Source: Patescibacteria group bacterium
Lineage (GTDB): Bacteria; Patescibacteriota; JACPGU01
NCBI GenBank assembly: GCA_022703645.1
Contig: JAKLDG010000001.1
Coordinates: 507,918-571,917 of the forward strand
DNA: 64,000 bases
Direction: 5' to 3'
The position numbers and the translations under genes were made by a program. The number at the start of each line of letters is the position of its first letter. Positions within the stretch are counted from its first letter, which is position 1. Below are positions 1 to 64,000 of the stretch, one piece after another. The notes beneath the pieces are model-generated. The model had not been told where the DNA came from and searched no databases. It worked only from the letters and a program-made list of their open reading frames with translations.

Positions 1-262
1 TTATAATGTCTTTTCCTTCATAAGATAGATTATTTGCCAAGATTTGAAATGCAGACGGATTCATGGGGTTTGGAATGGTTCCATCAAAAGTGATGGTATT
101 CCCAGATACTTGTGGATTAACCGCGGAAATTTCCGTGTTTCCAGTCTCGGTTGCTTTTGTCTCAATTTTTTTTATATCAAACAAAGTAAAATAAGCCGCG
201 GTCGCAATAGCGGTTATAGTTAGAACCATCATCCCATGTTTTAAATGTTTATTTTTCGCCAT
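1..262 (-). CDS. Partial CDS (N-terminal 87 codons; C-terminus lies beyond the window start) for a small membrane-anchored hypothetical protein
   Basis: The reverse complement from the ATG at 260-262 reads MAKNKHLKHGMMVLTITAIATAAYFTLFDIKK... with a hydrophobic helix. It has no stop inside the window and is not in the supplied ORF track. Confidence 0.35.
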   Translation of the reverse strand, partial: MAKNKHLKHGMMVLTITAIATAAYFTLFDIKKIETKATETGNTEISAVNPQVSGNTITFDGTIPNPMNPSAFQILANNLSYEGKDII

Positions 263-322
263 TTAAAATTGTTTTCTTTATTTATTTGAAAATTGTAAAT
301 TGAAAATTGAAAATTTCTCCCC

Positions 323-883
323 CTACTCCCTTCCCCCTTCCGGAGCATAGAGTTTATATTCCGGCTGGCATGTTTCCATTATTTCCGCGGTAGAAGAAGT
401 CCAAGTGTTCGCCCCAGTTTCACTTACTGAACCAATACCATAATATAATATAGGATCTCTATCACAAGAAGTAGTAATTATAAAAATTTTTTCAATTACT
501 CCACCGGCATAAGTGGCTTTGACTTTCACATTCGCTGGACTGGCATCTGAAAAGACTGTCGCGCCAATTTTTACTGTAACCGTTGAAATACCGGCAGTGT
601 TTGTATTTGACCAAGTAGTACCTCCGACAGAAAAAGTGCCAAGCGCAGTGTCAATTATTTGCCAATCGAAAGTAACGCTTGCGCCGGCAAGGCTCGCTCC
701 ATCTTCATCAAAAGCAGAAACCGATAAATTCAACTCTGTATTCAAACTACCCGATATTCCAGAACAAAAAAGATATGCGGAACAAGCAGCGCAACTATTG
801 CAGGCAGCAGCCAAAGCAGGGGTTGGCATAAAGAACCCAAGCGTTAAAAGTATAGTTATGATAAATAATATCTTTTTTGTCAT
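323..883 (-). CDS. Secreted Cys-rich hypothetical protein (signal peptide ...PALAAAC)
   Basis: 186-aa ORF. The N-terminal K-rich/hydrophobic/AxA signal peptide and Gly/Thr/Ser-rich beta-type composition are seen in sequence. It is last in a co-directional run of secreted and TPR genes. Confidence 0.55.
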   Translation of the reverse strand: MTKKILFIITILLTLGFFMPTPALAAACNSCAACSAYLFCSGISGSLNTELNLSVSAFDEDGASLAGASVTFDWQIIDTALGTFSVGGTTWSNTNTAGISTVTVKIGATVFSDASPANVKVKATYAGGVIEKIFIITTSCDRDPILYYGIGSVSETGANTWTSSTAEIMETCQPEYKLYAPEGGRE

Positions 884-915
884 TTTTTTGATTTCTTGTT
901 TTTTTGCTTTTTTGG

Positions 916-1512
916 TTATTTACTGTACTGTGCTAACAAGTTTTTCATTTCTGGATTACCAGGAATTGCGCTTAACCCTTGGTTCAAGACACCTATCGCC
1001 TCTTGCGCTTTATTCATTAGATTATTATATAAAAAGGCTAAACTAATATAAACTTTATAGTTTTTGGCATCCAGACTGATTGATTTCTTATAATTAGTTT
1101 CGGACTCGCTATATTTTCCTTGATCTCTATAAACATTTGCTAAATTACTATAGGATCTGGCATCTGTAGGATCTTTTTCAATGGCTTGGAGATAGACTTT
1201 CTCAGCGCTATCGAGTTTCCCCAAGTTATAATATGCGACACCCAGATTGAAAAGATCCTCTGCAGTCGCCGCTCCATTTTGCTGCTTTGTGGTAATTTCC
1301 TTAACAATTTGATTATAATTTTTCTTCACATCTTGGGCTGGTGTTTGGGTTTGCTCGTTATTTGTATTTTGAACGGTATTTTGAACCGGTGTTACAGATG
1401 TATTATTCTTTTTATTAGTAAATTTGAAAACTAATCCTATACCCACGATAATAATAATGATCGCGGCAAGAATTAATGCTATTAGTTTTTGAGAAGTTGA
1501 TAGACTTTTCAT
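916..1512 (-). CDS. Membrane-anchored tetratricopeptide-repeat (TPR) protein
   Basis: N-terminal TM helix (LIALILAAIIIIIVGIGLVF). The C-terminal part carries repeated TPR signatures (LGVAYYNLGKLDSAEKVYLQAIEKDP, YSNLANVYRDQGKY...). Confidence 0.7.
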   Translation of the reverse strand: MKSLSTSQKLIALILAAIIIIIVGIGLVFKFTNKKNNTSVTPVQNTVQNTNNEQTQTPAQDVKKNYNQIVKEITTKQQNGAATAEDLFNLGVAYYNLGKLDSAEKVYLQAIEKDPTDARSYSNLANVYRDQGKYSESETNYKKSISLDAKNYKVYISLAFLYNNLMNKAQEAIGVLNQGLSAIPGNPEMKNLLAQYSK

Positions 1513-1530
1513 TTTTTATTTTATTTATTA

Positions 1531-3735
1531 TTAAAATGATTTGATTCTTGGTACGCGGATGGTTATGTTTTTATTAAATGTACTACCATCGCCATTTCCA
1601 GTAATTTTCAGTTTTATTATTCCTGATTCAATTAAATGAATTACCGCTTTTTGTTTGCCGGCAACTATCGAAGGATTGATAGTACTGGAACAGATACTTT
1701 CGACACCAGTGTCTGGATTTATTAGCGTACACTGCGTCGTATATTCCCCATTGGCAAATATTGCTCCGTCTGTATCTACTAAATAAAAGTCAAGTATCAC
1801 ATCATCACCCGCTCTTACCGGCGTAGAACATTTCGTTTTATCTGAACAAATGTCATAGTTGTTTCCGTCTTGCACGATGGTAATGCCTCCGCCATTAACG
1901 CCGGTTAAGGTTTGATTTCCGCGTTGCAAAGAAGCGCTAAAAATCAGGTTTGAAACGGCGGAGGAGGGAGTGCAGCTTCTTGTATCGTCTCGATTAGTTG
2001 GTGTTGTTAGAGAACCATCAATCCTTTGACATTCTGTTCCGCCATAAAGCGGCGCGGGATTATTGCAAGTTCGGGTCTGGAGATAACCCCCTGACTGATT
2101 GCAAACCCCCCACGCATCAGTAACCCAAGAATAAGTATAAGAAGGAGCGGCTGCGATTGAAAAATAACAATTTTGAGAAATCGTTTTATTGCCATCGCTA
2201 TCGGTAACTTCTACTTTTGCCGTATAAGCATGGCCGTTTTCAAGTCCATCTATACCGCAATTGCCACTGGTAATTGCGTAAGGGCTGATAGCATTATAGT
2301 CGTCTCTCCGGCAAGCTAATCCTGTAGGTGCTGTACTATCAGTTAAAATGAAATGATAATTTGTTATATAACCGTCTTCTGCGTCAAAAACATTATTCCA
2401 ATTAAAAGTAAAATTTTTGGTTCCTGCTGGTAATTCGGTATAAGGACAATTATTAATATTTGGTTGAGGAGGATAAGTATTGGTAGTGGGAGCAGTAGGG
2501 GCTGAACCAACTGTTACGGTAACGTTTTTGGACGCACTGCCTCCTGGACCCGTACATGTTGCTGTATAAGTAGTTGTGGCTGTAAGATTATTAACTGGTT
2601 GAGTCCCGGATATACCCGTCCAATTACCAGGATTAATAGTACAAGAAGTAGCATTGGAAGAATTCCATGTCAGAACAGTCGTACCATTGTAGGAAATCGA
2701 AGCGGGCGAAGCCGAAAAAGATATGGTAGGAAGAGGAATAGAAGGTATTAATTTAAAATATGCCATTACGGTCGCATTGGAAATAAGAGTAACAACAGTA
2801 TTTGCAGAACTGCTATTTTCTATAGAACCCCCACCAGAAATTATTACCCATTTATCAAACTCATAACCTGCTTTTGGGCTGGCAGAAATTGATAATTTTG
2901 ATCCGATTGCTCCGACTCCTCCACCCGAAACCGTTCCATTACCATCACTAGATTCAACATTTAATGTTACAGTCAAATTATTAACTATTGATTGATATGG
3001 ATTACTAGATGCATTACTGGTCGCAACCCATAATTGAACCGTAAAAGGACCTGAGGAATTATAAGTATGCTGAATAACAGGACCACCTGAACCTTGGTTG
3101 TTATCACCAAAGTTCCATAAATAACTAGTTATCGGCAAACCTGATGGAGACGAAGAAGAAGATGCGTCAAAATTAACAGTATTGTCATTTTTGGTATAAG
3201 TGAATAAAGCAATTGGTTTAATCGGATTGAAATAACTCGTTGCTGGCAGATTCCAGGCATATAGCCCCGCGCCTAAGCCATTCGGAGCATAGCTATAAAA
3301 ATAAGGTTTATATGTTACTGAACTACCCTCCGGAATGACTGGGTACTGTACGGTTATATTTATTTCATAGCAACCATATGCGCTTAAAGCTCCCGCATCA
3401 TAAAAATTTGACATACCGCTAAAACCAGTTCCTAATGCGAAAGTTATCCCACTCGTATGACCATAATCTGCATCGAAAATCCAAGAACTATTAATAGAAT
3501 TTACCCCGCCTTTAATCGTATATAACATTTTTGGCGCATTTGGATAAGCTGATGATAAATAACTATATGTATTACTTGCAGCACAAGAAGGCCAACCGGC
3601 AACACCAGTGATTGTTGTGGATATCGAAGCAGTCGCAGGAGCTGAAGCCGCTTTTGCTTTTTGAGGAACAGAAATAATTGAAGCAAAGATAGCCCCTATG
3701 AATAAAACAGCTATAAATAATATTTTTTTATTCAT
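1531..3735 (-). CDS. Large secreted multidomain adhesin-like protein (PKD-like, InlB-B-repeat-like, thrombospondin-type-1-like segments)
   Basis: 734 aa with a signal peptide (AIFASIISVPQKAKA). It contains a PKD-type motif (SYLWNFGDNNQGSGGPVIQHTY...FTVQLWV), an InlB B-repeat-like block (GNGTVSGGG...ASPKAGYEFDKWV...TVMAYF) and a W-x2-W-x2-C...G-x-Q-x-R-x-C TSP1-like motif (WVTDAWGVCNQSGGYLQTRTCNNPAPLYGGTEC). A GGAGGG Shine-Dalgarno sequence sits upstream inside the preceding gene. Confidence 0.65.
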   Translation of the reverse strand: MNKKILFIAVLFIGAIFASIISVPQKAKAASAPATASISTTITGVAGWPSCAASNTYSYLSSAYPNAPKMLYTIKGGVNSINSSWIFDADYGHTSGITFALGTGFSGMSNFYDAGALSAYGCYEINITVQYPVIPEGSSVTYKPYFYSYAPNGLGAGLYAWNLPATSYFNPIKPIALFTYTKNDNTVNFDASSSSSPSGLPITSYLWNFGDNNQGSGGPVIQHTYNSSGPFTVQLWVATSNASSNPYQSIVNNLTVTLNVESSDGNGTVSGGGVGAIGSKLSISASPKAGYEFDKWVIISGGGSIENSSSANTVVTLISNATVMAYFKLIPSIPLPTISFSASPASISYNGTTVLTWNSSNATSCTINPGNWTGISGTQPVNNLTATTTYTATCTGPGGSASKNVTVTVGSAPTAPTTNTYPPQPNINNCPYTELPAGTKNFTFNWNNVFDAEDGYITNYHFILTDSTAPTGLACRRDDYNAISPYAITSGNCGIDGLENGHAYTAKVEVTDSDGNKTISQNCYFSIAAAPSYTYSWVTDAWGVCNQSGGYLQTRTCNNPAPLYGGTECQRIDGSLTTPTNRDDTRSCTPSSAVSNLIFSASLQRGNQTLTGVNGGGITIVQDGNNYDICSDKTKCSTPVRAGDDVILDFYLVDTDGAIFANGEYTTQCTLINPDTGVESICSSTINPSIVAGKQKAVIHLIESGIIKLKITGNGDGSTFNKNITIRVPRIKSF

Positions 3736-4337
3736 TATTTAATACCCTCCAGAAAGCTTTCTATCATTGAATCATTTTTATTGAATTCCAAGCCTTTTTC
3801 CAAAACTTTTTTTGCTTCCTCTATATTCCCCTCCTCTTTCAAAATCATAGACAAACCGACATAATTGACTGAATTATTTAAACCCATATCTATAGACTTT
3901 TGATAATTTTCCTTTGCCAAATCATTTTTACCGGCCGCTAAATACGCATGCGCCATATTGGTATAGTTGATGGCAACATCCGGTTCCAAGGCAATTAGTT
4001 TTTGGTAATAAGAAATGGATTTATCATAATTCCCAAGATTGTAATAAACAGCGGCAATTTGCAACAGCGCGTCTTTATCATTAGGATTAATTAAAATATA
4101 TTTTTCCAAATCAGTTACGGAAGATTTAAAAATATTTATCTTTTCTTCTCCGGATATTTTCTTACCATCTTTCTCTCCTTTAAAAGCGCTGCTAATATCT
4201 TGTTTGGCAGTTTCGGCTTTTTGGGTTACATTTAATTTCACATTTTTTGAATATTGAACAAAACCAAAATACCCCGCTATAATGATCGCGATTAAAACTG
4301 GAATTAAAACTAAGATTGTTTTTTTACTTAATTTCAT
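3735..4337 (-). CDS. Membrane-anchored TPR repeat protein
   Basis: N-terminal TM (ILVLIPVLIAIIIAGYFGF). It has TPR signatures (AAVYYNLGNYDKSISYYQKLIALEP, YTNMAHAYLAAGKNDLAKENYQKSI). Its stop overlaps the start of the downstream gene by 1 nt. Confidence 0.7.
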   Translation of the reverse strand: MKLSKKTILVLIPVLIAIIIAGYFGFVQYSKNVKLNVTQKAETAKQDISSAFKGEKDGKKISGEEKINIFKSSVTDLEKYILINPNDKDALLQIAAVYYNLGNYDKSISYYQKLIALEPDVAINYTNMAHAYLAAGKNDLAKENYQKSIDMGLNNSVNYVGLSMILKEEGNIEEAKKVLEKGLEFNKNDSMIESFLEGIK

Positions 4338-4361
4338 TTTTTATTAAAATTTAAATGTTTT

Positions 4362-5135
4362 TTATGGTATTGTGCAATTTTGCGTAACAGTAGGCTTAGC
4401 GCCCGTACAAAAACTGTCATTTACTATAACTCCGTCCGATCTTCGGCAATAAACATTCCTGCTTTGTGTCCCATTATTACCAAGTACACAACTTCCCCAA
4501 TTACCCCAAGCGCCATTAATTGCCAAAGTAAATGTAGCCTTAACATCTTTGGCAGTATCCATCGTCACTGTACAGAGATTATTAGTACCGGTACAAGCCC
4601 CACTCCAACCGGTAAAAGCAGAGCCAGCGGAAGCGTTTGCCTTCAGCGTTATTGAACTATTATACATTTTATCTACATAACAGCTTGTACCACAGCTGAT
4701 ATCTCCGGCAGGATTAGTAGAAAGGACTCCCCCGGAACCAGTACCATCTTTGGTAACAGTAAGTCTATAAGTTTGAACAGAAAAGTTTGCCCTTACAAGA
4801 CCATTCCCCGCGCCAAAAGTAAAAATAGCAGGGTTAGAGTTTGGATCAGAAATAGAACCATTACTAGAAAGCACCGCCCAGTTAGAAAAAACATATCCGG
4901 GTTTAGCTGTAGCCTTAATTTCCCTAGTAGAACCGACTGCCCCGGGACCAGCCCCGCTTGTCGTACCCCAACTACTGGGATTAACCTGAAGCGCAAGATT
5001 ATAAGTGGTTTGCGCGAACCCCTTAATCGTACCGCCAACAAAAAAAACCAAAACTGCAATAACTAAAATCAACATCAATAAAATATTGCTTTTTTGCTTT
5101 GCTTTCTTATTTGTATTTATATCTATCGGATCCAT
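4362..5135 (-). CDS. Secreted protein with two InlB-B-repeat-like domains and a C-terminal thrombospondin-type-1-like repeat
   Basis: N-terminal signal anchor (LLMLILVIAVLVFFVGG). Repeats of the G.G.V...A.A.PGY.F..W.....N.....T...NA.F type appear twice. The C-terminus reads NGAWGNWGSCVLGNNGTQSRNVYCRRSDG...C...QNC. Confidence 0.6.
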   Translation of the reverse strand: MDPIDINTNKKAKQKSNILLMLILVIAVLVFFVGGTIKGFAQTTYNLALQVNPSSWGTTSGAGPGAVGSTREIKATAKPGYVFSNWAVLSSNGSISDPNSNPAIFTFGAGNGLVRANFSVQTYRLTVTKDGTGSGGVLSTNPAGDISCGTSCYVDKMYNSSITLKANASAGSAFTGWSGACTGTNNLCTVTMDTAKDVKATFTLAINGAWGNWGSCVLGNNGTQSRNVYCRRSDGVIVNDSFCTGAKPTVTQNCTIP

Positions 5136-5361
5136 TTTTTAAGTTAACTTAATTTGCCACTGAAAATACTTCTGTAGTATAACCCTTTAGATCTGCCATC
5201 TTTTCATCAAGGCATGATTTAGTTATCATCGTAGTATTCAAAATCCCAACCTTAGTCTTAAGTTCAGAAACATCAGATTTTTATTTTATTTATTTTTTAA
5301 TAATTTCTTTACCACATCCGCGCTTTTTCGATTTCTTGCTTTTTTGTTTAATTGTCCCTCT

Positions 5362-6804
5362 CTATGGCAAAACTGTGTCAAAAGTAATCACTGTGTCTCC
5401 TGCTTTTGCGCTAAATCCGCTCCAAAGCAAAATACTACCCGTAACCACTGGGTCAGCCAAAGCTGCTCCGTCTTTTTTTGCCGTACCAGAAGTATAATTA
5501 AAACCTGCCGGCAAGATATATTTCACATCAACTAACTTGTCCGCAGTGTCCCCATTACTGACTGTTAAAGTAACTTTTACAGTTTGGTTCGCTCCCCTTT
5601 TTGCAGTAGCATACATTGTCGAATCAGTAGTATTTTCCAATTTCGTATGAATTGAAACGCCTTTATATTGATAAGTATTCCCAGATGTTGTTGGACAAGT
5701 CGGAGAAATTACCGGGGTTGGGTTATTCGGATTACAAGAATTTTTAACAACTGCTGCATATCGCAAATCGGAACTTGTAGGATTTGGTAGATAAGCAATT
5801 GAATATTTCGTTTCACAAGCAGGAATTACCGCCCTTAAAACCGGATCAGATGTATCAGAATTATTATCTAAAGTCAAAAATACAGACGATTGTCTATCTG
5901 CTGCTATAGCACCACCAAAAATAAAATAATTACCGCTACCAGAACCACTTTGAATATAATAAATATTGGGAAATATATATCCTCCTGATGATTTATATTT
6001 TTTCGCAGTATAATTTGAATTACCGTCATTTGCCCCTAAAATATAACCTTTATCCGTACTGATAAACCGATATGTAGAATGAGTATCGATGCTATTTGCT
6101 ATTCCATAAATATTAGTATCATACTTTCTACCCTCATCTTTCCATTGTCTATCAATAGAACTAGGAGCAAGAACCCAAGAACACGCCACATAACCATCAC
6201 CATAAAGCATGCACATACCACTATCGCTTACACCAATTCTTTTTGCATTATTGGAAAAACCAGAAAAAGCCGGTTTACTTATGCTATAAGAAGATAAATA
6301 TGATTGCCAGCTAGAACCATTATTATCACTATAGTATGCACCGCCATCATTTTCTAATACAACAATTCTATTCCCAAAAGAACTTATATCTACTATTTTT
6401 GAAACATTATTACCTAAGGCTGGAATTTGATATGATGCAGTTATGTCTTCCTCGGGGGAAAATAAAGTAATATCGATTCTTTTTAATTTTGTCGCTGTTG
6501 AATAGAAGAGATAAGGAGACGGTTGAGGAGAAGTCGCAATAGCAGTAATCTCTTCGCTCGAAGGGATATTAATAGGGTTTTTCCATGTATTATTATTCCA
6601 GTCATAATAAACTATCTTATCAAAAACTTCTGCGCTTGTTTTCGTCTTCCCTTCATCCTGTGCCATACCGCGCAAAGATAGACCGTAAACCGCGCTAGCC
6701 ATAAGAAGCATAACTATAAAAATAAATGTTTTACTTTTCCCCGATGTATGCAAAAGATCATATCCCGCTCTCTTTAGTCTCAGTTTTAGATGAAAAAGTT
6801 TCAT
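5362..6804 (-). CDS. Secreted hypothetical protein with a C-terminal DUF11-like (conserved repeat domain) segment
   Basis: 480 aa with a signal anchor (TFIFIVMLLMASAVYGLSL). The C-terminal region (VKVTLTVSNGDTADKLVDVKYILPAGFNYTSG...) is typical of DUF11 surface repeats. Confidence 0.5.
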   Translation of the reverse strand: MKLFHLKLRLKRAGYDLLHTSGKSKTFIFIVMLLMASAVYGLSLRGMAQDEGKTKTSAEVFDKIVYYDWNNNTWKNPINIPSSEEITAIATSPQPSPYLFYSTATKLKRIDITLFSPEEDITASYQIPALGNNVSKIVDISSFGNRIVVLENDGGAYYSDNNGSSWQSYLSSYSISKPAFSGFSNNAKRIGVSDSGMCMLYGDGYVACSWVLAPSSIDRQWKDEGRKYDTNIYGIANSIDTHSTYRFISTDKGYILGANDGNSNYTAKKYKSSGGYIFPNIYYIQSGSGSGNYFIFGGAIAADRQSSVFLTLDNNSDTSDPVLRAVIPACETKYSIAYLPNPTSSDLRYAAVVKNSCNPNNPTPVISPTCPTTSGNTYQYKGVSIHTKLENTTDSTMYATAKRGANQTVKVTLTVSNGDTADKLVDVKYILPAGFNYTSGTAKKDGAALADPVVTGSILLWSGFSAKAGDTVITFDTVLP

Positions 6805-6822
6805 GTGATAATTTAATTTTAA

Positions 6823-7242
6823 TTAATGTATTTTTGCAAAGGCTGCCTTTTCCAATTTCTTAACACGAATATCTAAATCTAAGAAATCTTTTGAATCAAC
6901 TTTTGTTTTCAATTTCTCTCTAACCGCTTTAATCTCTGCTATTATCGCTTTTTCCATTATTCCCATACTATCAATCTTTTTCTCAACAAAATCCAATCTT
7001 TCAGCAAGGCCGTCAAGCTTACCTTCCAAGATGCCAAATCTCTTGTCAACCTGTTCAAATCTATTATCAATGTCATCCAATTTTTTGTCTACTCTTTTAA
7101 AGTTTTTATCAACAATAACAGCCAAACCGTTAACTTCATCTGAAATTTTTTGTGAAAGCAATGTTATTACCCTTTTCTCTGATTCTTTAATAGAACCATC
7201 AACAATTCCCTTAATTTTTTCTAAATCATTTTGATCTAGCAT
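6823..7242 (-). CDS. Coiled-coil hypothetical protein
   Basis: 139 aa, strongly heptad-like and charged (KKLDDIDNRFEQVDKRFGILEGKLDGLAERLDFVEKKID). It has no TM and no recognisable catalytic motif. Confidence 0.45.
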   Translation of the reverse strand: MLDQNDLEKIKGIVDGSIKESEKRVITLLSQKISDEVNGLAVIVDKNFKRVDKKLDDIDNRFEQVDKRFGILEGKLDGLAERLDFVEKKIDSMGIMEKAIIAEIKAVREKLKTKVDSKDFLDLDIRVKKLEKAAFAKIH

Positions 7243-7510
7243 CTTGCTTCTTTAGTTTATTATTTTCTTAATTTCTTATTTTTTTATCACCCCATTATCT
7301 ACAAATACCAAAAAACACAGACACACTTATCCCTTCATATCAAATTATAGAATTATAAATATAAAATAACAACAACTTTATTGTCGCTAATTTAAGCTTT
7401 TTTTAAAAATAAAAAAAGGATCAAAGAAATTTATGGGATTTACTAATTGATGCTCAGCTCAAAAATCAAAAACTATTGCATGTACTAAAATATTAGATTA
7501 TAAAGAATCC

Positions 7511-8497
7511 ATGAAGAAAAAAAGCAAAAAAAGATTTCATTTTTATTTATCTATGCTTTTTTTTGTGTGTCTAATTTTTTCAGTATTGAGCACTTTAAAG
7601 ATTGGCGCCGAAGCAGGCTCTGCTAATCATTTTTTTAGAAATCAATTAAACAAAAATCCGGAAGGATCTGGAATTCAAAGTATTAAAATATCCGGCATCG
7701 CAGGTAATATATATAGCTTCCTCTATGCTGGTCAGAGCCAAAGTAATCTAACGCTTGCACCGGGTGAAAGCGCAGATCTTTCGTTAAGTCTAAAAAATAC
7801 CAGCACTACCTATTGGGACAGAGGAACATTTCACCTTGGTACTAGTCATTCACAAGACCGAAATAGCATTTTCTCTGATGATTCATGGCTTTCTGCTGAT
7901 AGAATAGAAATGGATCAAGATATCGTAGAGCCCGGAAATTTTGCGCATTTTGGTTTTACTATCACAGCCCCAGAAAAAAGCGGCATCTACTATGAATACT
8001 TCCGACCGGTTATAGATGGTACCGCATGGCTGCAAGATGTAGGAATATTTTGGAAAATTACTGTTAAAAAACCAACTGATGATATTTCTGCTCTTCCTAT
8101 TTATAATAAAATCGGCGTCAAAAAGATTGTGATTTCAATTAGTTCTCAGAACCTGAAATGTTATGAAGGCGCAGATATTGTATGTGATTTCAAGATTTCT
8201 TCCGGAGCCCCAGGTCTCGATACACCAATCGGCAATTTCAAAGTTGAAAAGAAAAGAGATGTCGCCTACTCTGCTGCTTATGACCTATATATGAATTATT
8301 GGATGGCTTTCACACCAAACGAAGCCTATGGAATTCATGAATTGCCTTATTGGAAATATTCTTGGGGCACAGTTACAGAAGGCGCAAATCATCTCGGAGT
8401 TAAAGTCTCGCATGGCTGTGTCAGACTTGGTATTGGGTCAGCAAAACAAGTCTACGACTGGGCTCCAATTGGAACGCCAATACAGATAGTTGATTAA
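7511..8497 (+). CDS. L,D-transpeptidase (YkuD family) with an N-terminal Ig-like (NBR1-like) domain
   Basis: Signal peptide. The C-terminal catalytic domain carries the diagnostic SHGCVRL motif (HLGVKVSHGCVRLGIGSAKQVYDW). The N-terminal ~120 aa (LAPGESADLSLSLKNTSTTYWDRG...FTITAPEKSGIYYEYFRPVIDGTAWLQDVGIFWKITV) is homologous to three domains in the giant protein at 60146-64000. Confidence 0.85.
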   Translation: MKKKSKKRFHFYLSMLFFVCLIFSVLSTLKIGAEAGSANHFFRNQLNKNPEGSGIQSIKISGIAGNIYSFLYAGQSQSNLTLAPGESADLSLSLKNTSTTYWDRGTFHLGTSHSQDRNSIFSDDSWLSADRIEMDQDIVEPGNFAHFGFTITAPEKSGIYYEYFRPVIDGTAWLQDVGIFWKITVKKPTDDISALPIYNKIGVKKIVISISSQNLKCYEGADIVCDFKISSGAPGLDTPIGNFKVEKKRDVAYSAAYDLYMNYWMAFTPNEAYGIHELPYWKYSWGTVTEGANHLGVKVSHGCVRLGIGSAKQVYDWAPIGTPIQIVD

Positions 8498-8516
8498 ATA
8501 GAAATTAAATACAAAA

Positions 8517-8548
8517 GAAGAGTTTTTTATAACTCTTTTTTTGTATTT
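8517..8548 (+). terminator. Rho-independent terminator downstream of the L,D-transpeptidase gene
   Basis: Hairpin GAAGAGTT-TTTTAT-AACTCTT followed by TTTTTGTATTT. It lies between the + strand CDS and the 3' end of the convergent tRNA-Trp. Confidence 0.55.
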
Positions 8549-8550
8549 AA

Positions 8551-8621
8551 CAGGGGTGGTAGGAATCGAACCCACATCATTGGTTTTGGAGACCAATGTC
8601 CTACCATTGAACGACACCCCC
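8551..8621 (-). tRNA. tRNA-Trp (anticodon CCA)
   Basis: The reverse complement folds as a cloverleaf with anticodon loop CTCCAAA, T-arm GTGGG-TTCGATT-CCTAC, and acceptor GGGGGTG/CACCCCT with discriminator G. It closely resembles the E. coli tRNA-Trp anticodon arm (GGTCTCCAAAACC). Confidence 0.8.
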
Positions 8622-8762
8622 GCATCGCAGTGAGTTCCGTGCTTTCCATAAAAATTCAATTAAGAATTTTTCCTTCAAGCATTCCACACTGCTCCTTTTA
8701 CGAAAAAATCCGACTATATATTTTGGTATAGATTTTTTCGTTACTAATTCAAAGATTTTTAT

Positions 8763-8933
8763 TTATTTCGCTTCTTTATGCGGTGTATTTGCTCTGCATC
8801 TATTGCAAAATTTTACCAACTCCAATTTATCAGGAGTATTTCTCTTGTTTTTGGTCGTGTGATAATTTTTTTCTTTACATTTAGTGCATTCAAGAGTTAC
8901 TAATCCTCTTGGCCCCTTACTTTTCTTTGCCAT
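8763..8933 (-). CDS. rpmG: 50S ribosomal protein L33
   Basis: A 56-aa ORF not in the supplied track: [56 protein letters not shown]. It has the characteristic L33 CxxC...CxxC zinc-ribbon and the [11 protein letters not shown] motif. It sits in a tRNA cluster next to tRNA-Trp, as in many bacteria. Confidence 0.85.
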
Positions 8934-9019
8934 GTCTTCTTCCCGACATTACGTCGGGACTCCTTTTAATTAATACTTTATAACTTTTAACTTTACAACA
9001 TAATAGTTATCTATGCCAA

Positions 9020-9092
9020 AGCCGTTGTCGGGAATCGAACCCGAGACCTTCACCTTACCATGGTGACGCTCTGCCAACTGAGCTACAACGGC
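9020..9092 (-). tRNA. tRNA-Thr (anticodon GGT)
   Basis: Reverse complement GCCGTTG-TA-GCTCAGTTGGCAGAGC-G-TCACC-ATGGTAA-GGTGA-AGGTC-TCGGG-TTCGATT-CCCGA-CAACGGC-T. The cloverleaf is canonical and no CCA is encoded. Confidence 0.8.
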
Positions 9093-9162
9093 AAAAGAAA
9101 AATATAGTCGCGGAGCAACACCGAATTTTTAATTTTTAATATTTAATTCTGGTTTTTTATAA

Positions 9163-9235
9163 AGCCGCCCATCGGACTCGAACCGATGACCTGCCGCTTA
9201 CAAGGCGGCTGCTCTACCAACTGAGCTAGGGCGGC
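9163..9235 (-). tRNA. tRNA-Thr (anticodon TGT)
   Basis: Reverse complement GCCGCCC-TA-GCTCAGTTGGTAGAGC-A-GCCGC-CTTGTAA-GCGGC-AGGTC-ATCGG-TTCGAGT-CCGAT-GGGCGGC-T. Confidence 0.8.
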
Positions 9236-9239
9236 GAAA

Positions 9240-9322
9240 TGGTGGGAGCAGGATTTGAACCTACGAAGGCCGAAGCCAACAGATTTACAGTCTGTCCTCG
9301 TTGACCGCTTGAGTATCCCACC
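9240..9322 (-). tRNA. tRNA-Tyr (anticodon GTA), type II with long variable arm
   Basis: Reverse complement GGTGGGATACTCAAGCGGTCAACGAGGACAGACTGTAAATCTGTTGGCTTCGGCCTTCGTAGGTTCAAATCCTGCTCCCACCA. It is nearly collinear with E. coli tRNA-Tyr, with anticodon loop CTGTAAA. Confidence 0.85.
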
Positions 9323-9353
9323 ATAAAATTTTTAATTTTATAATTTTTAATTT

Positions 9354-9725
9354 TTAAAACGAATCTTCAATTGACCGGTCACATTTTCTCGAAATAGCCG
9401 CAAATATCAACGTCAGCTCATGAGCCTCCAACCATAATATCCTACATCTCCTACATCGATCAATATGGCTCTCATTTGAAGTTCCTATCATTCTTAGCCA
9501 ATACTTTGTTTCGTTGGCTTCTTTTTGACAAATTCGTGTTTTGTTCTTAAAATCCTTCTTACTGCTTGCTCCATTAGCTTCCATATAATTAGCTCCGATA
9601 CTTGTTGCTGATCTAACTATCTGAGAAATTAAAGGTCTCGATATTTCATTCCCGTCAATCCCCATGCAAAATTTTATAACATTTTCACCAAACCGCGCAA
9701 CCCTCTCTTCTAAATCATAGTTCAT
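9354..9725 (-). CDS. Four-helix-bundle protein (TIGR02436 / '23S rRNA intervening-sequence protein' family)
   Basis: 123 aa with the characteristic segment SQIVRSATSIGANYMEANGASSKKDFKNKTRICQKEANETKYWLRM. This family is very common in CPR genomes near rRNA/tRNA loci and introns. The gene is flanked by inverted copies of AATTTTTAATTTTTAA (9343-9358 and 9753-9768). Confidence 0.7.
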   Translation of the reverse strand: MNYDLEERVARFGENVIKFCMGIDGNEISRPLISQIVRSATSIGANYMEANGASSKKDFKNKTRICQKEANETKYWLRMIGTSNESHIDRCRRCRILWLEAHELTLIFAAISRKCDRSIEDSF

Positions 9726-9768
9726 TTGTGCGTTTATTTAAAAATTACAAAATTAAAAATTAAAAATT

Positions 9769-10482
9769 TTACTCAATTCCCTTCATCTCTGCTATTTTAT
9801 CTGTAACTTCACGGATTAATTTTTGGTAATCTTCGTTATCTTTATCCAAAACCAAAGCTTTTTTGTAAGCATCAATCGCTTTATCATAACGTCTTAATGC
9901 CGCAAAGGCAAGACCGAGATTAATATAGCGGTGTGGAACAAGACTATTTAATTGAATAGATTTTTGATATGCATCTATGGCCTCTACATATCTGCCTTGA
10001 TTAAATAATGATAAACCAAGATTATTATAAGTTAAATCATTGTGCTTATCATACTTTAAAGCAATTTTAAAAGATTCTTTAGCATCGGAGTAAACTCCCT
10101 GCTCAAGATAAATAATTCCTAATTTATTATATATTTTAGAATTTGTCGGGTCAATCTCCAATCCTCCAATTAAAACCCTTTCTGCCTCACCATACTCTTT
10201 TTTCTCCATAAATTTATCAGCCTTTTCTATTAATAGGTCCATTGATGCTTCATCTTTGCTTGTTTTTTCTTTTCTAATTGAAAGCATTTTCTTGCCGGTT
10301 TTTCTTTTTTTATTAAAATAGTCTTCTTCCGATGCCTCAAATTTATTCATTTGCTGGATCATGCCATCTCCATTTTCTGAACCTTCCGGAATGTTTTTCA
10401 ATTCACCTGATACCGCGGGAAACTTTCGGGCAATTATAATAAATATGACCGCCAGCGCTATTAATAAAATTATTATTTCCAT
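9769..10482 (-). CDS. Membrane-anchored TPR repeat protein
   Basis: N-terminal TM (MEIIILLIALAVIFIIIA). Multiple TPR signatures (YNKLGIIYLEQGVYSDAKESFKIALKYD, YNNLGLSLFNQGRYVEAIDAYQKSIQLN, YINLGLAFAALRRYDKAIDAYKKALVLD). Confidence 0.7.
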   Translation of the reverse strand: MEIIILLIALAVIFIIIARKFPAVSGELKNIPEGSENGDGMIQQMNKFEASEEDYFNKKRKTGKKMLSIRKEKTSKDEASMDLLIEKADKFMEKKEYGEAERVLIGGLEIDPTNSKIYNKLGIIYLEQGVYSDAKESFKIALKYDKHNDLTYNNLGLSLFNQGRYVEAIDAYQKSIQLNSLVPHRYINLGLAFAALRRYDKAIDAYKKALVLDKDNEDYQKLIREVTDKIAEMKGIE

Positions 10483-10640
10483 ATTATTTTGTCCTATTGT
10501 TGTTTTATTTCTATTATATTCTATGTCTGATAAATATTAACTTATTCAAAACATGAAATTCAGAAATTAAGAAATTCAAGAAATTATAATTTCTCCTAAT
10601 TTCGCACCCAGCATAATTTCCCAATTTCTATCCCTACATT

Positions 10641-11462
10641 TTAATCGTTTTCATCATCTTTTTCAACTTTTTCTCCTATTTGAACTTCAATTCTACTCTT
10701 ATCCTTATCTACCTCAACCAATACAGACTGTTTTATAATATTTTGGTCTATTACCACACCCATACCTTTTTTTGTCTTAATTTTACTGCCTAATTCTGGA
10801 AGATTTTTCACTAATGATTCATAAACTTCAGCCTCGTAGGCGAGACAACACATTAGTTTTCCACATACACCGCTTATTTTACCACTCCCCTTTCCAGCAA
10901 GATTTTGAGACTTTGCCATATCCATTGTAATACTTTCAAGGTTTTGCAAGAAACTCGAGCAACAGAAAGGCCTACCGCATCTCCCAAATCCGCCAAGAAA
11001 TCTCGCCGTATCTTTTGGCCCAATTTGTCTCAAGACTACTTGTTTTTTCAGCTTTGTTGTCAGGTCCTTTACTAATTGACGGAAATCAACTCTGCTTTCT
11101 GACGAAAAAATGAATGTTACCTTGCTTTCATCAAAACCAAAATTGGCATCCAATATTTTCATATTTAAATCATGTTTTGCAACCAACTCAACCGCTATTT
11201 TCAGATATCTTGCTTTTTCTTTTTCCTGTTCTTTTATAATACCATAATCGCTTTCGTCAAAAGCCCGAATAACAGGAAGAAGTTCCCTTTCCTTTGAACG
11301 CGAGTCCATATCTCGAAGATTCACAACCTCTCCTACCTCTTTTCCGAAAGAAGTTTCAACTACCACCATATCTCCTTTTTTTAATTCAATACCGTTCGGA
11401 TCAAAATGATATATCCTGCCGCCTTTGTGAAATCTAATTCCTGCGATAACTTTCATGACCAC
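10641..11462 (-). CDS. ricT: PSP1 C-terminal domain protein (RicT/YaaT-like)
   Basis: It has the conserved Cys cluster GRCGRPFCCSSFL...GVCGKLMCCLAYE and the N-terminal ...YHFDPNGIELKKGDMVVVETSFGKEVG region. It sits immediately downstream of holB, the conserved holB-yaaT arrangement. Confidence 0.8.
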   Translation of the reverse strand: MVMKVIAGIRFHKGGRIYHFDPNGIELKKGDMVVVETSFGKEVGEVVNLRDMDSRSKERELLPVIRAFDESDYGIIKEQEKEKARYLKIAVELVAKHDLNMKILDANFGFDESKVTFIFSSESRVDFRQLVKDLTTKLKKQVVLRQIGPKDTARFLGGFGRCGRPFCCSSFLQNLESITMDMAKSQNLAGKGSGKISGVCGKLMCCLAYEAEVYESLVKNLPELGSKIKTKKGMGVVIDQNIIKQSVLVEVDKDKSRIEVQIGEKVEKDDEND

Positions 11463-11468
11463 CTCCTG

Positions 11469-12434
11469 CTACATTTGTAATATAAAGTCTTCTATCAAAA
11501 GACGCTTTGAGGCATTAGTTTCAAGTTTAGCCAATAATAAAAATAAGCTCGTAAGCGTCTTTACTATTTTATCATATTCTAAATTTTTTTCCAAGCTTTC
11601 AAACACTTTTTTGTTAATATCTTGCATTTGCTCATTTCCCTGTTTTGACAATAGTAAGTGGTAAAGTATCAAAACCCATGTTTGAATCGTTTCTTTTACT
11701 TCTCCCCTGTCATCAATCTTTTTCGCTAGAATCATTTTTTTGAATAGGTCACTATTTACCAATAATATATTCAATTCCTCTGCGAAAGCTCTCGAATTTT
11801 CTTCGATTAACTCCTTTTCAATAATATTTCTGTCTAAAAATGTATTTATGTTACCAAGATTAAAAAAATAGTAAAGGTCGGCCAATCCACTGGTATTGAA
11901 TTTTGTATCTATAAAGCCTTTAATCTTTTTGAGGCTTGGTCGGGCAAAAAAAACCGCTGGACAGCGTGAGAGTACTGTCTTTGGCAATAATTCTTTATTA
12001 TCTGTTATCAAAATTATCAAAGAATTAGAGGGCGGCTCTTCGAGGGTCTTGAGCAATAGATCCTTTGATTGGTAGCCAATATTCTGCGCATTGTTAATTA
12101 TGATTATTTTTTTCTTTCCATAATAAGATGAGAGTTCGACATTTTTCTTGGCTTCTACTATATCCTCTTTAAGAATTTCTTCATCCTTGCCCTTATTCAG
12201 TATAAATCCCCCTGAAATATAGCCATTTTTACTCATTTTACACGATTTACACTCACCACAAGGATATTCTGATTCTTTACCATCGCATTGGATGTAGCGA
12301 GCAAGTTCTATTGCAAAAAGGAATTTCCCGCTTCCAGCCGGACCATAAAAAACATAGGTATGGTGAAGTTTGCCATTTTTCACAGCATTTTTGAAGAAAT
12401 CAAAGTTTTTTTTGTGAACATCAAGAATATTCAT
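11469..12434 (-). CDS. holB: DNA polymerase III delta' subunit
   Basis: AAA+ Walker A (HTYVFYGPAGSGKF) and a zinc-module Cys cluster (CDGKESEYPCGECKSCK); 321 aa. Its synteny with the PSP1 gene supports the call. Confidence 0.8.
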   Translation of the reverse strand: MNILDVHKKNFDFFKNAVKNGKLHHTYVFYGPAGSGKFLFAIELARYIQCDGKESEYPCGECKSCKMSKNGYISGGFILNKGKDEEILKEDIVEAKKNVELSSYYGKKKIIIINNAQNIGYQSKDLLLKTLEEPPSNSLIILITDNKELLPKTVLSRCPAVFFARPSLKKIKGFIDTKFNTSGLADLYYFFNLGNINTFLDRNIIEKELIEENSRAFAEELNILLVNSDLFKKMILAKKIDDRGEVKETIQTWVLILYHLLLSKQGNEQMQDINKKVFESLEKNLEYDKIVKTLTSLFLLLAKLETNASKRLLIEDFILQM

Positions 12435-12503
12435 TGAGTATTGGATATTTTAACGTTTTTATTATATAATTAACATTATACTACAAATAATATTTTTACA
12501 CAT

Positions 12504-12818
12504 ATGACAAAATTTGAGGACAAAGTGTTAACCTGCGAAGAATGCGGAACAGAATTTGTCTGGGATGCTTCCGAGCAGGCTTATTTTGCAAAAAAAGGAT
12601 TTAAAAAAGTTCCAAAAAGATGCCGCGCCTGCAGAGCGGCCAGAAAGATTGAAGAGGAAAAAGAAAAAAAGAATGAAAAAGAGATTACTTGCATAAAATG
12701 CGGAAAAAAAGGGGTAACTTCACAGGAGCTAAAAGAAGGAGAGGAAATCTATTGCATGGATTGTTATCTAAAAGAACGGGAAAATCCATCATCAAATACC
12801 CAAGTCAAAACTGAATAA
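12504..12818 (+). CDS. Small CxxC zinc-ribbon domain protein
   Basis: 104 aa with two CxxC pairs (CEECGTEF..AYFAKKGFKKVPKRCRACR; CIKCG...YCMDCY). It resembles the 'probable zinc-ribbon' (zf-trcl-like) family. Confidence 0.5.
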   Translation: MTKFEDKVLTCEECGTEFVWDASEQAYFAKKGFKKVPKRCRACRAARKIEEEKEKKNEKEITCIKCGKKGVTSQELKEGEEIYCMDCYLKERENPSSNTQVKTE

Positions 12819-12863
12819 CTCTTATTAGCGTCATTCGCGTGTCATTCGCGACATTCGTGTAGC

Positions 12864-12900
12864 TTTCAAAAAATAAGCCCCGATCCTCTATTGAGGATCG
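12864..12900 (-). terminator. Rho-independent terminator downstream of the 12917..13153 gene (possibly bidirectional)
   Basis: Hairpin CGATCCTC-TATT-GAGGATCG. On the minus strand it is followed by TTATTTTTT (A-run on the plus strand). Confidence 0.55.
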
Positions 12901-12916
12901 AAGCATATGAAATAGG

Positions 12917-13153
12917 TCAAACTTTTGCCTTAAAGCTTTTCCTGAGAGCCCTTTTTGTACCGGGCTTAAATGTTTTTGTTGCGCCGCACTTCTTGCAGTT
13001 CAATTCGTAGGTATTCGTTTTGTGGTTATATGTGACCTCATCACCCCACTTGTGATTTTGCGCTTCGCAAACCTTTCTTTTGATTTTCTTAATGCCTTTC
13101 TTTACTCCCCCTTTAACCTTATGAGCTACCTTTTTGATTTTTTTTCGCACCAA
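12917..13153 (-). CDS. Small highly basic hypothetical protein with a CxxC...CxxC motif
   Basis: 78 aa, Lys/Arg-rich N-terminus, CEAQNH...CKKCG. It lies just downstream of rpmB and could be nucleic-acid-binding. There is no family assignment. Confidence 0.4.
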   Translation of the reverse strand: MVRKKIKKVAHKVKGGVKKGIKKIKRKVCEAQNHKWGDEVTYNHKTNTYELNCKKCGATKTFKPGTKRALRKSFKAKV

Positions 13154-13208
13154 AAAAACCTCCCTTCGAAAGAATTGATATTTTGATCAAACTTGGAGAA
13201 AAAACCAA

Positions 13209-13394
13209 TTATTTGGTCTTACCAAGAGATTTCAAACATTTTGCGCAAACCTTGAGACGAATCTTTTGCCCCTTATTATTTACCGTAACAGCTTGAAGAT
13301 TAGGAGAAAAAGTCCTTCTAGTTTTTCTATTGGAATGGGAAACATTGTTCCCCGTACCTTTTGATTTTGAACAAACATCACAAACCTTTGACAT
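13209..13394 (-). CDS. rpmB: 50S ribosomal protein L28
   Basis: MSKVCDVCSKSKGTGNNVSHSNRKTRRTFSPNLQ... matches the L28 signature (M.(K/R)VC..(C/T)GK....GNN.SH(S/A)...(T/K).RR(F/W).PNL). Confidence 0.85.
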   Translation of the reverse strand: MSKVCDVCSKSKGTGNNVSHSNRKTRRTFSPNLQAVTVNNKGQKIRLKVCAKCLKSLGKTK

Positions 13395-13561
13395 GGTGAA
13401 ATAATTAATTTAATATGAAAGTATCCACTTGTTAAGTGTATCAAAGTTTTCCCCTTAAGTCAATGCTATATATCCAATTGAATATTGTAAAATTGAGAAT
13501 TGATTGAAAATTGGAAATTGAAAATTTAAAATTTACTATAAATTATAAATAAAAACATAAT

Positions 13562-14230
13562 ATGATTTTTCAATTATTACAGAATCCCTTAATTTTAGTT
13601 TTCTTTCTCGTAAGTATTATCTTGGCGGTTGCTTTTCATGAATTTTGCCATGCCTGGGCTGCAACACGCCTTGGCGATTTTACCGCGAAATACCAAGGAA
13701 GACTAACTTTAAACCCGTTAAAACATCTTGATCCGATCGGTTTTATCCTTATGCTTGTGGCTGGATTTGGCTGGGGAAAGCCAGTACCCGTAAACAGTAA
13801 TGCATTGAAAAAAAGAAGTGACGAAGCGTTGATATCCGTCGCCGGTCCAGTATCGAATGTAATCTTTGCCTTCATTGTTGCAATACCTTTATTAATTCTT
13901 CAGAATTTTTCATCCCTTCCTGAAACAAATGCAATTCTAGTATTTCTCTCAACTCTATTGGAAGTAAATATATTACTTGGAGTTTTTAATCTTATTCCCC
14001 TGCCACCACTAGATGGGTTCAACATTGTCAGATCTTTAACTCCTAATGCATGGCAGCCTTCTATTGAGAAATTTGGGAAAAGCGGACCGGCAATTCTAAT
14101 TGGAATTATTGCCCTAGATTATATAACAGGAATTGACCTTCTTTATCCCTTGATAATGGGAGGAGAAAGAATAGTTAGCGGGGTAATATCTCAATCAATT
14201 ATGTTCTTCATTGATTTAATTAAGCATTAA
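13562..14230 (+). CDS. Site-2 protease family (peptidase M50) zinc metalloprotease
   Basis: Multi-pass membrane protein. It has an HExxH motif in a TM helix (AFHEFCHAWAA) and a C-terminal LIPLPPLDG motif typical of S2P/M50. Confidence 0.75.
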   Translation: MIFQLLQNPLILVFFLVSIILAVAFHEFCHAWAATRLGDFTAKYQGRLTLNPLKHLDPIGFILMLVAGFGWGKPVPVNSNALKKRSDEALISVAGPVSNVIFAFIVAIPLLILQNFSSLPETNAILVFLSTLLEVNILLGVFNLIPLPPLDGFNIVRSLTPNAWQPSIEKFGKSGPAILIGIIALDYITGIDLLYPLIMGGERIVSGVISQSIMFFIDLIKH

Positions 14231-14423
14231 ATAATTAACGATAATTCACGTTTTAACAAACCCTGTTTTGAGATGGGGCTAGTGGTTTAAGATCGACCTA
14301 CAATTTTTATTAGGGAGCTCACTATATGATTTCGCTGATGTGAAGTCATGAGAGCACCCACCTAGATTATCTAGGTCACGATCTTTTCTCATTTGGCCCT
14401 ATCTTAAAGCAGAGTTTTTGTGC

Positions 14424-14497
14424 CGGGGCATGGGATAGTGGCAGTCCGCAAGGCTGGGGGTCTTGTAGCGGCGGTTCGATTCCGCCTGCCCCGACCA
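14424..14497 (+). tRNA. tRNA-Pro (anticodon GGG), CCA encoded
   Basis: CGGGGCA-TG-GGAT-AGTGGCA-GTCC-G-CAAGG-CTGGGGG-TCTTG-TAGC-GGCGG-TTCGATT-CCGCC-TGCCCCG-A-CCA. It has the C1:G72 pair and A73 typical of bacterial tRNA-Pro, and G37. Confidence 0.75.
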
Positions 14498-14861
14498 ACC
14501 GAAACAATTTGCGAATTCAGTGCAAGAATTCAGTTGTTGGCTATCTTATCTGTATTTTATTTGGCAGCATTTCAAAATATAATCAGAAACCTGCGCCAGA
14601 TGCGAGCAAGAAGCACCTTTCGGTCTCAAAGTACTTTTTTGATTTTTATTAAAATCAAAACTATGACTTTATCATAGAGCCTTAAGTTTTCGGCGGTTCC
14701 AGTCCTTAGACTAAAACACATTGCCTATTCTGTGGCTTAGTATAGCATTTTTTTGAGAGTAAAAAAAGAGCGAGATTTTCGTGAGAAAAAATCGCTCTAT
14801 TATTTCAGAGAAAAAGATCAAGGGTTCAAAAAATTCAAGAACCCAAGATTCAGGATTCGGA

Positions 14862-15809
14862 TCACTCCGGGAGAAACCCAGACACCGAAGCATAGGAGCC
14901 GCCGTAGCTGTCAATACTGCGCGCACCGAACCTCACCCCGCCGCCGCCAAAGTCGAAGTAAGGCGCACTACTGCAGAGATTGAAATCGTTATCAAAAAGA
15001 GACTGATCTCCGGCGCAATCCATGTCCAGCTCCTCCCAACGAGAAAGTCGTTTATGGTGAGTTAAGATAACAGAGCCGATCTCAAGAGACCCCTCACCGA
15101 ACTCCCCACCGAACTCTCGTCGAATATACAGCTTATGCCCCCCTTGAACTGACTTGCCTCGCCATCTCATGCCGAGTTGCATGGGGTGAATAATGATGTC
15201 AGCTCCCTTTTGCATTTCGATGAGGCGATCTATCATATCGGCTGTCCGTGAAAGTCGACCAAAGTAACCCGGCGTAATCTGCACTCCTTGATATTTATAA
15301 AAATTCCCTCTCGATAAAGCAATCTTTTCCAGAACCAGATTTACACCGGAGCAATAGCGCGCAGGGCGGTCCTCCACCTTCGGATAAAACTTTTCTGCCA
15401 GCGCGTACTCGTTCGGAACTGCAAAAGGACCCTCCACCCATTTTGGCAAAACGAGTTTCGGATACACGTCACACATATAGCGGAATGTCGGCTCCGGGTC
15501 AAGGCGGGGGAAATATTTTAGGAGTATCTCCACCTGCTTTTCGATTGGCTTCGGTCCCCTGTACTCCGGCGGGTAAGTATATTTTGACTTCACTTCCTTG
15601 TCGGCGAAATCCTTGGGTGTGCGGTTTTTCGCAATAAACTGCGCGAACATTTCAGCAAGACCCGGGGTTTCGTTAATACGCTGAGCCTCTTCATCGGAAA
15701 GCTCAGCCTTGTCATACTGTGTCTCCACGATAGACATGCACTTGCGACCTTTCGGATCTCGGTGTGTAACTTTCGACGGGGCCAATGTTTTATCTTCCAT
15801 CGGAACCAT
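14862..15809 (-). CDS. Orphan hypothetical protein with anomalously high GC (putative horizontally acquired gene)
   Basis: 315-aa ORF. Its DNA is visibly GC-richer (about 50%) than its surroundings, with different codon usage (GCC/CCG/CGC-rich). It is flanked by ~350 bp and ~520 bp of non-coding DNA, immediately 3' of tRNA-Pro. I recognise no family; the C-terminus is Gly/Ser/Tyr-rich (FDFGGGGVRFGARSIDSYGGSYASVSG). Confidence 0.5.
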   Translation of the reverse strand: MVPMEDKTLAPSKVTHRDPKGRKCMSIVETQYDKAELSDEEAQRINETPGLAEMFAQFIAKNRTPKDFADKEVKSKYTYPPEYRGPKPIEKQVEILLKYFPRLDPEPTFRYMCDVYPKLVLPKWVEGPFAVPNEYALAEKFYPKVEDRPARYCSGVNLVLEKIALSRGNFYKYQGVQITPGYFGRLSRTADMIDRLIEMQKGADIIIHPMQLGMRWRGKSVQGGHKLYIRREFGGEFGEGSLEIGSVILTHHKRLSRWEELDMDCAGDQSLFDNDFNLCSSAPYFDFGGGGVRFGARSIDSYGGSYASVSGFLPE

Positions 15810-16329
15810 CTCCTTTCAGTACAATGCTCTTCAGCTTTTTAACCCAGATACTCGGGTTTTTAAGGTTCATAAAATCTGAACCGTCTATCTGTTAAATTAT
15901 ACCACGAAACTAAATAAAAGTAAAGTATTTTAGTCGGTTAAGCCATTTTATTCGCAACTATCTTTGTTATACATCTTATTCTTTTATTTTTCATTCCAAA
16001 ACCTTTATCTTTTTATCTATCCCTGCTATAATAAATCAAATTTCAAAATAGCCGCAATTTCCTAAATCGTGGCAAGAAGCGAAGGCGGAAAATTGAGCGG
16101 AAAATTCGGATTCGGGGTTTTTGGGCGGAACAATTCTGCCCCCATCAGAATGCTCCGCCCAAAATGAGATTCAGAAATTCTTATTCGGGTTTTCTTCATA
16201 AAAATTTCGCGCTTCGTTCAATAGTTGCGACCAAAAAAATCACTTCCCTCTTTTGCAAAATAGAGTTATATTATAAATAAATCAATTAATCAATAAAGCA
16301 AGGAAACAAAAAATCAATAAAAAATCATT

Positions 16330-16632
16330 ATGAAATCAAACAAAAATGAACTCGGTTTTTCTGTTTTTGGAACCATTTTTGCAGTTGTGCTATTAATTGT
16401 ATTAATTGGTGCCGGATATTTTGCTTATCAACTCGTAAAAGACAACAAGAATAATTTAACAACTAAGAACGCGAAAGATATGATCACGAACCAAGTCGGC
16501 AAAACCAAAAATGAGATCGATTCCGCTGCCAGTAGTGCTGCAACCAGCGCCATAAATGAGATAAAAGACAGCGCAGCAAATAGTGCCAAAGGCGCGGTAA
16601 ATGATACTGTAAATAATGTTTTAGGAAAATAA
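16330..16632 (+). CDS. Small membrane-anchored hypothetical protein
   Basis: 100 aa, N-terminal TM (FSVFGTIFAVVLLIVLIGAGYFAY), then a low-complexity Ser/Ala/Asn tail. It sits immediately upstream of the 756-aa gene. Confidence 0.5.
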   Translation: MKSNKNELGFSVFGTIFAVVLLIVLIGAGYFAYQLVKDNKNNLTTKNAKDMITNQVGKTKNEIDSAASSAATSAINEIKDSAANSAKGAVNDTVNNVLGK

Positions 16633-16641
16633 AAATCAAAT

Positions 16642-18912
16642 ATGGAAAATGAGAACTATGTTGTAAAAGTCGGAAAAATTTTATCACGTCAGAAAAAACC
16701 TGACCGCTATACTTTAGTTTCTATTTTGAAACCACAAACTATCGAAGAAAAAAACCACGGGATAATATATTTTATTATCGAGATTCTTTCTACTGATCCT
16801 TCAATGATGCGGGTTGCAAAATTAATCGAAAAAACTACTATTGATGAATATTACCAGAATCTATCTGATGGGCTAACGAGTCTTGAAAACGCTTTAAAAA
16901 AAATTAATGAGAGACTCGCCAGTCTTGCTGACGAAGGAGAAATCGGCTGGATTGGTAAAATTAATGCCGTTATTGCGGTCTTGGAACAAAATATTCTTCA
17001 TGTCACGCAAAGCGGGAATCTCGAAGCATATCTGGTTCGCAATCATCAGATAACCCATATTACCGAGAACCTGTCTTCTCCAAATGAAAAACCAAACCCC
17101 ATAAAAACTTTTATCAATATTGCATCGGGAGATCTTATCGTTGGGGATAAAGTTATTATTTCAACCTCAGAGCTTTTCTATCATTTTTCTCTTGATGATC
17201 TGCGCCGTATTGCTGCAAAATTCTCCCCTTCTATTGCCGCAGCATATATAGTAAAGATGCTGCGCAAAGAAGAAATTGAATCAATCAACACTTTGATTTT
17301 AGAATTAGGCGTAGGCGAAGAAAGCGACAATAAATTTAGCGAGATTGGAAAAAAGATTTTTAATGAAGAAAATATCGTTGAACAATATCAAACAAAAGTT
17401 TTACCTTTCTGGCGCGCCTTTCTGACTAGATCGAAAAAAGGAGTCAGTCAAGTAAAAGACAAAACAAAAGAAGTTTATGGCGATCGAATAGCTCCTTCAG
17501 TGAGTAAATTTGCAGAGGAAGCAAGTAAGAAAGTAAATGAAAAATTAGCCCAGAAAGAAATGCCGAAAATCGAAAAAGAAAAAAAAGGAAAAGCCGCAAA
17601 AGATCTGTTGGGACTTATCTCTAATGAACCTACCAAAAAAGGAAAACTTGTCACACCTCAACAGGGACTTTTTGACAGCCCGCGCAGAAATCCTTTCGTT
17701 ATAATTATTAGTAAAACTACTACAATAATAGGGCATGTAAAGGAAAAAGTCTCTGGTTCAAAGAAAATGAGCCAGGTTTTCGGCATTATTGCCATTGCGC
17801 TTATTGTGATACTCACTTTCTCCGGCATCCTTTCTTATGGCAAAAAATCAGCTGCTAATAAAAGAACGCGGATCGAACAACAATACATGGATCTAAAAAA
17901 TAAAGTTGATGGCGCAATTAAAGCAAATGAACTTGGTGATATCAAAAATGCCCAAGCACTTCTTGAGGAGGCAAAGAATGAGATTAAATCCATTTCTTCT
18001 TCAAAATATATGCAAGGGGAGATTTTTGCTTTAGAGAAAAAAATCGATGATTCGGTCGCAACAATATTTAAAATACAACAAGTTGATGACGCAACTTCTT
18101 TAACAAATTTTAATACCGTTGACCCTACTATAAAACTGGGAAATATATTTCGTGTTGGAAATAAAGTTTTTGCAATTGACCGTGAAAGATATAAAGGCGT
18201 TTCTTATTCGCTTGATGAAAAGAAAACTTCAAGTGAAGCAAATCTTACTTTCGATGGCTTGATTGCTAGTATCACACTATTGAATGATAAAAATTCCGTT
18301 GCCATGTTGACGAATAATCCCGATGGACTTTATGTTTTTAATGCGAAAGTTGACGCAACACAAAAAACCAAACAAATAACTGATGAAGCCTGGCCGCAAG
18401 GCAAAGCTGTTTCAAGCTATTTGGGGAATATTTATATTTTAGTCCCAAAAGACAGTCAAATTTATAAATATGCTTCATTGGTAAATAATTACAGCGCCAA
18501 AAATAATTATATCAAAGATGTTGGGGTTGATATTTCTAACTCAATTGATATGGCGATAGATGGAAGTGTTTACCTACTGCAAAAAAATGGCGATGTGGTG
18601 AGATTTACAGCAGGTAAAAAAGATGTGTTTGGTCTTACCGGAATACCATCTGACAGCAGCGTTAAAGAAAAAGACCCGAATGCTTTGATGATAAATCCTA
18701 TCCGTATCATCACCACAGTAGATATGCAGAATATTTATGTGGCTGATGCCGGCGCAAAAAAAATTATTGCATTCGATAAAGACGGGAAATACAAAACTCA
18801 ATATGTATCTAGTAAATGGACAGATATGAAAGATATCTGGGTTGCCCCAGACTTAAATAAGGTTTTCGTTCTTTCAGGAACAGAATTATTCGAAGTAAAT
18901 ACGACTAAATAG
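16642..18912 (+). CDS. Bitopic membrane protein with an N-terminal PP2C-like (possibly catalytically degenerate) domain and a C-terminal extracytoplasmic beta-propeller-like region
   Basis: 756 aa with a central TM (VFGIIAIALIVILTFSGIL). The N-terminal motifs resemble PPM/SpoIIE phosphatases (VTQSGNLEAYLVRNHQITHITEN ~ GDSRaYlvr...lT.DH; ASGDLIVGDKVIISTSELF ~ GD.lll.SDGl), but I cannot find the DGxGG metal-binding motif. The C-terminus has NHL/YVTN-like strands (NIYVADAGAKKIIAFDKDGK). Confidence 0.4.
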   Translation: MENENYVVKVGKILSRQKKPDRYTLVSILKPQTIEEKNHGIIYFIIEILSTDPSMMRVAKLIEKTTIDEYYQNLSDGLTSLENALKKINERLASLADEGEIGWIGKINAVIAVLEQNILHVTQSGNLEAYLVRNHQITHITENLSSPNEKPNPIKTFINIASGDLIVGDKVIISTSELFYHFSLDDLRRIAAKFSPSIAAAYIVKMLRKEEIESINTLILELGVGEESDNKFSEIGKKIFNEENIVEQYQTKVLPFWRAFLTRSKKGVSQVKDKTKEVYGDRIAPSVSKFAEEASKKVNEKLAQKEMPKIEKEKKGKAAKDLLGLISNEPTKKGKLVTPQQGLFDSPRRNPFVIIISKTTTIIGHVKEKVSGSKKMSQVFGIIAIALIVILTFSGILSYGKKSAANKRTRIEQQYMDLKNKVDGAIKANELGDIKNAQALLEEAKNEIKSISSSKYMQGEIFALEKKIDDSVATIFKIQQVDDATSLTNFNTVDPTIKLGNIFRVGNKVFAIDRERYKGVSYSLDEKKTSSEANLTFDGLIASITLLNDKNSVAMLTNNPDGLYVFNAKVDATQKTKQITDEAWPQGKAVSSYLGNIYILVPKDSQIYKYASLVNNYSAKNNYIKDVGVDISNSIDMAIDGSVYLLQKNGDVVRFTAGKKDVFGLTGIPSDSSVKEKDPNALMINPIRIITTVDMQNIYVADAGAKKIIAFDKDGKYKTQYVSSKWTDMKDIWVAPDLNKVFVLSGTELFEVNTTK

Positions 18913-19321
18913 CCTTTGCTAGATTTAGCCCCCTCTCAGCAAGAAAAGTATTTATCTGATTAAAATTTTCAGCAACTTTTTTTATGTTATCAAATTGCCC
19001 TAGAGCTTTCAGAAAATCTTTCTTTTCTAATATTTCCGCAAAGATTTTTATAATCATCCCAAGCTCGGTAATATCTTTAAATCCAAGTGGGATAAAAAAG
19101 CTATCCCATTCATTCTTTTGGCCTAGATCGTTTTTTGCATTTTCGATCATAGTACCAGCCTTATTTAAAGCCGCGATATAACTCTTTCTTTTACCATCGT
19201 TCATCAAAAGACCTTTTACTAGTTCTTTAACGTCAATCTTATCGCCACTTTTTTCTTCTAAGCCAAATTTATTTTCTGACTTTGATTGCTTAGGTTTTCC
19301 AAAAATATTATCCAATTTCAT
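18905..19321 (-). CDS. Hypothetical cytoplasmic protein
   Basis: 138 aa, no TM and no recognised motif. It overlaps the stop of the convergent 16642..18912 gene by 8 nt and lies upstream of argS on the same strand. Confidence 0.4.
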   Translation of the reverse strand: MKLDNIFGKPKQSKSENKFGLEEKSGDKIDVKELVKGLLMNDGKRKSYIAALNKAGTMIENAKNDLGQKNEWDSFFIPLGFKDITELGMIIKIFAEILEKKDFLKALGQFDNIKKVAENFNQINTFLAERGLNLAKAI

Positions 19322-19364
19322 ATCAAATCTTCCTACTATTAACTTAATAACTTTATAGCTATTC

Positions 19365-20975
19365 TTACATTTTCTTCTTTGCTTCTATTCCCATTAACCC
19401 CAGACAATCCTTTAGTACTATTTCTGTTGCTTTAATGATTTTCAAACGGATCGCTTCTCGCTCGTCTCCTATTATTCTACAATTATCATAGAATTTATGA
19501 AAATCGGTCGCCAAGTCATGAATATAGGTAGCCAAACGGTAAACTTCGTAGCTCTCCCCTACTTGCTTCACTAATTCCGGATAACCGCTAAGTTTTTTCA
19601 CAACTGCAACTTCAAATTTATCAAAATTTCCAAATAGATTTTTTGTTTTCTTGTTTTTTTGTTTAATTGATTTGCCTAATACACTATTTATCCTCGCACT
19701 CGCATACTGAATATAGAAAATCGGATTTTTATTGCTTTGCGATCTTGCTAGATCAAGATCAATGTCGATATGACTGTTGCTATCGCGAGAAATGAAAAAA
19801 TAGCGTGCCGCTTCGGTTCCGAGATCTTCCACTGCCTCGCGAAGTGTTATAAATGTTCCCTTGCGTTTGCTCATCCTCACTTCTTTCCCGTTTTCGATTA
19901 ACCGCACAAATTGAGTGATAATTATATCAAGTTTGTCCTTATGCCCGAGTATTTCGGCAACAGCTTTAAATCTGGAAATATATCCGTGATGATCAGCCCC
20001 CAGAATCATGATGACTTTACTGAATTTTCTCATCGACAATCTTTCATATAAATATGCAATATCACTCATTAGATATGTGAATTCTCCATCGCTTTTTCGC
20101 ACTACTCTGTCTTTTTCATCACCAAACTTTTTAGTCTTCAACCAATATGCTCCATCTTGTTCATAAACCAAGTGTTTTGCCTTGAGATATTCCCACATTT
20201 TATGAACTATTTTATCCTTGAATAAACTCTGCTCGCTAAACCATCTATCATATTTAATTCCAAAAAACTTGATATCCTTTTTGATAAAATCATCCATTAT
20301 AATCTTTGCTCCAATTTCTCCGGTTTTTTCAAGATGCGAGTTTATCCAATCAATCCCTTTTTGCCTTTTTATTTTTCGCGCAACGTAACTAATGTAATCT
20401 CCTCGATATATATCTTCTCCTTCTTCAAGTTTTACGTCAAGATCCAGCGCAACATATATTGATTTTGCTAAAACATTTTTTACTTGATTGCCGGCATCGT
20501 TGACATAATATTCGCGCCTAGCGTCATAGCCTACCTTTTTCAAAACATTTGCCAGTGTATCGCCGGAGAATCCTCCCCTACCGTTTCCCATAGTCAGCGG
20601 ACCAGTAGGATTGCCAGAAATAAATTCTACTTGCACTTTTTTCTTTTTCCCAACATTTGTTGATCCATACCTTGATTTCTCTTTCAAAATAATATTTATC
20701 TCTTTTTCATAAATAGCCGAACTCATAAAAAAATTAATAAATCCATTGCAAACTTCTATTTTTTCAAGCTCTTTAACCTTGCTTAATCTCTCGGCAATTC
20801 CCCCTGCAATTTCATTTGGATGTTTACCAATTTTTTTTGCAAGAATAAAAGCAATATTACTGGAAAAATCACCAAATCCCTCTTTTTCCGGGACCAAAAT
20901 ATCGAGGTCCTCAATTTTTAACTTATAAAGACTCTTTACCGCCATCTGAATTTTTTTCTTGAGTAATTCTTTCAT
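19365..20975 (-). CDS. argS: Arginine--tRNA ligase
   Basis: Class I aaRS signatures of ArgRS: ISGNPTGPLTMGNGRGG (HIGH-equivalent region) and VRMSKRKGTFITL (KMSKS-equivalent), plus the C-terminal DALR anticodon-binding region. I place the start at the internal Met (MKELLKK..., ATG at 20975) rather than the longer track ORF that runs into the transposase gene. Confidence 0.85.
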   Translation of the reverse strand: MKELLKKKIQMAVKSLYKLKIEDLDILVPEKEGFGDFSSNIAFILAKKIGKHPNEIAGGIAERLSKVKELEKIEVCNGFINFFMSSAIYEKEINIILKEKSRYGSTNVGKKKKVQVEFISGNPTGPLTMGNGRGGFSGDTLANVLKKVGYDARREYYVNDAGNQVKNVLAKSIYVALDLDVKLEEGEDIYRGDYISYVARKIKRQKGIDWINSHLEKTGEIGAKIIMDDFIKKDIKFFGIKYDRWFSEQSLFKDKIVHKMWEYLKAKHLVYEQDGAYWLKTKKFGDEKDRVVRKSDGEFTYLMSDIAYLYERLSMRKFSKVIMILGADHHGYISRFKAVAEILGHKDKLDIIITQFVRLIENGKEVRMSKRKGTFITLREAVEDLGTEAARYFFISRDSNSHIDIDLDLARSQSNKNPIFYIQYASARINSVLGKSIKQKNKKTKNLFGNFDKFEVAVVKKLSGYPELVKQVGESYEVYRLATYIHDLATDFHKFYDNCRIIGDEREAIRLKIIKATEIVLKDCLGLMGIEAKKKM

Positions 20976-21013
20976 GCTATTTTTGGAATGACATCCCGTG
21001 AGGGTGTCAAAAA

Positions 21014-21496
21014 TTAATTGTCTTTCTGATAGTCTACCACAGGATATGCCATCAAGCAATCATGCAAAAATTCTTCTCCCGCTTTTTTGACCCATCCTGA
21101 ATAGCTACAAAATTTATAATTTTTCAATTCTTCGAAATCCTTAACCAACCCATGCTTGATTGGATTGCCATGAATATAGTTAAAATGTGAATAAAAATCT
21201 TTTTCATCTCTTATACACCAATCCCAATATTGATAAAATACTTTTCTGCCTTTGCAACCATCAATTTCATTGAGTTTTTTTGCAATGACGCAGTTGCATC
21301 TATTTATTATTCTCGGTATTCCGACACCCTTGCGGGATGTCATTCCGATTTCAAGTAATAAATGGTAGTGGTTATCCAAAATCACAAATGCATATAAAGA
21401 AACATCCGTATCTTGAAATATATTAGAAAATATTTCAAATACAATCTCTTTTCTATTTTTTAAGATATTTAATCCATCTAAACACCTTACGGTCAA
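21014..21496 (-). CDS. IS200/IS605-family HUH (Y1) transposase, REP-associated tyrosine transposase (RAYT)-like
   Basis: HUH motif LYAFVILDNHYHLLLEI and catalytic-Tyr region HFNYIHGNPIKHGLV, the latter typical of RAYT/TnpA_REP (Y-x-H-x-NP-v-k-h-g-l-v). 160 aa. I see no obvious IS200-type terminal hairpins flanking it. Confidence 0.65.
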   Translation of the reverse strand: MTVRCLDGLNILKNRKEIVFEIFSNIFQDTDVSLYAFVILDNHYHLLLEIGMTSRKGVGIPRIINRCNCVIAKKLNEIDGCKGRKVFYQYWDWCIRDEKDFYSHFNYIHGNPIKHGLVKDFEELKNYKFCSYSGWVKKAGEEFLHDCLMAYPVVDYQKDN

Positions 21497-21565
21497 AAAA
21501 TATATCTCATTTTCTAACTTTAGATGGAATGGTCGATGCTTGTTTAGTATTTTAATCTTTTTCTT

Positions 21566-22708
21566 CTATTTTAAAAGCCCCTCAACAATCTTGGCAACAT
21601 CATCCGCCGCGTTTGGCGTTGCAATTTTCAATGCGTTTGTTTTCAATTTTTTCAGCAACACTTTGTCCTTCATTACTTTTTTTACCAATTTTGCAATTCC
21701 TTTTGGATCATCAGATCTCAAAGCCGCTTTATTTTTGAGCAAAAACTTGGAATTTGCTTCCTCCTGTCCCGGAATTGGATTTGAAATAATCAAAGGGTTC
21801 CCCATTGCCAGAGATTCAGAAACAGTCAACCCTCCCGGTTTGGTAATAATGATATCACTAACCGCCATCAATTCTTCTATATTATCCACGAATCCAAAAA
21901 TTTTAATATTTCTATTATCCCCAGCTATTTTCTCAAGTTTTTCTTTCAACTCAATATTCTTTCCGGCTACAACTAATATTTGGATATTGGGTATTGAGTA
22001 TTGGATATTTCTGAGTACCCCCTCTAGCGGTCCCATTCCAAACCCACCTGAGAAAATCGCGGTTGTAAATCCTTTATCAATTTCAAGTTTCTTTCTGATT
22101 TTTTCTCCATCATATTTTTTACTGAATTTTTTATCGATTGGAATTCCGGTGACAAATATGCGGTCTTTTTTTATTCCCGCCTTGGTTAATTCTTTTTTTA
22201 CCGAATCTGTTGCCACGCTATATATGTCTACATCCTTATCTATCCAAAGACTATGCGATTCATAATCCGTAACCGTAAGCAAGGTCTTGGTTCTCAAACC
22301 ATATTTTTCCCGCCAAAAATTAATAATGTTCGCGGCAACGAAATGTGTGCAAACTGTAACATCCGGATCAAAATCAAAAATAAATTTCTTGAACTCGTTT
22401 GCATTTATACGGTCAAATAATAGGCGAAAATCAGTTGAAGAGGAAGGAATATTATGATAAAGCCAATCATAAAACTTCGGCGCATATTTCACCACATCAA
22501 CATAAAACTGCGTATAAAACTTTTTTGATAAAATAGTGGAATATTCCAGCAGATCGACATTTTTAACAATAATTTCTTGTTTTATTGTTTTGTTGTTTCT
22601 TTGTTTACTTGCTTTATTGCTTTTTTGTTTAATTGCCTGCTCCACCGCTTCCGCTGCTTTAATATGCCCAGCACCAGCTTTCAATGAAACAATTAATACT
22701 TTTTTCAT
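21566..22708 (-). CDS. Glycosyltransferase family 28 (MGDG-synthase/UgtP-like diacylglycerol glycosyltransferase)
   Basis: N-terminus KKVLIVSLKAGAGHIKAAEAV (UgtP/MGDG-synthase type G-loop). The C-terminal GT28 domain (ITKPGGLTVSESLAMGNPLII...QEEANSKFL) matches. It has an N-terminal K/Q/N-rich low-complexity insert. Confidence 0.7.
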   Translation of the reverse strand: MKKVLIVSLKAGAGHIKAAEAVEQAIKQKSNKASKQRNNKTIKQEIIVKNVDLLEYSTILSKKFYTQFYVDVVKYAPKFYDWLYHNIPSSSTDFRLLFDRINANEFKKFIFDFDPDVTVCTHFVAANIINFWREKYGLRTKTLLTVTDYESHSLWIDKDVDIYSVATDSVKKELTKAGIKKDRIFVTGIPIDKKFSKKYDGEKIRKKLEIDKGFTTAIFSGGFGMGPLEGVLRNIQYSIPNIQILVVAGKNIELKEKLEKIAGDNRNIKIFGFVDNIEELMAVSDIIITKPGGLTVSESLAMGNPLIISNPIPGQEEANSKFLLKNKAALRSDDPKGIAKLVKKVMKDKVLLKKLKTNALKIATPNAADDVAKIVEGLLK

Positions 22709-22716
22709 ATTTTGTT

Positions 22717-23295
22717 TTATTGTTTTTTTGATTTCTTGTTTAATTGATCTTCCTTAACGAAATACTTATTCTCAATAAACACAATTAACCAACCCACAAA
22801 TAATCCCAACCCCGCACCTAACAAAACGTCGCTTGGCCAGTGCGCGCCAAGGTAGATGCGTGAGAAAGCGATCAGAACTCCCATTACCCAAACTAACCAA
22901 GCATGCTTCGGATATCTTTTCCCAATTATATATGCGCAAGCAAATGCGGTAAATGCATGTCCGGAAAGAAAAGATGAATCTACCCATTTGACATCCCAGA
23001 AATCTAATCCAGTCAATCCGATAGTTTGATAAGGTCTTGGTCTGTTTACCGCTAATTTAATCAAGTATTCGTTCAGTGCAACATCTATAATTAAAGCAGT
23101 AATCACCAACCAAAATGTACGGAATCCTTTTTTCTTTCCCCAAATCGCAATTGCTAATGCGATCAAAATCCAAATTCCGCCCCATGTCCCAAGATTGGTA
23201 AAAAACAAAGCGACATCAACCAACCACGTTGGATGCGTCCAATGATTAATAAATGTGAAAACGCTTAGGTCGATTTGTTGAAAAAAATCTAACAT
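22717..23295 (-). CDS. PAP2-family phosphatase (phosphatidate / undecaprenyl-diphosphate phosphatase type)
   Basis: All three PAP2 motifs are present: KLAVNRPRP, SFLSGHA, SRIYLGAHWPSDV. It is a multi-pass membrane protein. Confidence 0.8.
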   Translation of the reverse strand: MLDFFQQIDLSVFTFINHWTHPTWLVDVALFFTNLGTWGGIWILIALAIAIWGKKKGFRTFWLVITALIIDVALNEYLIKLAVNRPRPYQTIGLTGLDFWDVKWVDSSFLSGHAFTAFACAYIIGKRYPKHAWLVWVMGVLIAFSRIYLGAHWPSDVLLGAGLGLFVGWLIVFIENKYFVKEDQLNKKSKKQ

Positions 23296-23307
23296 TTTTG
23301 TATTTAT

Positions 23308-24516
23308 CTAAACACTTTTTATCTTTGCAAACTTCCTCTTCCCTACTTGAACCAACATTCCAGTATAAACTGTGATACTTGCAGTAACATCTGTGATTTT
23401 TGCATCGTCGATTTTTACTCCACCCTGCTCAACTAATCGACGCGCTTCGCTCTTGCTACCCGCCAAACCAAGATCGAAAAGTAATTCCACGATTCCATGA
23501 ATTTTGCCTTTCACTTTCATCTCAGGAATATCTTGCGGCTTCTCGCGATCGCGGAATTGTTTATTGAAAGCCTCTCCTGCTTTTAGCGCCTCACCTAAAC
23601 CGCAAAACACCTTGACGATTTCTTCTGCAAGTTTAAATTTGAGATTGCGTGGATTTTCGCCTTTTTTCAGCGCATCAGAGAATATTTTAATTTCACTGTC
23701 CGACAAATCAGTTAAAAGCTCAAATCCGGGAATAATCATCCCATCCGTCCAGTTCATAACCTTGCCAAACATCTCTTCTGGTGTTTCATCCAAGGCAATG
23801 ATATTTCCTTCCGTTTTCCCCATTTTTTTTCCGCTAATATCAACTAAAAGTTTGGTAGTAATGACAAATTTTTCTTTATTCAGCATTTTCTTCATTAATG
23901 TTCTGCCGGCAAGCATATTAAACATTTGGTCATTTCCACCAACTTCCCCATCAACATTCATTGCCACTGAATCGTAAGCTTGCATCATTGGATACAGAAA
24001 TTCATGAAGATATAGGTCTTTTTCTTCTTCGATTCTCTTCTTAAACATATCGCGCGCCAGCGTTTGCTGCGCAGTAAAATTGGATGAAAGCATTATCAAA
24101 TCGGCAAAACTCAATTTTGCCAGCCATTTTGAATTATATTTTATTTCTGCCGGATTTTTACCTTTGAAATCAATGATCAACGATAATTGTTTTATATAGT
24201 TTTTCATATTGGCCTTTACCTGTTTATCAGTTAACTGAATGCGGGTCGCTAATTTGTCGGTTGGGTCTCCAATCTTGGCGGTAAAATCACCAATTAAAAC
24301 GATAATTTTGTGTCCCAGTTTTTGAAATTCTGCCAATTTCCGAAATGGTATAGCATGCCCAATATGAATATTGGGTCCCGTTGGATCAATTCCTTGATAT
24401 ATGGTGAGTTTTTTACCTGATTTTAAAAGTTTTTCAAGAAATACTCTATTTGGGTAAATATTTTCTACTCCCCGATTTAGAAGATGTTCAATTTTTGTTT
24501 CGTCAAATTTTTTCAT
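23308..24516 (-). CDS. tyrS: Tyrosine--tRNA ligase
   Basis: Class I HIGH motif (GIDPTGPNIHIGHAIP), KMSKS-like KKMGKTEG, and a C-terminal S4 RNA-binding domain (SKSEARRLVEQGGVKIDD). 402 aa. The S4 domain favours TyrRS over TrpRS. Confidence 0.85.
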   Translation of the reverse strand: MKKFDETKIEHLLNRGVENIYPNRVFLEKLLKSGKKLTIYQGIDPTGPNIHIGHAIPFRKLAEFQKLGHKIIVLIGDFTAKIGDPTDKLATRIQLTDKQVKANMKNYIKQLSLIIDFKGKNPAEIKYNSKWLAKLSFADLIMLSSNFTAQQTLARDMFKKRIEEEKDLYLHEFLYPMMQAYDSVAMNVDGEVGGNDQMFNMLAGRTLMKKMLNKEKFVITTKLLVDISGKKMGKTEGNIIALDETPEEMFGKVMNWTDGMIIPGFELLTDLSDSEIKIFSDALKKGENPRNLKFKLAEEIVKVFCGLGEALKAGEAFNKQFRDREKPQDIPEMKVKGKIHGIVELLFDLGLAGSKSEARRLVEQGGVKIDDAKITDVTASITVYTGMLVQVGKRKFAKIKSV

Positions 24517-24689
24517 ATTATTTCGTTTATTATTAATGAAACTATACTAATAATACAATAAATAACCAGAAAAACAAATATATATTTTACCCTTAATCCT
24601 AAAATTTGACATTCCATTTTTCTTGTACAAAAATCCACTCGTGTGATATAATAATTGTTGTTTCATATAACAATAATTAACTAACAATA

Positions 24690-27341
24690 ATGTACAAACC
24701 ACAGAGAAGAATCAAACTTTTCAAAAGAAGAAGGAAACCATTCCAAGTAAATAATGCTTTCGTTTTTACTCCCGATGTGACTGATGAAGCGCAAAAAGAC
24801 TTTGAAGAAGCCAAGGAAGAATTCGACCCAGAAAAAAGACGCCGCAGATGGAAAATTGCTATATATATAGTTGCAGCTTTTTTTCTTTTTTGCGCTTCTG
24901 TTTTTGCTTGGTTTAGTAAAGATTTGCCAAACCCTTATAAAATTAATAACCGTACCGTTGCCCAATCATCAAAGATTTTGGATCGCAACGGTAAATTACT
25001 TTACGAGATTTATGGGGAAGAAAAAAGAACTCTCATTACGCCAGCTCAGATTCCTGATAATGTAAAGAAAGCGACAATCGCAATAGAAGATCAGGAGTTT
25101 TACAAACACTCCGGTTTTGATTTGAAAGGAATTGTCCGTGCCGTTTTCCGTGATATTGCTTCCAGAGATTTGCAACAGGGCGGATCAACTATTACCCAAC
25201 AATTTGTAAAAAAAGCTCTGCTTACTTCTGATAAAAGCATCACCAGAAAAATTAAGGAGTTAATCTTATCTATTGAAATTGAAAAAATTTACTCTAAAGA
25301 TGAAATCCTTACAATGTATCTCAATGAAATTCCTTATGGCAATAACGCTTATGGTATCGAAGCAGCCAGCAAAACATATTTTAATAAAGAAGCAAAAGAC
25401 CTGACTCTCGCTGAAGCTGCGACTCTCGCTGCTATTCCACAAGCGCCGACATATTATAACCCATATGGTTCAAATACCGATCTGCTTATGAAAAGAAAAG
25501 ATACCGTACTGGATAAAATGATTGAGATTCAGCTTGTTACAGATGAGCTTGCTAACCAAGCGAAAAAAGAGGATATCAAATTCGTTCAGAAAGATCAAGG
25601 AATTCTTGCGCCACATTTTGTGATGTATGTAAAAGAACAATTAGCAGAAAAATATGGCGAAGACAGACTAAATCTAGGCGGGCTTACTGTTACAACTTCG
25701 CTCGATCTTGATAAACAAAAGATCGCAGAAGATATCCTCACCAAAGATATTCCAAACTTGAAATCTGGCGGAGCTAGTAATGCCGCATTGGTATCTATGG
25801 ACCCAAAGACCGGAGAAATTTTGGCTATGGCCGGATCGGTTAATTATTTTGACACCGAAAACGATGGTAACGTCAATGTAGCTTTGCGCCCTCGTCAACC
25901 AGGCTCATCACTAAAGCCAATAATTTATACTTTGGCATTCACCCAAGGTTACTCCCCCTCCACCATGTTGATGGATGTTGAAACGGATTTTGGACAAGGA
26001 TACAAACCAAAAAACTATGATGGCGCTTTTCGCGGTCCGGTATCAATTCGTAAGTCTCTTGGAAACTCATTAAATATTCCTGCTGTAAAAACTTTGGCTC
26101 TTGTCGGTATTAAAAATGCTACTGATTTTGCACAAAAACTCGGCATTGCATCTCTCAATGATCCAAACCGCTACGGCTTGTCTCTTGTTCTTGGAGGTGG
26201 CGAAGTAAAACTTTTGGAATCCACTACTGCTTATTCGGTATTGGCAAACCAAGGAATAAAACACGACCCGCATCCAATTTTAAAAATTGTAGATTCAAAC
26301 GGCAAGACCCTTGAAGAATATAAACCAGATGAAGATAAGGGCGAAAGAGTTGTCGATGAAAATGCCACCTATCTTACTACAAATATTTTATCAGATGATT
26401 CTGCAAGAGCAGAAGTATTCGGCATGGGCGGAATTCTTACGCTTCCCGGACGACCCGTAGCAGCAAAGACTGGCACAACTGATGAATACCGAGATGCATG
26501 GACACTGGGATACACTCCATCTGTTGTTACTGGTGTTTGGGTTGGTAATAATGACAATAAAGAAATGAGTCATGCTTCAGGCGCGATGATTGCTGCGCCA
26601 ATCTGGAATAGCTACATGAAAGCAGTTTTGGCAAATACTCCTGTTGAAAAATTTGCTGTTCCTTCAGATATTATTCATGCAAACGTTGATGCTCTGACTG
26701 GACTACTGCCAATAGATACAGGCGCGGTTTCCGGTGATTCTGCAACAAAACTTCCAACAAAAGATGAGGTATTTTGGAAAAAGTTCCCAGTAAAAAACAC
26801 TGACAATGTTCATAAATTCGTCAAAGTTGTTAAAGGCGAAGATAAACTTGCTGCAAAAGATTGTCCGGAAGGGATGACTGAAAACAAAGCTTACCTGGAG
26901 TTTCATTCTGAAATGCCCGACAATCCAAACTGGGAAAACCCGGTTGTTGCCTGGGCAAAAGCTGCCGGTTATAATAATATGCCATCTGAAGAGATGAGTT
27001 GTAAAGATATTGAAAAAGAAAATCAACCCACTATAACAATACTTTCTCCAAAAAATAACGACTCAATATCAAATGGCTTGCTGGATGTTTCTATCGCATT
27101 TAAAGCTCCAAAAGATATTGATAATGTTAAATATTTTATTAATGAGGAAGAAATAGCAGAGAAGAAATCTGGTGTTGCAGGAAATTCTTTCAATCTCGAG
27201 GCTTTTGCGCTACCTACAAATCTTAAGGGAAAAGTTAAAATTAAAGTCCAACTTACAGATAAGATCGGGTTAACAGCATTTAATGAGATAGAGCTAAATA
27301 TTTTATCTTCCCTCACACTCCCTTCTCCAGCAAACCCATAA
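24690..27341 (+). CDS. Class A penicillin-binding protein 1A (bifunctional transglycosylase/transpeptidase)
   Basis: GT51 motifs (IAIEDQEFYKHSGFD; RDxxxxxLQQGGSTITQQ) and transpeptidase motifs (SSLKP = SxxK; KTGTT). An N-terminal TM anchor is present. It has a ~200-aa Ig-like C-terminal extension. Confidence 0.85.
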   Translation: MYKPQRRIKLFKRRRKPFQVNNAFVFTPDVTDEAQKDFEEAKEEFDPEKRRRRWKIAIYIVAAFFLFCASVFAWFSKDLPNPYKINNRTVAQSSKILDRNGKLLYEIYGEEKRTLITPAQIPDNVKKATIAIEDQEFYKHSGFDLKGIVRAVFRDIASRDLQQGGSTITQQFVKKALLTSDKSITRKIKELILSIEIEKIYSKDEILTMYLNEIPYGNNAYGIEAASKTYFNKEAKDLTLAEAATLAAIPQAPTYYNPYGSNTDLLMKRKDTVLDKMIEIQLVTDELANQAKKEDIKFVQKDQGILAPHFVMYVKEQLAEKYGEDRLNLGGLTVTTSLDLDKQKIAEDILTKDIPNLKSGGASNAALVSMDPKTGEILAMAGSVNYFDTENDGNVNVALRPRQPGSSLKPIIYTLAFTQGYSPSTMLMDVETDFGQGYKPKNYDGAFRGPVSIRKSLGNSLNIPAVKTLALVGIKNATDFAQKLGIASLNDPNRYGLSLVLGGGEVKLLESTTAYSVLANQGIKHDPHPILKIVDSNGKTLEEYKPDEDKGERVVDENATYLTTNILSDDSARAEVFGMGGILTLPGRPVAAKTGTTDEYRDAWTLGYTPSVVTGVWVGNNDNKEMSHASGAMIAAPIWNSYMKAVLANTPVEKFAVPSDIIHANVDALTGLLPIDTGAVSGDSATKLPTKDEVFWKKFPVKNTDNVHKFVKVVKGEDKLAAKDCPEGMTENKAYLEFHSEMPDNPNWENPVVAWAKAAGYNNMPSEEMSCKDIEKENQPTITILSPKNNDSISNGLLDVSIAFKAPKDIDNVKYFINEEEIAEKKSGVAGNSFNLEAFALPTNLKGKVKIKVQLTDKIGLTAFNEIELNILSSLTLPSPANP

Positions 27342-27380
27342 AACATTAGACAAAAAATAAAAAAACTTTATAATAAAGTC

Positions 27381-28238
27381 ATGAATTCAGAAAATCAGAA
27401 AGGTATAGCTCTCATTATTACTATTATGCTTTCAGCTATCATGCTGACTACTGTTTTTGTGGCTAGCCGTGAGATGATTGACGAAACAAGAAATTCTACA
27501 AGAATTGATAATTCATTAATCGCCTACTATGCCGCTGAGTCTGGGCTTGAAGATGCATTATTACAATACAGATACAGTAAAGATACTGAGATAAACAACC
27601 CTCCTAGATGTTGGAATATTGATGCTGATACTGCGGTCACATCTGGATGTAGTGAAACTTGGACGCCAAATTCAAGTAATTATAATAATCGTCTATATAA
27701 AGTAAAAATGTGGTATAAGGTTAGTTCTATAAATGATCCAATTATATTAAATAAAGATGATGTTTTAGAGATCTCACTACCGGCAAATAGTAGTGTAGAT
27801 TTTAAATGGTCCGATGTAAATACAATACCTTCTATTAATAGAATGGGAGTTGAAATATCGACTTATGATCTGAATGATACTACAAATATTGAAACGAAAT
27901 TTGTTGATCCGATAAATAATACTCAAGCATTTTCAGCGACTGGCTCATCAAAAATAGTCAGAATTAAACCTTGGTATATTACAGGACCTCCCAGTTCCCC
28001 AACTGGTGCAACTATGCCTACCGATGGCTCAATACCAGGAATATTAATTACAAACCCACTTGATACCAGCAAAGGAATTACCGGTACCAATTTTGGCGGA
28101 CCAACTACTTTCATTGAATCAGTTGGTTATTTTGGCGGAGTCCAAAGAAAAATAGTTGCAAACATTGATAGATCCTCAGGCCAGGTTCTAAGTATAATGG
28201 ATTTTGTTATTTACTCAGGAAGCGACCTCGTTAAATAA
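27381..28238 (+). CDS. PilX-N-like minor pseudopilin
   Basis: N-terminus QKGIALIITIMLSAIMLTTVFVASREMIDETRNSTRIDNSLIAYYAAESGLEDAL matches the PilX N-terminal domain pattern (class-III-like leader, hydrophobic helix, ...AEAG). The remainder is Thr/Asn-rich and extracellular. Confidence 0.55.
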   Translation: MNSENQKGIALIITIMLSAIMLTTVFVASREMIDETRNSTRIDNSLIAYYAAESGLEDALLQYRYSKDTEINNPPRCWNIDADTAVTSGCSETWTPNSSNYNNRLYKVKMWYKVSSINDPIILNKDDVLEISLPANSSVDFKWSDVNTIPSINRMGVEISTYDLNDTTNIETKFVDPINNTQAFSATGSSKIVRIKPWYITGPPSSPTGATMPTDGSIPGILITNPLDTSKGITGTNFGGPTTFIESVGYFGGVQRKIVANIDRSSGQVLSIMDFVIYSGSDLVK

Positions 28239-28317
28239 ATATCTATTGGAAATTGGTCATTAGATATTGGCCATTTTCTGCGACCAAAATTTTAGGAGTA
28301 AGTTCTCTTTACTACAC

Positions 28318-29472
28318 CTAAACATTCTTAATAACCTGCAACGTTTCGCGCGCGCATTTTTCCCAACTGAAATGTTTGAGCCTCTCTTTGCCTTTGCGGA
28401 TTAAAGATAGACGTCTAATGGGATTTTTAGATAATTTTATTATCGCATCAGCTATTTCCTTGGGATTTTCTGGATCGACAAAAACACATGTATTTGAAAA
28501 TAATTCTTCAAATACTGGTATCTGGCTGACTATTGCAGGAATACCAGCATAAAATGCTTCTAATACTGGCAAACCGAATCCTTCATATTTTGAAACAAAA
28601 ACTAGAGTTTGCGCGTGTTTCAATAAAATATTTTTTTCCCATTCCTTTACATAGCCGGTAATTACCACTCTATCACCAAGATTATACCTTTTTACCACCT
28701 CTTCCGCTTCATTCCAACCAAGCCCTCTTTTCCCAACTAAAACCAACTGTAAATCATGACCTGAAGATAAAACCTCGTAATAAGATTTAATCAAATTCAA
28801 AATATTTTTTTTACTTTCAAGTCTCCCGATATAAATTAAGTAAGGCTTATCTATTTTATATTTGGCTTGAACTTCTTCCCACTTCCCCTTTTCCCACTCA
28901 TCACCTGTCTCAGTAGGAGGACTGAATCCAAGATAAATTACTTCAATTTTATCCGGGTCACAGTTATAAAAAGCAATTAGGTCTTCCTTTGAAGATCGGG
29001 AGTCTGTAATAATTTTTTCTGAGAATTTTACAGCAAAATATACTGATAGATTTAAATAGAATCTTGCTATAGCTGAATAACTCGCAGGAATATATTTGAA
29101 TGCGACATCATGAATGGTAACAATCTTTTTTATTTTTTTATCAAAAAAGGAAAGTATGAAAGGGATTGAGTTTGATGGAATAAAAAACCTTTTTGGTTTA
29201 TTTTTCGAAAAAAGAAGTTCTATTGCTAACCTGATCTGTGTCCAGAAAAAAGGAAAATATATTTTTCTTAAATGAAAATTTTTTGGCAAGTCGGAAAACT
29301 CAATATCATTTGAGTTTTGAACGTAAAGTATGTATTTAGCATGTTGCAAATCTCCTTCGGAATTAGTTGACGCATCAATTTTTTTAAACCAATGTAAAAG
29401 TTGCGTAGAATAATATTCTACACCGGTTTTTTTACCAATATTTACTCTTGATGCATCAATACCTATATTCAT
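28318..29472 (-). CDS. Glycosyltransferase family 4 (GT-B fold)
   Basis: C-terminal EGFGLPVLEAFYAGIPAIVS motif typical of GT4/RfaG-like enzymes; 384 aa. Confidence 0.75.
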   Translation of the reverse strand: MNIGIDASRVNIGKKTGVEYYSTQLLHWFKKIDASTNSEGDLQHAKYILYVQNSNDIEFSDLPKNFHLRKIYFPFFWTQIRLAIELLFSKNKPKRFFIPSNSIPFILSFFDKKIKKIVTIHDVAFKYIPASYSAIARFYLNLSVYFAVKFSEKIITDSRSSKEDLIAFYNCDPDKIEVIYLGFSPPTETGDEWEKGKWEEVQAKYKIDKPYLIYIGRLESKKNILNLIKSYYEVLSSGHDLQLVLVGKRGLGWNEAEEVVKRYNLGDRVVITGYVKEWEKNILLKHAQTLVFVSKYEGFGLPVLEAFYAGIPAIVSQIPVFEELFSNTCVFVDPENPKEIADAIIKLSKNPIRRLSLIRKGKERLKHFSWEKCARETLQVIKNV

Positions 29473-29538
29473 ATTTTTTTGAAATTTAAATTTGTGATTT
29501 TGAATTTGTTTGGGATTTAGAATTTAGGATTTTATTTT

Positions 29539-30813
29539 TTAGAATCGTTCAATCTCTGCGCCAAGCGCAATCAACTTTTCTTCCAACTTCTCGTATCCTC
29601 TATCAATGTGATAAATTCTGTGTACCACCGACTCCCCTTCTGCAATCAACCCCGCAAGAACTAAAGCTGCTCCGCAACGTAGGTCCGAAGCTTGCACATC
29701 GGCTCCAATTAATTTTTCCTCTCCGTGAATTATTGCAGTTTGCCCTTTTATTTCAATTTTTGCACCAAGACGAACTAATTCAGGGACATGCATAAAACGA
29801 TCGGGGTAAATTTTTTCTGAGATATCACTAACCCCTATAATTCTACATGCCAAAACCATGAAAACCGCTTGTAAGTCAGTCGGAAATAATGGATATGGAT
29901 TTGTATCAAACGAAAAAGGTTTTAATTGACCACCACTTTTAACTTTTATAAAATCTTTTCCTATTTCAATTTTGGCACCTGAATCTTTAAGAATCTCAAG
30001 CGGATATTTTAAGTGGTCTGGAATACAATTTTTTATCACTACGTTGCTGTTGGTTAATATCGCTGCCACAACAAAAGTACCACATTCAATCCTGTCGGGG
30101 ATAACAGTGTATTCAACACCATGAAGCTTTTCAACTCCTTGAATTTTTAGTACTGAAGTACCGATTCCGGAAATATCAGCGCCCATTTTTACTAACATAT
30201 TTGCCAGATCCGTACACTCTGGCTCTTTTGCCGCACTCTCTATCACAGTTTGACCCTCAGCTAAAGTTGCCGCCATCAAAACATTATCTGTGCCTAAAAC
30301 TGAAGAACCAAATTCACTCGCCAATATCATAGAAGCGCCAATTAATTTTTCGGCCTCAGCCGTAATATAGCCGTGTTCCAATTCAACCCTCGCGCCAAGT
30401 TTTTCCATCCCTTTTATATGTAGATCTACCGGTCTTGGTCCAAATGCACAACCCCCAGGAAGAGAAACTCTGCACTTTTTATATTTTGCCAGCAGTGGGC
30501 CAAGTACAATTATCGATGCACGCATTTTTTTCACCAATTCATAAGGCGCCTCAGTCTTTATCTTTTTCCCCCGCGATATCATCATCGTACCGTTTTTAAA
30601 AGTAATATTTTTCCCAATATATTCCAAAATCTCCATTAACACCCTGACATCCATCAAATCTGGAATCCCATGCAACACAACATTCTCATCTGTTAATAAA
30701 GATGCCCCCATAAGAGGAAGAGCCGCATTCTTTGAACCTGATACTGCCACTTCTCCATTTAATTTTTTGCCGCCAGTTATTCTGAAATTATCCATATACC
30801 TATTATATAACAT
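29539..30813 (-). CDS. murA: UDP-N-acetylglucosamine 1-carboxyvinyltransferase
   Basis: MDNFRITGGKKLNGEVAVSGSKNAALPLM... and the catalytic-Cys loop (LPGGCAFGPRPVDLH). The true start may be the second Met (MDNF..., 18 nt downstream of the track start). Confidence 0.9.
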   Translation of the reverse strand: MLYNRYMDNFRITGGKKLNGEVAVSGSKNAALPLMGASLLTDENVVLHGIPDLMDVRVLMEILEYIGKNITFKNGTMMISRGKKIKTEAPYELVKKMRASIIVLGPLLAKYKKCRVSLPGGCAFGPRPVDLHIKGMEKLGARVELEHGYITAEAEKLIGASMILASEFGSSVLGTDNVLMAATLAEGQTVIESAAKEPECTDLANMLVKMGADISGIGTSVLKIQGVEKLHGVEYTVIPDRIECGTFVVAAILTNSNVVIKNCIPDHLKYPLEILKDSGAKIEIGKDFIKVKSGGQLKPFSFDTNPYPLFPTDLQAVFMVLACRIIGVSDISEKIYPDRFMHVPELVRLGAKIEIKGQTAIIHGEEKLIGADVQASDLRCGAALVLAGLIAEGESVVHRIYHIDRGYEKLEEKLIALGAEIERF

Positions 30814-30884
30814 TGTATGTAATAAAAAAAGCTAAATTCTTTGAAAAATTGGACAAAACCCCATATTACTGTTAGAATAGTACC

Positions 30885-32255
30885 ATGAAAAAGAAAAGTA
30901 AAATTCGGAAATTATTTACTGCTATAGCTTACGCGATTATCGCTATTATATTCTCAATAATTTGTTTGGGTATTATTTTTTATGCATCCGGATATAGATT
31001 TAATCCAAAATCCAAAAGAATAGAAAAAACTGGAATGCTATTAATCGATTATAAAGAAAATGGATTAAAAGTATTTCTTGATAAAAAAGAAATTACGATG
31101 CAAATGAGTAAAACTATCTCTTTGGCTTCATCAGCACGCTATGTTGCCAATGTCTTACCGGGAGAATATGACATGGAGTTAAAGGTTGATGGAAAGGCCG
31201 CTTACGATGAACATATTGTCATTCGTCCAGAATTAATCACTCAAATCAGTAACCTAGTTTTATTACCAGAAAGTATTAAGGATGAGGTTATTGCAAGTGA
31301 TAATTTTGCTGTATATAAAATTTCTCCAGATAATAAAAAGGTTGCATACCAAAAGAAAAAAGGCGCATTTGGCATTTATGATGTTGATGCGAGAAAAGAC
31401 AGCCCTTTAGATTCTTCAGTTTTCTCGAACTCAGTTGAGGAATTCAACTGGAGCCAGGATAGTAGAAAGATAATTTTAAAATACAAAGTCGAGAATATCA
31501 TGAATTATTATATTTATGATGTTTTTGATCCCTCAATATCGTTTCATTTAAAAGATAAGTTTAGCAATCTACCTGATTTTGAAAATGTATTCTTTTCTCC
31601 AAAGAATTCGAACGACTTACTCGGAATGCTCGAAAATAAATTATATAAAATAAATAGCGGCCCTTTGGATAAAAATATAGTAGAAGAAGGTATAGATTTT
31701 ATTATCCAAAGAAGCGAAAATATTTTTTATCATGAAACAAAAAATAATGTCTTAGTAGAGTTGGATACAGCTATCTATGCAAAAAATATATTACTCGAAA
31801 ATTTCAAGCCTGCACCGGATTTTGATATTTTTGTTTTAAATGGAAAAAATTTATATATAAAGAATGAGGGCAACCTATATTCTATTCGAGATAAAAATAA
31901 TCTGGATATGATAGATAAAGAAATTGATGAAGTAGTTATTTCAAATAATAAAGATGGTCTTTATTACACGCATGGTTACGAAATTTTGGATTTGAACAGC
32001 GGTAAAACCGTTCTCAGGTTCAGTAAAGTTATCTCAAATCTCAAAGAATTTTATAAAGGTCTTTATTTTATTTACCAAAGTGGAAATGATTTGAATATTA
32101 TTTCAAAAGATGGGAAAAGCGACAGACTTATAATTTCCTCAAAAAATCCATTTATTGAAATAGAAGTATTAGAAAATAATAAGATTTTAACTATTCTGCA
32201 AAATCCCCAAAATACTATAGAATTTGGAATTATAGATCTCGGGTTACAACAATAA
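30885..32255 (+). CDS. Membrane-anchored PEGA-domain / beta-propeller-like hypothetical protein
   Basis: N-terminal TM (AIAYAIIAIIFSIICLGIIFYA). It has a PEGA-like strand motif (VANVLPGEYDMELKVDGKAAYDEHIVI) and TolB-like repeats downstream (WSQDSRKIIL...). Confidence 0.45.
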   Translation: MKKKSKIRKLFTAIAYAIIAIIFSIICLGIIFYASGYRFNPKSKRIEKTGMLLIDYKENGLKVFLDKKEITMQMSKTISLASSARYVANVLPGEYDMELKVDGKAAYDEHIVIRPELITQISNLVLLPESIKDEVIASDNFAVYKISPDNKKVAYQKKKGAFGIYDVDARKDSPLDSSVFSNSVEEFNWSQDSRKIILKYKVENIMNYYIYDVFDPSISFHLKDKFSNLPDFENVFFSPKNSNDLLGMLENKLYKINSGPLDKNIVEEGIDFIIQRSENIFYHETKNNVLVELDTAIYAKNILLENFKPAPDFDIFVLNGKNLYIKNEGNLYSIRDKNNLDMIDKEIDEVVISNNKDGLYYTHGYEILDLNSGKTVLRFSKVISNLKEFYKGLYFIYQSGNDLNIISKDGKSDRLIISSKNPFIEIEVLENNKILTILQNPQNTIEFGIIDLGLQQ

Positions 32256-32271
32256 CTATTCCATTCTAAGA

Positions 32272-33060
32272 TTATCTTGTACCCATTGTTTTTAAAATAC
32301 TGTTCGAATTAGGACGCGGGTCTGTCTGTTGTGATTCTACGATCAATCTTTTATAGTTCGTACCAACTGGAGTACAAGTCATGAGAGTCAAAATATTACC
32401 ATTGCCCTGACTCAAAACAGATAAGTCATTTGGAGCAACAATTTTGATATTATTTACTATATAGGTATATCTTTTGTAATTATAGTTAACATAAACCGTG
32501 TCTCCAACAACTAGTTTGTTCAAAATACTAAATACATTACTATATGCACTCTTACTCCACCAATAATAAGAAGAATGACCGGTAATAAAAACATTCCCCT
32601 TCTCTCCTGGCATCGCGGTATCAGGGTAATGTACCACTCCTTGCGATAAAAGTTTATCAATATCAGCTGGCTGTTTTGAATCAGCAAAAAGTATCGGGGC
32701 AGAAACTCCAATTTTTGGTATTATTAATGTATTATTTGGCTCAACCTTTTCTGCTGTTTTATAAACCTTCGGCAGGTCCAGCCCCCACCAACTGCCGGAA
32801 TGATCATCAACATAATTCACATACCACCACCATTTAACATTATTCCAAAAGGCAGGACCATTAATAACCCCAAAAACAGAACTAAACACGATAATACTAA
32901 CTAAAATAAATTTTATGCTTTCCCAAAACATTCCGCTAAAAACCGCTATTTCCCTTTTGAGCCAGTACGGAATAATCCCCCTTCTTTTAGATAAAGAAAA
33001 ATCTTTTTTTGTTTCATCATTCATAGTATAATTATACAGTAAATAGGTTTCATTTTTCAA
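32272..33060 (-). CDS. Sortase-family transpeptidase
   Basis: TM anchor, His loop (NVFITGHSSYY), catalytic Cys motif TLMTCTP (TLxTC) and a downstream conserved Arg (NYKRLIV). Confidence 0.7.
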   Translation of the reverse strand: MKNETYLLYNYTMNDETKKDFSLSKRRGIIPYWLKREIAVFSGMFWESIKFILVSIIVFSSVFGVINGPAFWNNVKWWWYVNYVDDHSGSWWGLDLPKVYKTAEKVEPNNTLIIPKIGVSAPILFADSKQPADIDKLLSQGVVHYPDTAMPGEKGNVFITGHSSYYWWSKSAYSNVFSILNKLVVGDTVYVNYNYKRYTYIVNNIKIVAPNDLSVLSQGNGNILTLMTCTPVGTNYKRLIVESQQTDPRPNSNSILKTMGTR

Positions 33061-33096
33061 CTAAGTTTTCCCTTAGCTTGTTATAGCCAGTAATTT

Positions 33097-33180
33097 GGCC
33101 GAATGGCGGAACTGGCAGACGCGCACGACTCAAAATCGTGTGGTAGCAATACCATGTGGGTTCGACCCCCACTTCGGCCA
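33097..33180 (+). tRNA. tRNA-Leu (anticodon CAA), type II
   Basis: GGCCGAA-TG-GCG-GAACTGGCAGA-CGC-G-CACGA-CTCAAAA-TCGTG-[TGGTAGCAATACCATG]-GTGGG-TTCGACC-CCCAC-TTCGGCC-A. It is near-identical in architecture to E. coli tRNA-Leu, and sits immediately upstream of gpmI. Confidence 0.8.
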
Positions 33181-33212
33181 TTTCTTCGCAACTCAAAAAA
33201 ACCAAAATAAAA

Positions 33213-34841
33213 ATGTTTAATCTACTTAAGAAAAAAGAAATTCCAATAAAAGAAAAAATTAAAAAGATCCCGCGACCGGTAGCGCTGATAATTCTTGATG
33301 GTTACGGAATTTCTCCTATAAAAGAAAATAATGCTGTCTATATGGCGGAAACGCCGAATATTGATACGTATCAGAGAAAGTACCCAAAGGCTTTGCTCTA
33401 TACTGCTGGCAATGAAGTTGGACTACCCTATGGTGAATTTGGAAATTCTGAGGTTGGCCATCTTAATATCGGTTCTGGTAGAATCGTGTATCAACCTCTC
33501 TTAAGAGTATCAAACGAAATTGAAGCAGGACACCTCTATGATAATGCAGTAATGAAAAAAATAATCGCTCATTTAAAAAAGTATAAGGGAGCGCTACATT
33601 TGATGGGGTTACTTTCTGCTGGCGGCGCGCACTCTCATATTGAGCATCTTCTATCACTTCTTGAATGGTGCAAAAACGAAAAAATTAAAACAGTTTATAT
33701 TCACGTATTTACAGACGGACGCGATGCTCCCCCCCAATCTGCTCAGGAGTATATCGACAGCTTGGAAGCAAAGATTAAAGAATTGGGTATCAATGCAAAA
33801 ATAGCGAGTATTTCTGGACGTTTTTATTCAATGGACAGAAACAAAAAATGGGATCGCACAAAGAAAGCTTATGATGTTATAATTGGCAATTCCAAAGTAA
33901 AAAGTGATAGTATCCCGCAGATATTATCTGAAACTTATGGTAAAGGAAAAAGCGATGAGTTTCTTGAACCCCATAGCCTTACTGATGAAAAAGGAAATTT
34001 AATAGGTAAAGTTAATAATGGTGATGCTCTTTTATTTTTCAATATTCGCCCCGATCGTTCACGCCAGATTCTCTCCCCTTTCGTAAGCAACAGATTCAAT
34101 AGTTTTAAAATTAAAAAGTTTTCAAATCTTCATGTTGCGACTCTCACAGAATATGATCCAAAAATTAAAGCTGAAGTTGCTTTTCCCGAAAAAGAAATCG
34201 AACATCCGCTTGGCGAGATATTGTCAAAAAAAGGCTTGAAACAATTTCGAATTGCAGAAGCAGTGAAATATCCGCATGTAACATATTTTTTTAATGGAGG
34301 ACAAGAAAAACCCTTTAAAGGTGAGATTAGAAAACTTATTCCGTCAATTCCTGAATCTAGTTATACAAAAAAACCAGAGATGAGCGCTGAAAATGTTAAA
34401 GAAGAAGTTTTGAAAAGATTAGATGAAGGCAAATTTGATTTCTATTTAATTAATTTTGCAAACTCTGATATGATAGGCCATACAGGCAATCTCAAAGCAG
34501 CAATTAAGGCTATTGAATTTTTAGATCGTTGCATTGGAGAAATTGTCGAAAAAATTTTGTCAATCGGTGGCGCTATATTTATTACTGCCGATCATGGAAA
34601 TTCTGAAGAAATGGTAAACTCTCAGAGTGGTGAAAATGACACGGAACACAATATATATCCAGCTCCTTTTATGTTAATAATAAAAAGTCTTGAACATAAA
34701 AAAGAAACTAAAGATTTTAAACAAACAATCTCCGAACCCATCGGAGCGCTGGCTGATATTGCGCCAACGATACTCGATCTCATGAACATTGAAAAACCAG
34801 AGGAGATGACAGGTATATCACTACTTAATAGTCTAAAATAA
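33213..34841 (+). CDS. gpmI: 2,3-bisphosphoglycerate-independent phosphoglycerate mutase
   Basis: PVALIILDGYGISP...ETPNID...GNSEVGHLNIGSGR... are diagnostic iPGM motifs. I place the start at the internal ATG (33213), because the longer track ORF would overlap tRNA-Leu. Confidence 0.85.
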   Translation: MFNLLKKKEIPIKEKIKKIPRPVALIILDGYGISPIKENNAVYMAETPNIDTYQRKYPKALLYTAGNEVGLPYGEFGNSEVGHLNIGSGRIVYQPLLRVSNEIEAGHLYDNAVMKKIIAHLKKYKGALHLMGLLSAGGAHSHIEHLLSLLEWCKNEKIKTVYIHVFTDGRDAPPQSAQEYIDSLEAKIKELGINAKIASISGRFYSMDRNKKWDRTKKAYDVIIGNSKVKSDSIPQILSETYGKGKSDEFLEPHSLTDEKGNLIGKVNNGDALLFFNIRPDRSRQILSPFVSNRFNSFKIKKFSNLHVATLTEYDPKIKAEVAFPEKEIEHPLGEILSKKGLKQFRIAEAVKYPHVTYFFNGGQEKPFKGEIRKLIPSIPESSYTKKPEMSAENVKEEVLKRLDEGKFDFYLINFANSDMIGHTGNLKAAIKAIEFLDRCIGEIVEKILSIGGAIFITADHGNSEEMVNSQSGENDTEHNIYPAPFMLIIKSLEHKKETKDFKQTISEPIGALADIAPTILDLMNIEKPEEMTGISLLNSLK

Positions 34842-34857
34842 TTTTTAAAAAATAATT

Positions 34858-36987
34858 ATGAAAAAAACAAACATTTTTAGGCCTAGATCAGTTGCGGTTA
34901 TAGGCGCATCAAACAAACCCAAAAAGCTTGGTTTCCAAGTATTGAAAAATATTATTGATGGCGGATATTCCGGTAAGGTTTATCCCATAAATATTGATCA
35001 AAAAGTAAAAAAAATACTTGGACTAAAATCGTATACTTCAATTTCCAATATTAAAGGTAAGGTAGATATGGCCGTATTTCTGATTCCTGCCAAATTCGTT
35101 GCAGCTGCACTCGAAGAATGCGGAAAGAAAAGAATCAAATTAGCAGTTATAATTACCGCTGGCTTCAAAGAAGTTGGATCTGAAGGACTAGCGATGGAAA
35201 ATGAATTATTAAAAATCGCAAAAAAATATGGCGTTAAAATTCTCGGTCCAAACTGTCTTGGATATATAGATACCTCAATTAATCTTAATGCTTCATTTGC
35301 TCCATCCTATCCAAAAAAAGGAGGCGTTGCGGTAATCAGTCAATCTGGAGCAATCTGCACCGCAATTCTTGATTGGGCCAGTAAAAGTAATATTGGATTT
35401 TCAAAATTTTTTTCGCTAGGTAACAAACCCGATATAACGGAACTTGATCTGATATCCTATTTATCCAAGGATAATGAAACAAAAGTGATAATTGCTTATC
35501 TCGAGAATATAGCTGGGAATTCAAATGGCGGCGATTTTAGAAAAATAGCAAGCAACACAACTATAAAAAAACCAATAATTATATTAAAAGCTGGAACAAG
35601 CAGCAAAGGAGCAAGCGCAATATCTTCACATACTGGTTCTCTAGCGGGATCTGACCAGTCAATCACTGCGCTTTTCAAACAAAGCGGAGTTATACGAGCT
35701 TCATCACTGGAGGATATGTTTGATTGGGCGGAAAGTTTTGGCGCAGCAAAATTACCTGGTGGAAACCGCGTAGCAATTATTACAAATGCTGGCGGACCGG
35801 GAGTAATGACTACTGATGCGATAGAAGGAACACACCTCGAACTTGCAACACTTTCACAGGAAACTACTGAAAAGCTGAAAAAAACACTTCCATCATCTGC
35901 AAATACTCATAACCCAATCGATGTTATTGGAGATGCTGATGCAGTACGTTATAAAAATGCTTTAAATATTGTCGAAAAGGATGACGGCGTAGACTCTATC
36001 CTTGTATTACTCACTCCCCAAACTTCAACACAAATTACTGATACAGCAAAATTGGTAATAAAGAAAATTAAAAATTCCAATAAAACAATTATCCCAGTTT
36101 TTATGGGTGGTAGAAAAATAAATAAAGGAATTGATATTTTTGAAAAAAATTCTTTGGCGGTTTTCGAATATCCGGAAAGAGCTGTAAAGGCGCTGGAAAA
36201 AATTTCTTATTGTCAGTCTTGTGAAATGGGAATCAAAAAAATTTATAAACCAAAAAAAATATATATCAATAAAGCAAAGAAGCAAAAGATTGATAATATT
36301 CTTGTAAAATCTTTGCATGATTTTTCTGGTCGCCAAGCATTAATAGCCGGTGCAGAAGCCGATATTATAATAAAAAACTACGGATTAAATACTGTGAAGT
36401 CTGTTTTTGCAGCAACTCGCGCAAAAGCGATAGCAGAAAGCAATAAAATTGGTTACCCCGTTGTTATGAAAATCGATTCTCCTGATATTGTTCACAAAAG
36501 CGATGTTGGTGGTGTTATAGTCGGAATAAAAAACGAAACTGAAGCGGGCAGAGCTTATTCGCAAATTATGAAAAATGTTAAAAAAGTAAATCCGAAAGCA
36601 GTTATTAATGGCGTTGTTATTTACGAAATGATTTCCGGCGGAATGGATTTCTTTATTGGCGCAAAACGCGATCCGCTCTATGGGCCAATGATAGGTTTTG
36701 GTCTTGGTGGAATTTATCTTGAAGTTTTGAAAGATGTTACTTTCCGTCTCGCTCCCCTTTCAACCTTTGACATTGAAAAAATGATTGAAGAATTAAAATC
36801 AGTTAAAATTATTGAAGGAGCTCGCGGCAAAAAAGCGCTTAATAAAAAATGGATCATTGATGCAATGATTAAGGTTTCTAATTTGATGATAAACCATCCT
36901 CAAATATCAGAAATGGATATTAACCCATTCAAGGTTTACGAGGATCATACAATAGCTCTCGATAATCGGTTTATTTTAAATCAATAA
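34858..36987 (+). CDS. Acetate--CoA ligase (ADP-forming), fused alpha/beta subunits (NDP-forming acyl-CoA synthetase)
   Basis: N-terminal CoA-binding fold (RSVAVIGASNKPKKLGFQVLKNIIDGGYSGKVYPIN), a succinyl-CoA-synthetase-like ligase domain, and a C-terminal ATP-grasp domain; 709 aa. It matches the archaeal/CPR-type ADP-forming ACS. Confidence 0.8.
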   Translation: MKKTNIFRPRSVAVIGASNKPKKLGFQVLKNIIDGGYSGKVYPINIDQKVKKILGLKSYTSISNIKGKVDMAVFLIPAKFVAAALEECGKKRIKLAVIITAGFKEVGSEGLAMENELLKIAKKYGVKILGPNCLGYIDTSINLNASFAPSYPKKGGVAVISQSGAICTAILDWASKSNIGFSKFFSLGNKPDITELDLISYLSKDNETKVIIAYLENIAGNSNGGDFRKIASNTTIKKPIIILKAGTSSKGASAISSHTGSLAGSDQSITALFKQSGVIRASSLEDMFDWAESFGAAKLPGGNRVAIITNAGGPGVMTTDAIEGTHLELATLSQETTEKLKKTLPSSANTHNPIDVIGDADAVRYKNALNIVEKDDGVDSILVLLTPQTSTQITDTAKLVIKKIKNSNKTIIPVFMGGRKINKGIDIFEKNSLAVFEYPERAVKALEKISYCQSCEMGIKKIYKPKKIYINKAKKQKIDNILVKSLHDFSGRQALIAGAEADIIIKNYGLNTVKSVFAATRAKAIAESNKIGYPVVMKIDSPDIVHKSDVGGVIVGIKNETEAGRAYSQIMKNVKKVNPKAVINGVVIYEMISGGMDFFIGAKRDPLYGPMIGFGLGGIYLEVLKDVTFRLAPLSTFDIEKMIEELKSVKIIEGARGKKALNKKWIIDAMIKVSNLMINHPQISEMDINPFKVYEDHTIALDNRFILNQ

Positions 36988-37005
36988 AAAGACATGCTAG
37001 AAATT

Positions 37006-38706
37006 TTACTTCAAATCTTCTATCTTTAATTCAAGACTTTTCCTGCCGTTCCATTCGTTTTCAGAAATCTTATAAACTATATCCAGATCTTTGCCGTAAT
37101 AAAGTTGATCCCCCATTTCTCCGTGATTGAAAAGTATCGCCGAAAATTCTTTGCCATCTTTGGTTAGCTTTAATTTTGTATGAGTCGCATCTTTGCCTAC
37201 TTTTTTTGCTTCTTTCACTTTCACTCCATAAGTGACAAATAATGGTTCGTTATTTCCATGACCAAAAGGTTCAAACTTTTTAATTTCCTTGAAAAGTTGC
37301 TGAGTAATTTCTTTGAATTCAATTTCTTTTTCGATGTCTAAAACGGATACCAGCTCTTCTTCTTTTAATTTATTCCTTCCATATTGCAAAACCTGCATTT
37401 CAAAAAGTTCATAATTTTCACTTTTTAATGAAAATCCCCCGGCGCCTCGATGGCCCCCGTAATTTATAAAAATCTTTTCGAATATTCTTAATGTTTCAAC
37501 CACATTTAGATCCACACTTGAACGAACGGAACCCTTTATAACCCCTGCTTCTTCCGCCATGCAAAAAACGGGACGGGAAAATTCCTCGCTAATTCTTCCA
37601 GCAATCAAGCCAATAATTCCTGAAGTCCATTTTTCATCTTTCAGTAGCATAATATTTTCAATTTTTTCCGTAGAATACCTTTTCCTCAAGATATCCATAT
37701 TATGCAATATAGTATCCTGTCTTTCGTGATTTAGCTTATCAAGCTTCATTGCCAGAACTCCTGCCTCACCCTCATCTGTCGCAAGAAGCAATTCCAGAGC
37801 TGTTGCCGCATGCGCCATTCTTCCGGCAGCATTGAGCCTCGGAGCGATTTGGAAACCAACCATATATGGATCAGAATTTTTAAAATCGATTCCCGCTACT
37901 TTTTCCAAAGCCTTCAATCCCACATTGCGAGTTTTTGTCAGAACCACTAAACCAAAATGCGCTATTATTCTGTTTTCATCTATTAGGGGTACGATATCTG
38001 ATATTGTTCCCAACGCGACTAGATCCAGGTACCATTTCAAATACCCAGGACTTATAACTTCTTTCTTCTTTTTCTTATTAATTTCGGCCACAAGAGCGCA
38101 AACCAATTTGAATGCGACTCCCACACCAGCGAGATCGCGAAAAGGATATTTGGAATCTTTCCTTTTAGGGTTCACAACAGCCACAGCATTCGGCAATACA
38201 TTTGGCACTTCGTGATGATCAGTAATTACCGTATCAATCCCCTTCTTTTTTGCATATGCGACTTCCTCTTTATTGCTAACTCCATTGTCTACTGTAATTA
38301 TCAAATCTGTTTTTTTGTTTTTAAGAAAATCGATAGCTTTTTTATTCAATCCATAACCTTCCTGCATCCTATGAGGAATATAGAAACTCACCTTAGCTTT
38401 CAATTTTTCTAAAATATTGTAGACAACGGCGGTTGATGTAATACCATCTACATCATAGTCGCCGAATATCACTATATTCTCATTTTTGTTTAATGCCTCG
38501 ATAGTTCTCTTTACCGCTTTATCCATGTCCTTGAGCAAAAATGGATCATACATCTCATCGTACTTCGGATCAAAAAACTTTTCCGCTTCTTTTTTATTTT
38601 TAATACCACGATTGAAAAGCATCTGCACTACAATATCATCCCAGCCTTTAAATTGTTCTTTGTATTTATCATCCGCCAAATTTTGAATATTCCATCCTTT
38701 TTCCAT
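37006..38706 (-). CDS. recJ: Single-stranded-DNA-specific exonuclease RecJ
   Basis: DHH-family motifs (IVIFGDYDVDGITSTAV; TVDNGVS; VITDHHE) and a DHHA1 region (GGHRGAGG). Confidence 0.85.
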   Translation of the reverse strand: MEKGWNIQNLADDKYKEQFKGWDDIVVQMLFNRGIKNKKEAEKFFDPKYDEMYDPFLLKDMDKAVKRTIEALNKNENIVIFGDYDVDGITSTAVVYNILEKLKAKVSFYIPHRMQEGYGLNKKAIDFLKNKKTDLIITVDNGVSNKEEVAYAKKKGIDTVITDHHEVPNVLPNAVAVVNPKRKDSKYPFRDLAGVGVAFKLVCALVAEINKKKKKEVISPGYLKWYLDLVALGTISDIVPLIDENRIIAHFGLVVLTKTRNVGLKALEKVAGIDFKNSDPYMVGFQIAPRLNAAGRMAHAATALELLLATDEGEAGVLAMKLDKLNHERQDTILHNMDILRKRYSTEKIENIMLLKDEKWTSGIIGLIAGRISEEFSRPVFCMAEEAGVIKGSVRSSVDLNVVETLRIFEKIFINYGGHRGAGGFSLKSENYELFEMQVLQYGRNKLKEEELVSVLDIEKEIEFKEITQQLFKEIKKFEPFGHGNNEPLFVTYGVKVKEAKKVGKDATHTKLKLTKDGKEFSAILFNHGEMGDQLYYGKDLDIVYKISENEWNGRKSLELKIEDLK

Positions 38707-38774
38707 ACTTCTATATTAAACAAAAAAACAAAGCTCGAATAGCCTTGTTTTTAATGATATAAATTGCATAATAG

Positions 38775-39650
38775 CTATTTCACAATTACTCTTCCATTTA
38801 CCGAAAGGATAACATATTCATTTATTTTTTCACCTTGCTGATAAATTTTTGCAAGCTTATCGAGTTGTTCCGAAGCATCAGCAGTCGTGTCAAAAATAAT
38901 ATAAATTGGTTTTTTATCTTTTATTACATTTGCACGAAGTTCAAACGTCGTCTGTGTAATAGAATAGTTTACCACATTGAGCCCAAATCTTTTTTTCAAT
39001 GATTCATCCACGATGTTTACAAAATCGATAAAATCAGTAGCTACTATTTTCGAATCAGTTTTCACAGGCGCCTGAGCCAGGTCTACAACTATAGGCATCT
39101 TCACATCCTCTTTGACTTCTGAAATTACTACACCCTGATTATCGAGTAAATACTTCCGTTCTCCGGTCTGCCAAATTAATGTAGTTGGTTTTTCTTGGAT
39201 TTTTATTTTTAGTTGTGCTGGAAAAACTTTGTATACTCGTACATCGTCGATTCTTTTATAATAATCAATTAGCACGCTTCTAACTTGATTGGAATTTATT
39301 AAAAAAAGATTTTTATTTTTAACATTTCTATCTTCCAGAAATTTCACAACATCGCTTTCCAATAAAATCTGGTTATTTACAACAATAATCTTTTTAATTT
39401 TAAAAACATTCGAAAATAAAGCAACATAGGCGATGCCAGCCAAAAGTAATATTACTAATAATATCTTTGTAAATGAGATGTAAATGTTTTTTTCCGGTCT
39501 TCCATAAACCTCATTTGCATAATGAGCAGGAACATTACCTGCGCGCGATCTTACACGAAAAACTAAGGCCGCCCTTTTTTTTGGCGCACCTTTATAAATT
39601 TCTACTCTTTGAGATCTAGGCGTTTTGTTTTTGTTTCTTTTGAATAACAT
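38775..39650 (-). CDS. ftsQ: Cell division protein FtsQ/DivIB (POTRA domain)
   Basis: Basic N-terminus plus a single TM (ILLVILLLAGIAYVALF), then a POTRA-like segment. It sits directly after murC in the dcw cluster. Confidence 0.6.
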   Translation of the reverse strand: MLFKRNKNKTPRSQRVEIYKGAPKKRAALVFRVRSRAGNVPAHYANEVYGRPEKNIYISFTKILLVILLLAGIAYVALFSNVFKIKKIIVVNNQILLESDVVKFLEDRNVKNKNLFLINSNQVRSVLIDYYKRIDDVRVYKVFPAQLKIKIQEKPTTLIWQTGERKYLLDNQGVVISEVKEDVKMPIVVDLAQAPVKTDSKIVATDFIDFVNIVDESLKKRFGLNVVNYSITQTTFELRANVIKDKKPIYIIFDTTADASEQLDKLAKIYQQGEKINEYVILSVNGRVIVK

Positions 39651-39684
39651 ATTAATAACTTTTTAACTTTCTACTTTATAACTT

Positions 39685-41157
39685 TTAACTTTTCCTGAGA
39701 TATTCTTCTCCGATCTTATATACATTACTCGCTCCAATAGTCATTATAACAGAATCTTTCTTGGTATTTTTTTTGAGATATTCAACAACCTTATCATAAC
39801 CCGGGACATATATAGCTTCCGCCCCATTGCTATTTATCTCATCAACTAGATCGGCAGCTGTGATTTTCTTTCTGTCTTCCTCTGAATCGCGAACAGAATA
39901 TATATCCGGAATTATCACCAAGTCTGCGTTGCCGAAAGCAGCGCCAAATTCCTTTTTTAATAAATATGTTCTACTATACTGATGCGGTTCAAAAACTGCA
40001 ATTATTTTTTTACCCTTGTAAAATCTCCTTGCGCCCTCCAAGGCTGATTTAATTTCAGTTGGATGATGCGCATAATCATCTACAACTATTATTCCATTCT
40101 TTTCTCCTTTTATCTGAAATCTTCTGTTGGTGCCTTCAAAAGTTTTTAGAAATTCTTTTATTGTTTTTATATCTACACCCAAATAGCTCGCAACGATTAT
40201 CGCGGCACAAGCATCAGACACATTATGTTTTCCCGGAATGCGTAAAATAAATTCACCGAGATCCTTGCCTTCAGATAAAGAAAAACGCGTTTCCCCATCC
40301 CCTTGCAGAATATCTTCCACTTCCCAGTACTCATCGATTACATCATCCTGCATTCGATTTTTTGAACCGAAACCATATGCAAAAACTTTGCACTTTGCTT
40401 CCTTTGCGACTTCAAGATTATTCTTGTCATCTGCCGATATCACGAGTAATCCATCTTTTGGCAGATGACGCACGAATTCTTTGAAAGCATTTTTAATTTC
40501 AACAATGTCCCGATAATAATCCAGATGGTCCGCCTCGATATTTGTAATAACAGCGATCCTGGGATATAGATCAAGAAAAGATCTATCGTACTCACAGGCT
40601 TCAGCAACAAAATATTCTCCGCGACCAGCCAAATAATTTCCTCCAATATTTTTTACTTCACCGCCAATCATCGCAACCGGATCCATACCAGCATTTTCAA
40701 GAATCAAAGATATCATTGTGGTTGTAGTAGTTTTGCCATGCGTACCGGAAATCGCTATTCCTTTTTTTAGATTCATTATTTTACCCAGAACGAATGAGCG
40801 CTTTACTATTGGTATACCGAACTTTAAAGCTTTCTCAATTTCTGGATTATTTTTTGGAATTGCTGATGAAATTATTATAATATCCGTGCCCTCGTCTAAA
40901 TTCTTTGCATCGTGCCCGATATAAGTTTTTATATCGCTATCATTTAATTTGTCAGTTAATGCAGACCTGGTCATGTCCGAACCAGAAACTCTAAAACCCA
41001 TACTTTTCATAATATGCGCTAATCCGCTCATCCCAATACCACCAATACCAATAAAATAACACTTGCTACGAGTATTATTAAAAATCTTATCGTAAGGATT
41101 AAAAAATAATCTAATTCTCTTTTTTACCGCGCCATTGACTTTTGTAATTATATTCAT
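39685..41157 (-). CDS. murC: UDP-N-acetylmuramate--L-alanine ligase
   Basis: YFIGIGGIGMSGLAHIM...GFRVSGSD and the GTHGKTTTT P-loop. The Mur ligase middle and C-terminal domains are present. Confidence 0.9.
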   Translation of the reverse strand: MNIITKVNGAVKKRIRLFFNPYDKIFNNTRSKCYFIGIGGIGMSGLAHIMKSMGFRVSGSDMTRSALTDKLNDSDIKTYIGHDAKNLDEGTDIIIISSAIPKNNPEIEKALKFGIPIVKRSFVLGKIMNLKKGIAISGTHGKTTTTTMISLILENAGMDPVAMIGGEVKNIGGNYLAGRGEYFVAEACEYDRSFLDLYPRIAVITNIEADHLDYYRDIVEIKNAFKEFVRHLPKDGLLVISADDKNNLEVAKEAKCKVFAYGFGSKNRMQDDVIDEYWEVEDILQGDGETRFSLSEGKDLGEFILRIPGKHNVSDACAAIIVASYLGVDIKTIKEFLKTFEGTNRRFQIKGEKNGIIVVDDYAHHPTEIKSALEGARRFYKGKKIIAVFEPHQYSRTYLLKKEFGAAFGNADLVIIPDIYSVRDSEEDRKKITAADLVDEINSNGAEAIYVPGYDKVVEYLKKNTKKDSVIMTIGASNVYKIGEEYLRKS

Positions 41158-41301
41158 AAAAAAATTTTATTATACCAGAATATTTTAGCAGAAATAAGGT
41201 AAAGTTGCAAAAAATTTTCAATTTTCATTTCTCAATTTTCATTGAATTTTCAATGATTCAATTCTATAATTTGGAAAATTGAAAATTGTAAAATTGAAAA
41301 T

Positions 41302-42423
41302 TTATTTGGATATTTCCTTGATTATTTCTTCCGCAATGATTTTACTGCTATTTTCAGGAAAAATACTTTCCATATTTTTTATCATTCTATTTCTTGTCTT
41401 CTTGTCTTTAATCATAAAATCAATCTCTTCTAAAAATTTTTCGCCATCCAAAAATTTTTCATCCAAAATCGAGGCAACGCCAATTTCTTTTAAAAATTGA
41501 GCGTTCATACTTTGATGATCAGCCGCAGCAGAAGGTAGCGGTATAATTATCGCAATCTTTTTTAAAGCAATTATTTCCGCGATTGAATTTGCTCCAGCAC
41601 GTGAAACAACCAGATCTGCATTCGCCATCATTTCCCCCATTTCTTCTCCTATGTGTGAATAGATAAGATAATCTTTGCGATCCTTCTCGTCCAATTCAAA
41701 ATATCCTTGTTTGAAATAATTCGCTTCTTTCACGCCAGTCTGATGAATTAAAACATATTTTGCAACTAATTTATCTAAAATCTCATTTATGTGCTTGTTT
41801 ATTGCGCTCGAACCCTGTGATCCTCCAAAAACAAAAACTATGGGCTTCTTTGGATTAAGACCATACTTTTTATAAAACTTTTGTTTATTTTCTACTATTG
41901 ATGAAATTTCTTCTCTAACAGGATTTCCGGTAAAAACACATTTCCCTATTGGTAAGTTCTGGTATTCTTCAACAGGAAATCCTAGATAAATCTTTTTTGC
42001 AAACCGCAAAAGTATTTTATTTGAAAGCCCCAAGATGGAATCTGATTCGTGTATTAAAAATGGAATTCTCAGTAATGCTGCAGCCATACAGAGTGGAACG
42101 GTTACGAAACCGCCTTTGGCAAAAATAATTTTCGGTCGATTTAAAAGTAGAATAAAAATAGATTGGATAAAGCCAAGCGCAATAAGTAATAAATCTGTAT
42201 AATTACGCCAGTTGCCATATCTTCGCCATTTACCGGCAAATATTCCTTTATATCTAATTCCCCTCGAAAGAACGATTCTTTTTTCAATACCAAAAAATCT
42301 TCCAATATAAATAAAATCGATATCTATTCCCTTCTTTTTAGATATCTTCATAAGATCATCTATTATCGCTATATTTGGCAGTACATGACCTCCCGTACCA
42401 CCACCAACAAAAATTATCTTCAT
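41302..42423 (-). CDS. murG: Undecaprenyldiphospho-muramoylpentapeptide beta-N-acetylglucosaminyltransferase (GT28)
   Basis: MKIIFVGGGTGGHVLP (G-loop). C-terminal GT28 motifs (VSRAGANSIAEI...) are present, in the canonical position between ftsW and murC. Confidence 0.9.
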   Translation of the reverse strand: MKIIFVGGGTGGHVLPNIAIIDDLMKISKKKGIDIDFIYIGRFFGIEKRIVLSRGIRYKGIFAGKWRRYGNWRNYTDLLLIALGFIQSIFILLLNRPKIIFAKGGFVTVPLCMAAALLRIPFLIHESDSILGLSNKILLRFAKKIYLGFPVEEYQNLPIGKCVFTGNPVREEISSIVENKQKFYKKYGLNPKKPIVFVFGGSQGSSAINKHINEILDKLVAKYVLIHQTGVKEANYFKQGYFELDEKDRKDYLIYSHIGEEMGEMMANADLVVSRAGANSIAEIIALKKIAIIIPLPSAAADHQSMNAQFLKEIGVASILDEKFLDGEKFLEEIDFMIKDKKTRNRMIKNMESIFPENSSKIIAEEIIKEISK

Positions 42424-42448
42424 TTTGTTTTATTGATTTCTTGATTAA

Positions 42449-43564
42449 TTATTTATTCTGGTACTTCGATACATTAAGTAAAATTCCTGATGCAAATAAA
42501 ATCATCACAAGTGATGTACCTCCATTGCTGATAAATGGTAGTGGCACTCCAGTTAAAGGAGCTAGAGCGACCATTGTTGAAATATTTAATATGGCTTGAA
42601 ATATCACCCAGCTGGTTATACCAAACGCAACTAACTTACCAAAATAATCTGTGCATTTATTCGCAATCGTATAGCCGCGCCAAGCAAAAAGCGTAAAAAG
42701 TAGAATCGGCATTGCAACGATTTTCAAAAAACCAAGCTCTTCCGCTATTATCGCAAAAGCTGAATCCCCTGCAGCTTCAGGAATATATCCAGTATATTTT
42801 TGTCCTGATTTTCCAAATCCTCTTCCCCAAAACCCACCTGAACCTACAGCTATTAAAGCTTGATTTACGTGGAATCCTATTCCGAGCGGATCCTTCTCTG
42901 GATCCAAGAAAACTAATAGCCTTTGCATTCTATAGGTCGATTTTTTAATCATTATTAAAATTCCAATTCCACCAATACCAAGAACTGAAGCTATGTATGT
43001 TAACCGCAAACCCGCCACAAAATACATTGCTATACTAACACTCCCAATTACAAGGAAAGTCCCAAGATCCGGCTGTTTCAACATCATCGCAGCAGTTAAT
43101 ATGATTAAAACACAAAAAGGAATGAAGGTTCGTTTAAAAGAATTTACATCTTTCCGATGAGTATCAAAATACGTAGCCGCATAAAGTATTATTGAAAGCT
43201 TTAATACTTCTGATGGCTGAAATAGCGTAAAGCCAAGGTTTATCCATCTCGTAGCACCATTATAGTGAAAACCCACTCCTGGAATAAAAACCGCTGCAGT
43301 TAACACAAATGAAATAACAAAAAGAGGCAAAGCAATCTTTTTCCAAAAATGATAATCGATTTTTTGCGCTACAAACCAAGCCGCTATACCCATAGCCGCA
43401 AAAACCAATTGTTTATATAGATATGTATTGGGATTGCCGAAGTTTTCAAAACTAATAACTGATGAAACGGATGATAACATTATCAAACCAAAACCAACCA
43501 AAGCAAAAGTAACTAAGGTTAAAATCAAATCAACTTGTGGTTTTTTGAAACGATTAGTTATCAT
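42449..43564 (-). CDS. ftsW: SEDS-family peptidoglycan glycosyltransferase / lipid II flippase FtsW
   Basis: 10-TM FtsW/RodA/SpoVE architecture with conserved ...PDLGT... and C-terminal PLPFISNGGTS motifs. It holds the ftsW position in the dcw cluster. Confidence 0.85.
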   Translation of the reverse strand: MITNRFKKPQVDLILTLVTFALVGFGLIMLSSVSSVISFENFGNPNTYLYKQLVFAAMGIAAWFVAQKIDYHFWKKIALPLFVISFVLTAAVFIPGVGFHYNGATRWINLGFTLFQPSEVLKLSIILYAATYFDTHRKDVNSFKRTFIPFCVLIILTAAMMLKQPDLGTFLVIGSVSIAMYFVAGLRLTYIASVLGIGGIGILIMIKKSTYRMQRLLVFLDPEKDPLGIGFHVNQALIAVGSGGFWGRGFGKSGQKYTGYIPEAAGDSAFAIIAEELGFLKIVAMPILLFTLFAWRGYTIANKCTDYFGKLVAFGITSWVIFQAILNISTMVALAPLTGVPLPFISNGGTSLVMILFASGILLNVSKYQNK

Positions 43565-43615
43565 ATTATTTTGAATTTTAAATTTTGGATTTGTTTAGAA
43601 ATTAGATATTAGGAT

Positions 43616-44935
43616 TTAGGATTTTAATTCAAAAACTTGTTTTTTGAATTGGTCTCCTCTATCAAATTCATTATTAAACAAATTAAAACTTGCGCCTCCC
43701 GGAGATAATAAAATTATATCATTTTTTGCTGAAATTGAGTATGCCTTTTGTACCGCCTCTTTCATCGACGAAACATCAAAAAGCGGTACTGATTTTTTGA
43801 ATTTCTTTTTTATAATATCCGAAAAAGTTCCCGGCAACATCACGACACGGATGTTGCGCTGATTAATGATATCAGCAAGCTCATCAACTTCTTCACCAAA
43901 ACCCTTATCTATCCCACCCATAATTAAAATGGGGTTTTCAAATCGTTTCAGCGAGTAAATTATTGACAGCGGATGGGTAGCAGTAGTGTCATTTATAAAT
44001 CTTCTGCCATGTAATTCTTTTATAAATTCTTGGCGCCCCTCCAGACCCTTGAAGCTTTTCTTAATGTGAGCAATTGACGTATCGCTAATTCCAAATTTTT
44101 CTGCTATTATTTTTAAAACTTCTTCTGGCTTATCTTTATCAAAAATACTTATATCGCTTTTTACATTTTTTGTAAGTTTTTTTAATTCATTAGGGATTAT
44201 GAGCATATCGCCCTTTTTCTGATATTTAAATATGAGCGTCTTCGCTTCTTCGTATTTTTTGAAAGTTCCATGAAAATTTATATGCTCCGGATAAATATTT
44301 GTTAATACGGATATATTTGGAGAAACTTTTGCGTACCTCGCATGATCGAGTTGAAAACTTGAAAGCTCCAAAACAACTATCGATTTTCCATCAGCCTGTT
44401 GTAAACAATCAAATACTGATTTGCGAATATTCCCTCCTAAAAAAACCTTATTAAATTTCGAAAGATTAATTCCTGATTTCTTGTTTTTTTGTTTCCTTGT
44501 TTTCTTGATTTCTTGTTTTAAGAGTTCATAGATTAACGCGGTTAAAGTTGATTTACCTTTTGTTCCGGTAACTCCGATTTTGAAAGCAGGAGAATTTTCG
44601 AAAAATATTCCAACATCGTTTTCTATTTTAACTTTTGCTTTTTTCGCAATTTTCAAAAACTTATTATCATCTTTTATCGCAGGCCCGCGAATAATGAAAT
44701 CTTGCGTTTTAAAATCTTCTTCACGATGCTCCCCGAAATGATAAGTAATATTTTTAAATTTTTTTAATTTTGCAATTGAAGCTTTTAACTCAATCTTACT
44801 CTTTGAATCTATTACTAAAACATTGGCACCAAGTTTTGCAAAAAAACTCGCGCTTCCGATCCCCCCGCCATGAAGCCCAAGCCCCCAGACAAGAACTTTT
44901 TTACCCTTATACTTTTTGATTAAATTATTTTTCAT
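43616..44935 (-). CDS. murD: UDP-N-acetylmuramoylalanine--D-glutamate ligase
   Basis: N-terminal Rossmann motif (VLVWGLGLHGGGIGSASFFAKLGANV) and P-loop GVTGTKGKST. It contains a Lys-rich insertion (KQEIKKTRKQKNKKSG) encoded by a leader-like AACAAGAAATCA motif repeated twice. Confidence 0.85.
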   Translation of the reverse strand: MKNNLIKKYKGKKVLVWGLGLHGGGIGSASFFAKLGANVLVIDSKSKIELKASIAKLKKFKNITYHFGEHREEDFKTQDFIIRGPAIKDDNKFLKIAKKAKVKIENDVGIFFENSPAFKIGVTGTKGKSTLTALIYELLKQEIKKTRKQKNKKSGINLSKFNKVFLGGNIRKSVFDCLQQADGKSIVVLELSSFQLDHARYAKVSPNISVLTNIYPEHINFHGTFKKYEEAKTLIFKYQKKGDMLIIPNELKKLTKNVKSDISIFDKDKPEEVLKIIAEKFGISDTSIAHIKKSFKGLEGRQEFIKELHGRRFINDTTATHPLSIIYSLKRFENPILIMGGIDKGFGEEVDELADIINQRNIRVVMLPGTFSDIIKKKFKKSVPLFDVSSMKEAVQKAYSISAKNDIILLSPGGASFNLFNNEFDRGDQFKKQVFELKS

Positions 44936-45603
44936 TTTAATTCCTCTAATAGTCTCTCAAATTCCTCTCCATATTTTATCTCAAATTTTTCTAAACGATT
45001 TGTGGTAGGATGGTGAAATTCTATCCGTTTTGCAATCAGCGCAAAGCCTTTTGTTTTCAATCCTTCAACGCGTCCGTAGTATAATTTATCACCAACAATC
45101 GGATGACCGATGTATTCCATGTGCACGCGAAGCTGATGTGTGCGACCGGTTACCGGTTCGAGTTTGATCAATGTGAACTCCCCGCCAATTCTTTTTAAAG
45201 TTTCATAATTTGTAATTGCCTTCTCCCCTCCTCGCATAACAGTCCGCTTTTGTTTTATCTTGCGATCAAGCCCGATCGATGCATCAACGACCCCATGTTT
45301 TTTATCAAATATTCCCAACACTATTGCATGATAAACTTTTTTCACCTTCCTTTCACGAAATTGCTGTTCAAGATTTTTCTGCGCTTTTTCGTTTTTGGCT
45401 AAAACAACTAATCCTGATGTAAATTTATCCAAGCGATGAACAAGAAATAGGTTTTTCTGATTAAAATACTTTCTCAAATAATTAACGATATTATTTTCGT
45501 TTTCTCCTCTCGGCTGATCCACTTCAATCCCCGCTTCTTTATTCACAACTATAATATCGGGGTCTTCATATATAATTTTAACTTTTTGTAAATGGTTATT
45601 CAT
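44932..45603 (-). CDS. RluA-family pseudouridine synthase
   Basis: Catalytic motif HRLDKFTSGLVVLAKN (HRLD..TSG). Its stop overlaps the murD start by 4 nt (ATGA), so it is translationally coupled inside the dcw operon. Confidence 0.8.
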   Translation of the reverse strand: MNNHLQKVKIIYEDPDIIVVNKEAGIEVDQPRGENENNIVNYLRKYFNQKNLFLVHRLDKFTSGLVVLAKNEKAQKNLEQQFRERKVKKVYHAIVLGIFDKKHGVVDASIGLDRKIKQKRTVMRGGEKAITNYETLKRIGGEFTLIKLEPVTGRTHQLRVHMEYIGHPIVGDKLYYGRVEGLKTKGFALIAKRIEFHHPTTNRLEKFEIKYGEEFERLLEELK

Positions 45604-45636
45604 TTTCTAAATAATCCAATTTTTAATTTTGTAATT

Positions 45637-46653
45637 TTATCGAACTCCTCCCCCAATTATTCCAATCAATGTCCCAATCACAGCCAATATCGCTCCCAGC
45701 AACCAAAATCTCATTACAATCTTTGGTTCCGTCCAACCCTTTGCTTGCAGATGATGGTGCAGGGGCGCTGAAACAAATATCTTTTTCTTAAAAACTTTTT
45801 TACTAAATATTTGAAGCATTGAAGAAGAAGCTTCAATCACGAATAATAAACCAATAACTACCAAAACCACTGCAGAATTTGTCAGTAATGCTACAACGGC
45901 CAGCGTGGAACCAAGCGCGAATGCTCCCGTATCCCCCATAAAAAATCTCGCCGGGTTAATATTGAACCAAAGAAATGTGACTAACGCTCCTACTATTGCG
46001 CCGCAAAATGCAGCTAGGTGAAGTTGCCCTTGGAAAAAAGCTATCGCGCCAAATGCGCTAAAAGCAATACCCAAAAGTCCACCAGCCAACCCATCTAAAC
46101 CATCTGTAATATTTACTGCGTTTGCTGTACCAATAACTACAAACATAAAAAATGGAATGTACCACGCACCAATATGGAAATCCCCCACTGCTGGTATATG
46201 CAAAACATCAAATCCCATTCGATAGAAAAACCAATATGCGCCAAGACCCGAGAGTAAAATTAACCAAAAAAACTTTGGTTTTGCGCCAAGACCTTTTATC
46301 GCGCTCTTTCCTCGCATATTCAGCACATCATCCACCGCGCCTAATATTCCGGTTGTAACTAAAACAAATAGTGGCAGCCATGTTTCTGTACGATCAAAAT
46401 TGAAAATGAGTGTTAGAACCGCTGCCGTAACCCATACGAGTAATCCGCCCATTGTCGGCGTACCAGCTTTATGTTCATGAAATTTTTTATATACCGGTAC
46501 GTCAGTATTATCCCAAGATTTGTCGCGGATTTGTTGCGCAACTTTATATTTATATAAAAAGTTTGTGAGCAGCGGTGTCCATACCATTGCCACAATAAAA
46601 GAGCCGAATGTTGTTAGTCCGATTCTAATAATTTCGTTTAAATTTAAATCCAC
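45637..46653 (-). CDS. mraY: Phospho-N-acetylmuramoyl-pentapeptide-transferase
   Basis: Motifs GTPTMGG, NAVNITDGLDGLA and the C-terminal HHH loop (APLHHHL); a polytopic membrane protein. Confidence 0.9.
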   Translation of the reverse strand: MDLNLNEIIRIGLTTFGSFIVAMVWTPLLTNFLYKYKVAQQIRDKSWDNTDVPVYKKFHEHKAGTPTMGGLLVWVTAAVLTLIFNFDRTETWLPLFVLVTTGILGAVDDVLNMRGKSAIKGLGAKPKFFWLILLSGLGAYWFFYRMGFDVLHIPAVGDFHIGAWYIPFFMFVVIGTANAVNITDGLDGLAGGLLGIAFSAFGAIAFFQGQLHLAAFCGAIVGALVTFLWFNINPARFFMGDTGAFALGSTLAVVALLTNSAVVLVVIGLLFVIEASSSMLQIFSKKVFKKKIFVSAPLHHHLQAKGWTEPKIVMRFWLLGAILAVIGTLIGIIGGGVR

Positions 46654-46689
46654 TTTTTTCTCCTTTCTATTATTCTTTAACTTTCAACT

Positions 46690-47880
46690 TTATAACTTTA
46701 TACTTTCAACTATCCTTTCCATCTTCATTCCCCTTGAACCCTTTACCAATATTATATCATTTTTTTGTATAAAACTCCATATTTCTTGGCTTGCTATAAG
46801 CGAATTTTCAAACCAAGTTAATTTTGGCCCAAGGTCTTTTTTATATTTATCAAAAACTTTTTTCATTTTTTCACCAACTAAAATAACAAAATCCGCATTA
46901 CCTTTTAGCTGTCTGCCAATACTCAAATGTAGTTTATCGCTTTGATCCCCAAGTTCCAACATATCAGCAAGTATAAATACCCTTCTCCGTTTTATCGTAT
47001 CAGTATTTTTGATATCATTTACTATTTCAAAAGCTGCCAACATACTTTCAGGATTTGCATTATAAATATCACTGATTATGATTGAACCGTTTATTCCATT
47101 TATTATGTTTGTCCGGTCTTTGGGTAATCTATAATTTTCCAGATTCTTTTTTATTTCTTTTAAAGTCATTCCATAAATAATACCGCAGCAAACGGCAGAG
47201 AGAGCGCTATATACATTGTGTCTTCCAACTACTTTTAAATTTATTTTTTCTTTCTCTTTTTTGTAAATTAAATCAAAACTTAAACCGTCTTTCGTTGATT
47301 TAATTTTCTTTGCAACGACATCTGCGCCATCATCTGTCCCATAAAATAATATATTGCCAATAGTTCTTGTTTTCATTTCGCGGACTTTTTTGTCATCGAA
47401 GTTAAGAACCGCCCAACCATTTTTATCGAGAGATTCTACCAGCGTTCCTTTTTCTTTTGCCACTCCATCTAGATCACAAAAATATTCGAGATGAGAACAA
47501 GCAACTCTAGTGACAACTGCTATGTTTGGTTTTATAAAAGAAGTCAGATATTTCAAGTCCCCTACTCGATCGGCGCCCATTTCTAAAACCAATTTTTCCG
47601 GAAAATTTTTCGAGAAATAAGTTCTGCGAAAAATATCGAAGATATTTTTCGCGCTTTTCGATCCAATAATAGTTAATGGAACACCGATTTCATTATTGAA
47701 ATTCGCTTCATTTTTTCTTGTATTAAATACTGGGGCTAAAACTTCATAAATAGCATCCTTCGCTGAAGTTTTGCCAATGCTACCGGTAACAGCGATAACA
47801 TCCGGATGGAATTTGGTTAGCAGCCTGACGGCGCATTTTCTTAAAATGGATTGAGCTAATGTTTTGATTTGTGATTTCAT
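46690..47880 (-). CDS. murF: UDP-N-acetylmuramoyl-tripeptide--D-alanyl-D-alanine ligase (short form lacking the N-terminal domain)
   Basis: MurF-type motifs: TGSIGKTS P-loop, NFNNEIGVPLTI, YNANPESM and the C-terminal LVKGSRGMKME. It is only 396 aa, so the N-terminal domain 1 is missing. Confidence 0.7.
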   Translation of the reverse strand: MKSQIKTLAQSILRKCAVRLLTKFHPDVIAVTGSIGKTSAKDAIYEVLAPVFNTRKNEANFNNEIGVPLTIIGSKSAKNIFDIFRRTYFSKNFPEKLVLEMGADRVGDLKYLTSFIKPNIAVVTRVACSHLEYFCDLDGVAKEKGTLVESLDKNGWAVLNFDDKKVREMKTRTIGNILFYGTDDGADVVAKKIKSTKDGLSFDLIYKKEKEKINLKVVGRHNVYSALSAVCCGIIYGMTLKEIKKNLENYRLPKDRTNIINGINGSIIISDIYNANPESMLAAFEIVNDIKNTDTIKRRRVFILADMLELGDQSDKLHLSIGRQLKGNADFVILVGEKMKKVFDKYKKDLGPKLTWFENSLIASQEIWSFIQKNDIILVKGSRGMKMERIVESIKL

Positions 47881-48007
47881 AAAATGTTTTAGAAATTTTC
47901 AATTTTCAGTTTTCAATTTTCATTGTAAGTATCGCTTCGCGATGTATTTATTTGAAAATTGAATCATTGAGAATTGATTGAAAATTGTAAATTGTAAAAT
48001 TGGAAAT

Positions 48008-49795
48008 TTACTTTACCAGTCCCTTTTCTCTCTTGATCTGTTCTTCCTTCCATACCTCATCCGGTGGAATTTGGTAATAATTGAGAATGCCTTTTGCCAT
48101 TTCTCCGAAAACCGGAGCGGCTGTAGATTCCGCCCAGATAACATCCTTTGGAACATTTATTCTTACAACCATTACAAAAAGCGGGTTATCCGTAGGACCG
48201 AAACCGATAAATGAACCAATAAATTTATCTGTTTCATAACCTCCGGTTTTTCGAGGAATTTGCGCTGTACCTGTTTTGCCCCCTATGCGATAACCCTTTA
48301 CTCTCGCCTGCTTTCCATGACCTCTCTCTGCAACACTAACCATCATTTCGGTAATTTTTTTTGCTGAATCCTCACTCAACGCTCTTCCAATTATTTTTGG
48401 ATCAACTTTTTGAACCTTTCCATTTTTATCAATATATTCTTTAACAATATGTGGCGCAACCATCAACCCACCATTTGCAACCGCACCCATTGCTTGAGCT
48501 AATTGAATCTCGGTAGTATTAATACCTTGACCAAATGACATTGTCGCTAAATCAACCGGTATCGCATCCTCTTTATCTCTCACTGCTCCTGGTGATTCGC
48601 CATCAATCTCTATCCCGGTACGCTTTCCGAAATTAAAACTATTAACGTAATCATAAAATTTATCTTTTCCTGTTTTCTGAATCATCCAGACCATACCAAC
48701 ATTATCAGAGTTTTCTAAAACCTGAGTCATTGTTTCATAGCCATAAGGTTTTTTCTGTGAATTCCATATTACCGCGTCCTGCACTTTAACATTTGCATCA
48801 AAATATTCTCCGGTTTCAGGTGTTACCGTTCCACTATCAATACCAGCTGCCATTGCAATTAATTTAAACACCGAACCCGGTTCATAGGCATCAGAAATCG
48901 CATTACACTGAAAAATACTATAGTCTTTTACGTCAGTATATTTTGCTGGATCATATGTCGGCCATTCTGCCAGCGCGAGAATCCCTCCGCTTTTTGCATC
49001 CATTACCACGATTGACCCACTGTCTGCTTTGTGGTCTTCTACAGCTTTCTTAACTTGATTTTCTGCCATAAATTGAATGACTCGATCTATAGTCAGAACT
49101 ACATCTTTACCATTCTTTGGCATCACTACTTTGCTGTCAGCAACTGTTATCTGACGTCCAAGAATATCGCGTTCCGAAATTATCTTTCCTTCCTGACCTT
49201 TTAAAACATCATTTAGATAACCCTCAATGCCATATTTACCTTCACCTTCACCATCAACGAAACCTAAAAATTTTGCTCCCATACTTCCTTCTGGATAATC
49301 GCGGTAAGTTTCGGGAATTAATACAATTCCTGGCAATTTTAGGGCCTCAATTTTCTTGCTTACTTCATCAGGCAGCTTCCGCTTTAACGGCGGTATATAT
49401 ACTTTCTTTTCATTTAAAAGCTTTAAAATATCTGCCGCGGGCATATCTATTATCGGTCCCAAACCATTTGCCACCGCATTTTCATCCTCAACCTGCTGTG
49501 GAATAATCATCACAGACCAAAAAGTTTTATTTGTTACCAATGGATAATGGGTATCGCTATAAATGTCGCCAACATAAATTTCACCGCGTGCCGGCATAAT
49601 TTTCTGTTCTTTGTATCTCTGATCATAAGCTAATTGTTCATAGTGCGCATGCTGAATGACTTGCTTTTGAAAAAGACGTATACATATACCTCCAAAAACA
49701 AGCAATACTATAAAGAAAACAAAGGTAATACGCGCTTTTGTACTCCCCTGCTCTTCCATTCGCAAATTTGAACTAACAGCATTAAACCCAAACAT
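48008..49795 (-). CDS. ftsI: Class B penicillin-binding protein (FtsI/PBP2 transpeptidase)
   Basis: TM anchor and PBP-dimer domain. Transpeptidase motifs: SxxK in GSVFKL, SxN in SDN, and KTGT. It holds the ftsI position after ftsL. Confidence 0.85.
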   Translation of the reverse strand: MFGFNAVSSNLRMEEQGSTKARITFVFFIVLLVFGGICIRLFQKQVIQHAHYEQLAYDQRYKEQKIMPARGEIYVGDIYSDTHYPLVTNKTFWSVMIIPQQVEDENAVANGLGPIIDMPAADILKLLNEKKVYIPPLKRKLPDEVSKKIEALKLPGIVLIPETYRDYPEGSMGAKFLGFVDGEGEGKYGIEGYLNDVLKGQEGKIISERDILGRQITVADSKVVMPKNGKDVVLTIDRVIQFMAENQVKKAVEDHKADSGSIVVMDAKSGGILALAEWPTYDPAKYTDVKDYSIFQCNAISDAYEPGSVFKLIAMAAGIDSGTVTPETGEYFDANVKVQDAVIWNSQKKPYGYETMTQVLENSDNVGMVWMIQKTGKDKFYDYVNSFNFGKRTGIEIDGESPGAVRDKEDAIPVDLATMSFGQGINTTEIQLAQAMGAVANGGLMVAPHIVKEYIDKNGKVQKVDPKIIGRALSEDSAKKITEMMVSVAERGHGKQARVKGYRIGGKTGTAQIPRKTGGYETDKFIGSFIGFGPTDNPLFVMVVRINVPKDVIWAESTAAPVFGEMAKGILNYYQIPPDEVWKEEQIKREKGLVK

Positions 49796-49915
49796 ATTCT
49801 CTTTTAATCTTTTAATAAAAAATAAACAAACATAGGAAAATAAAACCTATGTTTTTAAGATACTACCATTATAAGCCTAGAAGCCCGAGAAAGCCAAGCA
49901 AAAGGGCTTTTAAGA

Positions 49916-50272
49916 CTATTTCATAGCCAAAGAACCGCTGATACTACTAAAGTACTTTAATTCCTTCATCGGCACAAACGAAAGATCTTTTGATTTCTCT
50001 GAGATCTTGTTTAATGATTCAAGTCTGGCAGCTTCAACTTGCAATCTCTCATTTTCAGCCTGAACTTTTGCTTTTTTTTGCTCCAGGTCTTGTAAAGCGT
50101 AACCTTTTGTGGTTATCTGGTTTGACTGCGCAAGATAAAATAAGCTAATTAATGAAAATATTAATATTGTAATAAAGCTCAAAGCAACGGGACCAAGCCT
50201 CAAACCACTCTTACGGTATGTAGAGTGATATCTGCCTATTCTTGCTTGTTTTCTTCTATTTAATATTTTCAT
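49916..50272 (-). CDS. ftsL: Cell division protein FtsL
   Basis: 118 aa with a single TM (VALSFITILIFSLISLFYL) followed by a coiled coil (KKAKVQAENERLQVEAARLESL). It lies between rsmH and ftsI. Confidence 0.7.
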   Translation of the reverse strand: MKILNRRKQARIGRYHSTYRKSGLRLGPVALSFITILIFSLISLFYLAQSNQITTKGYALQDLEQKKAKVQAENERLQVEAARLESLNKISEKSKDLSFVPMKELKYFSSISGSLAMK

Positions 50273-50296
50273 ATGTGTATTTATTTGTTTTTTTGT

Positions 50297-51172
50297 TTAA
50301 ATGACCTCTGCGACTCGCATTTTGGCGCTTCTTGATAATCTGTTTTCAATCTGTTCAGATCTGCCCGGCATGATCACTTTTTTATTTATGATTTTTAGAA
50401 TACCTTGTTTGTTTTTTTCTCTTAAAAAATTTTTTACTATTCTATCCTCTCCGGAGTGAAAAGATATTACTACCAGCCTTCCACCGCTTTTTAATACTTT
50501 TAAAGAATTTTCTAATGCTTTTTCTAAGTTTTTAAATTCTTCGTTTACCTCAATTCGCAGAGCCATGAATGTCAGCGTTGCCGGGTTTGTTTTGCCGTGT
50601 TGCGCTTTTACAGATCTGACAATTGCCGCTAAGTCATCTGTTGTTTCTATTCTTTTCTTTCGCCTCACTTCAGTAATCTTTTTTGCTATTACCCTTGCAA
50701 ATCTCTCATCTACATTTTTTAAAACTTCTTCCAATCTTTCCCTGGTATATGAATTTACTACTTTCTCTGCAGTAAAATCTTTATCAAGGTCTAATCTCAT
50801 ATCTAGTGGCTCATTTTTTAAAAAAGAAAAACCCCTACCACTTTCTTTTATTTGATAAAGGTTTGTCCCCAAGTCGAATACAATCCCATCAACTTTGCCA
50901 ATGTCATTTGATAACAGAATGTCAGCAACATCGAAAAAATTACGATTGTATAAAGACAAGTTTTTGTAAGCACCAAATTTACTTTTTGCATTTTTGTAAA
51001 TTTCCTTATCTACTTCTATTCCGATTACGTGACCGGTAAAGTCTTTCTTATTTAATATTTCACCAGTATGACCACCAAACCCGAATGTCGCATCTATATA
51101 TATACCATTAGGTTTGATTTCCAAAGCTTCAACCGCCTCTTTCTTCAATACTGTAGTGTGAATGTTTTTCAT
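50297..51172 (-). CDS. rsmH: 16S rRNA (cytosine1402-N4)-methyltransferase
   Basis: GIYIDATFGFGGHT SAM-binding motif; 291 aa; dcw position downstream of mraZ. Confidence 0.9.
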   Translation of the reverse strand: MKNIHTTVLKKEAVEALEIKPNGIYIDATFGFGGHTGEILNKKDFTGHVIGIEVDKEIYKNAKSKFGAYKNLSLYNRNFFDVADILLSNDIGKVDGIVFDLGTNLYQIKESGRGFSFLKNEPLDMRLDLDKDFTAEKVVNSYTRERLEEVLKNVDERFARVIAKKITEVRRKKRIETTDDLAAIVRSVKAQHGKTNPATLTFMALRIEVNEEFKNLEKALENSLKVLKSGGRLVVISFHSGEDRIVKNFLREKNKQGILKIINKKVIMPGRSEQIENRLSRSAKMRVAEVI

Positions 51173-51230
51173 TATGATTGGGTTTAAGCTTTCTAACTTT
51201 TACTTTTTATCTTCAAGTAAGTAATTAGCA

Positions 51231-51394
51231 GAAGCCTGAAGTCGGTAGGTTTGTTTTTGTTTTTGTTCAAAACATTTAGGATGGAGGTTCCCGCCCTTTC
51301 TTGAGAACAATATTTGTTCGCAAGAAAGGGCGGGATAAATTTTTTGTTTTTGTTTTATCCCGACTATTATGTCGAAATGTTGACTTCAGGCTTG
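51231..51394. repeat. Inverted-repeat / palindromic element (MITE- or REPIN-like) in the unusually long mraZ-rsmH spacer
   Basis: Outer inverted repeats GAAGCCTGAAGTC (51231-51243) and GACTTCAGGCTTG (51382-51394), 12/13 matched. Flanking T-rich direct repeats (TTTGTTTTTGTTTTTGTT at 51251 and TTTTTTGTTTTTGTTTTAT at 51341). A central 45-bp near-perfect GC-rich palindrome CCCGCCCTTTCTTG-agaacaatatttgttcg-CAAGAAAGGGCGGG (51290-51334) has a loop that is itself a hairpin. Confidence 0.6.
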
Positions 51395-51632
51395 TTATAA
51401 AAATCTTTTAAGAAGCCTCTGATAAGCAATATTTAGTTATAAAATTTAAGATTTTTTAGATAAAATTCATGAATAAAATTTTGAGTTTAGTTGATACTAA
51501 GCGAAAAATTTTTGAAAGAATTTTAGCAAAAAAGATAAATTTTTAACAAATACATTGTTTGTCTGAGGTTTCTTCTTCCTCCTAAAAGATCCTTAATCAG
51601 TTTTTAAATGCGGCTACGTATTTTGCGATTTT

Positions 51633-52064
51633 TTAAACTCCAAGAGACGAGAGTTTATCCGCAATATCTGAGGAATTTTTCTCGATATTTGCTTCATACT
51701 TCTTCCAGGCACTCTCGTCCCAGATCTCTATTCTGTTATAGAGTCCTGCAACGACAATGTCTTTCTTTAGATGAGCAAAATCCCTCAAATATTGTGGCAA
51801 AACTATTCTTCCTGTTTTATCAGGAACGATATCCATTGCTCCTGCAAGCATTAAACGTGCGTAATCACGTGCTGATTTATCAGTAGTTGGCATATTGCCG
51901 AGCTTCTCAGCAATCACATCCCACTCTTTTTTTCCGTACATAAACAGGCAGTCATCCAACCCGCGAGTCACTACAACACCTTCGTGAAGTTCGCCTCGGT
52001 ATTTTGGAGGGGTTGCAATCCTTCCTTTGTCATCAATTGTGTATGAATACTCGCCAATGAACAT
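51633..52064 (-). CDS. mraZ: Transcriptional regulator MraZ
   Basis: MFIGEYSYTIDDKGRIATPPKYR... contains the duplicated SpoVT/AbrB-like MraZ halves; it is the first gene of the dcw cluster. Confidence 0.9.
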   Translation of the reverse strand: MFIGEYSYTIDDKGRIATPPKYRGELHEGVVVTRGLDDCLFMYGKKEWDVIAEKLGNMPTTDKSARDYARLMLAGAMDIVPDKTGRIVLPQYLRDFAHLKKDIVVAGLYNRIEIWDESAWKKYEANIEKNSSDIADKLSSLGV

Positions 52065-52154
52065 CTTTTCTTGGTTTAAAGTTTAATGATTTTCACCCGT
52101 TAGAAGTACGGGTACTTTTAGCCCTCTTTTTTACTTATTGTGAACCTGATGGAT

Positions 52155-52192
52155 TATCCACTTTTCCCCACTCTTATCCACAATTTCCCACT
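52155..52192 (-). promoter_or_regulatory. MraZ operator: four direct GTGG(G/A) repeats at exact 10-bp spacing upstream of mraZ
   Basis: On the minus strand the sequence reads AGTGGGaaattGTGGATaagaGTGGGGaaaaGTGGA, with CCAC at + strand 52157-60, 52167-70, 52177-80 and 52187-90. MraZ is known to bind GTGGG-type direct repeats in its own promoter. Confidence 0.6.
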
Positions 52193-52243
52193 CGCTTGAT
52201 ACATAATAAACCTTTTTTTAAGTCTTTGCAAGCAAAATAAAGG

Positions 52244-52277
52244 TAGAAAAAAATGACCTTGTTGGGTCATTTTTTTC
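52244..52277 (-). terminator. Rho-independent (bidirectional-type) terminator downstream of the giant surface-protein gene
   Basis: A-run, then AATGACC-ttgttg-GGTCATT, then TTTTTTT, located between the stop of 52349..56056 and the mraZ operator. Confidence 0.6.
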
Positions 52278-52348
52278 TAAATGGTATTGATTTGTGGATA
52301 ATTATTGAGAATAATTCTCAAAAATATCTATTTCCCACTTAGCTATCA

Positions 52349-55300
52349 TTATTTCAATCTTGTATTCTTTATTATCTTTTCAATCTTAGTAGTGTTGGTA
52401 CCATATTTACCTTCAAACGTGAATTTGGTATCAAAAGCTGAAGCAGTGGTTAACCCTTGAACATCAAAGGTTATCACAGTTGAACCATTATTAACAACTA
52501 GCCCAGTAACACAATTACTTTTTACTGTTAATGGATTACCGTCTGCGTCAGAAGCCCCAACTACCTTGTAGCCTGATGGCATAGATGCGCAGGCTTTGAC
52601 GGTCCAGTTGGTAGTAGATTCAAGAACAAATTCGTAAGAATGAGAGTTAACACCAGCGCCCCAGACCACAGATTCTGGGTAAGTCAGGTTAAGATTTGCT
52701 GGAGTAGTAATAAAGTCTTCATCACCTGGGTCTACTGCTACACAAATCTTGTTGGCATCTTTAGAGCTACATTTAACCTTCACACTCTTCATAACTTTGT
52801 TGTTCATCTTTGCTACCGGTCCTTTATTGAAGTTAAACTTATCAGAAGTTAATTTTCTACAAATGGTAGTAGTATGAGTTGAACTATCTACCGGATCGGA
52901 GATAACCACACGGGTAGCAGTGATATAGTTATCAATCTTAGGAAGAATGATATATTGAGAACTCTTTGTAATTGCAGCTTCTTTGGTGGTTGCTGTGTTA
53001 CCATCATATATAGAAGCACATTGAGCCTTAACCTTCTTGTCGAAGTCTTTAGATCCTAATGCAGTTATTAATGCTGCTTGGGTATAGACTTTGGTATTAA
53101 CTGAATCGATTACTTCTCCACGAGAGTCCCCTACTGGCCCAGGAATTAGAGAAGTTTTTGCTGATTTCTTTTCCTTACCATTTACTATGCCTGCAAAACC
53201 TACAACATCTTTACTATACACTACATGCAGATCACCTGTAGCTAATATAGCAGCTTTTACTGAAACGCCTAACGCAAATCTAGTAAAGTGAGTTGTAGTA
53301 AATGTTATATAGTAGTTAGAACCAGAGATACCAGTATCAGTAATGTTGTCATGATCAGCCCAGGTATTCCCTGCATCGGGAGAAAAGAATACATGGACAT
53401 CAGTAATAGCATAGCCAAGACTGTCCAAAAGAGCCTTATCAATCTTTAATGTTATTGTTACTGGAGAATTGAATGTCAGACCATCTGGTGAAAATTCATA
53501 TGAAGTTAATCCATCATATATACCGAATGGACCGGTGATCATGAAGTTAGATCCTGTTCCATCAATGCTGATTGTTGTGTCAGTGGAAAGCGCGCCAGCA
53601 GGAACAGTGATAGAAGCATTTGTGTCTGGAGTTGTAAGAGTAGCCCCCGCACTGGTAACCAATCCTGAAACATAAGCAGGGTTAGTTGGAGCAGCATTAG
53701 AGATGGAAATACTATTAATCTCAGGGGTAGAATTAGGATCGTTTGACATTAAGATTGTTTTATATTGAATGTACTGTCCTGTTGGAGAGCCAACTGGTTC
53801 TCCGGAATTACCATGATTTTGCCAATCAGACCACGCGCCTGAATATATTTCAAATTCATTAATGGCTACTGTATTAACTGCGCCTTCATCAACTTGTTTG
53901 GTGATATGTAACCTGAGTTTCCTTGTCTCAACTGTACTGAAGGATATTGAGAAATGATTATTAGAATTATTACCAATAACTTGTTGGACAGTATTCCAAT
54001 CAGAATCTACGGTTGGCTCACAATTATTATCATCTACACATACCTGAATATCAAAATCTACAGGATACATTTTTGTGCCGTACCATAGATCAACTTTAGA
54101 TACTTTGGTTGGAGATGCAAAATCAACCGCTACCCATTGAGGATTGGATGGCGATATTGATGATCCATTATCTTCGCTCTGCCAACCACTAAATTCCCTA
54201 TCACCATCAGCGATATTTGATACGTCACCAAATGGATAGTTTGGTTCTCCAGAACTAGATGAAAGATTTTTATTTAAAATAATATTTGTAATTGGATCAG
54301 CAGCAGCAGTTCGAGTCTGTAATGTTATTGATGTGCCAGCAGGAGTATTTGCAGTCCAGTCAATCGTACCCCAGTCTGTCTGGGCTCCAGTATTAATTAT
54401 GGAGGAAACCAAAGATGAAGAACCCGAATAACCTAACGGACCCAGCTTCTGCGCGTAAATTTGTGTGTTTAGCATACTATAGTCTTCCCATGCAGTGATT
54501 GCGCTTCCGGTTTCTGCTGTAGTTAAAACGGGAAAGCTTTGTCCGGCAGCTTTAGTGGCAATCGCCAAGCCATCTGCTCCCCACAAAGTGTTGCCGAAAG
54601 AATCTATATCTTGTCCATAAATATCAGAGTTCATACCGGAACGAAAATCGTTCCATACGATTATAGCACCTCCGTTGCCATCAGAAGCAATCTGATGGTC
54701 AAACTGAACTTGACCAAAATAATTCGAAACCGCTACTCCCGCAGGATTCCATATTAAAGAACCGGAAGAGTCAATTTTTTGAGCATAAATATTATATGTA
54801 GTTGGCGTATTGCGATCGTCAGCCCAGCTTATTATTGCGCCACCGTTGCCATCTGAAACAATTTTAGAATATACTTCCATACTTGTCGTAGTCGCGATTC
54901 CAACTCCATCTGCCTGCCATTTTATTGCCCCGGAGCTGTCAACTCTCTGGGCATAAACATTATTATCATTTGGGCTTACTCTATCATCCGACCAAGTTAC
55001 TATTACACCATTGCTACCATCCGATGTAATCTGCGGATCCTGACCACCATTTATCGTTACTTCAGCCCATTGCAATGAACCGGAACTACTAATTCTTTGC
55101 GCAAAAAGACCAGAACCATTTTGAGTGATATTAAGACCATCCCAAACCACTATCGCACCGCCTGAACCATCCGAAACCAATTTCGAATTTGAGTCCCTAT
55201 AAGTATTATTAGTAGAAATCTTGACGCCGTCCGTTGCCCATTGGAAAGAACCTGACGAATCTAATTTTTGCGCATAAACATGATATTGCCAATTTCTGCT

Positions 55301-56056
55301 GTCAAACCATGATACAATAAACCCACCGTTTCCATCCTGAATAATCATAGGTTTGCCCTGACCGCGTTGCGCCGCGCAAACAACAACTCCAGAGCCCCAT
55401 ATTAAATTACCTGAAGAATCAATCCTTTGAGCATAGATATCATCACCGTTATAATTACGATAGTCACCCCATACCACAACTACTCCTCCAAAACCGTCTG
55501 GGGTGATATGGTAATCTCTTTCTGAACCTATATCTTCATACAGACTTAGCTGTTTTACTTCCCACATAACTCCACCTGACGGATTAACCTTCTTGATTAC
55601 TAAATCAGCATTGGTATTATCAAACATCGCCATTATAGTGTTGCCATTGCCATCCGGAATAATATTTGTAAACATATATTGTAGCGCATCTGAAGATATA
55701 TTTAAACCGCCATTCTGCCATTTTGATATTGACAGATCCATAGCCAATCTTCCGGCGCTTGAGGTATTGACAGATCCTTCGGTTGAGTAGTATTTATTCC
55801 AACCAGCCGCATCTCCTGGGAGAACCGCCATAGACGCCTGATCCGCGCCTCCAGTCCAGTCGTTTTGGGTGAAGATCACGGTGCCTGAAGCTTTGGTATT
55901 AAACATCATAAGCTTTTTCAAACTTAGTCCGTCTAGACTTACCACTACAGCAAAAGATGCAATTAGAGCCAAAGCAGAAATTCCAATAAAAAGTTTATAG
56001 TTCTTTTTTGGAGTACATTTCTTTGGTTTGCATTTTTTACAAAACATTTTTTTCAT
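52349..56056 (-). CDS. Giant secreted/surface protein: beta-propeller repeats + discoidin (F5/8 type C) domain + C-terminal Ig-like domains
   Basis: 1235 aa. The N-terminus is basic and Cys-rich (CKKCKPKKC) followed by a TM/signal anchor. It has about eight ~50-aa repeats (YAQ(K/R)(I/L)DSSG...W...GV......sDG.GG.I..W.D.R). The discoidin-like segment reads VAVDFASPTKVSKVDLWYG...FDIQVCVDDNN...LRLHITKQ. Confidence 0.6.
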   Translation of the reverse strand: MKKMFCKKCKPKKCTPKKNYKLFIGISALALIASFAVVVSLDGLSLKKLMMFNTKASGTVIFTQNDWTGGADQASMAVLPGDAAGWNKYYSTEGSVNTSSAGRLAMDLSISKWQNGGLNISSDALQYMFTNIIPDGNGNTIMAMFDNTNADLVIKKVNPSGGVMWEVKQLSLYEDIGSERDYHITPDGFGGVVVVWGDYRNYNGDDIYAQRIDSSGNLIWGSGVVVCAAQRGQGKPMIIQDGNGGFIVSWFDSRNWQYHVYAQKLDSSGSFQWATDGVKISTNNTYRDSNSKLVSDGSGGAIVVWDGLNITQNGSGLFAQRISSSGSLQWAEVTINGGQDPQITSDGSNGVIVTWSDDRVSPNDNNVYAQRVDSSGAIKWQADGVGIATTTSMEVYSKIVSDGNGGAIISWADDRNTPTTYNIYAQKIDSSGSLIWNPAGVAVSNYFGQVQFDHQIASDGNGGAIIVWNDFRSGMNSDIYGQDIDSFGNTLWGADGLAIATKAAGQSFPVLTTAETGSAITAWEDYSMLNTQIYAQKLGPLGYSGSSSLVSSIINTGAQTDWGTIDWTANTPAGTSITLQTRTAAADPITNIILNKNLSSSSGEPNYPFGDVSNIADGDREFSGWQSEDNGSSISPSNPQWVAVDFASPTKVSKVDLWYGTKMYPVDFDIQVCVDDNNCEPTVDSDWNTVQQVIGNNSNNHFSISFSTVETRKLRLHITKQVDEGAVNTVAINEFEIYSGAWSDWQNHGNSGEPVGSPTGQYIQYKTILMSNDPNSTPEINSISISNAAPTNPAYVSGLVTSAGATLTTPDTNASITVPAGALSTDTTISIDGTGSNFMITGPFGIYDGLTSYEFSPDGLTFNSPVTITLKIDKALLDSLGYAITDVHVFFSPDAGNTWADHDNITDTGISGSNYYITFTTTHFTRFALGVSVKAAILATGDLHVVYSKDVVGFAGIVNGKEKKSAKTSLIPGPVGDSRGEVIDSVNTKVYTQAALITALGSKDFDKKVKAQCASIYDGNTATTKEAAITKSSQYIILPKIDNYITATRVVISDPVDSSTHTTTICRKLTSDKFNFNKGPVAKMNNKVMKSVKVKCSSKDANKICVAVDPGDEDFITTPANLNLTYPESVVWGAGVNSHSYEFVLESTTNWTVKACASMPSGYKVVGASDADGNPLTVKSNCVTGLVVNNGSTVITFDVQGLTTASAFDTKFTFEGKYGTNTTKIEKIIKNTRLK

Positions 56057-56119
56057 TTTTTATTTTTCCTTTTTTTACTTTTTATATTAATATGACTTAA
56101 GTTTGATGATTTTTAAATT

Positions 56120-57163
56120 TTATTTTATCTCTTGATTCAATTTACGATTTTTTTCCTCCTGCTTCTGTAACTCTTCAAGTAACTTTTTTGCTTCCTTTAC
56201 TGCTGCTTTATTGGGATTCTTTTTTGGACCGATGGTAACTTTTATGCTTTTTATACCTTCTATATTTCCTGCCTTATCGACCGAATAATAATAAACCGTA
56301 TATTCGCCTGCTCCACTTAATTTGATTGGCGAAGAATAAACATTAAAATTTCCAGATTCTCCGGTTCTATAATAAGTTTTTTCTACCCCAGATTTTACTG
56401 TTGAACTTGGCGGAAGAGCAGATAATAAATCTGGCTGACCAGAAATACTGTCAAAAACAATTCTACCTTCACTTGGTACCGGCAATAAAGCGGGGTGATA
56501 AAAACTGTTTCCACTATAACTAAACGCTTTTGCAAAAGCATCAACATTTATTCCGTATTGAGAAAATTGTTGTGGATCTTTTGTATCATATAGAGTCATA
56601 TGAACCGTATCAGAACCAATGTTTGTTGTAACTAGATATACATAAATGTCCTGCGGTTCTGAAAAAGGTTGTCCGCCGGAATAATTTGCTTCTAATTCAT
56701 TTAATGATAAAGTTGCAGGAAGCAAGCCACTGCCACTTTGGCTGCTGGAGAATAAAACTGCAGGAGAATACGTACCGCCGGTTGAAAATTCATCCATATA
56801 GCTCACCCCGTTAAAAGACATTCCAGTTCGCGCTAGTTCATAACCACCGTTGATATTCTCGACAATTGATAAATCAGGCTCGCCATCTATCTTATTGATT
56901 TCAGCAGCTGCGCTTCCTCTTCCAACTTTTTTAATCTCATCAGTTGCATTTAATACCACCTCTGCTTTGTCTTTGAAATACCAGCTTCCATCAGATGTTT
57001 TTGTTTTAGCACCTGTAACTTTTGCGGAAGTTAATGGTGCGATAGTATCACCAGCTAAAAAAGCAGAAGTCTTAATAACACCCACCCCTACAACAGCTAA
57101 CACCAATAATGTTAATAATGGTAATTTATATCTTGAATTGTTTTTCATATTTTTTCCTGTCAT
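56120..57163 (-). CDS. Secreted Ig-like-domain hypothetical protein with a Lys/Glu-rich coiled-coil tail
   Basis: 347 aa. Signal peptide (LLTLLVLAVVGVGVIKTSA), a Big-like strand (EYTVYYYSVDKAGNIEGIKSIKVTI) and a C-terminal KEAKKLLEELQKQEEKNRKLNQEIK. Confidence 0.45.
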   Translation of the reverse strand: MTGKNMKNNSRYKLPLLTLLVLAVVGVGVIKTSAFLAGDTIAPLTSAKVTGAKTKTSDGSWYFKDKAEVVLNATDEIKKVGRGSAAAEINKIDGEPDLSIVENINGGYELARTGMSFNGVSYMDEFSTGGTYSPAVLFSSSQSGSGLLPATLSLNELEANYSGGQPFSEPQDIYVYLVTTNIGSDTVHMTLYDTKDPQQFSQYGINVDAFAKAFSYSGNSFYHPALLPVPSEGRIVFDSISGQPDLLSALPPSSTVKSGVEKTYYRTGESGNFNVYSSPIKLSGAGEYTVYYYSVDKAGNIEGIKSIKVTIGPKKNPNKAAVKEAKKLLEELQKQEEKNRKLNQEIK

Positions 57164-57186
57164 GTTTGTAAAATTGCTGATATTAA

Positions 57187-60126
57187 CTAATATTTTAACT
57201 GCCAGCCGGCAATAATTATATCCGGATTGATCTGAAGTGAAGGATAGTTATATTTGTTTAATTCAACTAAATCAACCCACATATTTTCTACTCCATATAA
57301 CACGAAAGCGATGCTTGAAAGCGAATCACCGCCTTTTACTATATAAATATTTTCACCAGCACCTTGTGTTGACAGCTGATATTTGAATACCCATCCACTA
57401 TAAATTATATTTGGTATCGTGACAAGTGTGGAAAACTGTTCGCTATTCAACGCAACTAATATTTCTCTCGTAGTACCTAATTGCGCCGCAATACTATAAA
57501 GGGAATCCCCTGGTTGAACTACATAAAATCCATAAACGATTTCTTGGATTGGGTTTACGATCGATTCGGGGGTAGGTTCTGGGATCGGCGTTGGAGTTGG
57601 TTCAGGTATAGGAGTTGGAGTGGATTCTTCTGGAGTTGGTATGGCCTCAGAGATAGGTTCAGGAATAGGTTCGGAAGTTGGTGGAATAAAAGTATATACA
57701 GATGGCGGTTGTGGAGCTGTTTCGATAGTCCAGGAATAATTAGCAGGAGTTAAATCAACATTCCCTACTAGATCTGTAGCCTTAACTTCAAATGAATGAA
57801 CTCCTAAAGATAACCCGCTATAATTAACCGGGCTGGTACATACTGCAAATAAAGCTCCGTCAACCCGACATTCGAAAGTTGAGGCTTCACTGGAGCTGAA
57901 AGTGAAGGTTGCATCGGTTGAATAAGTTACCAAAGCTGGGTTGGAATCTATGATAGTATTTGGGCTAGTTGAATCAATATTTATCGGATTAGCTGAAGAT
58001 AGAACAGATTTATTAGCAAGCGCATCTTCTGAATAAATACAGATGTAAAAACCATTATTGGTTTCGTCTGATTGGTTCATAGAATCAGTATCCAGTTTTG
58101 TAAAGGTATCGGTAATAGAACAAGTGTTGGTAGCGAAATAATCCCATTTTTTCACCACAGCTGCGTCCCAGTCACCGGTAATAGTATCACTTGCGACTGG
58201 ACCTATTTCCACATCGTTTGCAAAGGAAAGAGCCGGAGCGGTAGCATCTATATTGATTTTATTGGCAGAAGCCAAAACAGATTTATTCCCAAGGGAGTCT
58301 TCACCATAAAGGCATATATAGAAACCATTATTGGTTTCGTCTGATTGGTTCATAGAATCAGTATCCAGTTTTGTAAAGGTATCGGTAATAGAACAAGTGT
58401 TGGTAGCGAAATAATCCCATTTTTTCACCACAGCTGCGTCCCAGTCACCGGTAATAGTATCAGAAGACACTGGACCAGCAGCTATATCATTGGTAAAAGA
58501 AAGTGCTGGTGGAGTTGCATCTATACTAATACTATTAGTAGAAACTAAGATAGATTTATTACCAAAACCGTCCTCCCCATAAAGACAAATATACCTGCCG
58601 TTATTGGTTTCATCTGATTGGTTCATAGAATCAGTATCCAGTTTTGTAAAGGTATCGGTAATAGAACAAGTGTTGGTAGCGAAATAATCCCATTTTTTAG
58701 TAGTTGAATCTCCCCAAGAGCCTATAATAGTATCACTCTGAATTGGACCGGCTGCCACATCATCCACAAAGGAAAGAACCGGACTTAAATTATCTACTCG
58801 GAAGCTTGCCGAAGTCTGAACAGATCCATCTACCAGACTATCACTTGGAGTTACTCTAATCTGGTAATTGCTTTGATCTAAGCCATCCAAAGATCCCCCA
58901 CCATTCGAAGCATTTTTGGTATCCCAAACTATATTTAATGTTACCGCGCCACCGGAGGTATCAATCGGATTGCTAGTTCCTATCTGATAAGCATTACTAT
59001 TATTCAGATCAATAGCCCCAGACGAGGGTGTTGCAAAAGCAAGATAAGGAGCATACCAATTCATTCCCCCATCCGGTGAATATTCTACTTTTAGTTTAGT
59101 ATTTTGTAAGTTTGCATCAGAAATATTAGTCTGAATATTTACATAACCAGTACCATCAGTCGGCTGAGAAATAAATGAAGGAATGGTCGCCACGGGCGCA
59201 ATGTTTGCCGAAACAACAACCTCATTACTTAATGCGGATACAAGGGTACCCGATGTTGCGCATATTTTTATACTTTCTGCTGCAGAATATCTCATCATTG
59301 TATAACTTTTTACCCCTGAAGTTACTGCTGTGCCTGATGCCGGGTTAGAGAATAAAACACCCGAACCTAGTGTCCCCCCGCAATTCTGATCTGAAAGCAC
59401 CGGGGTAAGCGTAATTGTAGAAGTATTATCAGTCGTTACTGTATGACCAAATTGATCTTGTACTGCAATCACTGGTTTAACTGCAAAACCAATATTAATA
59501 ATAGCAGTAGCCGAAGGTTGATTTGTAAAAATAAGTTTATTTTTGGCTCCTATAGCTTGGGATAGAGCACCAAAACTAGTTGAATCGTTCACTATCCCCA
59601 CGATTGCTCCCGTTCCAGGGTTTGCTGATGTTCGATAAATATTTCCTGAAGAAGGAATAACGGATCCGTCAATAGCGCGTACTTGCAGCCCGCTAATAGT
59701 CATTACATCCGATTTATTTGCTGTACCATCTGTAGAAAAAGTAATTGTTATTGTTGTGGCCGTAACTGCTATAGAACTAGATGTTATATCTCTAGCTGCC
59801 GTATAAGTAACTGTCCCAACACCAGGATTAAATGACCAGTTATTTGGTGCTGTTAAAATTAAAGTGGTATTTGTTTGACTCGCTGCAAAGTCACCATTTG
59901 CTCCCTCGGTAATGACAATATTGCCAAGCGTCGTCCATGCTGGAGTTGTGGCATTTGCCGCTTTGTCTGCAGAAATATTTGTGCCTCCAGAAGATGGGGT
60001 TACATTTGCTGCTGCTTCAGTTTTCAGACTCATATAAACTCCGACGGACAGCAAAAAAATAATCACTCCGATTAAAAAGAATCGTAGATATTTATTTTTT
60101 ATGGTTTTTAGAAAAAGATTTTCCAT
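57187..60126 (-). CDS. Large secreted surface protein with three near-identical 91-aa tandem repeats, a Cys-containing Ig-like domain, a Pro/Thr/Glu linker and two C-terminal LysM-like repeats
   Basis: 979 aa. Signal anchor (FLIGVIIFLLSVGVYMSL). The triplicated unit reads ...KKWDYFATNTCSITDTFTKLDTDSMNQSDETNNG(F/R)YIC(L/I)Y.ED.... The Ig-like domain reads TFTFSSSEASTFECRVDGALFAVCTSPVNYSGLSLGVHSFEVKATDLVGNVD. The linker is PEPISEAIPTPEESTPTPIPEPTPTPIPEPTPE. The C-terminus has YVVQPGDSLYSIAAQLGTTREILVALNS.. and YIVKGGDSLSSIAFVLYGVENMWVDLVELNK...AGWQLKY. Confidence 0.6.
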   Translation of the reverse strand: MENLFLKTIKNKYLRFFLIGVIIFLLSVGVYMSLKTEAAANVTPSSGGTNISADKAANATTPAWTTLGNIVITEGANGDFAASQTNTTLILTAPNNWSFNPGVGTVTYTAARDITSSSIAVTATTITITFSTDGTANKSDVMTISGLQVRAIDGSVIPSSGNIYRTSANPGTGAIVGIVNDSTSFGALSQAIGAKNKLIFTNQPSATAIINIGFAVKPVIAVQDQFGHTVTTDNTSTITLTPVLSDQNCGGTLGSGVLFSNPASGTAVTSGVKSYTMMRYSAAESIKICATSGTLVSALSNEVVVSANIAPVATIPSFISQPTDGTGYVNIQTNISDANLQNTKLKVEYSPDGGMNWYAPYLAFATPSSGAIDLNNSNAYQIGTSNPIDTSGGAVTLNIVWDTKNASNGGGSLDGLDQSNYQIRVTPSDSLVDGSVQTSASFRVDNLSPVLSFVDDVAAGPIQSDTIIGSWGDSTTKKWDYFATNTCSITDTFTKLDTDSMNQSDETNNGRYICLYGEDGFGNKSILVSTNSISIDATPPALSFTNDIAAGPVSSDTITGDWDAAVVKKWDYFATNTCSITDTFTKLDTDSMNQSDETNNGFYICLYGEDSLGNKSVLASANKINIDATAPALSFANDVEIGPVASDTITGDWDAAVVKKWDYFATNTCSITDTFTKLDTDSMNQSDETNNGFYICIYSEDALANKSVLSSANPINIDSTSPNTIIDSNPALVTYSTDATFTFSSSEASTFECRVDGALFAVCTSPVNYSGLSLGVHSFEVKATDLVGNVDLTPANYSWTIETAPQPPSVYTFIPPTSEPIPEPISEAIPTPEESTPTPIPEPTPTPIPEPTPESIVNPIQEIVYGFYVVQPGDSLYSIAAQLGTTREILVALNSEQFSTLVTIPNIIYSGWVFKYQLSTQGAGENIYIVKGGDSLSSIAFVLYGVENMWVDLVELNKYNYPSLQINPDIIIAGWQLKY
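57971..58790. repeat. Intragenic tandem repeat, 3 copies x 273 bp (approximate bounds)
   Basis: The string gtttcgtctgattggttcatagaatca recurs at 58061, 58334 and 58607, i.e. at exact 273-bp spacing. Long stretches are identical between copies, and the + strand track ORFs 58072..58344 and 58345..58548 have identical N-termini for this reason. The repeats lie in frame within 57187..60126. Confidence 0.85.
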
Positions 60127-60145
60127 TTTTTATTTCTTTAAAAGT

Positions 60146-63100
60146 TTATTCAACGGTTAACTGCCAATAAATTCCTTTATCTTCCATCCAAACCAATCCT
60201 TCAACTACTGGCGTAAAATATGACTTATAAGTCCCGGCGTCCGCCGGAGCTTTAATTTTAAATGTAAATCTTCCTACTTCTCCTGGTTTTACTTCTGCTG
60301 TATCAAAAGAAGTACAGCGGTTTGGAGCTATCCAGTCGCTATTCGCAAATTCCGAAGTATAATCTTTTTGCTGAGTTGGACTTCCATAAATAGAGCCTGT
60401 ACCGAACCTAACTGGATTTGCACCGTCTTTGAACCAGCTAACCGTACCCGTGTTTTTCAGTTCAATCCAAACTTCAATCTCCTCCCCCGCTGAAATCTGG
60501 GTAGGATAGCCAGACTGACCGACTACCTCATAACCGTAAGTTGAAGTTGAACCTAAAATATCATATTTCAATAACCAGTCAGAATAAATAACATTTGCAC
60601 CACCGTCTAAACTGAGATTAGTATACTGATCTTGATTTAGTTCAACCAATCTTCTCCATTTCTCCTGATCGCCATAGAGTTTCAGCGCTATCCATTGCAG
60701 ATCTTCACCAGGTTCAACCTTATAGTAGCCGAATTCACCTGTTGGAGCTACCGTAGGTAATTCTTTAAATCTTAGTTTCCATCCTGCAACTATTATACTT
60801 GGATCACTTTCCAATGAAGGGAATATATCTTTATTTAATTCGACTAATCGCGTCCATTGTTCTTCATCCTGAAATAATTCGCGGGCAATTGATTTCAGCG
60901 AATCGCCATCTTGAACTATATAATAATCCCCTATTATTTTTTGCACTTCTGGCTGAGCTTGAGGAACTGGTTGAGAAACCGGCTGTGATTGATTTTCTGC
61001 TATTGGTTCTGATGTTTGTTGAATGTTGCCAAATCTCAATTGCCACTCACTATATATAATGTCAGGTCGGCTAACCAGACTTGGGAATGTATCTTTATTT
61101 AATTCTACGAGATCTCTCCACCTTTCACTATCGCCATAAACTTTTTCTGCAACTGTCTTAAGGTTTTCTCCTGGTTGAACAGTATAAATCCCTGAATCAC
61201 TTCTGACTGAAATTTCCCAGAATAAACCAATATCATTCATCCATCCTGTTCCATCAGCAACTGGAGTAAAATATGCTTTGTAATTTCCAATTTGCGTTGG
61301 AGCTTTAATTGTAAATTCGAACCTTGCCGTATCTCCCGATTCAATAAGAAAGTCTGGGATACTGGATGCTCTGTTTGGTGATAACCAATTTTCAGCGGCA
61401 AACTCAGAAATATAATCTCTTTTTTGGGCAGAGCTTCCAAACGATGACCCTGTTCCGAGACGGACATTACTGTCCCAAGCAACAGAACCGGTATTTTTTA
61501 CTTCAACCCAAACATCGGTAGTCTCGCCAGGTTTTAAAGTGCTTGGGTATGGTGATTGAGATACCAGTTCATAAGAATATATTAGTTGTGGTTCCGGTTG
61601 GATTTCAACTATTGGTTCAGGCTGTACCTCAGGTTGAGGTTGGACTTCGGGCTGTTCTTGACCATCTCCTACAACCGTAACTTCCCAATACAAACCAATA
61701 TCAGTCATCCAAGTTACTCCGTCTGCTACCGGTGTGAAATAAGCTCGATAAGTACCAGGCGTCGTTGGAGCTTTGATTGTAAATTGAGCCTTGGCATCGT
61801 TGCCTGGTTCAACATAGCTGCTGATTGCAGTAGAGTTTGGATTAATTATCGAAGTAGGTCTGTTTACAGATAGCCAATTGATATTTGCAAATTCTGATGG
61901 ATAATCTCTCTGTTGACTTGGACTACCATACATAGAACCGGTTCCGAGACGAACTTTGCTATCCCAAACAGCTGTACCGGTATTTTTTACTTCTATCCAG
62001 ACATCGGTTGTCTCACCCGGTTTTAGTGTACTTGGATATGGAGACTGAGAAACCAATTGATAATTATAACCTTCAACTGGAATGGTTTGCTCAATCTGCT
62101 GTTCTGGTTGTACTATTTCTTGCGGCTGCTCAGGTATTTCAGGTATTACCTCTGGCTGTAATATCTCTTCTGGTTGTTCTAACTCCGGCTCTTCGATAAT
62201 AGGTTCCGGTTCGGTTACCTCTACATTTTCACTAAATATTATTGAATCTGATACAGAACCTGAAACATTTCCTGCCGCGTCTTTATATTTTGCATAAACT
62301 GTTTTTGTACCATATCCAGTTGCCAAAGCCCAAGCCTTCGAATTAACAAACGTCTCCCAGCTGCTGCCGATAAAGTAAGCGTTGTTAGAAATCATCATTG
62401 ATATGGCATCAGTAGCGCCCAACGTCAGGGTAACGCTTGCCGATGCAGTTGAGCTTGCTCCGCTATTAATTGAGATAGAAGTGTTGGTCGGAGGTGTTGT
62501 ATCTTGAATTAGATTATTTCCTCCACCACTATTGTTTTGCTGGCTAACACTAATACTCCAAGTATAGCTTTCTGGCGTTGCATCGCTATTTCCTGCCAGG
62601 TCAACCGCGTAAACATAAAATGTGTGACTGCCATTTGCCAAACCTGAATAATTCTTTGGGCTGGAACAAGTAGTATAATAGCTACCGTCTATTTTGCATT
62701 TAAAAGTTGAAGACTCATCCGCGCTAAATACGAAAGTAGCGGATGAAGAAGTTGCGTTTAACGCCGGTGTAGAAGATAGAGTAGTTTCTGGAGGGATACT
62801 TTCAATTATATAACCATTTTCTATCCCAAAACCTGCGCCACTAATAGAATCCAGGGCTTTGATTTTTAGATCACCACTGCTTGTAATTGAAATCGAACAG
62901 TTCACTGTATAGCTATCAACCTGCGTACAAGCAAAATCAGTGAAACCAGCGGTAGTAGCTCCATCTACTGAAACACCGGCGCTATCAACTCCCCCGCTAT
63001 CGGTAATATGAATTGTCGTATTTGTAATATTTGCCGAAGAAGCTTTCGTTGGAGCAGAAATCGAAATAACTGGAACCGTAATAGTCACCGCGTAACCATT

Positions 63101-64000
63101 CTCGCTCTGTTCAGAGGTATTGGAAACCAGATCAAAGGCTTGGATTTTCAGATTACCGGAACTTAATAAACGGATTGTGCAATCTACGGTTTTGATATCC
63201 GTTTGTGTACAGTTTAAATTATCGTAATCATCTATTGTATTTTCATCATCTATAGAAACATTGACCGCTAATATTTCATTATCATCAGTGACATGAATTG
63301 CAGTATCAGTAATGGCACTATTAGAAGTTTTCGTTGGTGCAGTAATTATAATTACCGGACCAGTATTATCGATTACATAGTTATTTTCTGTCTGTGTCCC
63401 TTGATTATTAAATGAATCGAGAGCTTTGATTACTAAATTACCTGAAGAAGAAATATTTATGGAACAATCTACCGTTTTCGCATTAGTTTGAATACAAGAA
63501 AATCCGCTAGTTCCGGCAGTAGTTGAAGTATCTATTTCAACACTATTAGCCAAGACCCCAATATTGTCAGTAATATGAATCTCGGTCGTGGTAATTGCAG
63601 CATTTGAAAGTTTATCCGGAGCGCTGATGATTATAACTGGAGCTGAAGAATCAATGACATAACCATCTTCTTCCCCAGATATTTGATTTGATGCGCCGTC
63701 TTCAGCGCGAATTACCAATTTGCCTGAACCGGAAATTTCGATTGCGCAATCTACTGTACTACTATTGGTTTGAGTACAGCTGAAATTGCTATAAGCAACT
63801 GTGGTTGATGGATCGACTAAAACACCACCGGTAAAAATAGCGCCATTATCTGTAATATGAATAGTAGTATCAGTAACCAAACTGCCAGCAGTCTTGGTTG
63901 GAGCCGTGATAGAAACTACTGGGTTAACCATATCAATGATAAATCCATTTTCAGTTGCTACTGAATTATTAGCTACTACATCAGAAGCGCTAATTGCCAA
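60146..64000 (-). CDS. Giant surface protein, partial (N-terminus beyond window end): five Ig-like ~90-aa repeats, a Cys Ig-like domain, three NBR1-like domains shared with the L,D-transpeptidase, Glu/Pro-rich linkers and four LysM-like repeats
   Basis: >=1284 aa. Repeated units IISAPDKLSNAAITTTEIHITDN...NGYVID. A domain TFVFSADESSTFKCKIDGSYYTTCSSPKNYSGLANGSHTFYVYAVDLAGNSD. Three copies of (Y.Y.LVSQSPYPSTLKPGETTDVW.EVKNTG...W...RLGTGS...F.IKAPT..G.Y.AYFTPVADG..WM.DIGL.WE..V). Four copies of Y.V.PGE.L..(I/V)A.K.YGD.E.W..LVELN.D..PSL...P.II...W.L.F. The ORF is open to the window edge. Confidence 0.6.
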   Translation of the reverse strand: MAISASDVVANNSVATENGFIIDMVNPVVSITAPTKTAGSLVTDTTIHITDNGAIFTGGVLVDPSTTVAYSNFSCTQTNSSTVDCAIEISGSGKLVIRAEDGASNQISGEEDGYVIDSSAPVIIISAPDKLSNAAITTTEIHITDNIGVLANSVEIDTSTTAGTSGFSCIQTNAKTVDCSINISSSGNLVIKALDSFNNQGTQTENNYVIDNTGPVIIITAPTKTSNSAITDTAIHVTDDNEILAVNVSIDDENTIDDYDNLNCTQTDIKTVDCTIRLLSSGNLKIQAFDLVSNTSEQSENGYAVTITVPVISISAPTKASSANITNTTIHITDSGGVDSAGVSVDGATTAGFTDFACTQVDSYTVNCSISITSSGDLKIKALDSISGAGFGIENGYIIESIPPETTLSSTPALNATSSSATFVFSADESSTFKCKIDGSYYTTCSSPKNYSGLANGSHTFYVYAVDLAGNSDATPESYTWSISVSQQNNSGGGNNLIQDTTPPTNTSISINSGASSTASASVTLTLGATDAISMMISNNAYFIGSSWETFVNSKAWALATGYGTKTVYAKYKDAAGNVSGSVSDSIIFSENVEVTEPEPIIEEPELEQPEEILQPEVIPEIPEQPQEIVQPEQQIEQTIPVEGYNYQLVSQSPYPSTLKPGETTDVWIEVKNTGTAVWDSKVRLGTGSMYGSPSQQRDYPSEFANINWLSVNRPTSIINPNSTAISSYVEPGNDAKAQFTIKAPTTPGTYRAYFTPVADGVTWMTDIGLYWEVTVVGDGQEQPEVQPQPEVQPEPIVEIQPEPQLIYSYELVSQSPYPSTLKPGETTDVWVEVKNTGSVAWDSNVRLGTGSSFGSSAQKRDYISEFAAENWLSPNRASSIPDFLIESGDTARFEFTIKAPTQIGNYKAYFTPVADGTGWMNDIGLFWEISVRSDSGIYTVQPGENLKTVAEKVYGDSERWRDLVELNKDTFPSLVSRPDIIYSEWQLRFGNIQQTSEPIAENQSQPVSQPVPQAQPEVQKIIGDYYIVQDGDSLKSIARELFQDEEQWTRLVELNKDIFPSLESDPSIIVAGWKLRFKELPTVAPTGEFGYYKVEPGEDLQWIALKLYGDQEKWRRLVELNQDQYTNLSLDGGANVIYSDWLLKYDILGSTSTYGYEVVGQSGYPTQISAGEEIEVWIELKNTGTVSWFKDGANPVRFGTGSIYGSPTQQKDYTSEFANSDWIAPNRCTSFDTAEVKPGEVGRFTFKIKAPADAGTYKSYFTPVVEGLVWMEDKGIYWQLTVE

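Follow-up and report, generated by a model that had tools for sequence, protein, structure and literature searches.

The four minus-strand genes immediately upstream of mraZ in this Patescibacteria genome are best read, with a probability of roughly 55%, as a lineage-specific, operon-like set encoding four Sec-exported envelope proteins that build surface fibres and lectin-like receptors. The surface-fibre or adhesin reading is based on LysM modules in two of the proteins, one of which also carries three FW (Pfam N_BRCA1_IG) domains. The window, a stretch of 64,000 nucleotides analysed as a whole, contains the 3' part of gene 1 and all of genes 2 to 4 (Table 1).

Organization of the gene cluster

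The open reading frames called in the window are co-directional, separated by gaps of 19, 23 and 63 nucleotides, and of the lengths given in the initial annotation (at least 1,284, 979, 347 and 1,235 aa). The sum of ~3,800 aa that it gave is too low, because gene 1 runs off the window edge: in a public contig that matches 14 kb of the window at 100% identity the gene is complete and encodes 3,288 aa, so that the four predicted exported envelope proteins together amount to 5,849 aa (~17.6 kb). Full-length gene 1 was read from contigs L003 (positions 115-9981) and L004, the tails of which are identical to the window. The cluster genes are also identical in one NCBI assembly and one JGI contig, proteins identical to that of gene 2 (P0121 and P0122) are present in public assemblies, and a Logan contig keeps the order of genes 2 to 4 and the dcw genes.

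Downstream of the cluster are mraZ, rsmH, a PBP gene and mur genes. A common terminator had been placed at 52244-52277, and a hairpin with a T-rich tail was found there, followed by an MraZ operator-like site that marks the start of a separate dcw unit outside the cluster; this fourfold GTGGnnAAnn array occurs once in the window versus 0.00 expected matches (100 shuffles). Because these two elements lie between gene 4 and mraZ, the cluster is considered a unit separate from dcw, and the short gaps together with the terminator make the four genes operon-like by sequence. The reported position directly upstream of mraZ is thus correct, but it does not demonstrate a functional link. The wall genes of the window encode a class A PBP, an FtsI-type PBP, Mur ligases, MraY, MurG, FtsW and an L,D-transpeptidase; the organism, earlier described as CPR-like, belongs to the Patescibacteria (CPR) and has genes for peptidoglycan synthesis.

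Table 1. Positions in the window of the cluster genes, their modules and neighbouring elements
Feature	Position	Strand	Remarks
Gene 1	60146-64000	-	C-terminal 1,284 aa of 3,288-aa protein; N-terminal 2,004 aa past window end
Cys-pair Ig-like stalk repeats, gene 1	62762-64000	-	last 4.4 of ten tandem 94-aa copies
Cys-containing Ig-like module, gene 1	62510-62806	-	51% identity to gene-2 residues 719-798
Pro/Glu/Gln-rich linker, gene 1	62069-62215	-	precedes putative wall-binding block; read from translation
FW copy 1	61664-62068	-	Pfam, alignment, local HMM
FW copy 2	61196-61579	-	Pfam, alignment, local HMM
LysM repeat 1, gene 1	61028-61195	-	Pfam, local HMM
LysM repeat 2, gene 1	60764-60931	-	best Pfam LysM stretch (residues 1027-1077); local HMM
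LysM repeat 3, gene 1	60560-60733	-	local HMM
FW copy 3	60149-60538	-	gene-1 C-terminus; best Pfam N_BRCA1_IG stretch (residues 1167-1263)
Gene 2	57187-60126	-	979 aa; mosaic with putative LysM anchor
Signal peptide or anchor, gene 2	60013-60126	-	sole hydrophobic segment, residues 11-36
N-terminal head, gene 2	59182-60009	-	two beta-sandwich domains; conserved
Three tandem 91-aa repeats, gene 2	57988-58806	-	72-90% identical at protein level
Cys-containing Ig-like module, gene 2	57664-57978	-	OmpL47-type 17.7 bits, sub-threshold
Pro/Thr/Glu-rich linker, gene 2	57532-57663	-	read from translation
Two C-terminal LysM repeats, gene 2	57373-57531 + 57190-57351	-	Pfam 39.2 bits (gathering threshold 20.9)
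Gene 3	56120-57163	-	347 aa
OmpL47-type domain, gene 3	56936-57052 + 56231-56398	-	insertion 56399-56935
Gene 4	52349-56056	-	1,235 aa
Eight-bladed beta-propeller, gene 4	~54443-55705	-	AlphaFold2, Foldseek
Discoidin domain, gene 4	53879-54259	-	Pfam F5_F8_type_C 41.9 bits, above gathering threshold
ZU5-like segment, gene 4	53447-53671	-	Pfam
Intrinsic-terminator-like hairpin	52244-52279	-	15-bp stem, then T-rich tail; ends four-gene unit
MraZ operator-like site	52158-52191	-	10-nt direct repeat GTGGnnAAnn in four copies ahead of mraZ
L,D-transpeptidase	7511-8497	+	N-terminal helix, FW (7712-8098), YkuD catalytic domain

Module composition of the four proteins

Hydropathy analysis gave each protein exactly one hydrophobic segment, N-terminal and behind a basic stretch, with no further membrane segment in any of the four. 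These segments are candidate signal peptides or anchors; with cores of 17-21 hydrophobic aa, which is long, they may be uncleaved anchors, which would alter topology. Past the core of gene 1 is a small-residue Val-Glu-Ala/Ala motif, read by eye, which would fit a signal-peptidase site. These features support the prediction that all four are exported, multi-module envelope proteins.

The N-terminal segment of gene 1 is followed by an unassigned head of ~500 aa, ~21 Ig-like stalk modules and a C-terminal block of 640 aa in the order FW-FW-LysM-LysM-LysM-FW, with Pro/Glu-rich linkers between modules. Ten tandem modules of 94 aa, three of ~118 aa and three of 93 aa were distinguished in a jackhmmer repeat map; the ten 94-aa copies (residues 1476-2417 of the full-length protein) are 44-58% identical to each other by self-BLAST and match no Pfam or NCBIfam family. 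Three N_BRCA1_IG domains (71.9 bits) and LysM (25.8 bits) exceed their Pfam gathering thresholds. The three FW copies had been assigned to the last gene; the copies are there, but this gene is the first in transcription order.

Gene 2 has three module types in common with gene 1. Its head, with 29 relatives of 23-51% identity that mostly carry it directly behind their own signal peptide, was modelled by AlphaFold2 at pLDDT >90 as two beta-sandwiches that resemble domains of intimin, invasin, pilin, MSCRAMM and S-layer proteins, and all matches in fold searches were generic (Ig-like, adhesin, S-layer and cohesin). Neither gene 1 nor gene 2 was found to have a recognised adhesive domain, and searches of Pfam, NCBIfam and PDB assigned their heads to no family or to generic folds only. 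The 91-aa repeats, of which gene 1 has one more copy past the window end, have a period of 273 at the DNA level with 85% matches (Tandem Repeats Finder). Contig L003 is otherwise identical and contains exactly one copy fewer, a situation like that of periscope proteins, surface proteins in which the number of near-identical repeats varies (PMC9704523); gene 2 differs from these in having only 2-3 copies, and the difference could be a collapse in short-read assembly.

The Cys-containing Ig-like module was correctly attributed to two genes, its copies in genes 1 and 2 being 51% identical over 80 aa; that of gene 1 is a weak OmpL47-type match (21.3 bits, cut-off 40). Most of the other modules described as Ig-like hit nothing in Pfam, even with the limit relaxed to E <= 1. 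The Pro/Thr/Glu linkers of the initial annotation are legible in the translations as Pro/Glu/Thr-rich stretches.

Gene 3 looks like a small secreted protein. Its sequence starts with a signal or anchor segment, continues with an OmpL47-type domain into which ~180 aa are inserted, and has a Lys/Glu-rich tail. The intact protein matches the OmpL47-type profile at positions 15-68 (56.7 bits), and removal of the insertion extends the match to positions 2-68 of 68 (78 bits). Gene 4 begins with a basic, Cys-rich tail and a single hydrophobic helix (55916-56002), through which it probably stays membrane-bound. Both the beta-propeller and the discoidin domain that had been proposed were found in gene 4 and form a lectin-like combination: residues ~118-540 were modelled with eight blades (pLDDT 81-97; internal repeats of ~54 aa, 2,730 relatives), which Foldseek matched best to the lectins CV39L and PLL2 and to sialidases. 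Its C-terminal 310 aa are Cys-rich and have no domain assignment.

Putative wall-binding modules and conservation

The C-terminal repeats had been called LysM-like, and the Pfam scores identify them as genuine LysM in genes 1 and 2; in the cluster genes LysM, N_BRCA1_IG and F5_F8_type_C all scored above their gathering thresholds. In a six-frame scan of the window, this type of LysM was found only in genes 1 (three copies) and 2 (two copies), and genes 3 and 4 contain no wall-binding module. The proposal that the four proteins are wall-tethered is thus supported for genes 1 and 2 and is not shown for all four. The LysM variant is longer than usual and ends in G-W-x-L-x-F/Y rather than G-Q-x-L-x-I-P; its nearest counterpart is the LysM domain in PRK11198, the NCBIfam model "peptidoglycan-binding protein LysM", and the variant of gene 2 matches PDB 4uz2, the LysM of a cell-wall-binding endopeptidase (E 2.3e-6). 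Tandem LysM with flexible linkers as a non-covalent anchor is likewise present in AtlA of Enterococcus faecalis (PMC10113225) and in Thermus NlpC/P60 (PDB 4uz2), whereas the LysM proteins of the cluster have no catalytic domain.

The FW domain is restricted in the same six-frame scan to gene 1 and the L,D-transpeptidase, as had been noted; the copy in the enzyme scores 22.9 bits in Pfam, below the threshold of 28, but matches the gene-1 copies by BLAST with E values of 1e-20 to 8e-26. Four Trp are invariant in the alignment of the copies. A profile built on them found 4,401 representative proteins. When the 150 best-scoring of these were clustered on their sequence outside FW, 41 had peptidoglycan-acting enzyme domains (20 Amidase_2, 17 SpoIID, 3 Peptidase_M23 and 1 YkuD), and 55 of the 150, scanned independently with Pfam, gave 11 Amidase_2, 9 SpoIID and 2 M23. 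This frequent domain association suggests a cell-wall-targeting role for FW, which would form a composite anchor with LysM. Eukaryotic NBR1/ILRUN and bacterial XRE-FW proteins (PMC3357945, PMC9582228) belong to the same Pfam family, with four conserved Trp and an Ig-like fold, and the FW proteins of bacteria are a diverse group (PMC3357945, PMC9582228). In eukaryotes the FW domain is cytosolic and has protein ligands (PMC9233695, PMC9582228), namely MAP1B, TAX1BP1 and Ams1; the copies of the cluster are predicted to be extracellular and stand in tandem arrays, and among their closest relatives are fusions to peptidoglycan amidases, SpoIID, M23 and YkuD.

Conservation of the cluster extends to one species and one close relative, which limits comparative support. 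The gene-1 orthologue of the relative (contig L005) is 65-78% identical, with pN 0.21 and pS 0.71, and at the sequence level gene 1 is shown to be under purifying selection; a gene with a gene-3-like N-terminus comes after this orthologue. Beyond its own species gene 2 has no match that covers more than 33% of it, and for gene 3 a search of 5.8 billion proteins found no homologue other than itself. Synteny next to mraZ was absent from a distant relative, the only one in which the locus could be read: unrelated genes lie upstream of mraZ there.

Proposed function and comparison with known systems

Genes 1 and 2 would have the same plan, with an N-terminal head on an Ig-like stalk and, at the C-terminus, an anchor that holds non-covalently to the wall. 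After export, the LysM repeats would bind the cell's own peptidoglycan non-covalently, as the FW domains very likely would too, and the Pro-rich linkers would cross the wall. The gene-1 stalk would push its head outward, by ~80 nm if extended and if each Ig-like module is taken as ~4 nm, and the heads and the propeller/discoidin modules would bind a partner cell or a surface glycan. We infer this anchoring, topology and adhesive function. Of the earlier description, export and a multi-module envelope architecture are supported, and host attachment by fibrillar-adhesin-like proteins is a proposal.

It is doubtful that gene 2, and perhaps genes 1 and 3, would instead form an S-layer or envelope lattice held to peptidoglycan by LysM. 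S-layers, the proteins of which are not known to have been identified, have been seen on CPR cells by cryo-EM, and acidity, a non-covalent wall anchor and fast divergence are typical of S-layer proteins; gene 2 is acidic (94 Asp+Glu versus 42 Lys+Arg), such an anchor is present, and divergence between lineages is very fast. S-layer proteins are, however, usually Cys-poor, whereas gene 2 has 10 Cys and full-length gene 1 has 35, no SLH or other S-layer anchor family was found with Pfam, and a tandem-repeat array of 3,288 aa suits a rod better than a lattice. Membership in the adjacent dcw cluster, as division or wall-remodelling accessories, is very improbable: in all assemblies of the species mraZ comes next after the cluster, and LysM and FW are found in wall enzymes also, but the terminator and operator-like array separate the units, profile searches found no catalytic domain, the distant relative has other genes at this locus and, unlike division genes, these are not conserved.

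A reversed topology, with the N-terminal helices as uncleaved anchors and distal LysM/FW modules gripping the peptidoglycan or chitin of a host or prey wall, so that genes 1 and 2 act as grapples, is unlikely. The long hydrophobic cores are in keeping with it, LysM binds GlcNAc polymers generally, and the wall-cleaving enzymes to which FW is fused could, in an epibiont, attack host walls. The CPR bacteria in cultivation live as epibionts and depend on adhesins (PMC10633639). The possible signal-peptidase motif of gene 1 argues against it, as do the Pro-rich linkers adjoining LysM/FW, which resemble wall-spanning regions of Gram-positive surface proteins, the N-terminal position of the gene-2 head in most of its 29 relatives, the usual site of a distal functional domain (PMC8286594), and the FW of the L,D-transpeptidase, an enzyme that must act on the wall of its own cell.

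The fibre-and-receptor reading places the cluster close to fibrillar adhesin-like proteins, including the giant adhesins of Gram-positive bacteria (Monzon et al. 2021, PMC8286594), which are also long, single-chain, multi-domain proteins with tandem Ig-like stalks, a presumed N-terminal head, a C-terminal surface anchor and fast evolution by module shuffling. LysM is one of the anchor types listed for that class, although rare (four proteins in that survey), and adhesive domains tend to be N-terminal (PMC8286594). The cluster differs in having no module of the Pfam stalk and adhesive families that define the class, in the interleaving of LysM with FW, and in belonging to a CPR bacterium; adhesion here is predicted. 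Vampirococcus lugosii is likewise a CPR bacterium with a tiny genome and giant proteins (1,392-4,163 aa) that are predicted at the envelope and have interaction domains; they were proposed to give the cell a fibrous surface for host attachment (PMC8080830). The two domain repertoires differ: WD40, PKD, DUF11, integrin and fibronectin in V. lugosii; FW, LysM, discoidin, a propeller and Ig modules, these last two unnamed, in the cluster.

No full-length characterised homologue was found for the cluster proteins, in agreement with the initial annotation, but systems of this kind have precedents, giant CPR surface proteins (PMC8080830) and LysM-anchored fibrillar adhesins (PMC8286594) both having been described. 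A literature search found no paper on FW joined to peptidoglycan enzymes, and this association is the freshest result of the analysis. The cluster looks like another fast-evolving bacterial set of surface fibres or adhesins, notable mainly for the pairing of LysM with the bacterial NBR1-type FW domain.

Organization of the cluster and its boundary with the dcw genes

The region 52349-64000 is filled by four minus-strand ORFs, transcribed in the order gene 1 to gene 4 and separated by gaps of 19, 23 and 63 nt. The window is 100% identical over the compared 14 kb to NCBI contig DAOTEO010000002.1 (GCA_035454225.1, 'Patescibacteria group bacterium'); in both this contig and an 866-kb JGI metagenome contig (L003), gene 1 encodes 3,288 aa with a tail equal to the window ORF. 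Thus, the cluster codes for 5,849 aa in approximately 17.6 kb, replacing the first-gene size and the total of about 3,800 aa in the initial annotation, for which gene 1 had been cut by the window edge. The cluster occupies about 2% of the 866-kb contig, possibly the greater part of the genome. A 40-nt exact pattern from L003, sought in the JGI metagenome collection to extend past gene 1, had no match, nor did an exact look-up of gene 2 with an ATG start at 60126. The G+C content of the window at 54001-64000, where most of the cluster lies, is 0.36-0.42 (mostly about 0.40), compared to 0.33-0.37 for most of the window, which could be due to the Thr/Ser/Gly/Ala-rich composition of the proteins or to a foreign origin of some modules.

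Features of the cluster and of other parts of the window
Feature	Position	Strand	Description
Gene 1 (window part)	60146-64000	-	ORF
Gene 2	57187-60126	-	ORF
91-aa repeats of gene 2	57988-58806		three copies
Gene 3	56120-57163	-	ORF
Gene 4	52349-56056	-	ORF
Gene 4, residues 1-22	55990-56056	-	very basic stub before membrane helix
Hairpin terminator	52244-52279	-	15-bp stem and T-rich tail, downstream of gene 4
Four direct 10-nt GTGGnnAAnn repeats	52158-52191	-	pattern occurs once in the window, versus 0.00 expected by chance
mraZ-rsmH gap	51173-51632		460 nt, non-coding
Hairpin inside mraZ-rsmH gap	~51290-51334	-	perfect 14-bp GC-rich stem, CCCGCCCTTTCTTG ... CAAGAAAGGGCGGG
734-aa ORF	1531-3735	-	PKD and InlB B-repeat domains; far from the cluster

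The array of direct repeats, which reads GTGGGAAATT GTGGATAAGA GTGGGGAAAA GTGG and precedes the mraZ start by about 95 nt, resembles an MraZ operator and is a candidate for one on the basis of its sequence. Beyond it are mraZ, rsmH, a small FtsL-like ORF, and genes for an FtsI-type penicillin-binding protein (PBP), Mur ligases, MraY, FtsW, MurG and FtsQ. With a terminator and operator-like repeats between gene 4 and mraZ, the cluster forms a compact unit separate from the dcw genes, ending ahead of their promoter and operator region. Among 185,579 species representatives, the most similar RsmH has 41% identity and also belongs to a Patescibacteria genome (the next has 38%); upstream of mraZ, this nearest GTDB relative carries an NDP kinase and unrelated genes, so that the comparison of synteny beside mraZ suggested in the initial annotation showed none in this relative. 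Membership in the dcw operon was rejected on account of the intervening hairpin and array and of the lack of such adjacency in this relative. Within the dcw region itself, the mraZ-rsmH gap is unusually long and contains a hairpin, with no Rfam family at gathering score; an RNA pseudouridine synthase gene is found between mraY and murD, and the interval from the PBP gene to mraY, which usually holds both murE and murF, has a single Mur ligase gene (44932-45603 (-) and 46690-47880 (-) for the two observations).

Domain architecture and relatives of the four proteins

Each protein has one hydrophobic segment, N-terminal and preceded by a Lys-rich stretch, with a core of 17-21 residues that would permit either a cleaved signal peptide or an uncleaved anchor. 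A second hydrophobic segment usable as a C-terminal sorting signal is absent from all four, and sortase anchoring was rejected for this reason. The C-terminal LysM-like repeats of the initial annotation were confirmed by Pfam above the gathering score (PF01476, 20.9) in genes 1 and 2, with 39.2 bits for gene 2, 25.8 for the window part of gene 1 and 21.7 for full-length gene 1, and a PDB sequence search with all four proteins matched LysM only (4uz2, E 2.3e-6). The LysM domains of genes 1 and 2 are a predicted cell-surface anchor. As they were found in these two genes only, the earlier proposal that all four proteins are tethered to the wall did not stand; this and the truncated first gene apart, the earlier observations were in general borne out.

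In gene 1, the hydrophobic segment is followed by about 500 aa matching no family and then by a stalk consisting of an Ig/fn3-like module, one 91-aa repeat of the gene-2 type, three 93-aa modules, three of about 118 aa and ten 94-aa modules with a Cys pair. After these come a Cys-containing Ig-like module, one more Ig-like module, a Pro/Glu linker, and a C-terminal block in the order FW-FW-LysM-LysM-LysM-FW, where FW is the NBR1-like Ig-fold domain N_BRCA1_IG. A gene-1 orthologue on a 5.3-kb Logan contig (L005) has 65-78% identity and the same module order, with three LysM domains and two FW domains versus three in gene 1. Across all modules of the orthologue, pN is 0.21 and pS is 0.71, indicating purifying selection on gene 1; given this selection and the intactness of the genes in three assemblies, artefact ORFs were rejected. 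The orthologue (L005:2-4732) is broken in two by an in-frame stop that separates one 94-aa repeat from the next, which could be a sequencing or assembly error or the mark of a pseudogene.

Gene 2 consists of a signal/anchor segment, a conserved double beta-sandwich head (residues ~40-315), a region without family, three 91-aa repeats (72-90% mutual identity), a Cys module with 51% identity to that of gene 1, a Pro/Thr linker and two LysM domains. The head was modelled with pLDDT above 90, but its fold matches are generic Ig-like only, and its resemblance to domains of the S-layer proteins SbsC and Sap is likewise generic. It recurs N-terminally in proteins of 700-1,670 aa in unrelated contexts; one relative (P0126) has a PAS/GAF sensor and a response regulator as its neighbours, and gene order around the head is accordingly not conserved. 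Over 22 kb, the sole difference between the window and the JGI contig is one 91-aa (273-nt) repeat fewer in the latter, gene 2 having 979 aa in the window and 888 aa, with two repeats, in L003:10001-12667. Periscope proteins vary in the number of highly identical DNA repeats between closely related strains (PMC9704523). The difference of three versus two copies seen here between two assemblies, in repeats that match at 85% in DNA, is either real copy-number variation of a surface-protein repeat or short-read assembly collapse. In L005, the gene after the gene-1 orthologue has a gene-3-like N-terminus (36% identity, E 9e-11), with no gene 2 between them, which fits a sequence-based view of gene 2 as a recent mosaic of gene-1 parts and a mobile head.

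Gene 3 has an OmpL47-type beta-barrel domain (NCBIfam NF047446, cut-off 40) that scores 56.7 bits over profile positions 15-68 when intact and 78 bits over positions 2-68 of 68 when residues 77-255 are removed. Thus, the domain is broken by an insertion of about 180 aa; the tail beyond it is Lys/Glu-rich. Against the same profile, the Cys modules of gene 1 (21.3 bits) and gene 2 (17.7 bits) stay below the cut-off and are not members of the family.

The product of gene 4 begins with a basic, Cys-containing cytoplasmic stub (three cysteines, MKKMFCKKCKPKKCTPKK) and one hydrophobic helix, followed by eight repeats of about 54 aa, a discoidin domain, a ZU5-like segment and 310 residues without assignment. 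In an AlphaFold2 model built with 60 aligned homologues, the repeats form an eight-bladed beta-propeller (pLDDT 81-97), in agreement with the initial annotation, as is the F5/8 type C (discoidin) assignment at residues 600-726 (Pfam 41.9 bits versus 28.2), a part modelled with pLDDT below 50. The homologues are confined to residues 160-540, which leaves the model unusable elsewhere. Foldseek matched the propeller with probability 1.0 to propeller lectins, sialidases and DPP-IV (target-normalised TM up to 0.64), the best matches being the propeller lectins CV39L and PLL2, sialidases and other propellers; these model-based matches confirm the fold but give no family name, and no named propeller repeat family was matched. 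The 2,730 scored relatives of the propeller, from many phyla including archaea, have only the propeller in common with gene 4.

Nine isolated modules searched against Pfam (E <= 1) and NCBIfam gave only ZU5 (26.3 bits), a weak Big_5 and the sub-threshold OmpL47-type matches. Outside its own species, gene 2 has no match covering more than 33% of its length; gene 3 has no homologue among 5.8 billion proteins; and no relative of the cluster emerged when metagenome contigs were scanned with a profile of the FW/LysM block. As genes 2 and 3 have no full relatives while the propeller and head are widely shared, the genes are lineage-specific assemblies of widely circulating extracellular modules, as is usual for adhesins and S-layer proteins.

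The FW domain and its partners

The NBR1-like Ig domain of the initial annotation was recognized by Pfam (PF16158) in three stretches of gene 1, with 71.9 bits versus a gathering score of 28. The copy in the L,D-transpeptidase (YkuD) at 7511-8497 scores 22.9 bits alone, below 28, but its alignments with the copies of gene 1 have E 1e-20 to 8e-26; W35, W65, W120 and W128 are invariant in all four (alignment A1). A profile of these copies found 4,401 representative proteins at E <= 0.001 among 1.84 billion. The best 150 have 2-9 FW copies each, and a hydrophobic segment is present at the N-terminus of 112 of the 136 whose sequence begins with Met.

Domains outside FW in the best 150 of 4,401 FW proteins
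Partner	Proteins	Remark
Unassigned N-terminal domain, ~250 aa	43/150	
Amidase_2	20/150	
SpoIID	17/150	
Subtilase-like	11/150	read from sequence; Pfam Peptidase_S8 in 5/55 scanned
fn3 array	7/150	
Glucose/sorbosone dehydrogenase-like	5/150	assigned from 55-protein Pfam scan, not cluster representative
GH39-like glycosidase	4/150	
Peptidase_M23	3/150	
YkuD	1/150	

Fusions to wall-acting enzymes number 41 among the best 150, and an independent Pfam scan of 55 of these proteins found 11 with Amidase_2, 9 with SpoIID and 2 with M23. In the window L,D-transpeptidase, FW follows the N-terminal hydrophobic segment and precedes the YkuD catalytic domain; in the founding YkuD of Bacillus, a LysM comes before the catalytic domain. 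A module that occurs in tandem arrays fused to wall hydrolases bears the classic mark of wall binding. The recurrent fusion of FW to amidases, SpoIID, M23 and YkuD, and its interleaving with LysM in gene 1, predict wall binding, and bacterial FW may accordingly target the cell wall, by guilt by association rather than demonstration. In the literature searched, bacterial FW domains were noted with no function assigned (PMC3357945, PMC9582228), and no paper was found that names both the Pfam family and peptidoglycan; in eukaryotes, FW domains bind proteins (PMC9233695). On the wall-targeting reading, to which we give somewhat less than an even chance, FW would bind peptidoglycan or a polymer associated with the wall, and CPR and other bacteria would retain secreted enzymes and giant fibres through tandem FW copies, with a composite FW/LysM anchor in this case; by extension, the cargo-recognition domain of NBR1, a eukaryotic autophagy receptor, would have descended from a bacterial wall-binding domain.

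The ~250-aa N-terminal domain shared by 43 of the 150 proteins (P0177-P0326, alignment A6) has a conserved INPQVIL-TLQKEQSL motif and an invariant Lys-Glu pair, and had no match among Pfam, NCBIfam or PDB entries, also when searched as a profile of 14 sequences. It may be a wall hydrolase family that has gone unrecognised. To our eye, the Lys-Glu motif is reminiscent of lysozyme-like active sites.

Possible function at the cell surface

The overall reading that we favour, with a probability of roughly 55%, is that the cluster encodes a fibre- or adhesin-like surface. The proteins would be exported via Sec; the C-terminal LysM domains, probably with FW, would tie the products of genes 1 and 2, by non-covalent binding, to the peptidoglycan of the cell itself, the Pro-rich linkers would thread the wall, and the Ig-like stalks would keep the N-terminal heads off the cell. 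For gene 1, about 21 modules of ~4 nm would give a stalk of the order of 80 nm, judging from typical Ig-domain dimensions. Gene 4 would stay membrane-anchored, displaying its propeller and discoidin domains (a lectin-like combination), and gene 3 would be a small secreted partner. LysM is among the anchors listed for fibrillar adhesin-like proteins, although a rare one, and the adhesive domains of these proteins tend to lie at the N-terminus (PMC8286594). Genes 1 and 2 resemble these proteins in having a surface anchor and the tandem-repeat stalk that characterizes them, but none of the Pfam stalk families of the published definition is among their repeats, and no known adhesive domain was found in either by Pfam (discoidin is present in gene 4 only). 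A fibrous coat of giant surface proteins was proposed for the CPR bacterium Vampirococcus (PMC8080830), with which the fibre reading agrees.

An S-layer-type lattice is rather unlikely: the proteins are acidic and hypervariable, and the gene-2 head is as similar to S-layer domains as to adhesin domains, but the proteins are Cys-rich and S-layer anchors are lacking, with no SLH domain detected by Pfam in the cluster. Slightly less probable still is a reversed topology in which the LysM/FW end binds the wall of a host; the conserved head is N-terminal, and FW is also present in the cell's own transpeptidase, both of which argue against it. That the cluster, as part of the dcw genes, has a role in cell division is highly improbable, considering the terminator and operator-like site that intervene, the lack of catalytic domains among those found, and the lack of conservation of the genes.

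The surface-fibre interpretation was thus reasonable when first suggested, although this kind of system is already known. What is new is the particular architecture, in which a predicted composite FW/LysM anchor belongs to a fibre of 3,288 aa encoded by a CPR bacterium, together with the proposal that bacterial FW targets the cell wall. Because the genes are species-specific mosaics of widely shared extracellular modules, they contribute one more instance and a hypothesis on the function of a domain rather than a system of a new kind. Attachment to other cells is the presumed way of life of CPR bacteria, and to our knowledge few attachment structures are known outside the Saccharibacteria, apart from type IV pili; we are likewise aware of no function for bacterial FW since the domain was first noted in bacteria. 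The partners of FW, wall enzymes and LysM, thus provide a handle on its function in bacteria, and the cluster is a concrete, testable candidate for a CPR contact surface.

Follow-up and report, generated by a model that had tools for sequence, protein, structure and literature searches.

We analysed a 64,000-nt window of DNA from a Patescibacteria group bacterium and find that a gene for a LysM-anchored surface protein (979 aa in the ORF list and its translation; 57187-60126, minus strand, as are all parts of the gene given below) carries three tandem repeat units that are saturated with synonymous change in their outer parts, yet share an identical centre. We consider it likely that an old triplication, in the stalk of a LysM-bound protein, was followed by intragenic gene conversion of the core; in a second assembly one unit is missing, through a crossover or an assembly collapse in the identical block.

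TRF reports a single tandem array with a period of 273 nt, 0% indels and a score of 993, and a repeat search places three in-register copies, spaced 273/273, at 57968-58786; in codon alignment the array runs from 57970 to 58788. Its units are unit 1 (aa 447-537, 58516-58788), unit 2 (aa 538-628, 58243-58515) and unit 3 (aa 629-719, 57970-58242), each recovered by repeat search, codon alignment and HMM, with an HMM score of 110-115 for unit 1. TRF, repeat search and codon alignment thus agree with the claim of an earlier note on this DNA that there are three head-to-tail, in-frame copies of 91 aa each with exact 273-nt periodicity, and the three peptides quoted there (GRYICLYGEDGFG, GFYICLYGEDSLG and GFYICIYSEDALA) are all found in the codon-aligned units. 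Besides a 24-nt period in a Pro/Thr linker, TRF found no short tracts in the gene. The array does not fit a classical contingency locus, i.e. a slippage tract of 1-9 nt that switches a frame or a promoter: the repeating unit is 273 nt long and in frame.

The aligned units are 74.7% (1 versus 2), 74.7% (1 versus 3) and 83.2% (2 versus 3) identical in DNA, and 74.7%, 69.2% and 85.7% identical in protein for the same pairs, so that 13-28 of 91 residues differ; the earlier note had described near-perfect copies differing at only a few residues, and neither description holds. Its nearly identical stretches of more than 100 nt do exist between units 2 and 3, which share 141 nt exactly (58322-58462 and 58049-58189, respectively), but unit 1 matches the others exactly over 86 nt, or over 101 nt at 98% identity. 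This 86-nt core, exact in all three units, lies at 58613-58698 in unit 1, 58340-58425 in unit 2 and 58067-58152 in unit 3, three exact occurrences where none is expected, and the exact runs of 86, 86 and 141 nt were matched or exceeded in none of 200,000 codon permutations. On either side of the core, synonymous change has reached saturation (pS 0.46-0.83, dS 0.7 to infinity), as against a dS of 0-0.11 in the core itself. Because of this contrast, we take the units to be old paralogues whose centre has been secondarily homogenised, and the term "recent" that had been applied to the triplication has to be given up. A recent tandem triplication of the whole unit, with slight divergence since, would explain the exact period, the lack of indels and the long identical stretches; we nevertheless find it scarcely credible, given an overall DNA identity of 75-83%, the saturated flanks, and a flank protein identity of ~65% that equals the identity to units in proteins of other organisms (0.66). 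Uniform recent divergence, moreover, cannot place all 46-69 differences outside a block of 86-141 nt.

Selection might instead keep the core identical, be it for an element that acts at the nucleotide level, such as a binding site, an antisense gene or an embedded RNA, or through extreme constraint on the protein; the core is 100% identical in protein as well, and a mechanical antisense ORF of 90 aa lies at 58072-58344. However, across 131 family proteins no part of the domain is conserved as poorly as the core, whose column entropies are ~2.2-3.2 bits except at the invariant Cys, and in 54 of 57 family proteins with several units the flanks are better conserved between units than the core is. 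The window units reverse this pattern, with 100% protein identity in the core and 65% in the flanks. Given that no other segment of the family varies as much as the core, protein constraint does not account for its identity here, and the entropy profile and the 57-protein comparison rule that reading out. The antisense ORF spans exactly one 273-nt period, consistent with a start and a stop that recur in each repeat, and the core DNA has no further occurrence in the window or its flanks. An Rfam search for an RNA element in the array gave no match, and the RNA folding z-scores were -1.9, -0.9 and +0.5, that of the three-way core (+0.5) not being significant; an embedded RNA element is ruled out on these two results. 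Taken as a whole, we regard retention by such an element or constraint as very improbable. A DGR target (VR/TR), in which repeats would differ only at adenines of a template copy, was likewise ruled out: all twelve substitution types occur between the units, in the flanks, and the shared block has none. Two controls show other patterns: in an array of two units from a Paceibacterota MAG, the 82% identity is spread evenly over the unit and no exact run is longer than 36 nt, and a fourth unit, found in the giant gene next door, is only 62-65% identical in DNA and has a core that follows the family consensus.

The gene is matched at 100% by P0001 and by a contig from another assembly (GCA_035454225.1, contig DAOTEO010000002.1), and the three-unit protein is also encoded in a third record, which is a contig of 867,473 bp. 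A JGI contig (L001, sample 3300010429) encodes a two-unit protein (P0002) of 888 aa, which equals the window protein with exactly one unit taken out. Outside the array, this contig shows zero differences from a three-unit contig across ~22 kb. Its unit 2 equals unit 2 of the window up to position 194 and unit 3 of the window from position 54 on, so that its junction falls within the 141-nt identical block. What it lacks is a unique segment of 132 nt (58190-58321), formed by the right flank of unit 2 and the left flank of unit 3, and this segment is a sequence diagnostic of at least three units. Because the two-unit allele is without these 132 nt of unique sequence, the direction of change is from three units to two; since the three-unit form carries unique sequence, it is not an expansion artefact of two units. 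The array had been described as recombinogenic and as an assembly hazard, and a contig that is one unit short, otherwise identical and joined within the block bears out that description.

Whether the shorter form exists in a cell is a separate matter, and we put it at about even that the two-unit form, possibly together with the perfect identity of the core, arose in assembly, in which case the real genome has at least three units and the shorter contig has collapsed. The zero differences over ~22 kb suggest that both contigs derive from the same population, the junction sits precisely where an assembly graph is ambiguous, and the total difference between the two long contigs is just 1,217 bp. 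By our reasoning, usual k-mers do not exceed 127, and reads of 150 nt would hardly bridge a 141-nt repeat. Against this, a collapse and a real deletion would look the same in the sequence alone, and a single C/T difference that sets unit 1 apart from units 2 and 3, inside the core region, has been kept in both assemblies. Simplification of a short-read assembly graph could exaggerate the identity of the core, but the preserved C/T difference speaks against wholesale smoothing towards a consensus. The three records may stem from the same or sister samples, in which case they are not independent population samples.

The gene appears at NCBI with a start at M32 (HRY60530.1, 948 aa, "LysM domain-containing protein", Patescibacteria group bacterium). 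Read off the translation, its N-terminus is a basic and hydrophobic segment (MENLFLKTIKNKYLRFFLIGVIIFLLSVGVYMSLKTEAAA; 60007-60126), which would be a signal peptide or membrane anchor. Next comes a conserved module of ~265 aa (59212-60006), 40-60% identical to the N-terminal regions of P0006-P0028 and with zero matches in a Pfam search; it is the presumed functional "head". Many large surface proteins carry this module N-terminally. A middle β-rich module (APVATIPSF...SFRVDN; 58789-59202) shows homology to P0004, P0008, P0016, P0030 and P0076 and has a weak Pfam match to Big_5 (E 0.034). In other Patescibacteria surface proteins it is found immediately preceding units of the repeat family. Past the array lies a different Ig-like module (…STFECRVDGALFAVCTSPVNYSGLSLGVHSFEVKATDLVGN…; 57721-57969), which matches multi-copy repeats of P0003, P0005 and P0029 and has a weak Pfam match to PKD_3; in other proteins it occurs in tandem copies. 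A Pro/Thr/Glu-rich linker (57547-57720, the 24-nt period being at 57575-57628) leads to two C-terminal LysM domains, LysM being a peptidoglycan-binding domain. The first (57379-57525) scores 33-39 bits against PF01476, whose gathering threshold is 20.9, and matches the LysM structure 4uz2 in the PDB (E 2e-6); the second (57190-57345) is weaker, at 19.6 bits slightly below that cut-off, with weak PDB matches to the LysM of Kbp. The hydrophobic N-terminal signal or anchor and the two LysM domains are the reason why the label "surface protein", already given in the earlier note, stands; the Ig-like modules and the Pro/Thr linker agree with it.

The family to which the repeats belong is rare, with 176 cluster representatives among 1.84 billion. 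A narrower family alignment recovered four genome loci, every one of them in a Patescibacteria MAG. An alignment of 66 units has two invariant Cys, one invariant Asp and one invariant Ser, and the motifs GPV.SDTI, NNGKYIC.Y.ED..GN and S.N.INID can be read off the family alignment. A disulfide is predicted between Cys41 and Cys68. The three window units gave zero matches in a Pfam search at E up to 10, and the 66 family units gave none above threshold to the PKD and Big families, with a match to PKD_4 (E 0.019) in just one of them. An AF2 model of unit 2 built on the 66-sequence alignment is a β-sandwich with a pLDDT of 98; a single-sequence AlphaFold model of the three-unit region has a pLDDT of 30. 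In the PDB, the unit model is best matched by the PKD domains found in AAVR, PrtV and ColG/ColH (TM 0.55-0.62), with Foldseek probabilities of up to 0.99, but with E-values of at least 0.046, which are not significant. From the model, the unit appears to be a β-sandwich resembling PKD/Ig-like domains, in a family without a Pfam entry. The stalk domains of Vibrio PrtV, clostridial ColG/ColH and AAVR are similar in being β-sandwiches of ~90 residues, arranged in tandem in extracellular proteins; the window units differ in having 10-20% sequence identity to these structural matches and in falling outside the PKD profiles (Pfam PF00801, PF18911 and relatives). An exact-pattern scan of metagenome and genome contig collections with a 42-nt core probe returned zero matches, so the scanned collections are without this strain.

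If the two-unit form is real, it might reflect programmed or frequent variation in copy number, in which RecA-type recombination tunes the length or antigenicity of the stalk, as in a contingency locus or in the Periscope Proteins, a class of bacterial surface proteins that vary in length and carry tandem domain repeats of high identity (Sgo_0707 SHIRT, SasG, Rib, Esp; Whelan et al. 2021, PMC8201768). The two-unit allele, whose junction falls in the identical block of a contig that shows no other difference, fits this reading, as do the 1 to 20 units found across family members and a layout of head, repeat stalk and wall anchor that parallels that of Periscope Proteins (PMC8201768). As in these proteins, recombination within the gene would find a substrate in the DNA identity between repeats and would alter their number (PMC8201768), and a homologue one repeat shorter exists, whether by collapse or by deletion. 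Measured against the published definition (PMC8201768), the window protein has tandem repeats (three 91-aa units with a period of 273 nt) and surface attachment with a distal functional domain, LysM being assigned by profile and head and anchor by reading the sequence; of its pairwise repeat identities (74.7, 69.2 and 85.7%), one reaches the required 80%. The definition further asks for repeat-number variation among homologues that are at least 90% identical, on which P0002 with its junction in the 141-nt exact repeat bears, and for repeats that build an extended rod carrying the head outwards (PMC8201768), for which there is the model of one unit. The differences are that the array has only three units, that high DNA identity covers no more than a third to a half of each unit whereas whole repeats are 80-100% identical in known Periscope Proteins, that the LysM anchor is non-covalent whereas the founding members carry LPXTG (PMC8201768), and that the protein belongs to a Patescibacteria bacterium which has not been cultured. 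Given, in addition, that there is a single variant in three records and that, as we reason, a de Bruijn assembler which skips the loop of a 141-nt exact repeat would yield the identical sequence, we treat such variation as possible and lean somewhat against it.

We therefore return to the history that we favour, an old triplication with a converted core. On this view, the gene encodes a secreted, peptidoglycan-bound protein in which a stalk that includes the three units separates an N-terminal head from a C-terminal LysM wall anchor. The triplication is old, the outer two thirds of every unit being synonymously saturated, and a later non-reciprocal recombination within the gene (gene conversion) would have copied the central segment of one unit into the others, leaving 86 nt identical throughout the array and 141 nt between units 2 and 3. 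Such a block would be sufficient for homologous recombination and, by our estimate, longer than the k-mers of usual short-read assemblies; a crossover, or the path of an assembler, through it would remove exactly one unit and give the 888-aa form. By analogy, the number of units would set the length of the stalk and hence the distance of the head from the wall. We stress that the pattern from which we infer conversion comes essentially from a single genome. Concerted evolution by gene conversion is general in surface-protein genes with repeats, and the window resembles it in having a tract that is identical at synonymous sites too, set in diverged paralogous units; it differs in that the tract is sharply bounded, lies on the hypervariable segment of the family and is seen in a single lineage. 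That segment is probably surface-exposed. An extension that we offer as a long shot is that this lineage uses cassette-like conversion within the gene to rewrite the loops exposed on every stalk module at once, thereby repeatedly renewing a recombination substrate that lets the stalk switch between two, three and more units. If true, this would combine variation in specificity and in length in one mechanism, in an episymbiotic CPR bacterium.

What we describe is ordinary, well-documented biology and leaves the understanding of repeat evolution unchanged. As a lesson in method, near-identity judged by eye may mask an old duplication with a converted core. Two metagenome assemblies that are otherwise identical disagree by one unit, a discrepancy which the 141-nt exact repeat has produced or with which it at least coincides, and the unit count in this gene is to be trusted only with spanning reads. 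The lifestyle of Patescibacteria relies on cell-surface contacts, and to their poorly characterised surface repertoire the gene adds a candidate stalk protein of variable length and a domain family without a Pfam entry.

In the window, Tandem Repeats Finder detected a single array with a period of 273 nt, free of indels (score 993), and a repeat search placed three copies in register at 57968-58786 with spacings of 273 and 273 nt. The array belongs to a minus-strand open reading frame of 979 codons (57187-60126) and, in coding register on the same strand, consists of unit 1 (58516-58788, aa 447-537), unit 2 (58243-58515, aa 538-628) and unit 3 (57970-58242, aa 629-719), which contain the peptides quoted in the earlier note; the in-frame triplication reported there is therefore real and correctly placed. 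The copies are far less alike than the near-identity it described: DNA identity is 74.7% (units 1 and 2), 74.7% (1 and 3) and 83.2% (2 and 3), and protein identity 74.7%, 69.2% and 85.7%, respectively. We observed that the similarity is sharply mosaic. A core of 86 nt is exact in all three units (58613-58698, 58340-58425 and 58067-58152, minus strand; 0 occurrences expected by chance) and extends to 141 nt between units 2 and 3 (58322-58462 and 58049-58189, minus strand), while all the pairwise differences (46-69) lie outside the identical blocks. When the pattern of differences was permuted by codon 200,000 times, the longest identical runs were 72, 63 and 90 nt, so that the observed 86, 86 and 141 nt were never reached.

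Divergence between the units was estimated by region with the Nei-Gojobori method. In the flanks, that is, the remainder of each unit, pS is 0.46-0.83 (dS of 0.73 to saturated) and dN is 0.14-0.60; in the core, dN is 0 and dS is 0 between units 2 and 3 and 0.11 between unit 1 and either of the others. The flanks share 65% protein identity among the array units, against a mean best identity of 66% to units in the proteins of other organisms. Because flank dS is 0.73 to saturated, and because the array units are in their flanks as distant from each other as from the units of other organisms, the triplication is old, and the recent origin that had been proposed is not supported.

A profile of the three units, searched against 1.84 billion cluster representatives, matched 176 proteins at E ≤ 1e-3, of which 94 reached ≤ 1e-10 and 18 reached ≤ 1e-30, and local re-profiling yielded 287 full-length units in 151 proteins (one unit in 75, two in 33, three in 11, maximum 20). 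The four loci recovered from GTDB genomes are all from Patescibacteria (Paceibacterota, Moraniibacteriota, Saccharibacteria and one unclassified member). Across 131 proteins the conserved motifs (P3, F7, V11, GPV, D19, NNG.YIC, D77, GN, S87, N.I) fall in the flanks, and the core columns (profile ~33-66), one invariant Cys excepted, vary more than any others in the domain (~2.2-3.2 bits entropy). Between units, the core is less conserved than the flanks in 54 of the 57 multi-unit family proteins, to which the window protein is a clear exception (100% identity in the core, 65% in the flanks). The two-unit array of a Paceibacterota MAG (L003) has 82% DNA identity, distributed uniformly, and its longest exact run is just 36 nt. 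A fourth family unit occurs as a single copy outside the window, in the neighbouring gene of 3288 aa (1969-2244 of locus L002); it shares 62-65% DNA identity with the array units and carries the family-consensus core (…DADGTCSTTAGDYSKTDANS…), not the derived core of the array (…FATNTCSITDTFTKLDTDS…).

Protein constraint thus fails to explain a nucleotide-perfect core, since this segment is the most variable of the family, a picture with which the L003 array and the fourth unit agree. No RNA family match to the core was found, and the core folds no better than shuffled sequences (z of +0.5 for the three-way core, and of -1.9 and -0.9 for the two strands of the 141-nt block). DGR-type adenine mutagenesis is excluded by the unbiased substitution spectrum between units. 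We infer that the explanation that fits is intragenic gene conversion, which would have homogenised the central segment of an old array; we take such mosaic identity to be ordinary concerted evolution, whose only unusual aspect here is that the converted tract spans the hypervariable segment of the domain family.

No Pfam model matched the array units even at E ≤ 10, 66 family units scanned one by one in Pfam gave only scattered sub-threshold matches (Big_6, SbsC_C, Ig_3, PKD_4), and the family profile matched no PDB sequence. In the alignment of these 66 sequences C41, C68, D73 and S83 are invariant, and the AlphaFold2 model of the unit built from it is a beta-sandwich (pLDDT 98, pTM 0.88). 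Its best Foldseek matches in the PDB are PKD domains (AAVR PKD, Vibrio PrtV and Epp PKD1, clostridial ColG/ColH PKD), for which TM is 0.55-0.62 and the probability reaches 0.99, although E is ≥ 0.046 and identity 10-20%. From the N-terminus, the 979-aa protein comprises a hydrophobic signal or anchor, as read from the sequence; a ~265-aa module without a Pfam family (aa ~41-305, 59212-60006); a second beta-rich module, which precedes family units in other proteins (P0016, P0076); units 1-3; an Ig-like module unlike the units; a Pro/Thr linker; and two LysM domains. P0076 (562 aa) combines the same middle module with one unit and LysM. The ~265-aa module, which shares 40-60% identity with the N-terminal regions of numerous very large surface proteins of Patescibacteria as well as of Verrucomicrobiae and Ignavibacteriales MAGs, is a candidate for an uncharacterised 'head' domain.

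Four co-directional surface-protein genes (3288, 979, 347 and 1235 aa; 50297-64000), of which the 979-aa gene is the second, are separated by gaps of 19-63 nt and lie directly upstream of the division/cell-wall cluster mraZ, mraW, ftsI and mur. The 1235-aa protein, the last of the four, contains an F5/8 type C / discoidin domain. The 3288-aa gene, whose 3' part is 60146-64000, has LysM and N_BRCA1_IG-like Ig matches and a 210-nt dispersed direct repeat (61370-61579 and 61859-62068; 74% identity, spacing 489 nt). Elsewhere, a few intergenic gaps hold 7-nt periodic arrays (ATTGAAA / ATTGNAA; 261-316, 13477-13527, 41212-41303 and 47893-47994), paired at 41.2 kb and 47.9 kb on opposite strands and facing each other; ATTGAAAATTG occurs 31 times with ≤1 mismatch (9.3 ± 2.7 expected). 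These arrays may represent an intergenic, terminator or regulatory repeat specific to the lineage.

A search of 5.8 billion sequences returned only two near-identical protein clusters: P0001, which is the window protein in the NCBI annotation (HRY60530.1, Patescibacteria group bacterium MAG), and P0002, of 888 aa, exactly 979 − 91, for which the loss of one unit is the sole difference in the alignment. L002 (GCA_035454225.1, contig DAOTEO010000002.1) matches the window in DNA at 100% identity, a third record, a contig of 867,473 bp, encodes the 979-aa form, and the two-unit locus L001 (JGI 3300010429, 866,256-bp contig) has 0 mismatches to the window outside the array over ~22 kb. The second unit of L001 is the same as unit 2 of the window through position 194 and as unit 3 of the window from position 54 on; the junction may therefore lie anywhere inside the 141-nt identical block. 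Because the two-unit allele is missing 132 nt unique to the three-unit allele (58190-58321), a change from three units to two is the only possible direction. Such a sequence would arise from a real RecA-type unequal crossover; at least as likely, a de Bruijn assembler may have bypassed the loop made by the 141-nt exact repeat, as k is commonly 127 or lower and 150-nt reads would barely span the repeat. The complete identity of the flanking sequence between two-unit and three-unit contigs suggests a single population and is what puts collapse at least level with real variation. The warning of a recombination and assembly hazard is thus borne out: otherwise identical assemblies differ by one unit with the junction in the 141-nt block. 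A repeat-associated discrepancy between assemblies is demonstrated; the term 'contingency locus' is unproven. The earlier note is thus confirmed in part as an observation, and supported in part in its interpretation.

Periscope Proteins consist of a head, a stalk built from globular repeats in tandem and a wall anchor, the DNA identity of the repeats permitting changes in their number; their operational criteria include repeats >50 residues, repeat identity of at least 80% and repeat-number variation (PMC8201768). The window protein matches in architecture and presumed logic, and its repeats are longer than 50 residues; however, only one of its three unit pairs reaches 80% identity, its one instance of number variation may be artefactual, and its anchor is LysM rather than LPXTG. 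By analogy it may work in the manner of a Periscope or fibrillar-adhesin stalk; it does not qualify as a verified member. In P0058 (1946 aa) and P0151 (10 units), unit identity averages 86-87% and reaches 98%; these are better Periscope-type candidates. The array is a normal, though neatly documented, example of a domain that was triplicated long ago within a gene, here for a patescibacterial LysM surface protein, and whose core was probably homogenised by gene conversion. What is new is limited to a domain family that Pfam lacks, all of the genome loci recovered for it being from Patescibacteria, and, in this group, a candidate stalk protein of variable length.
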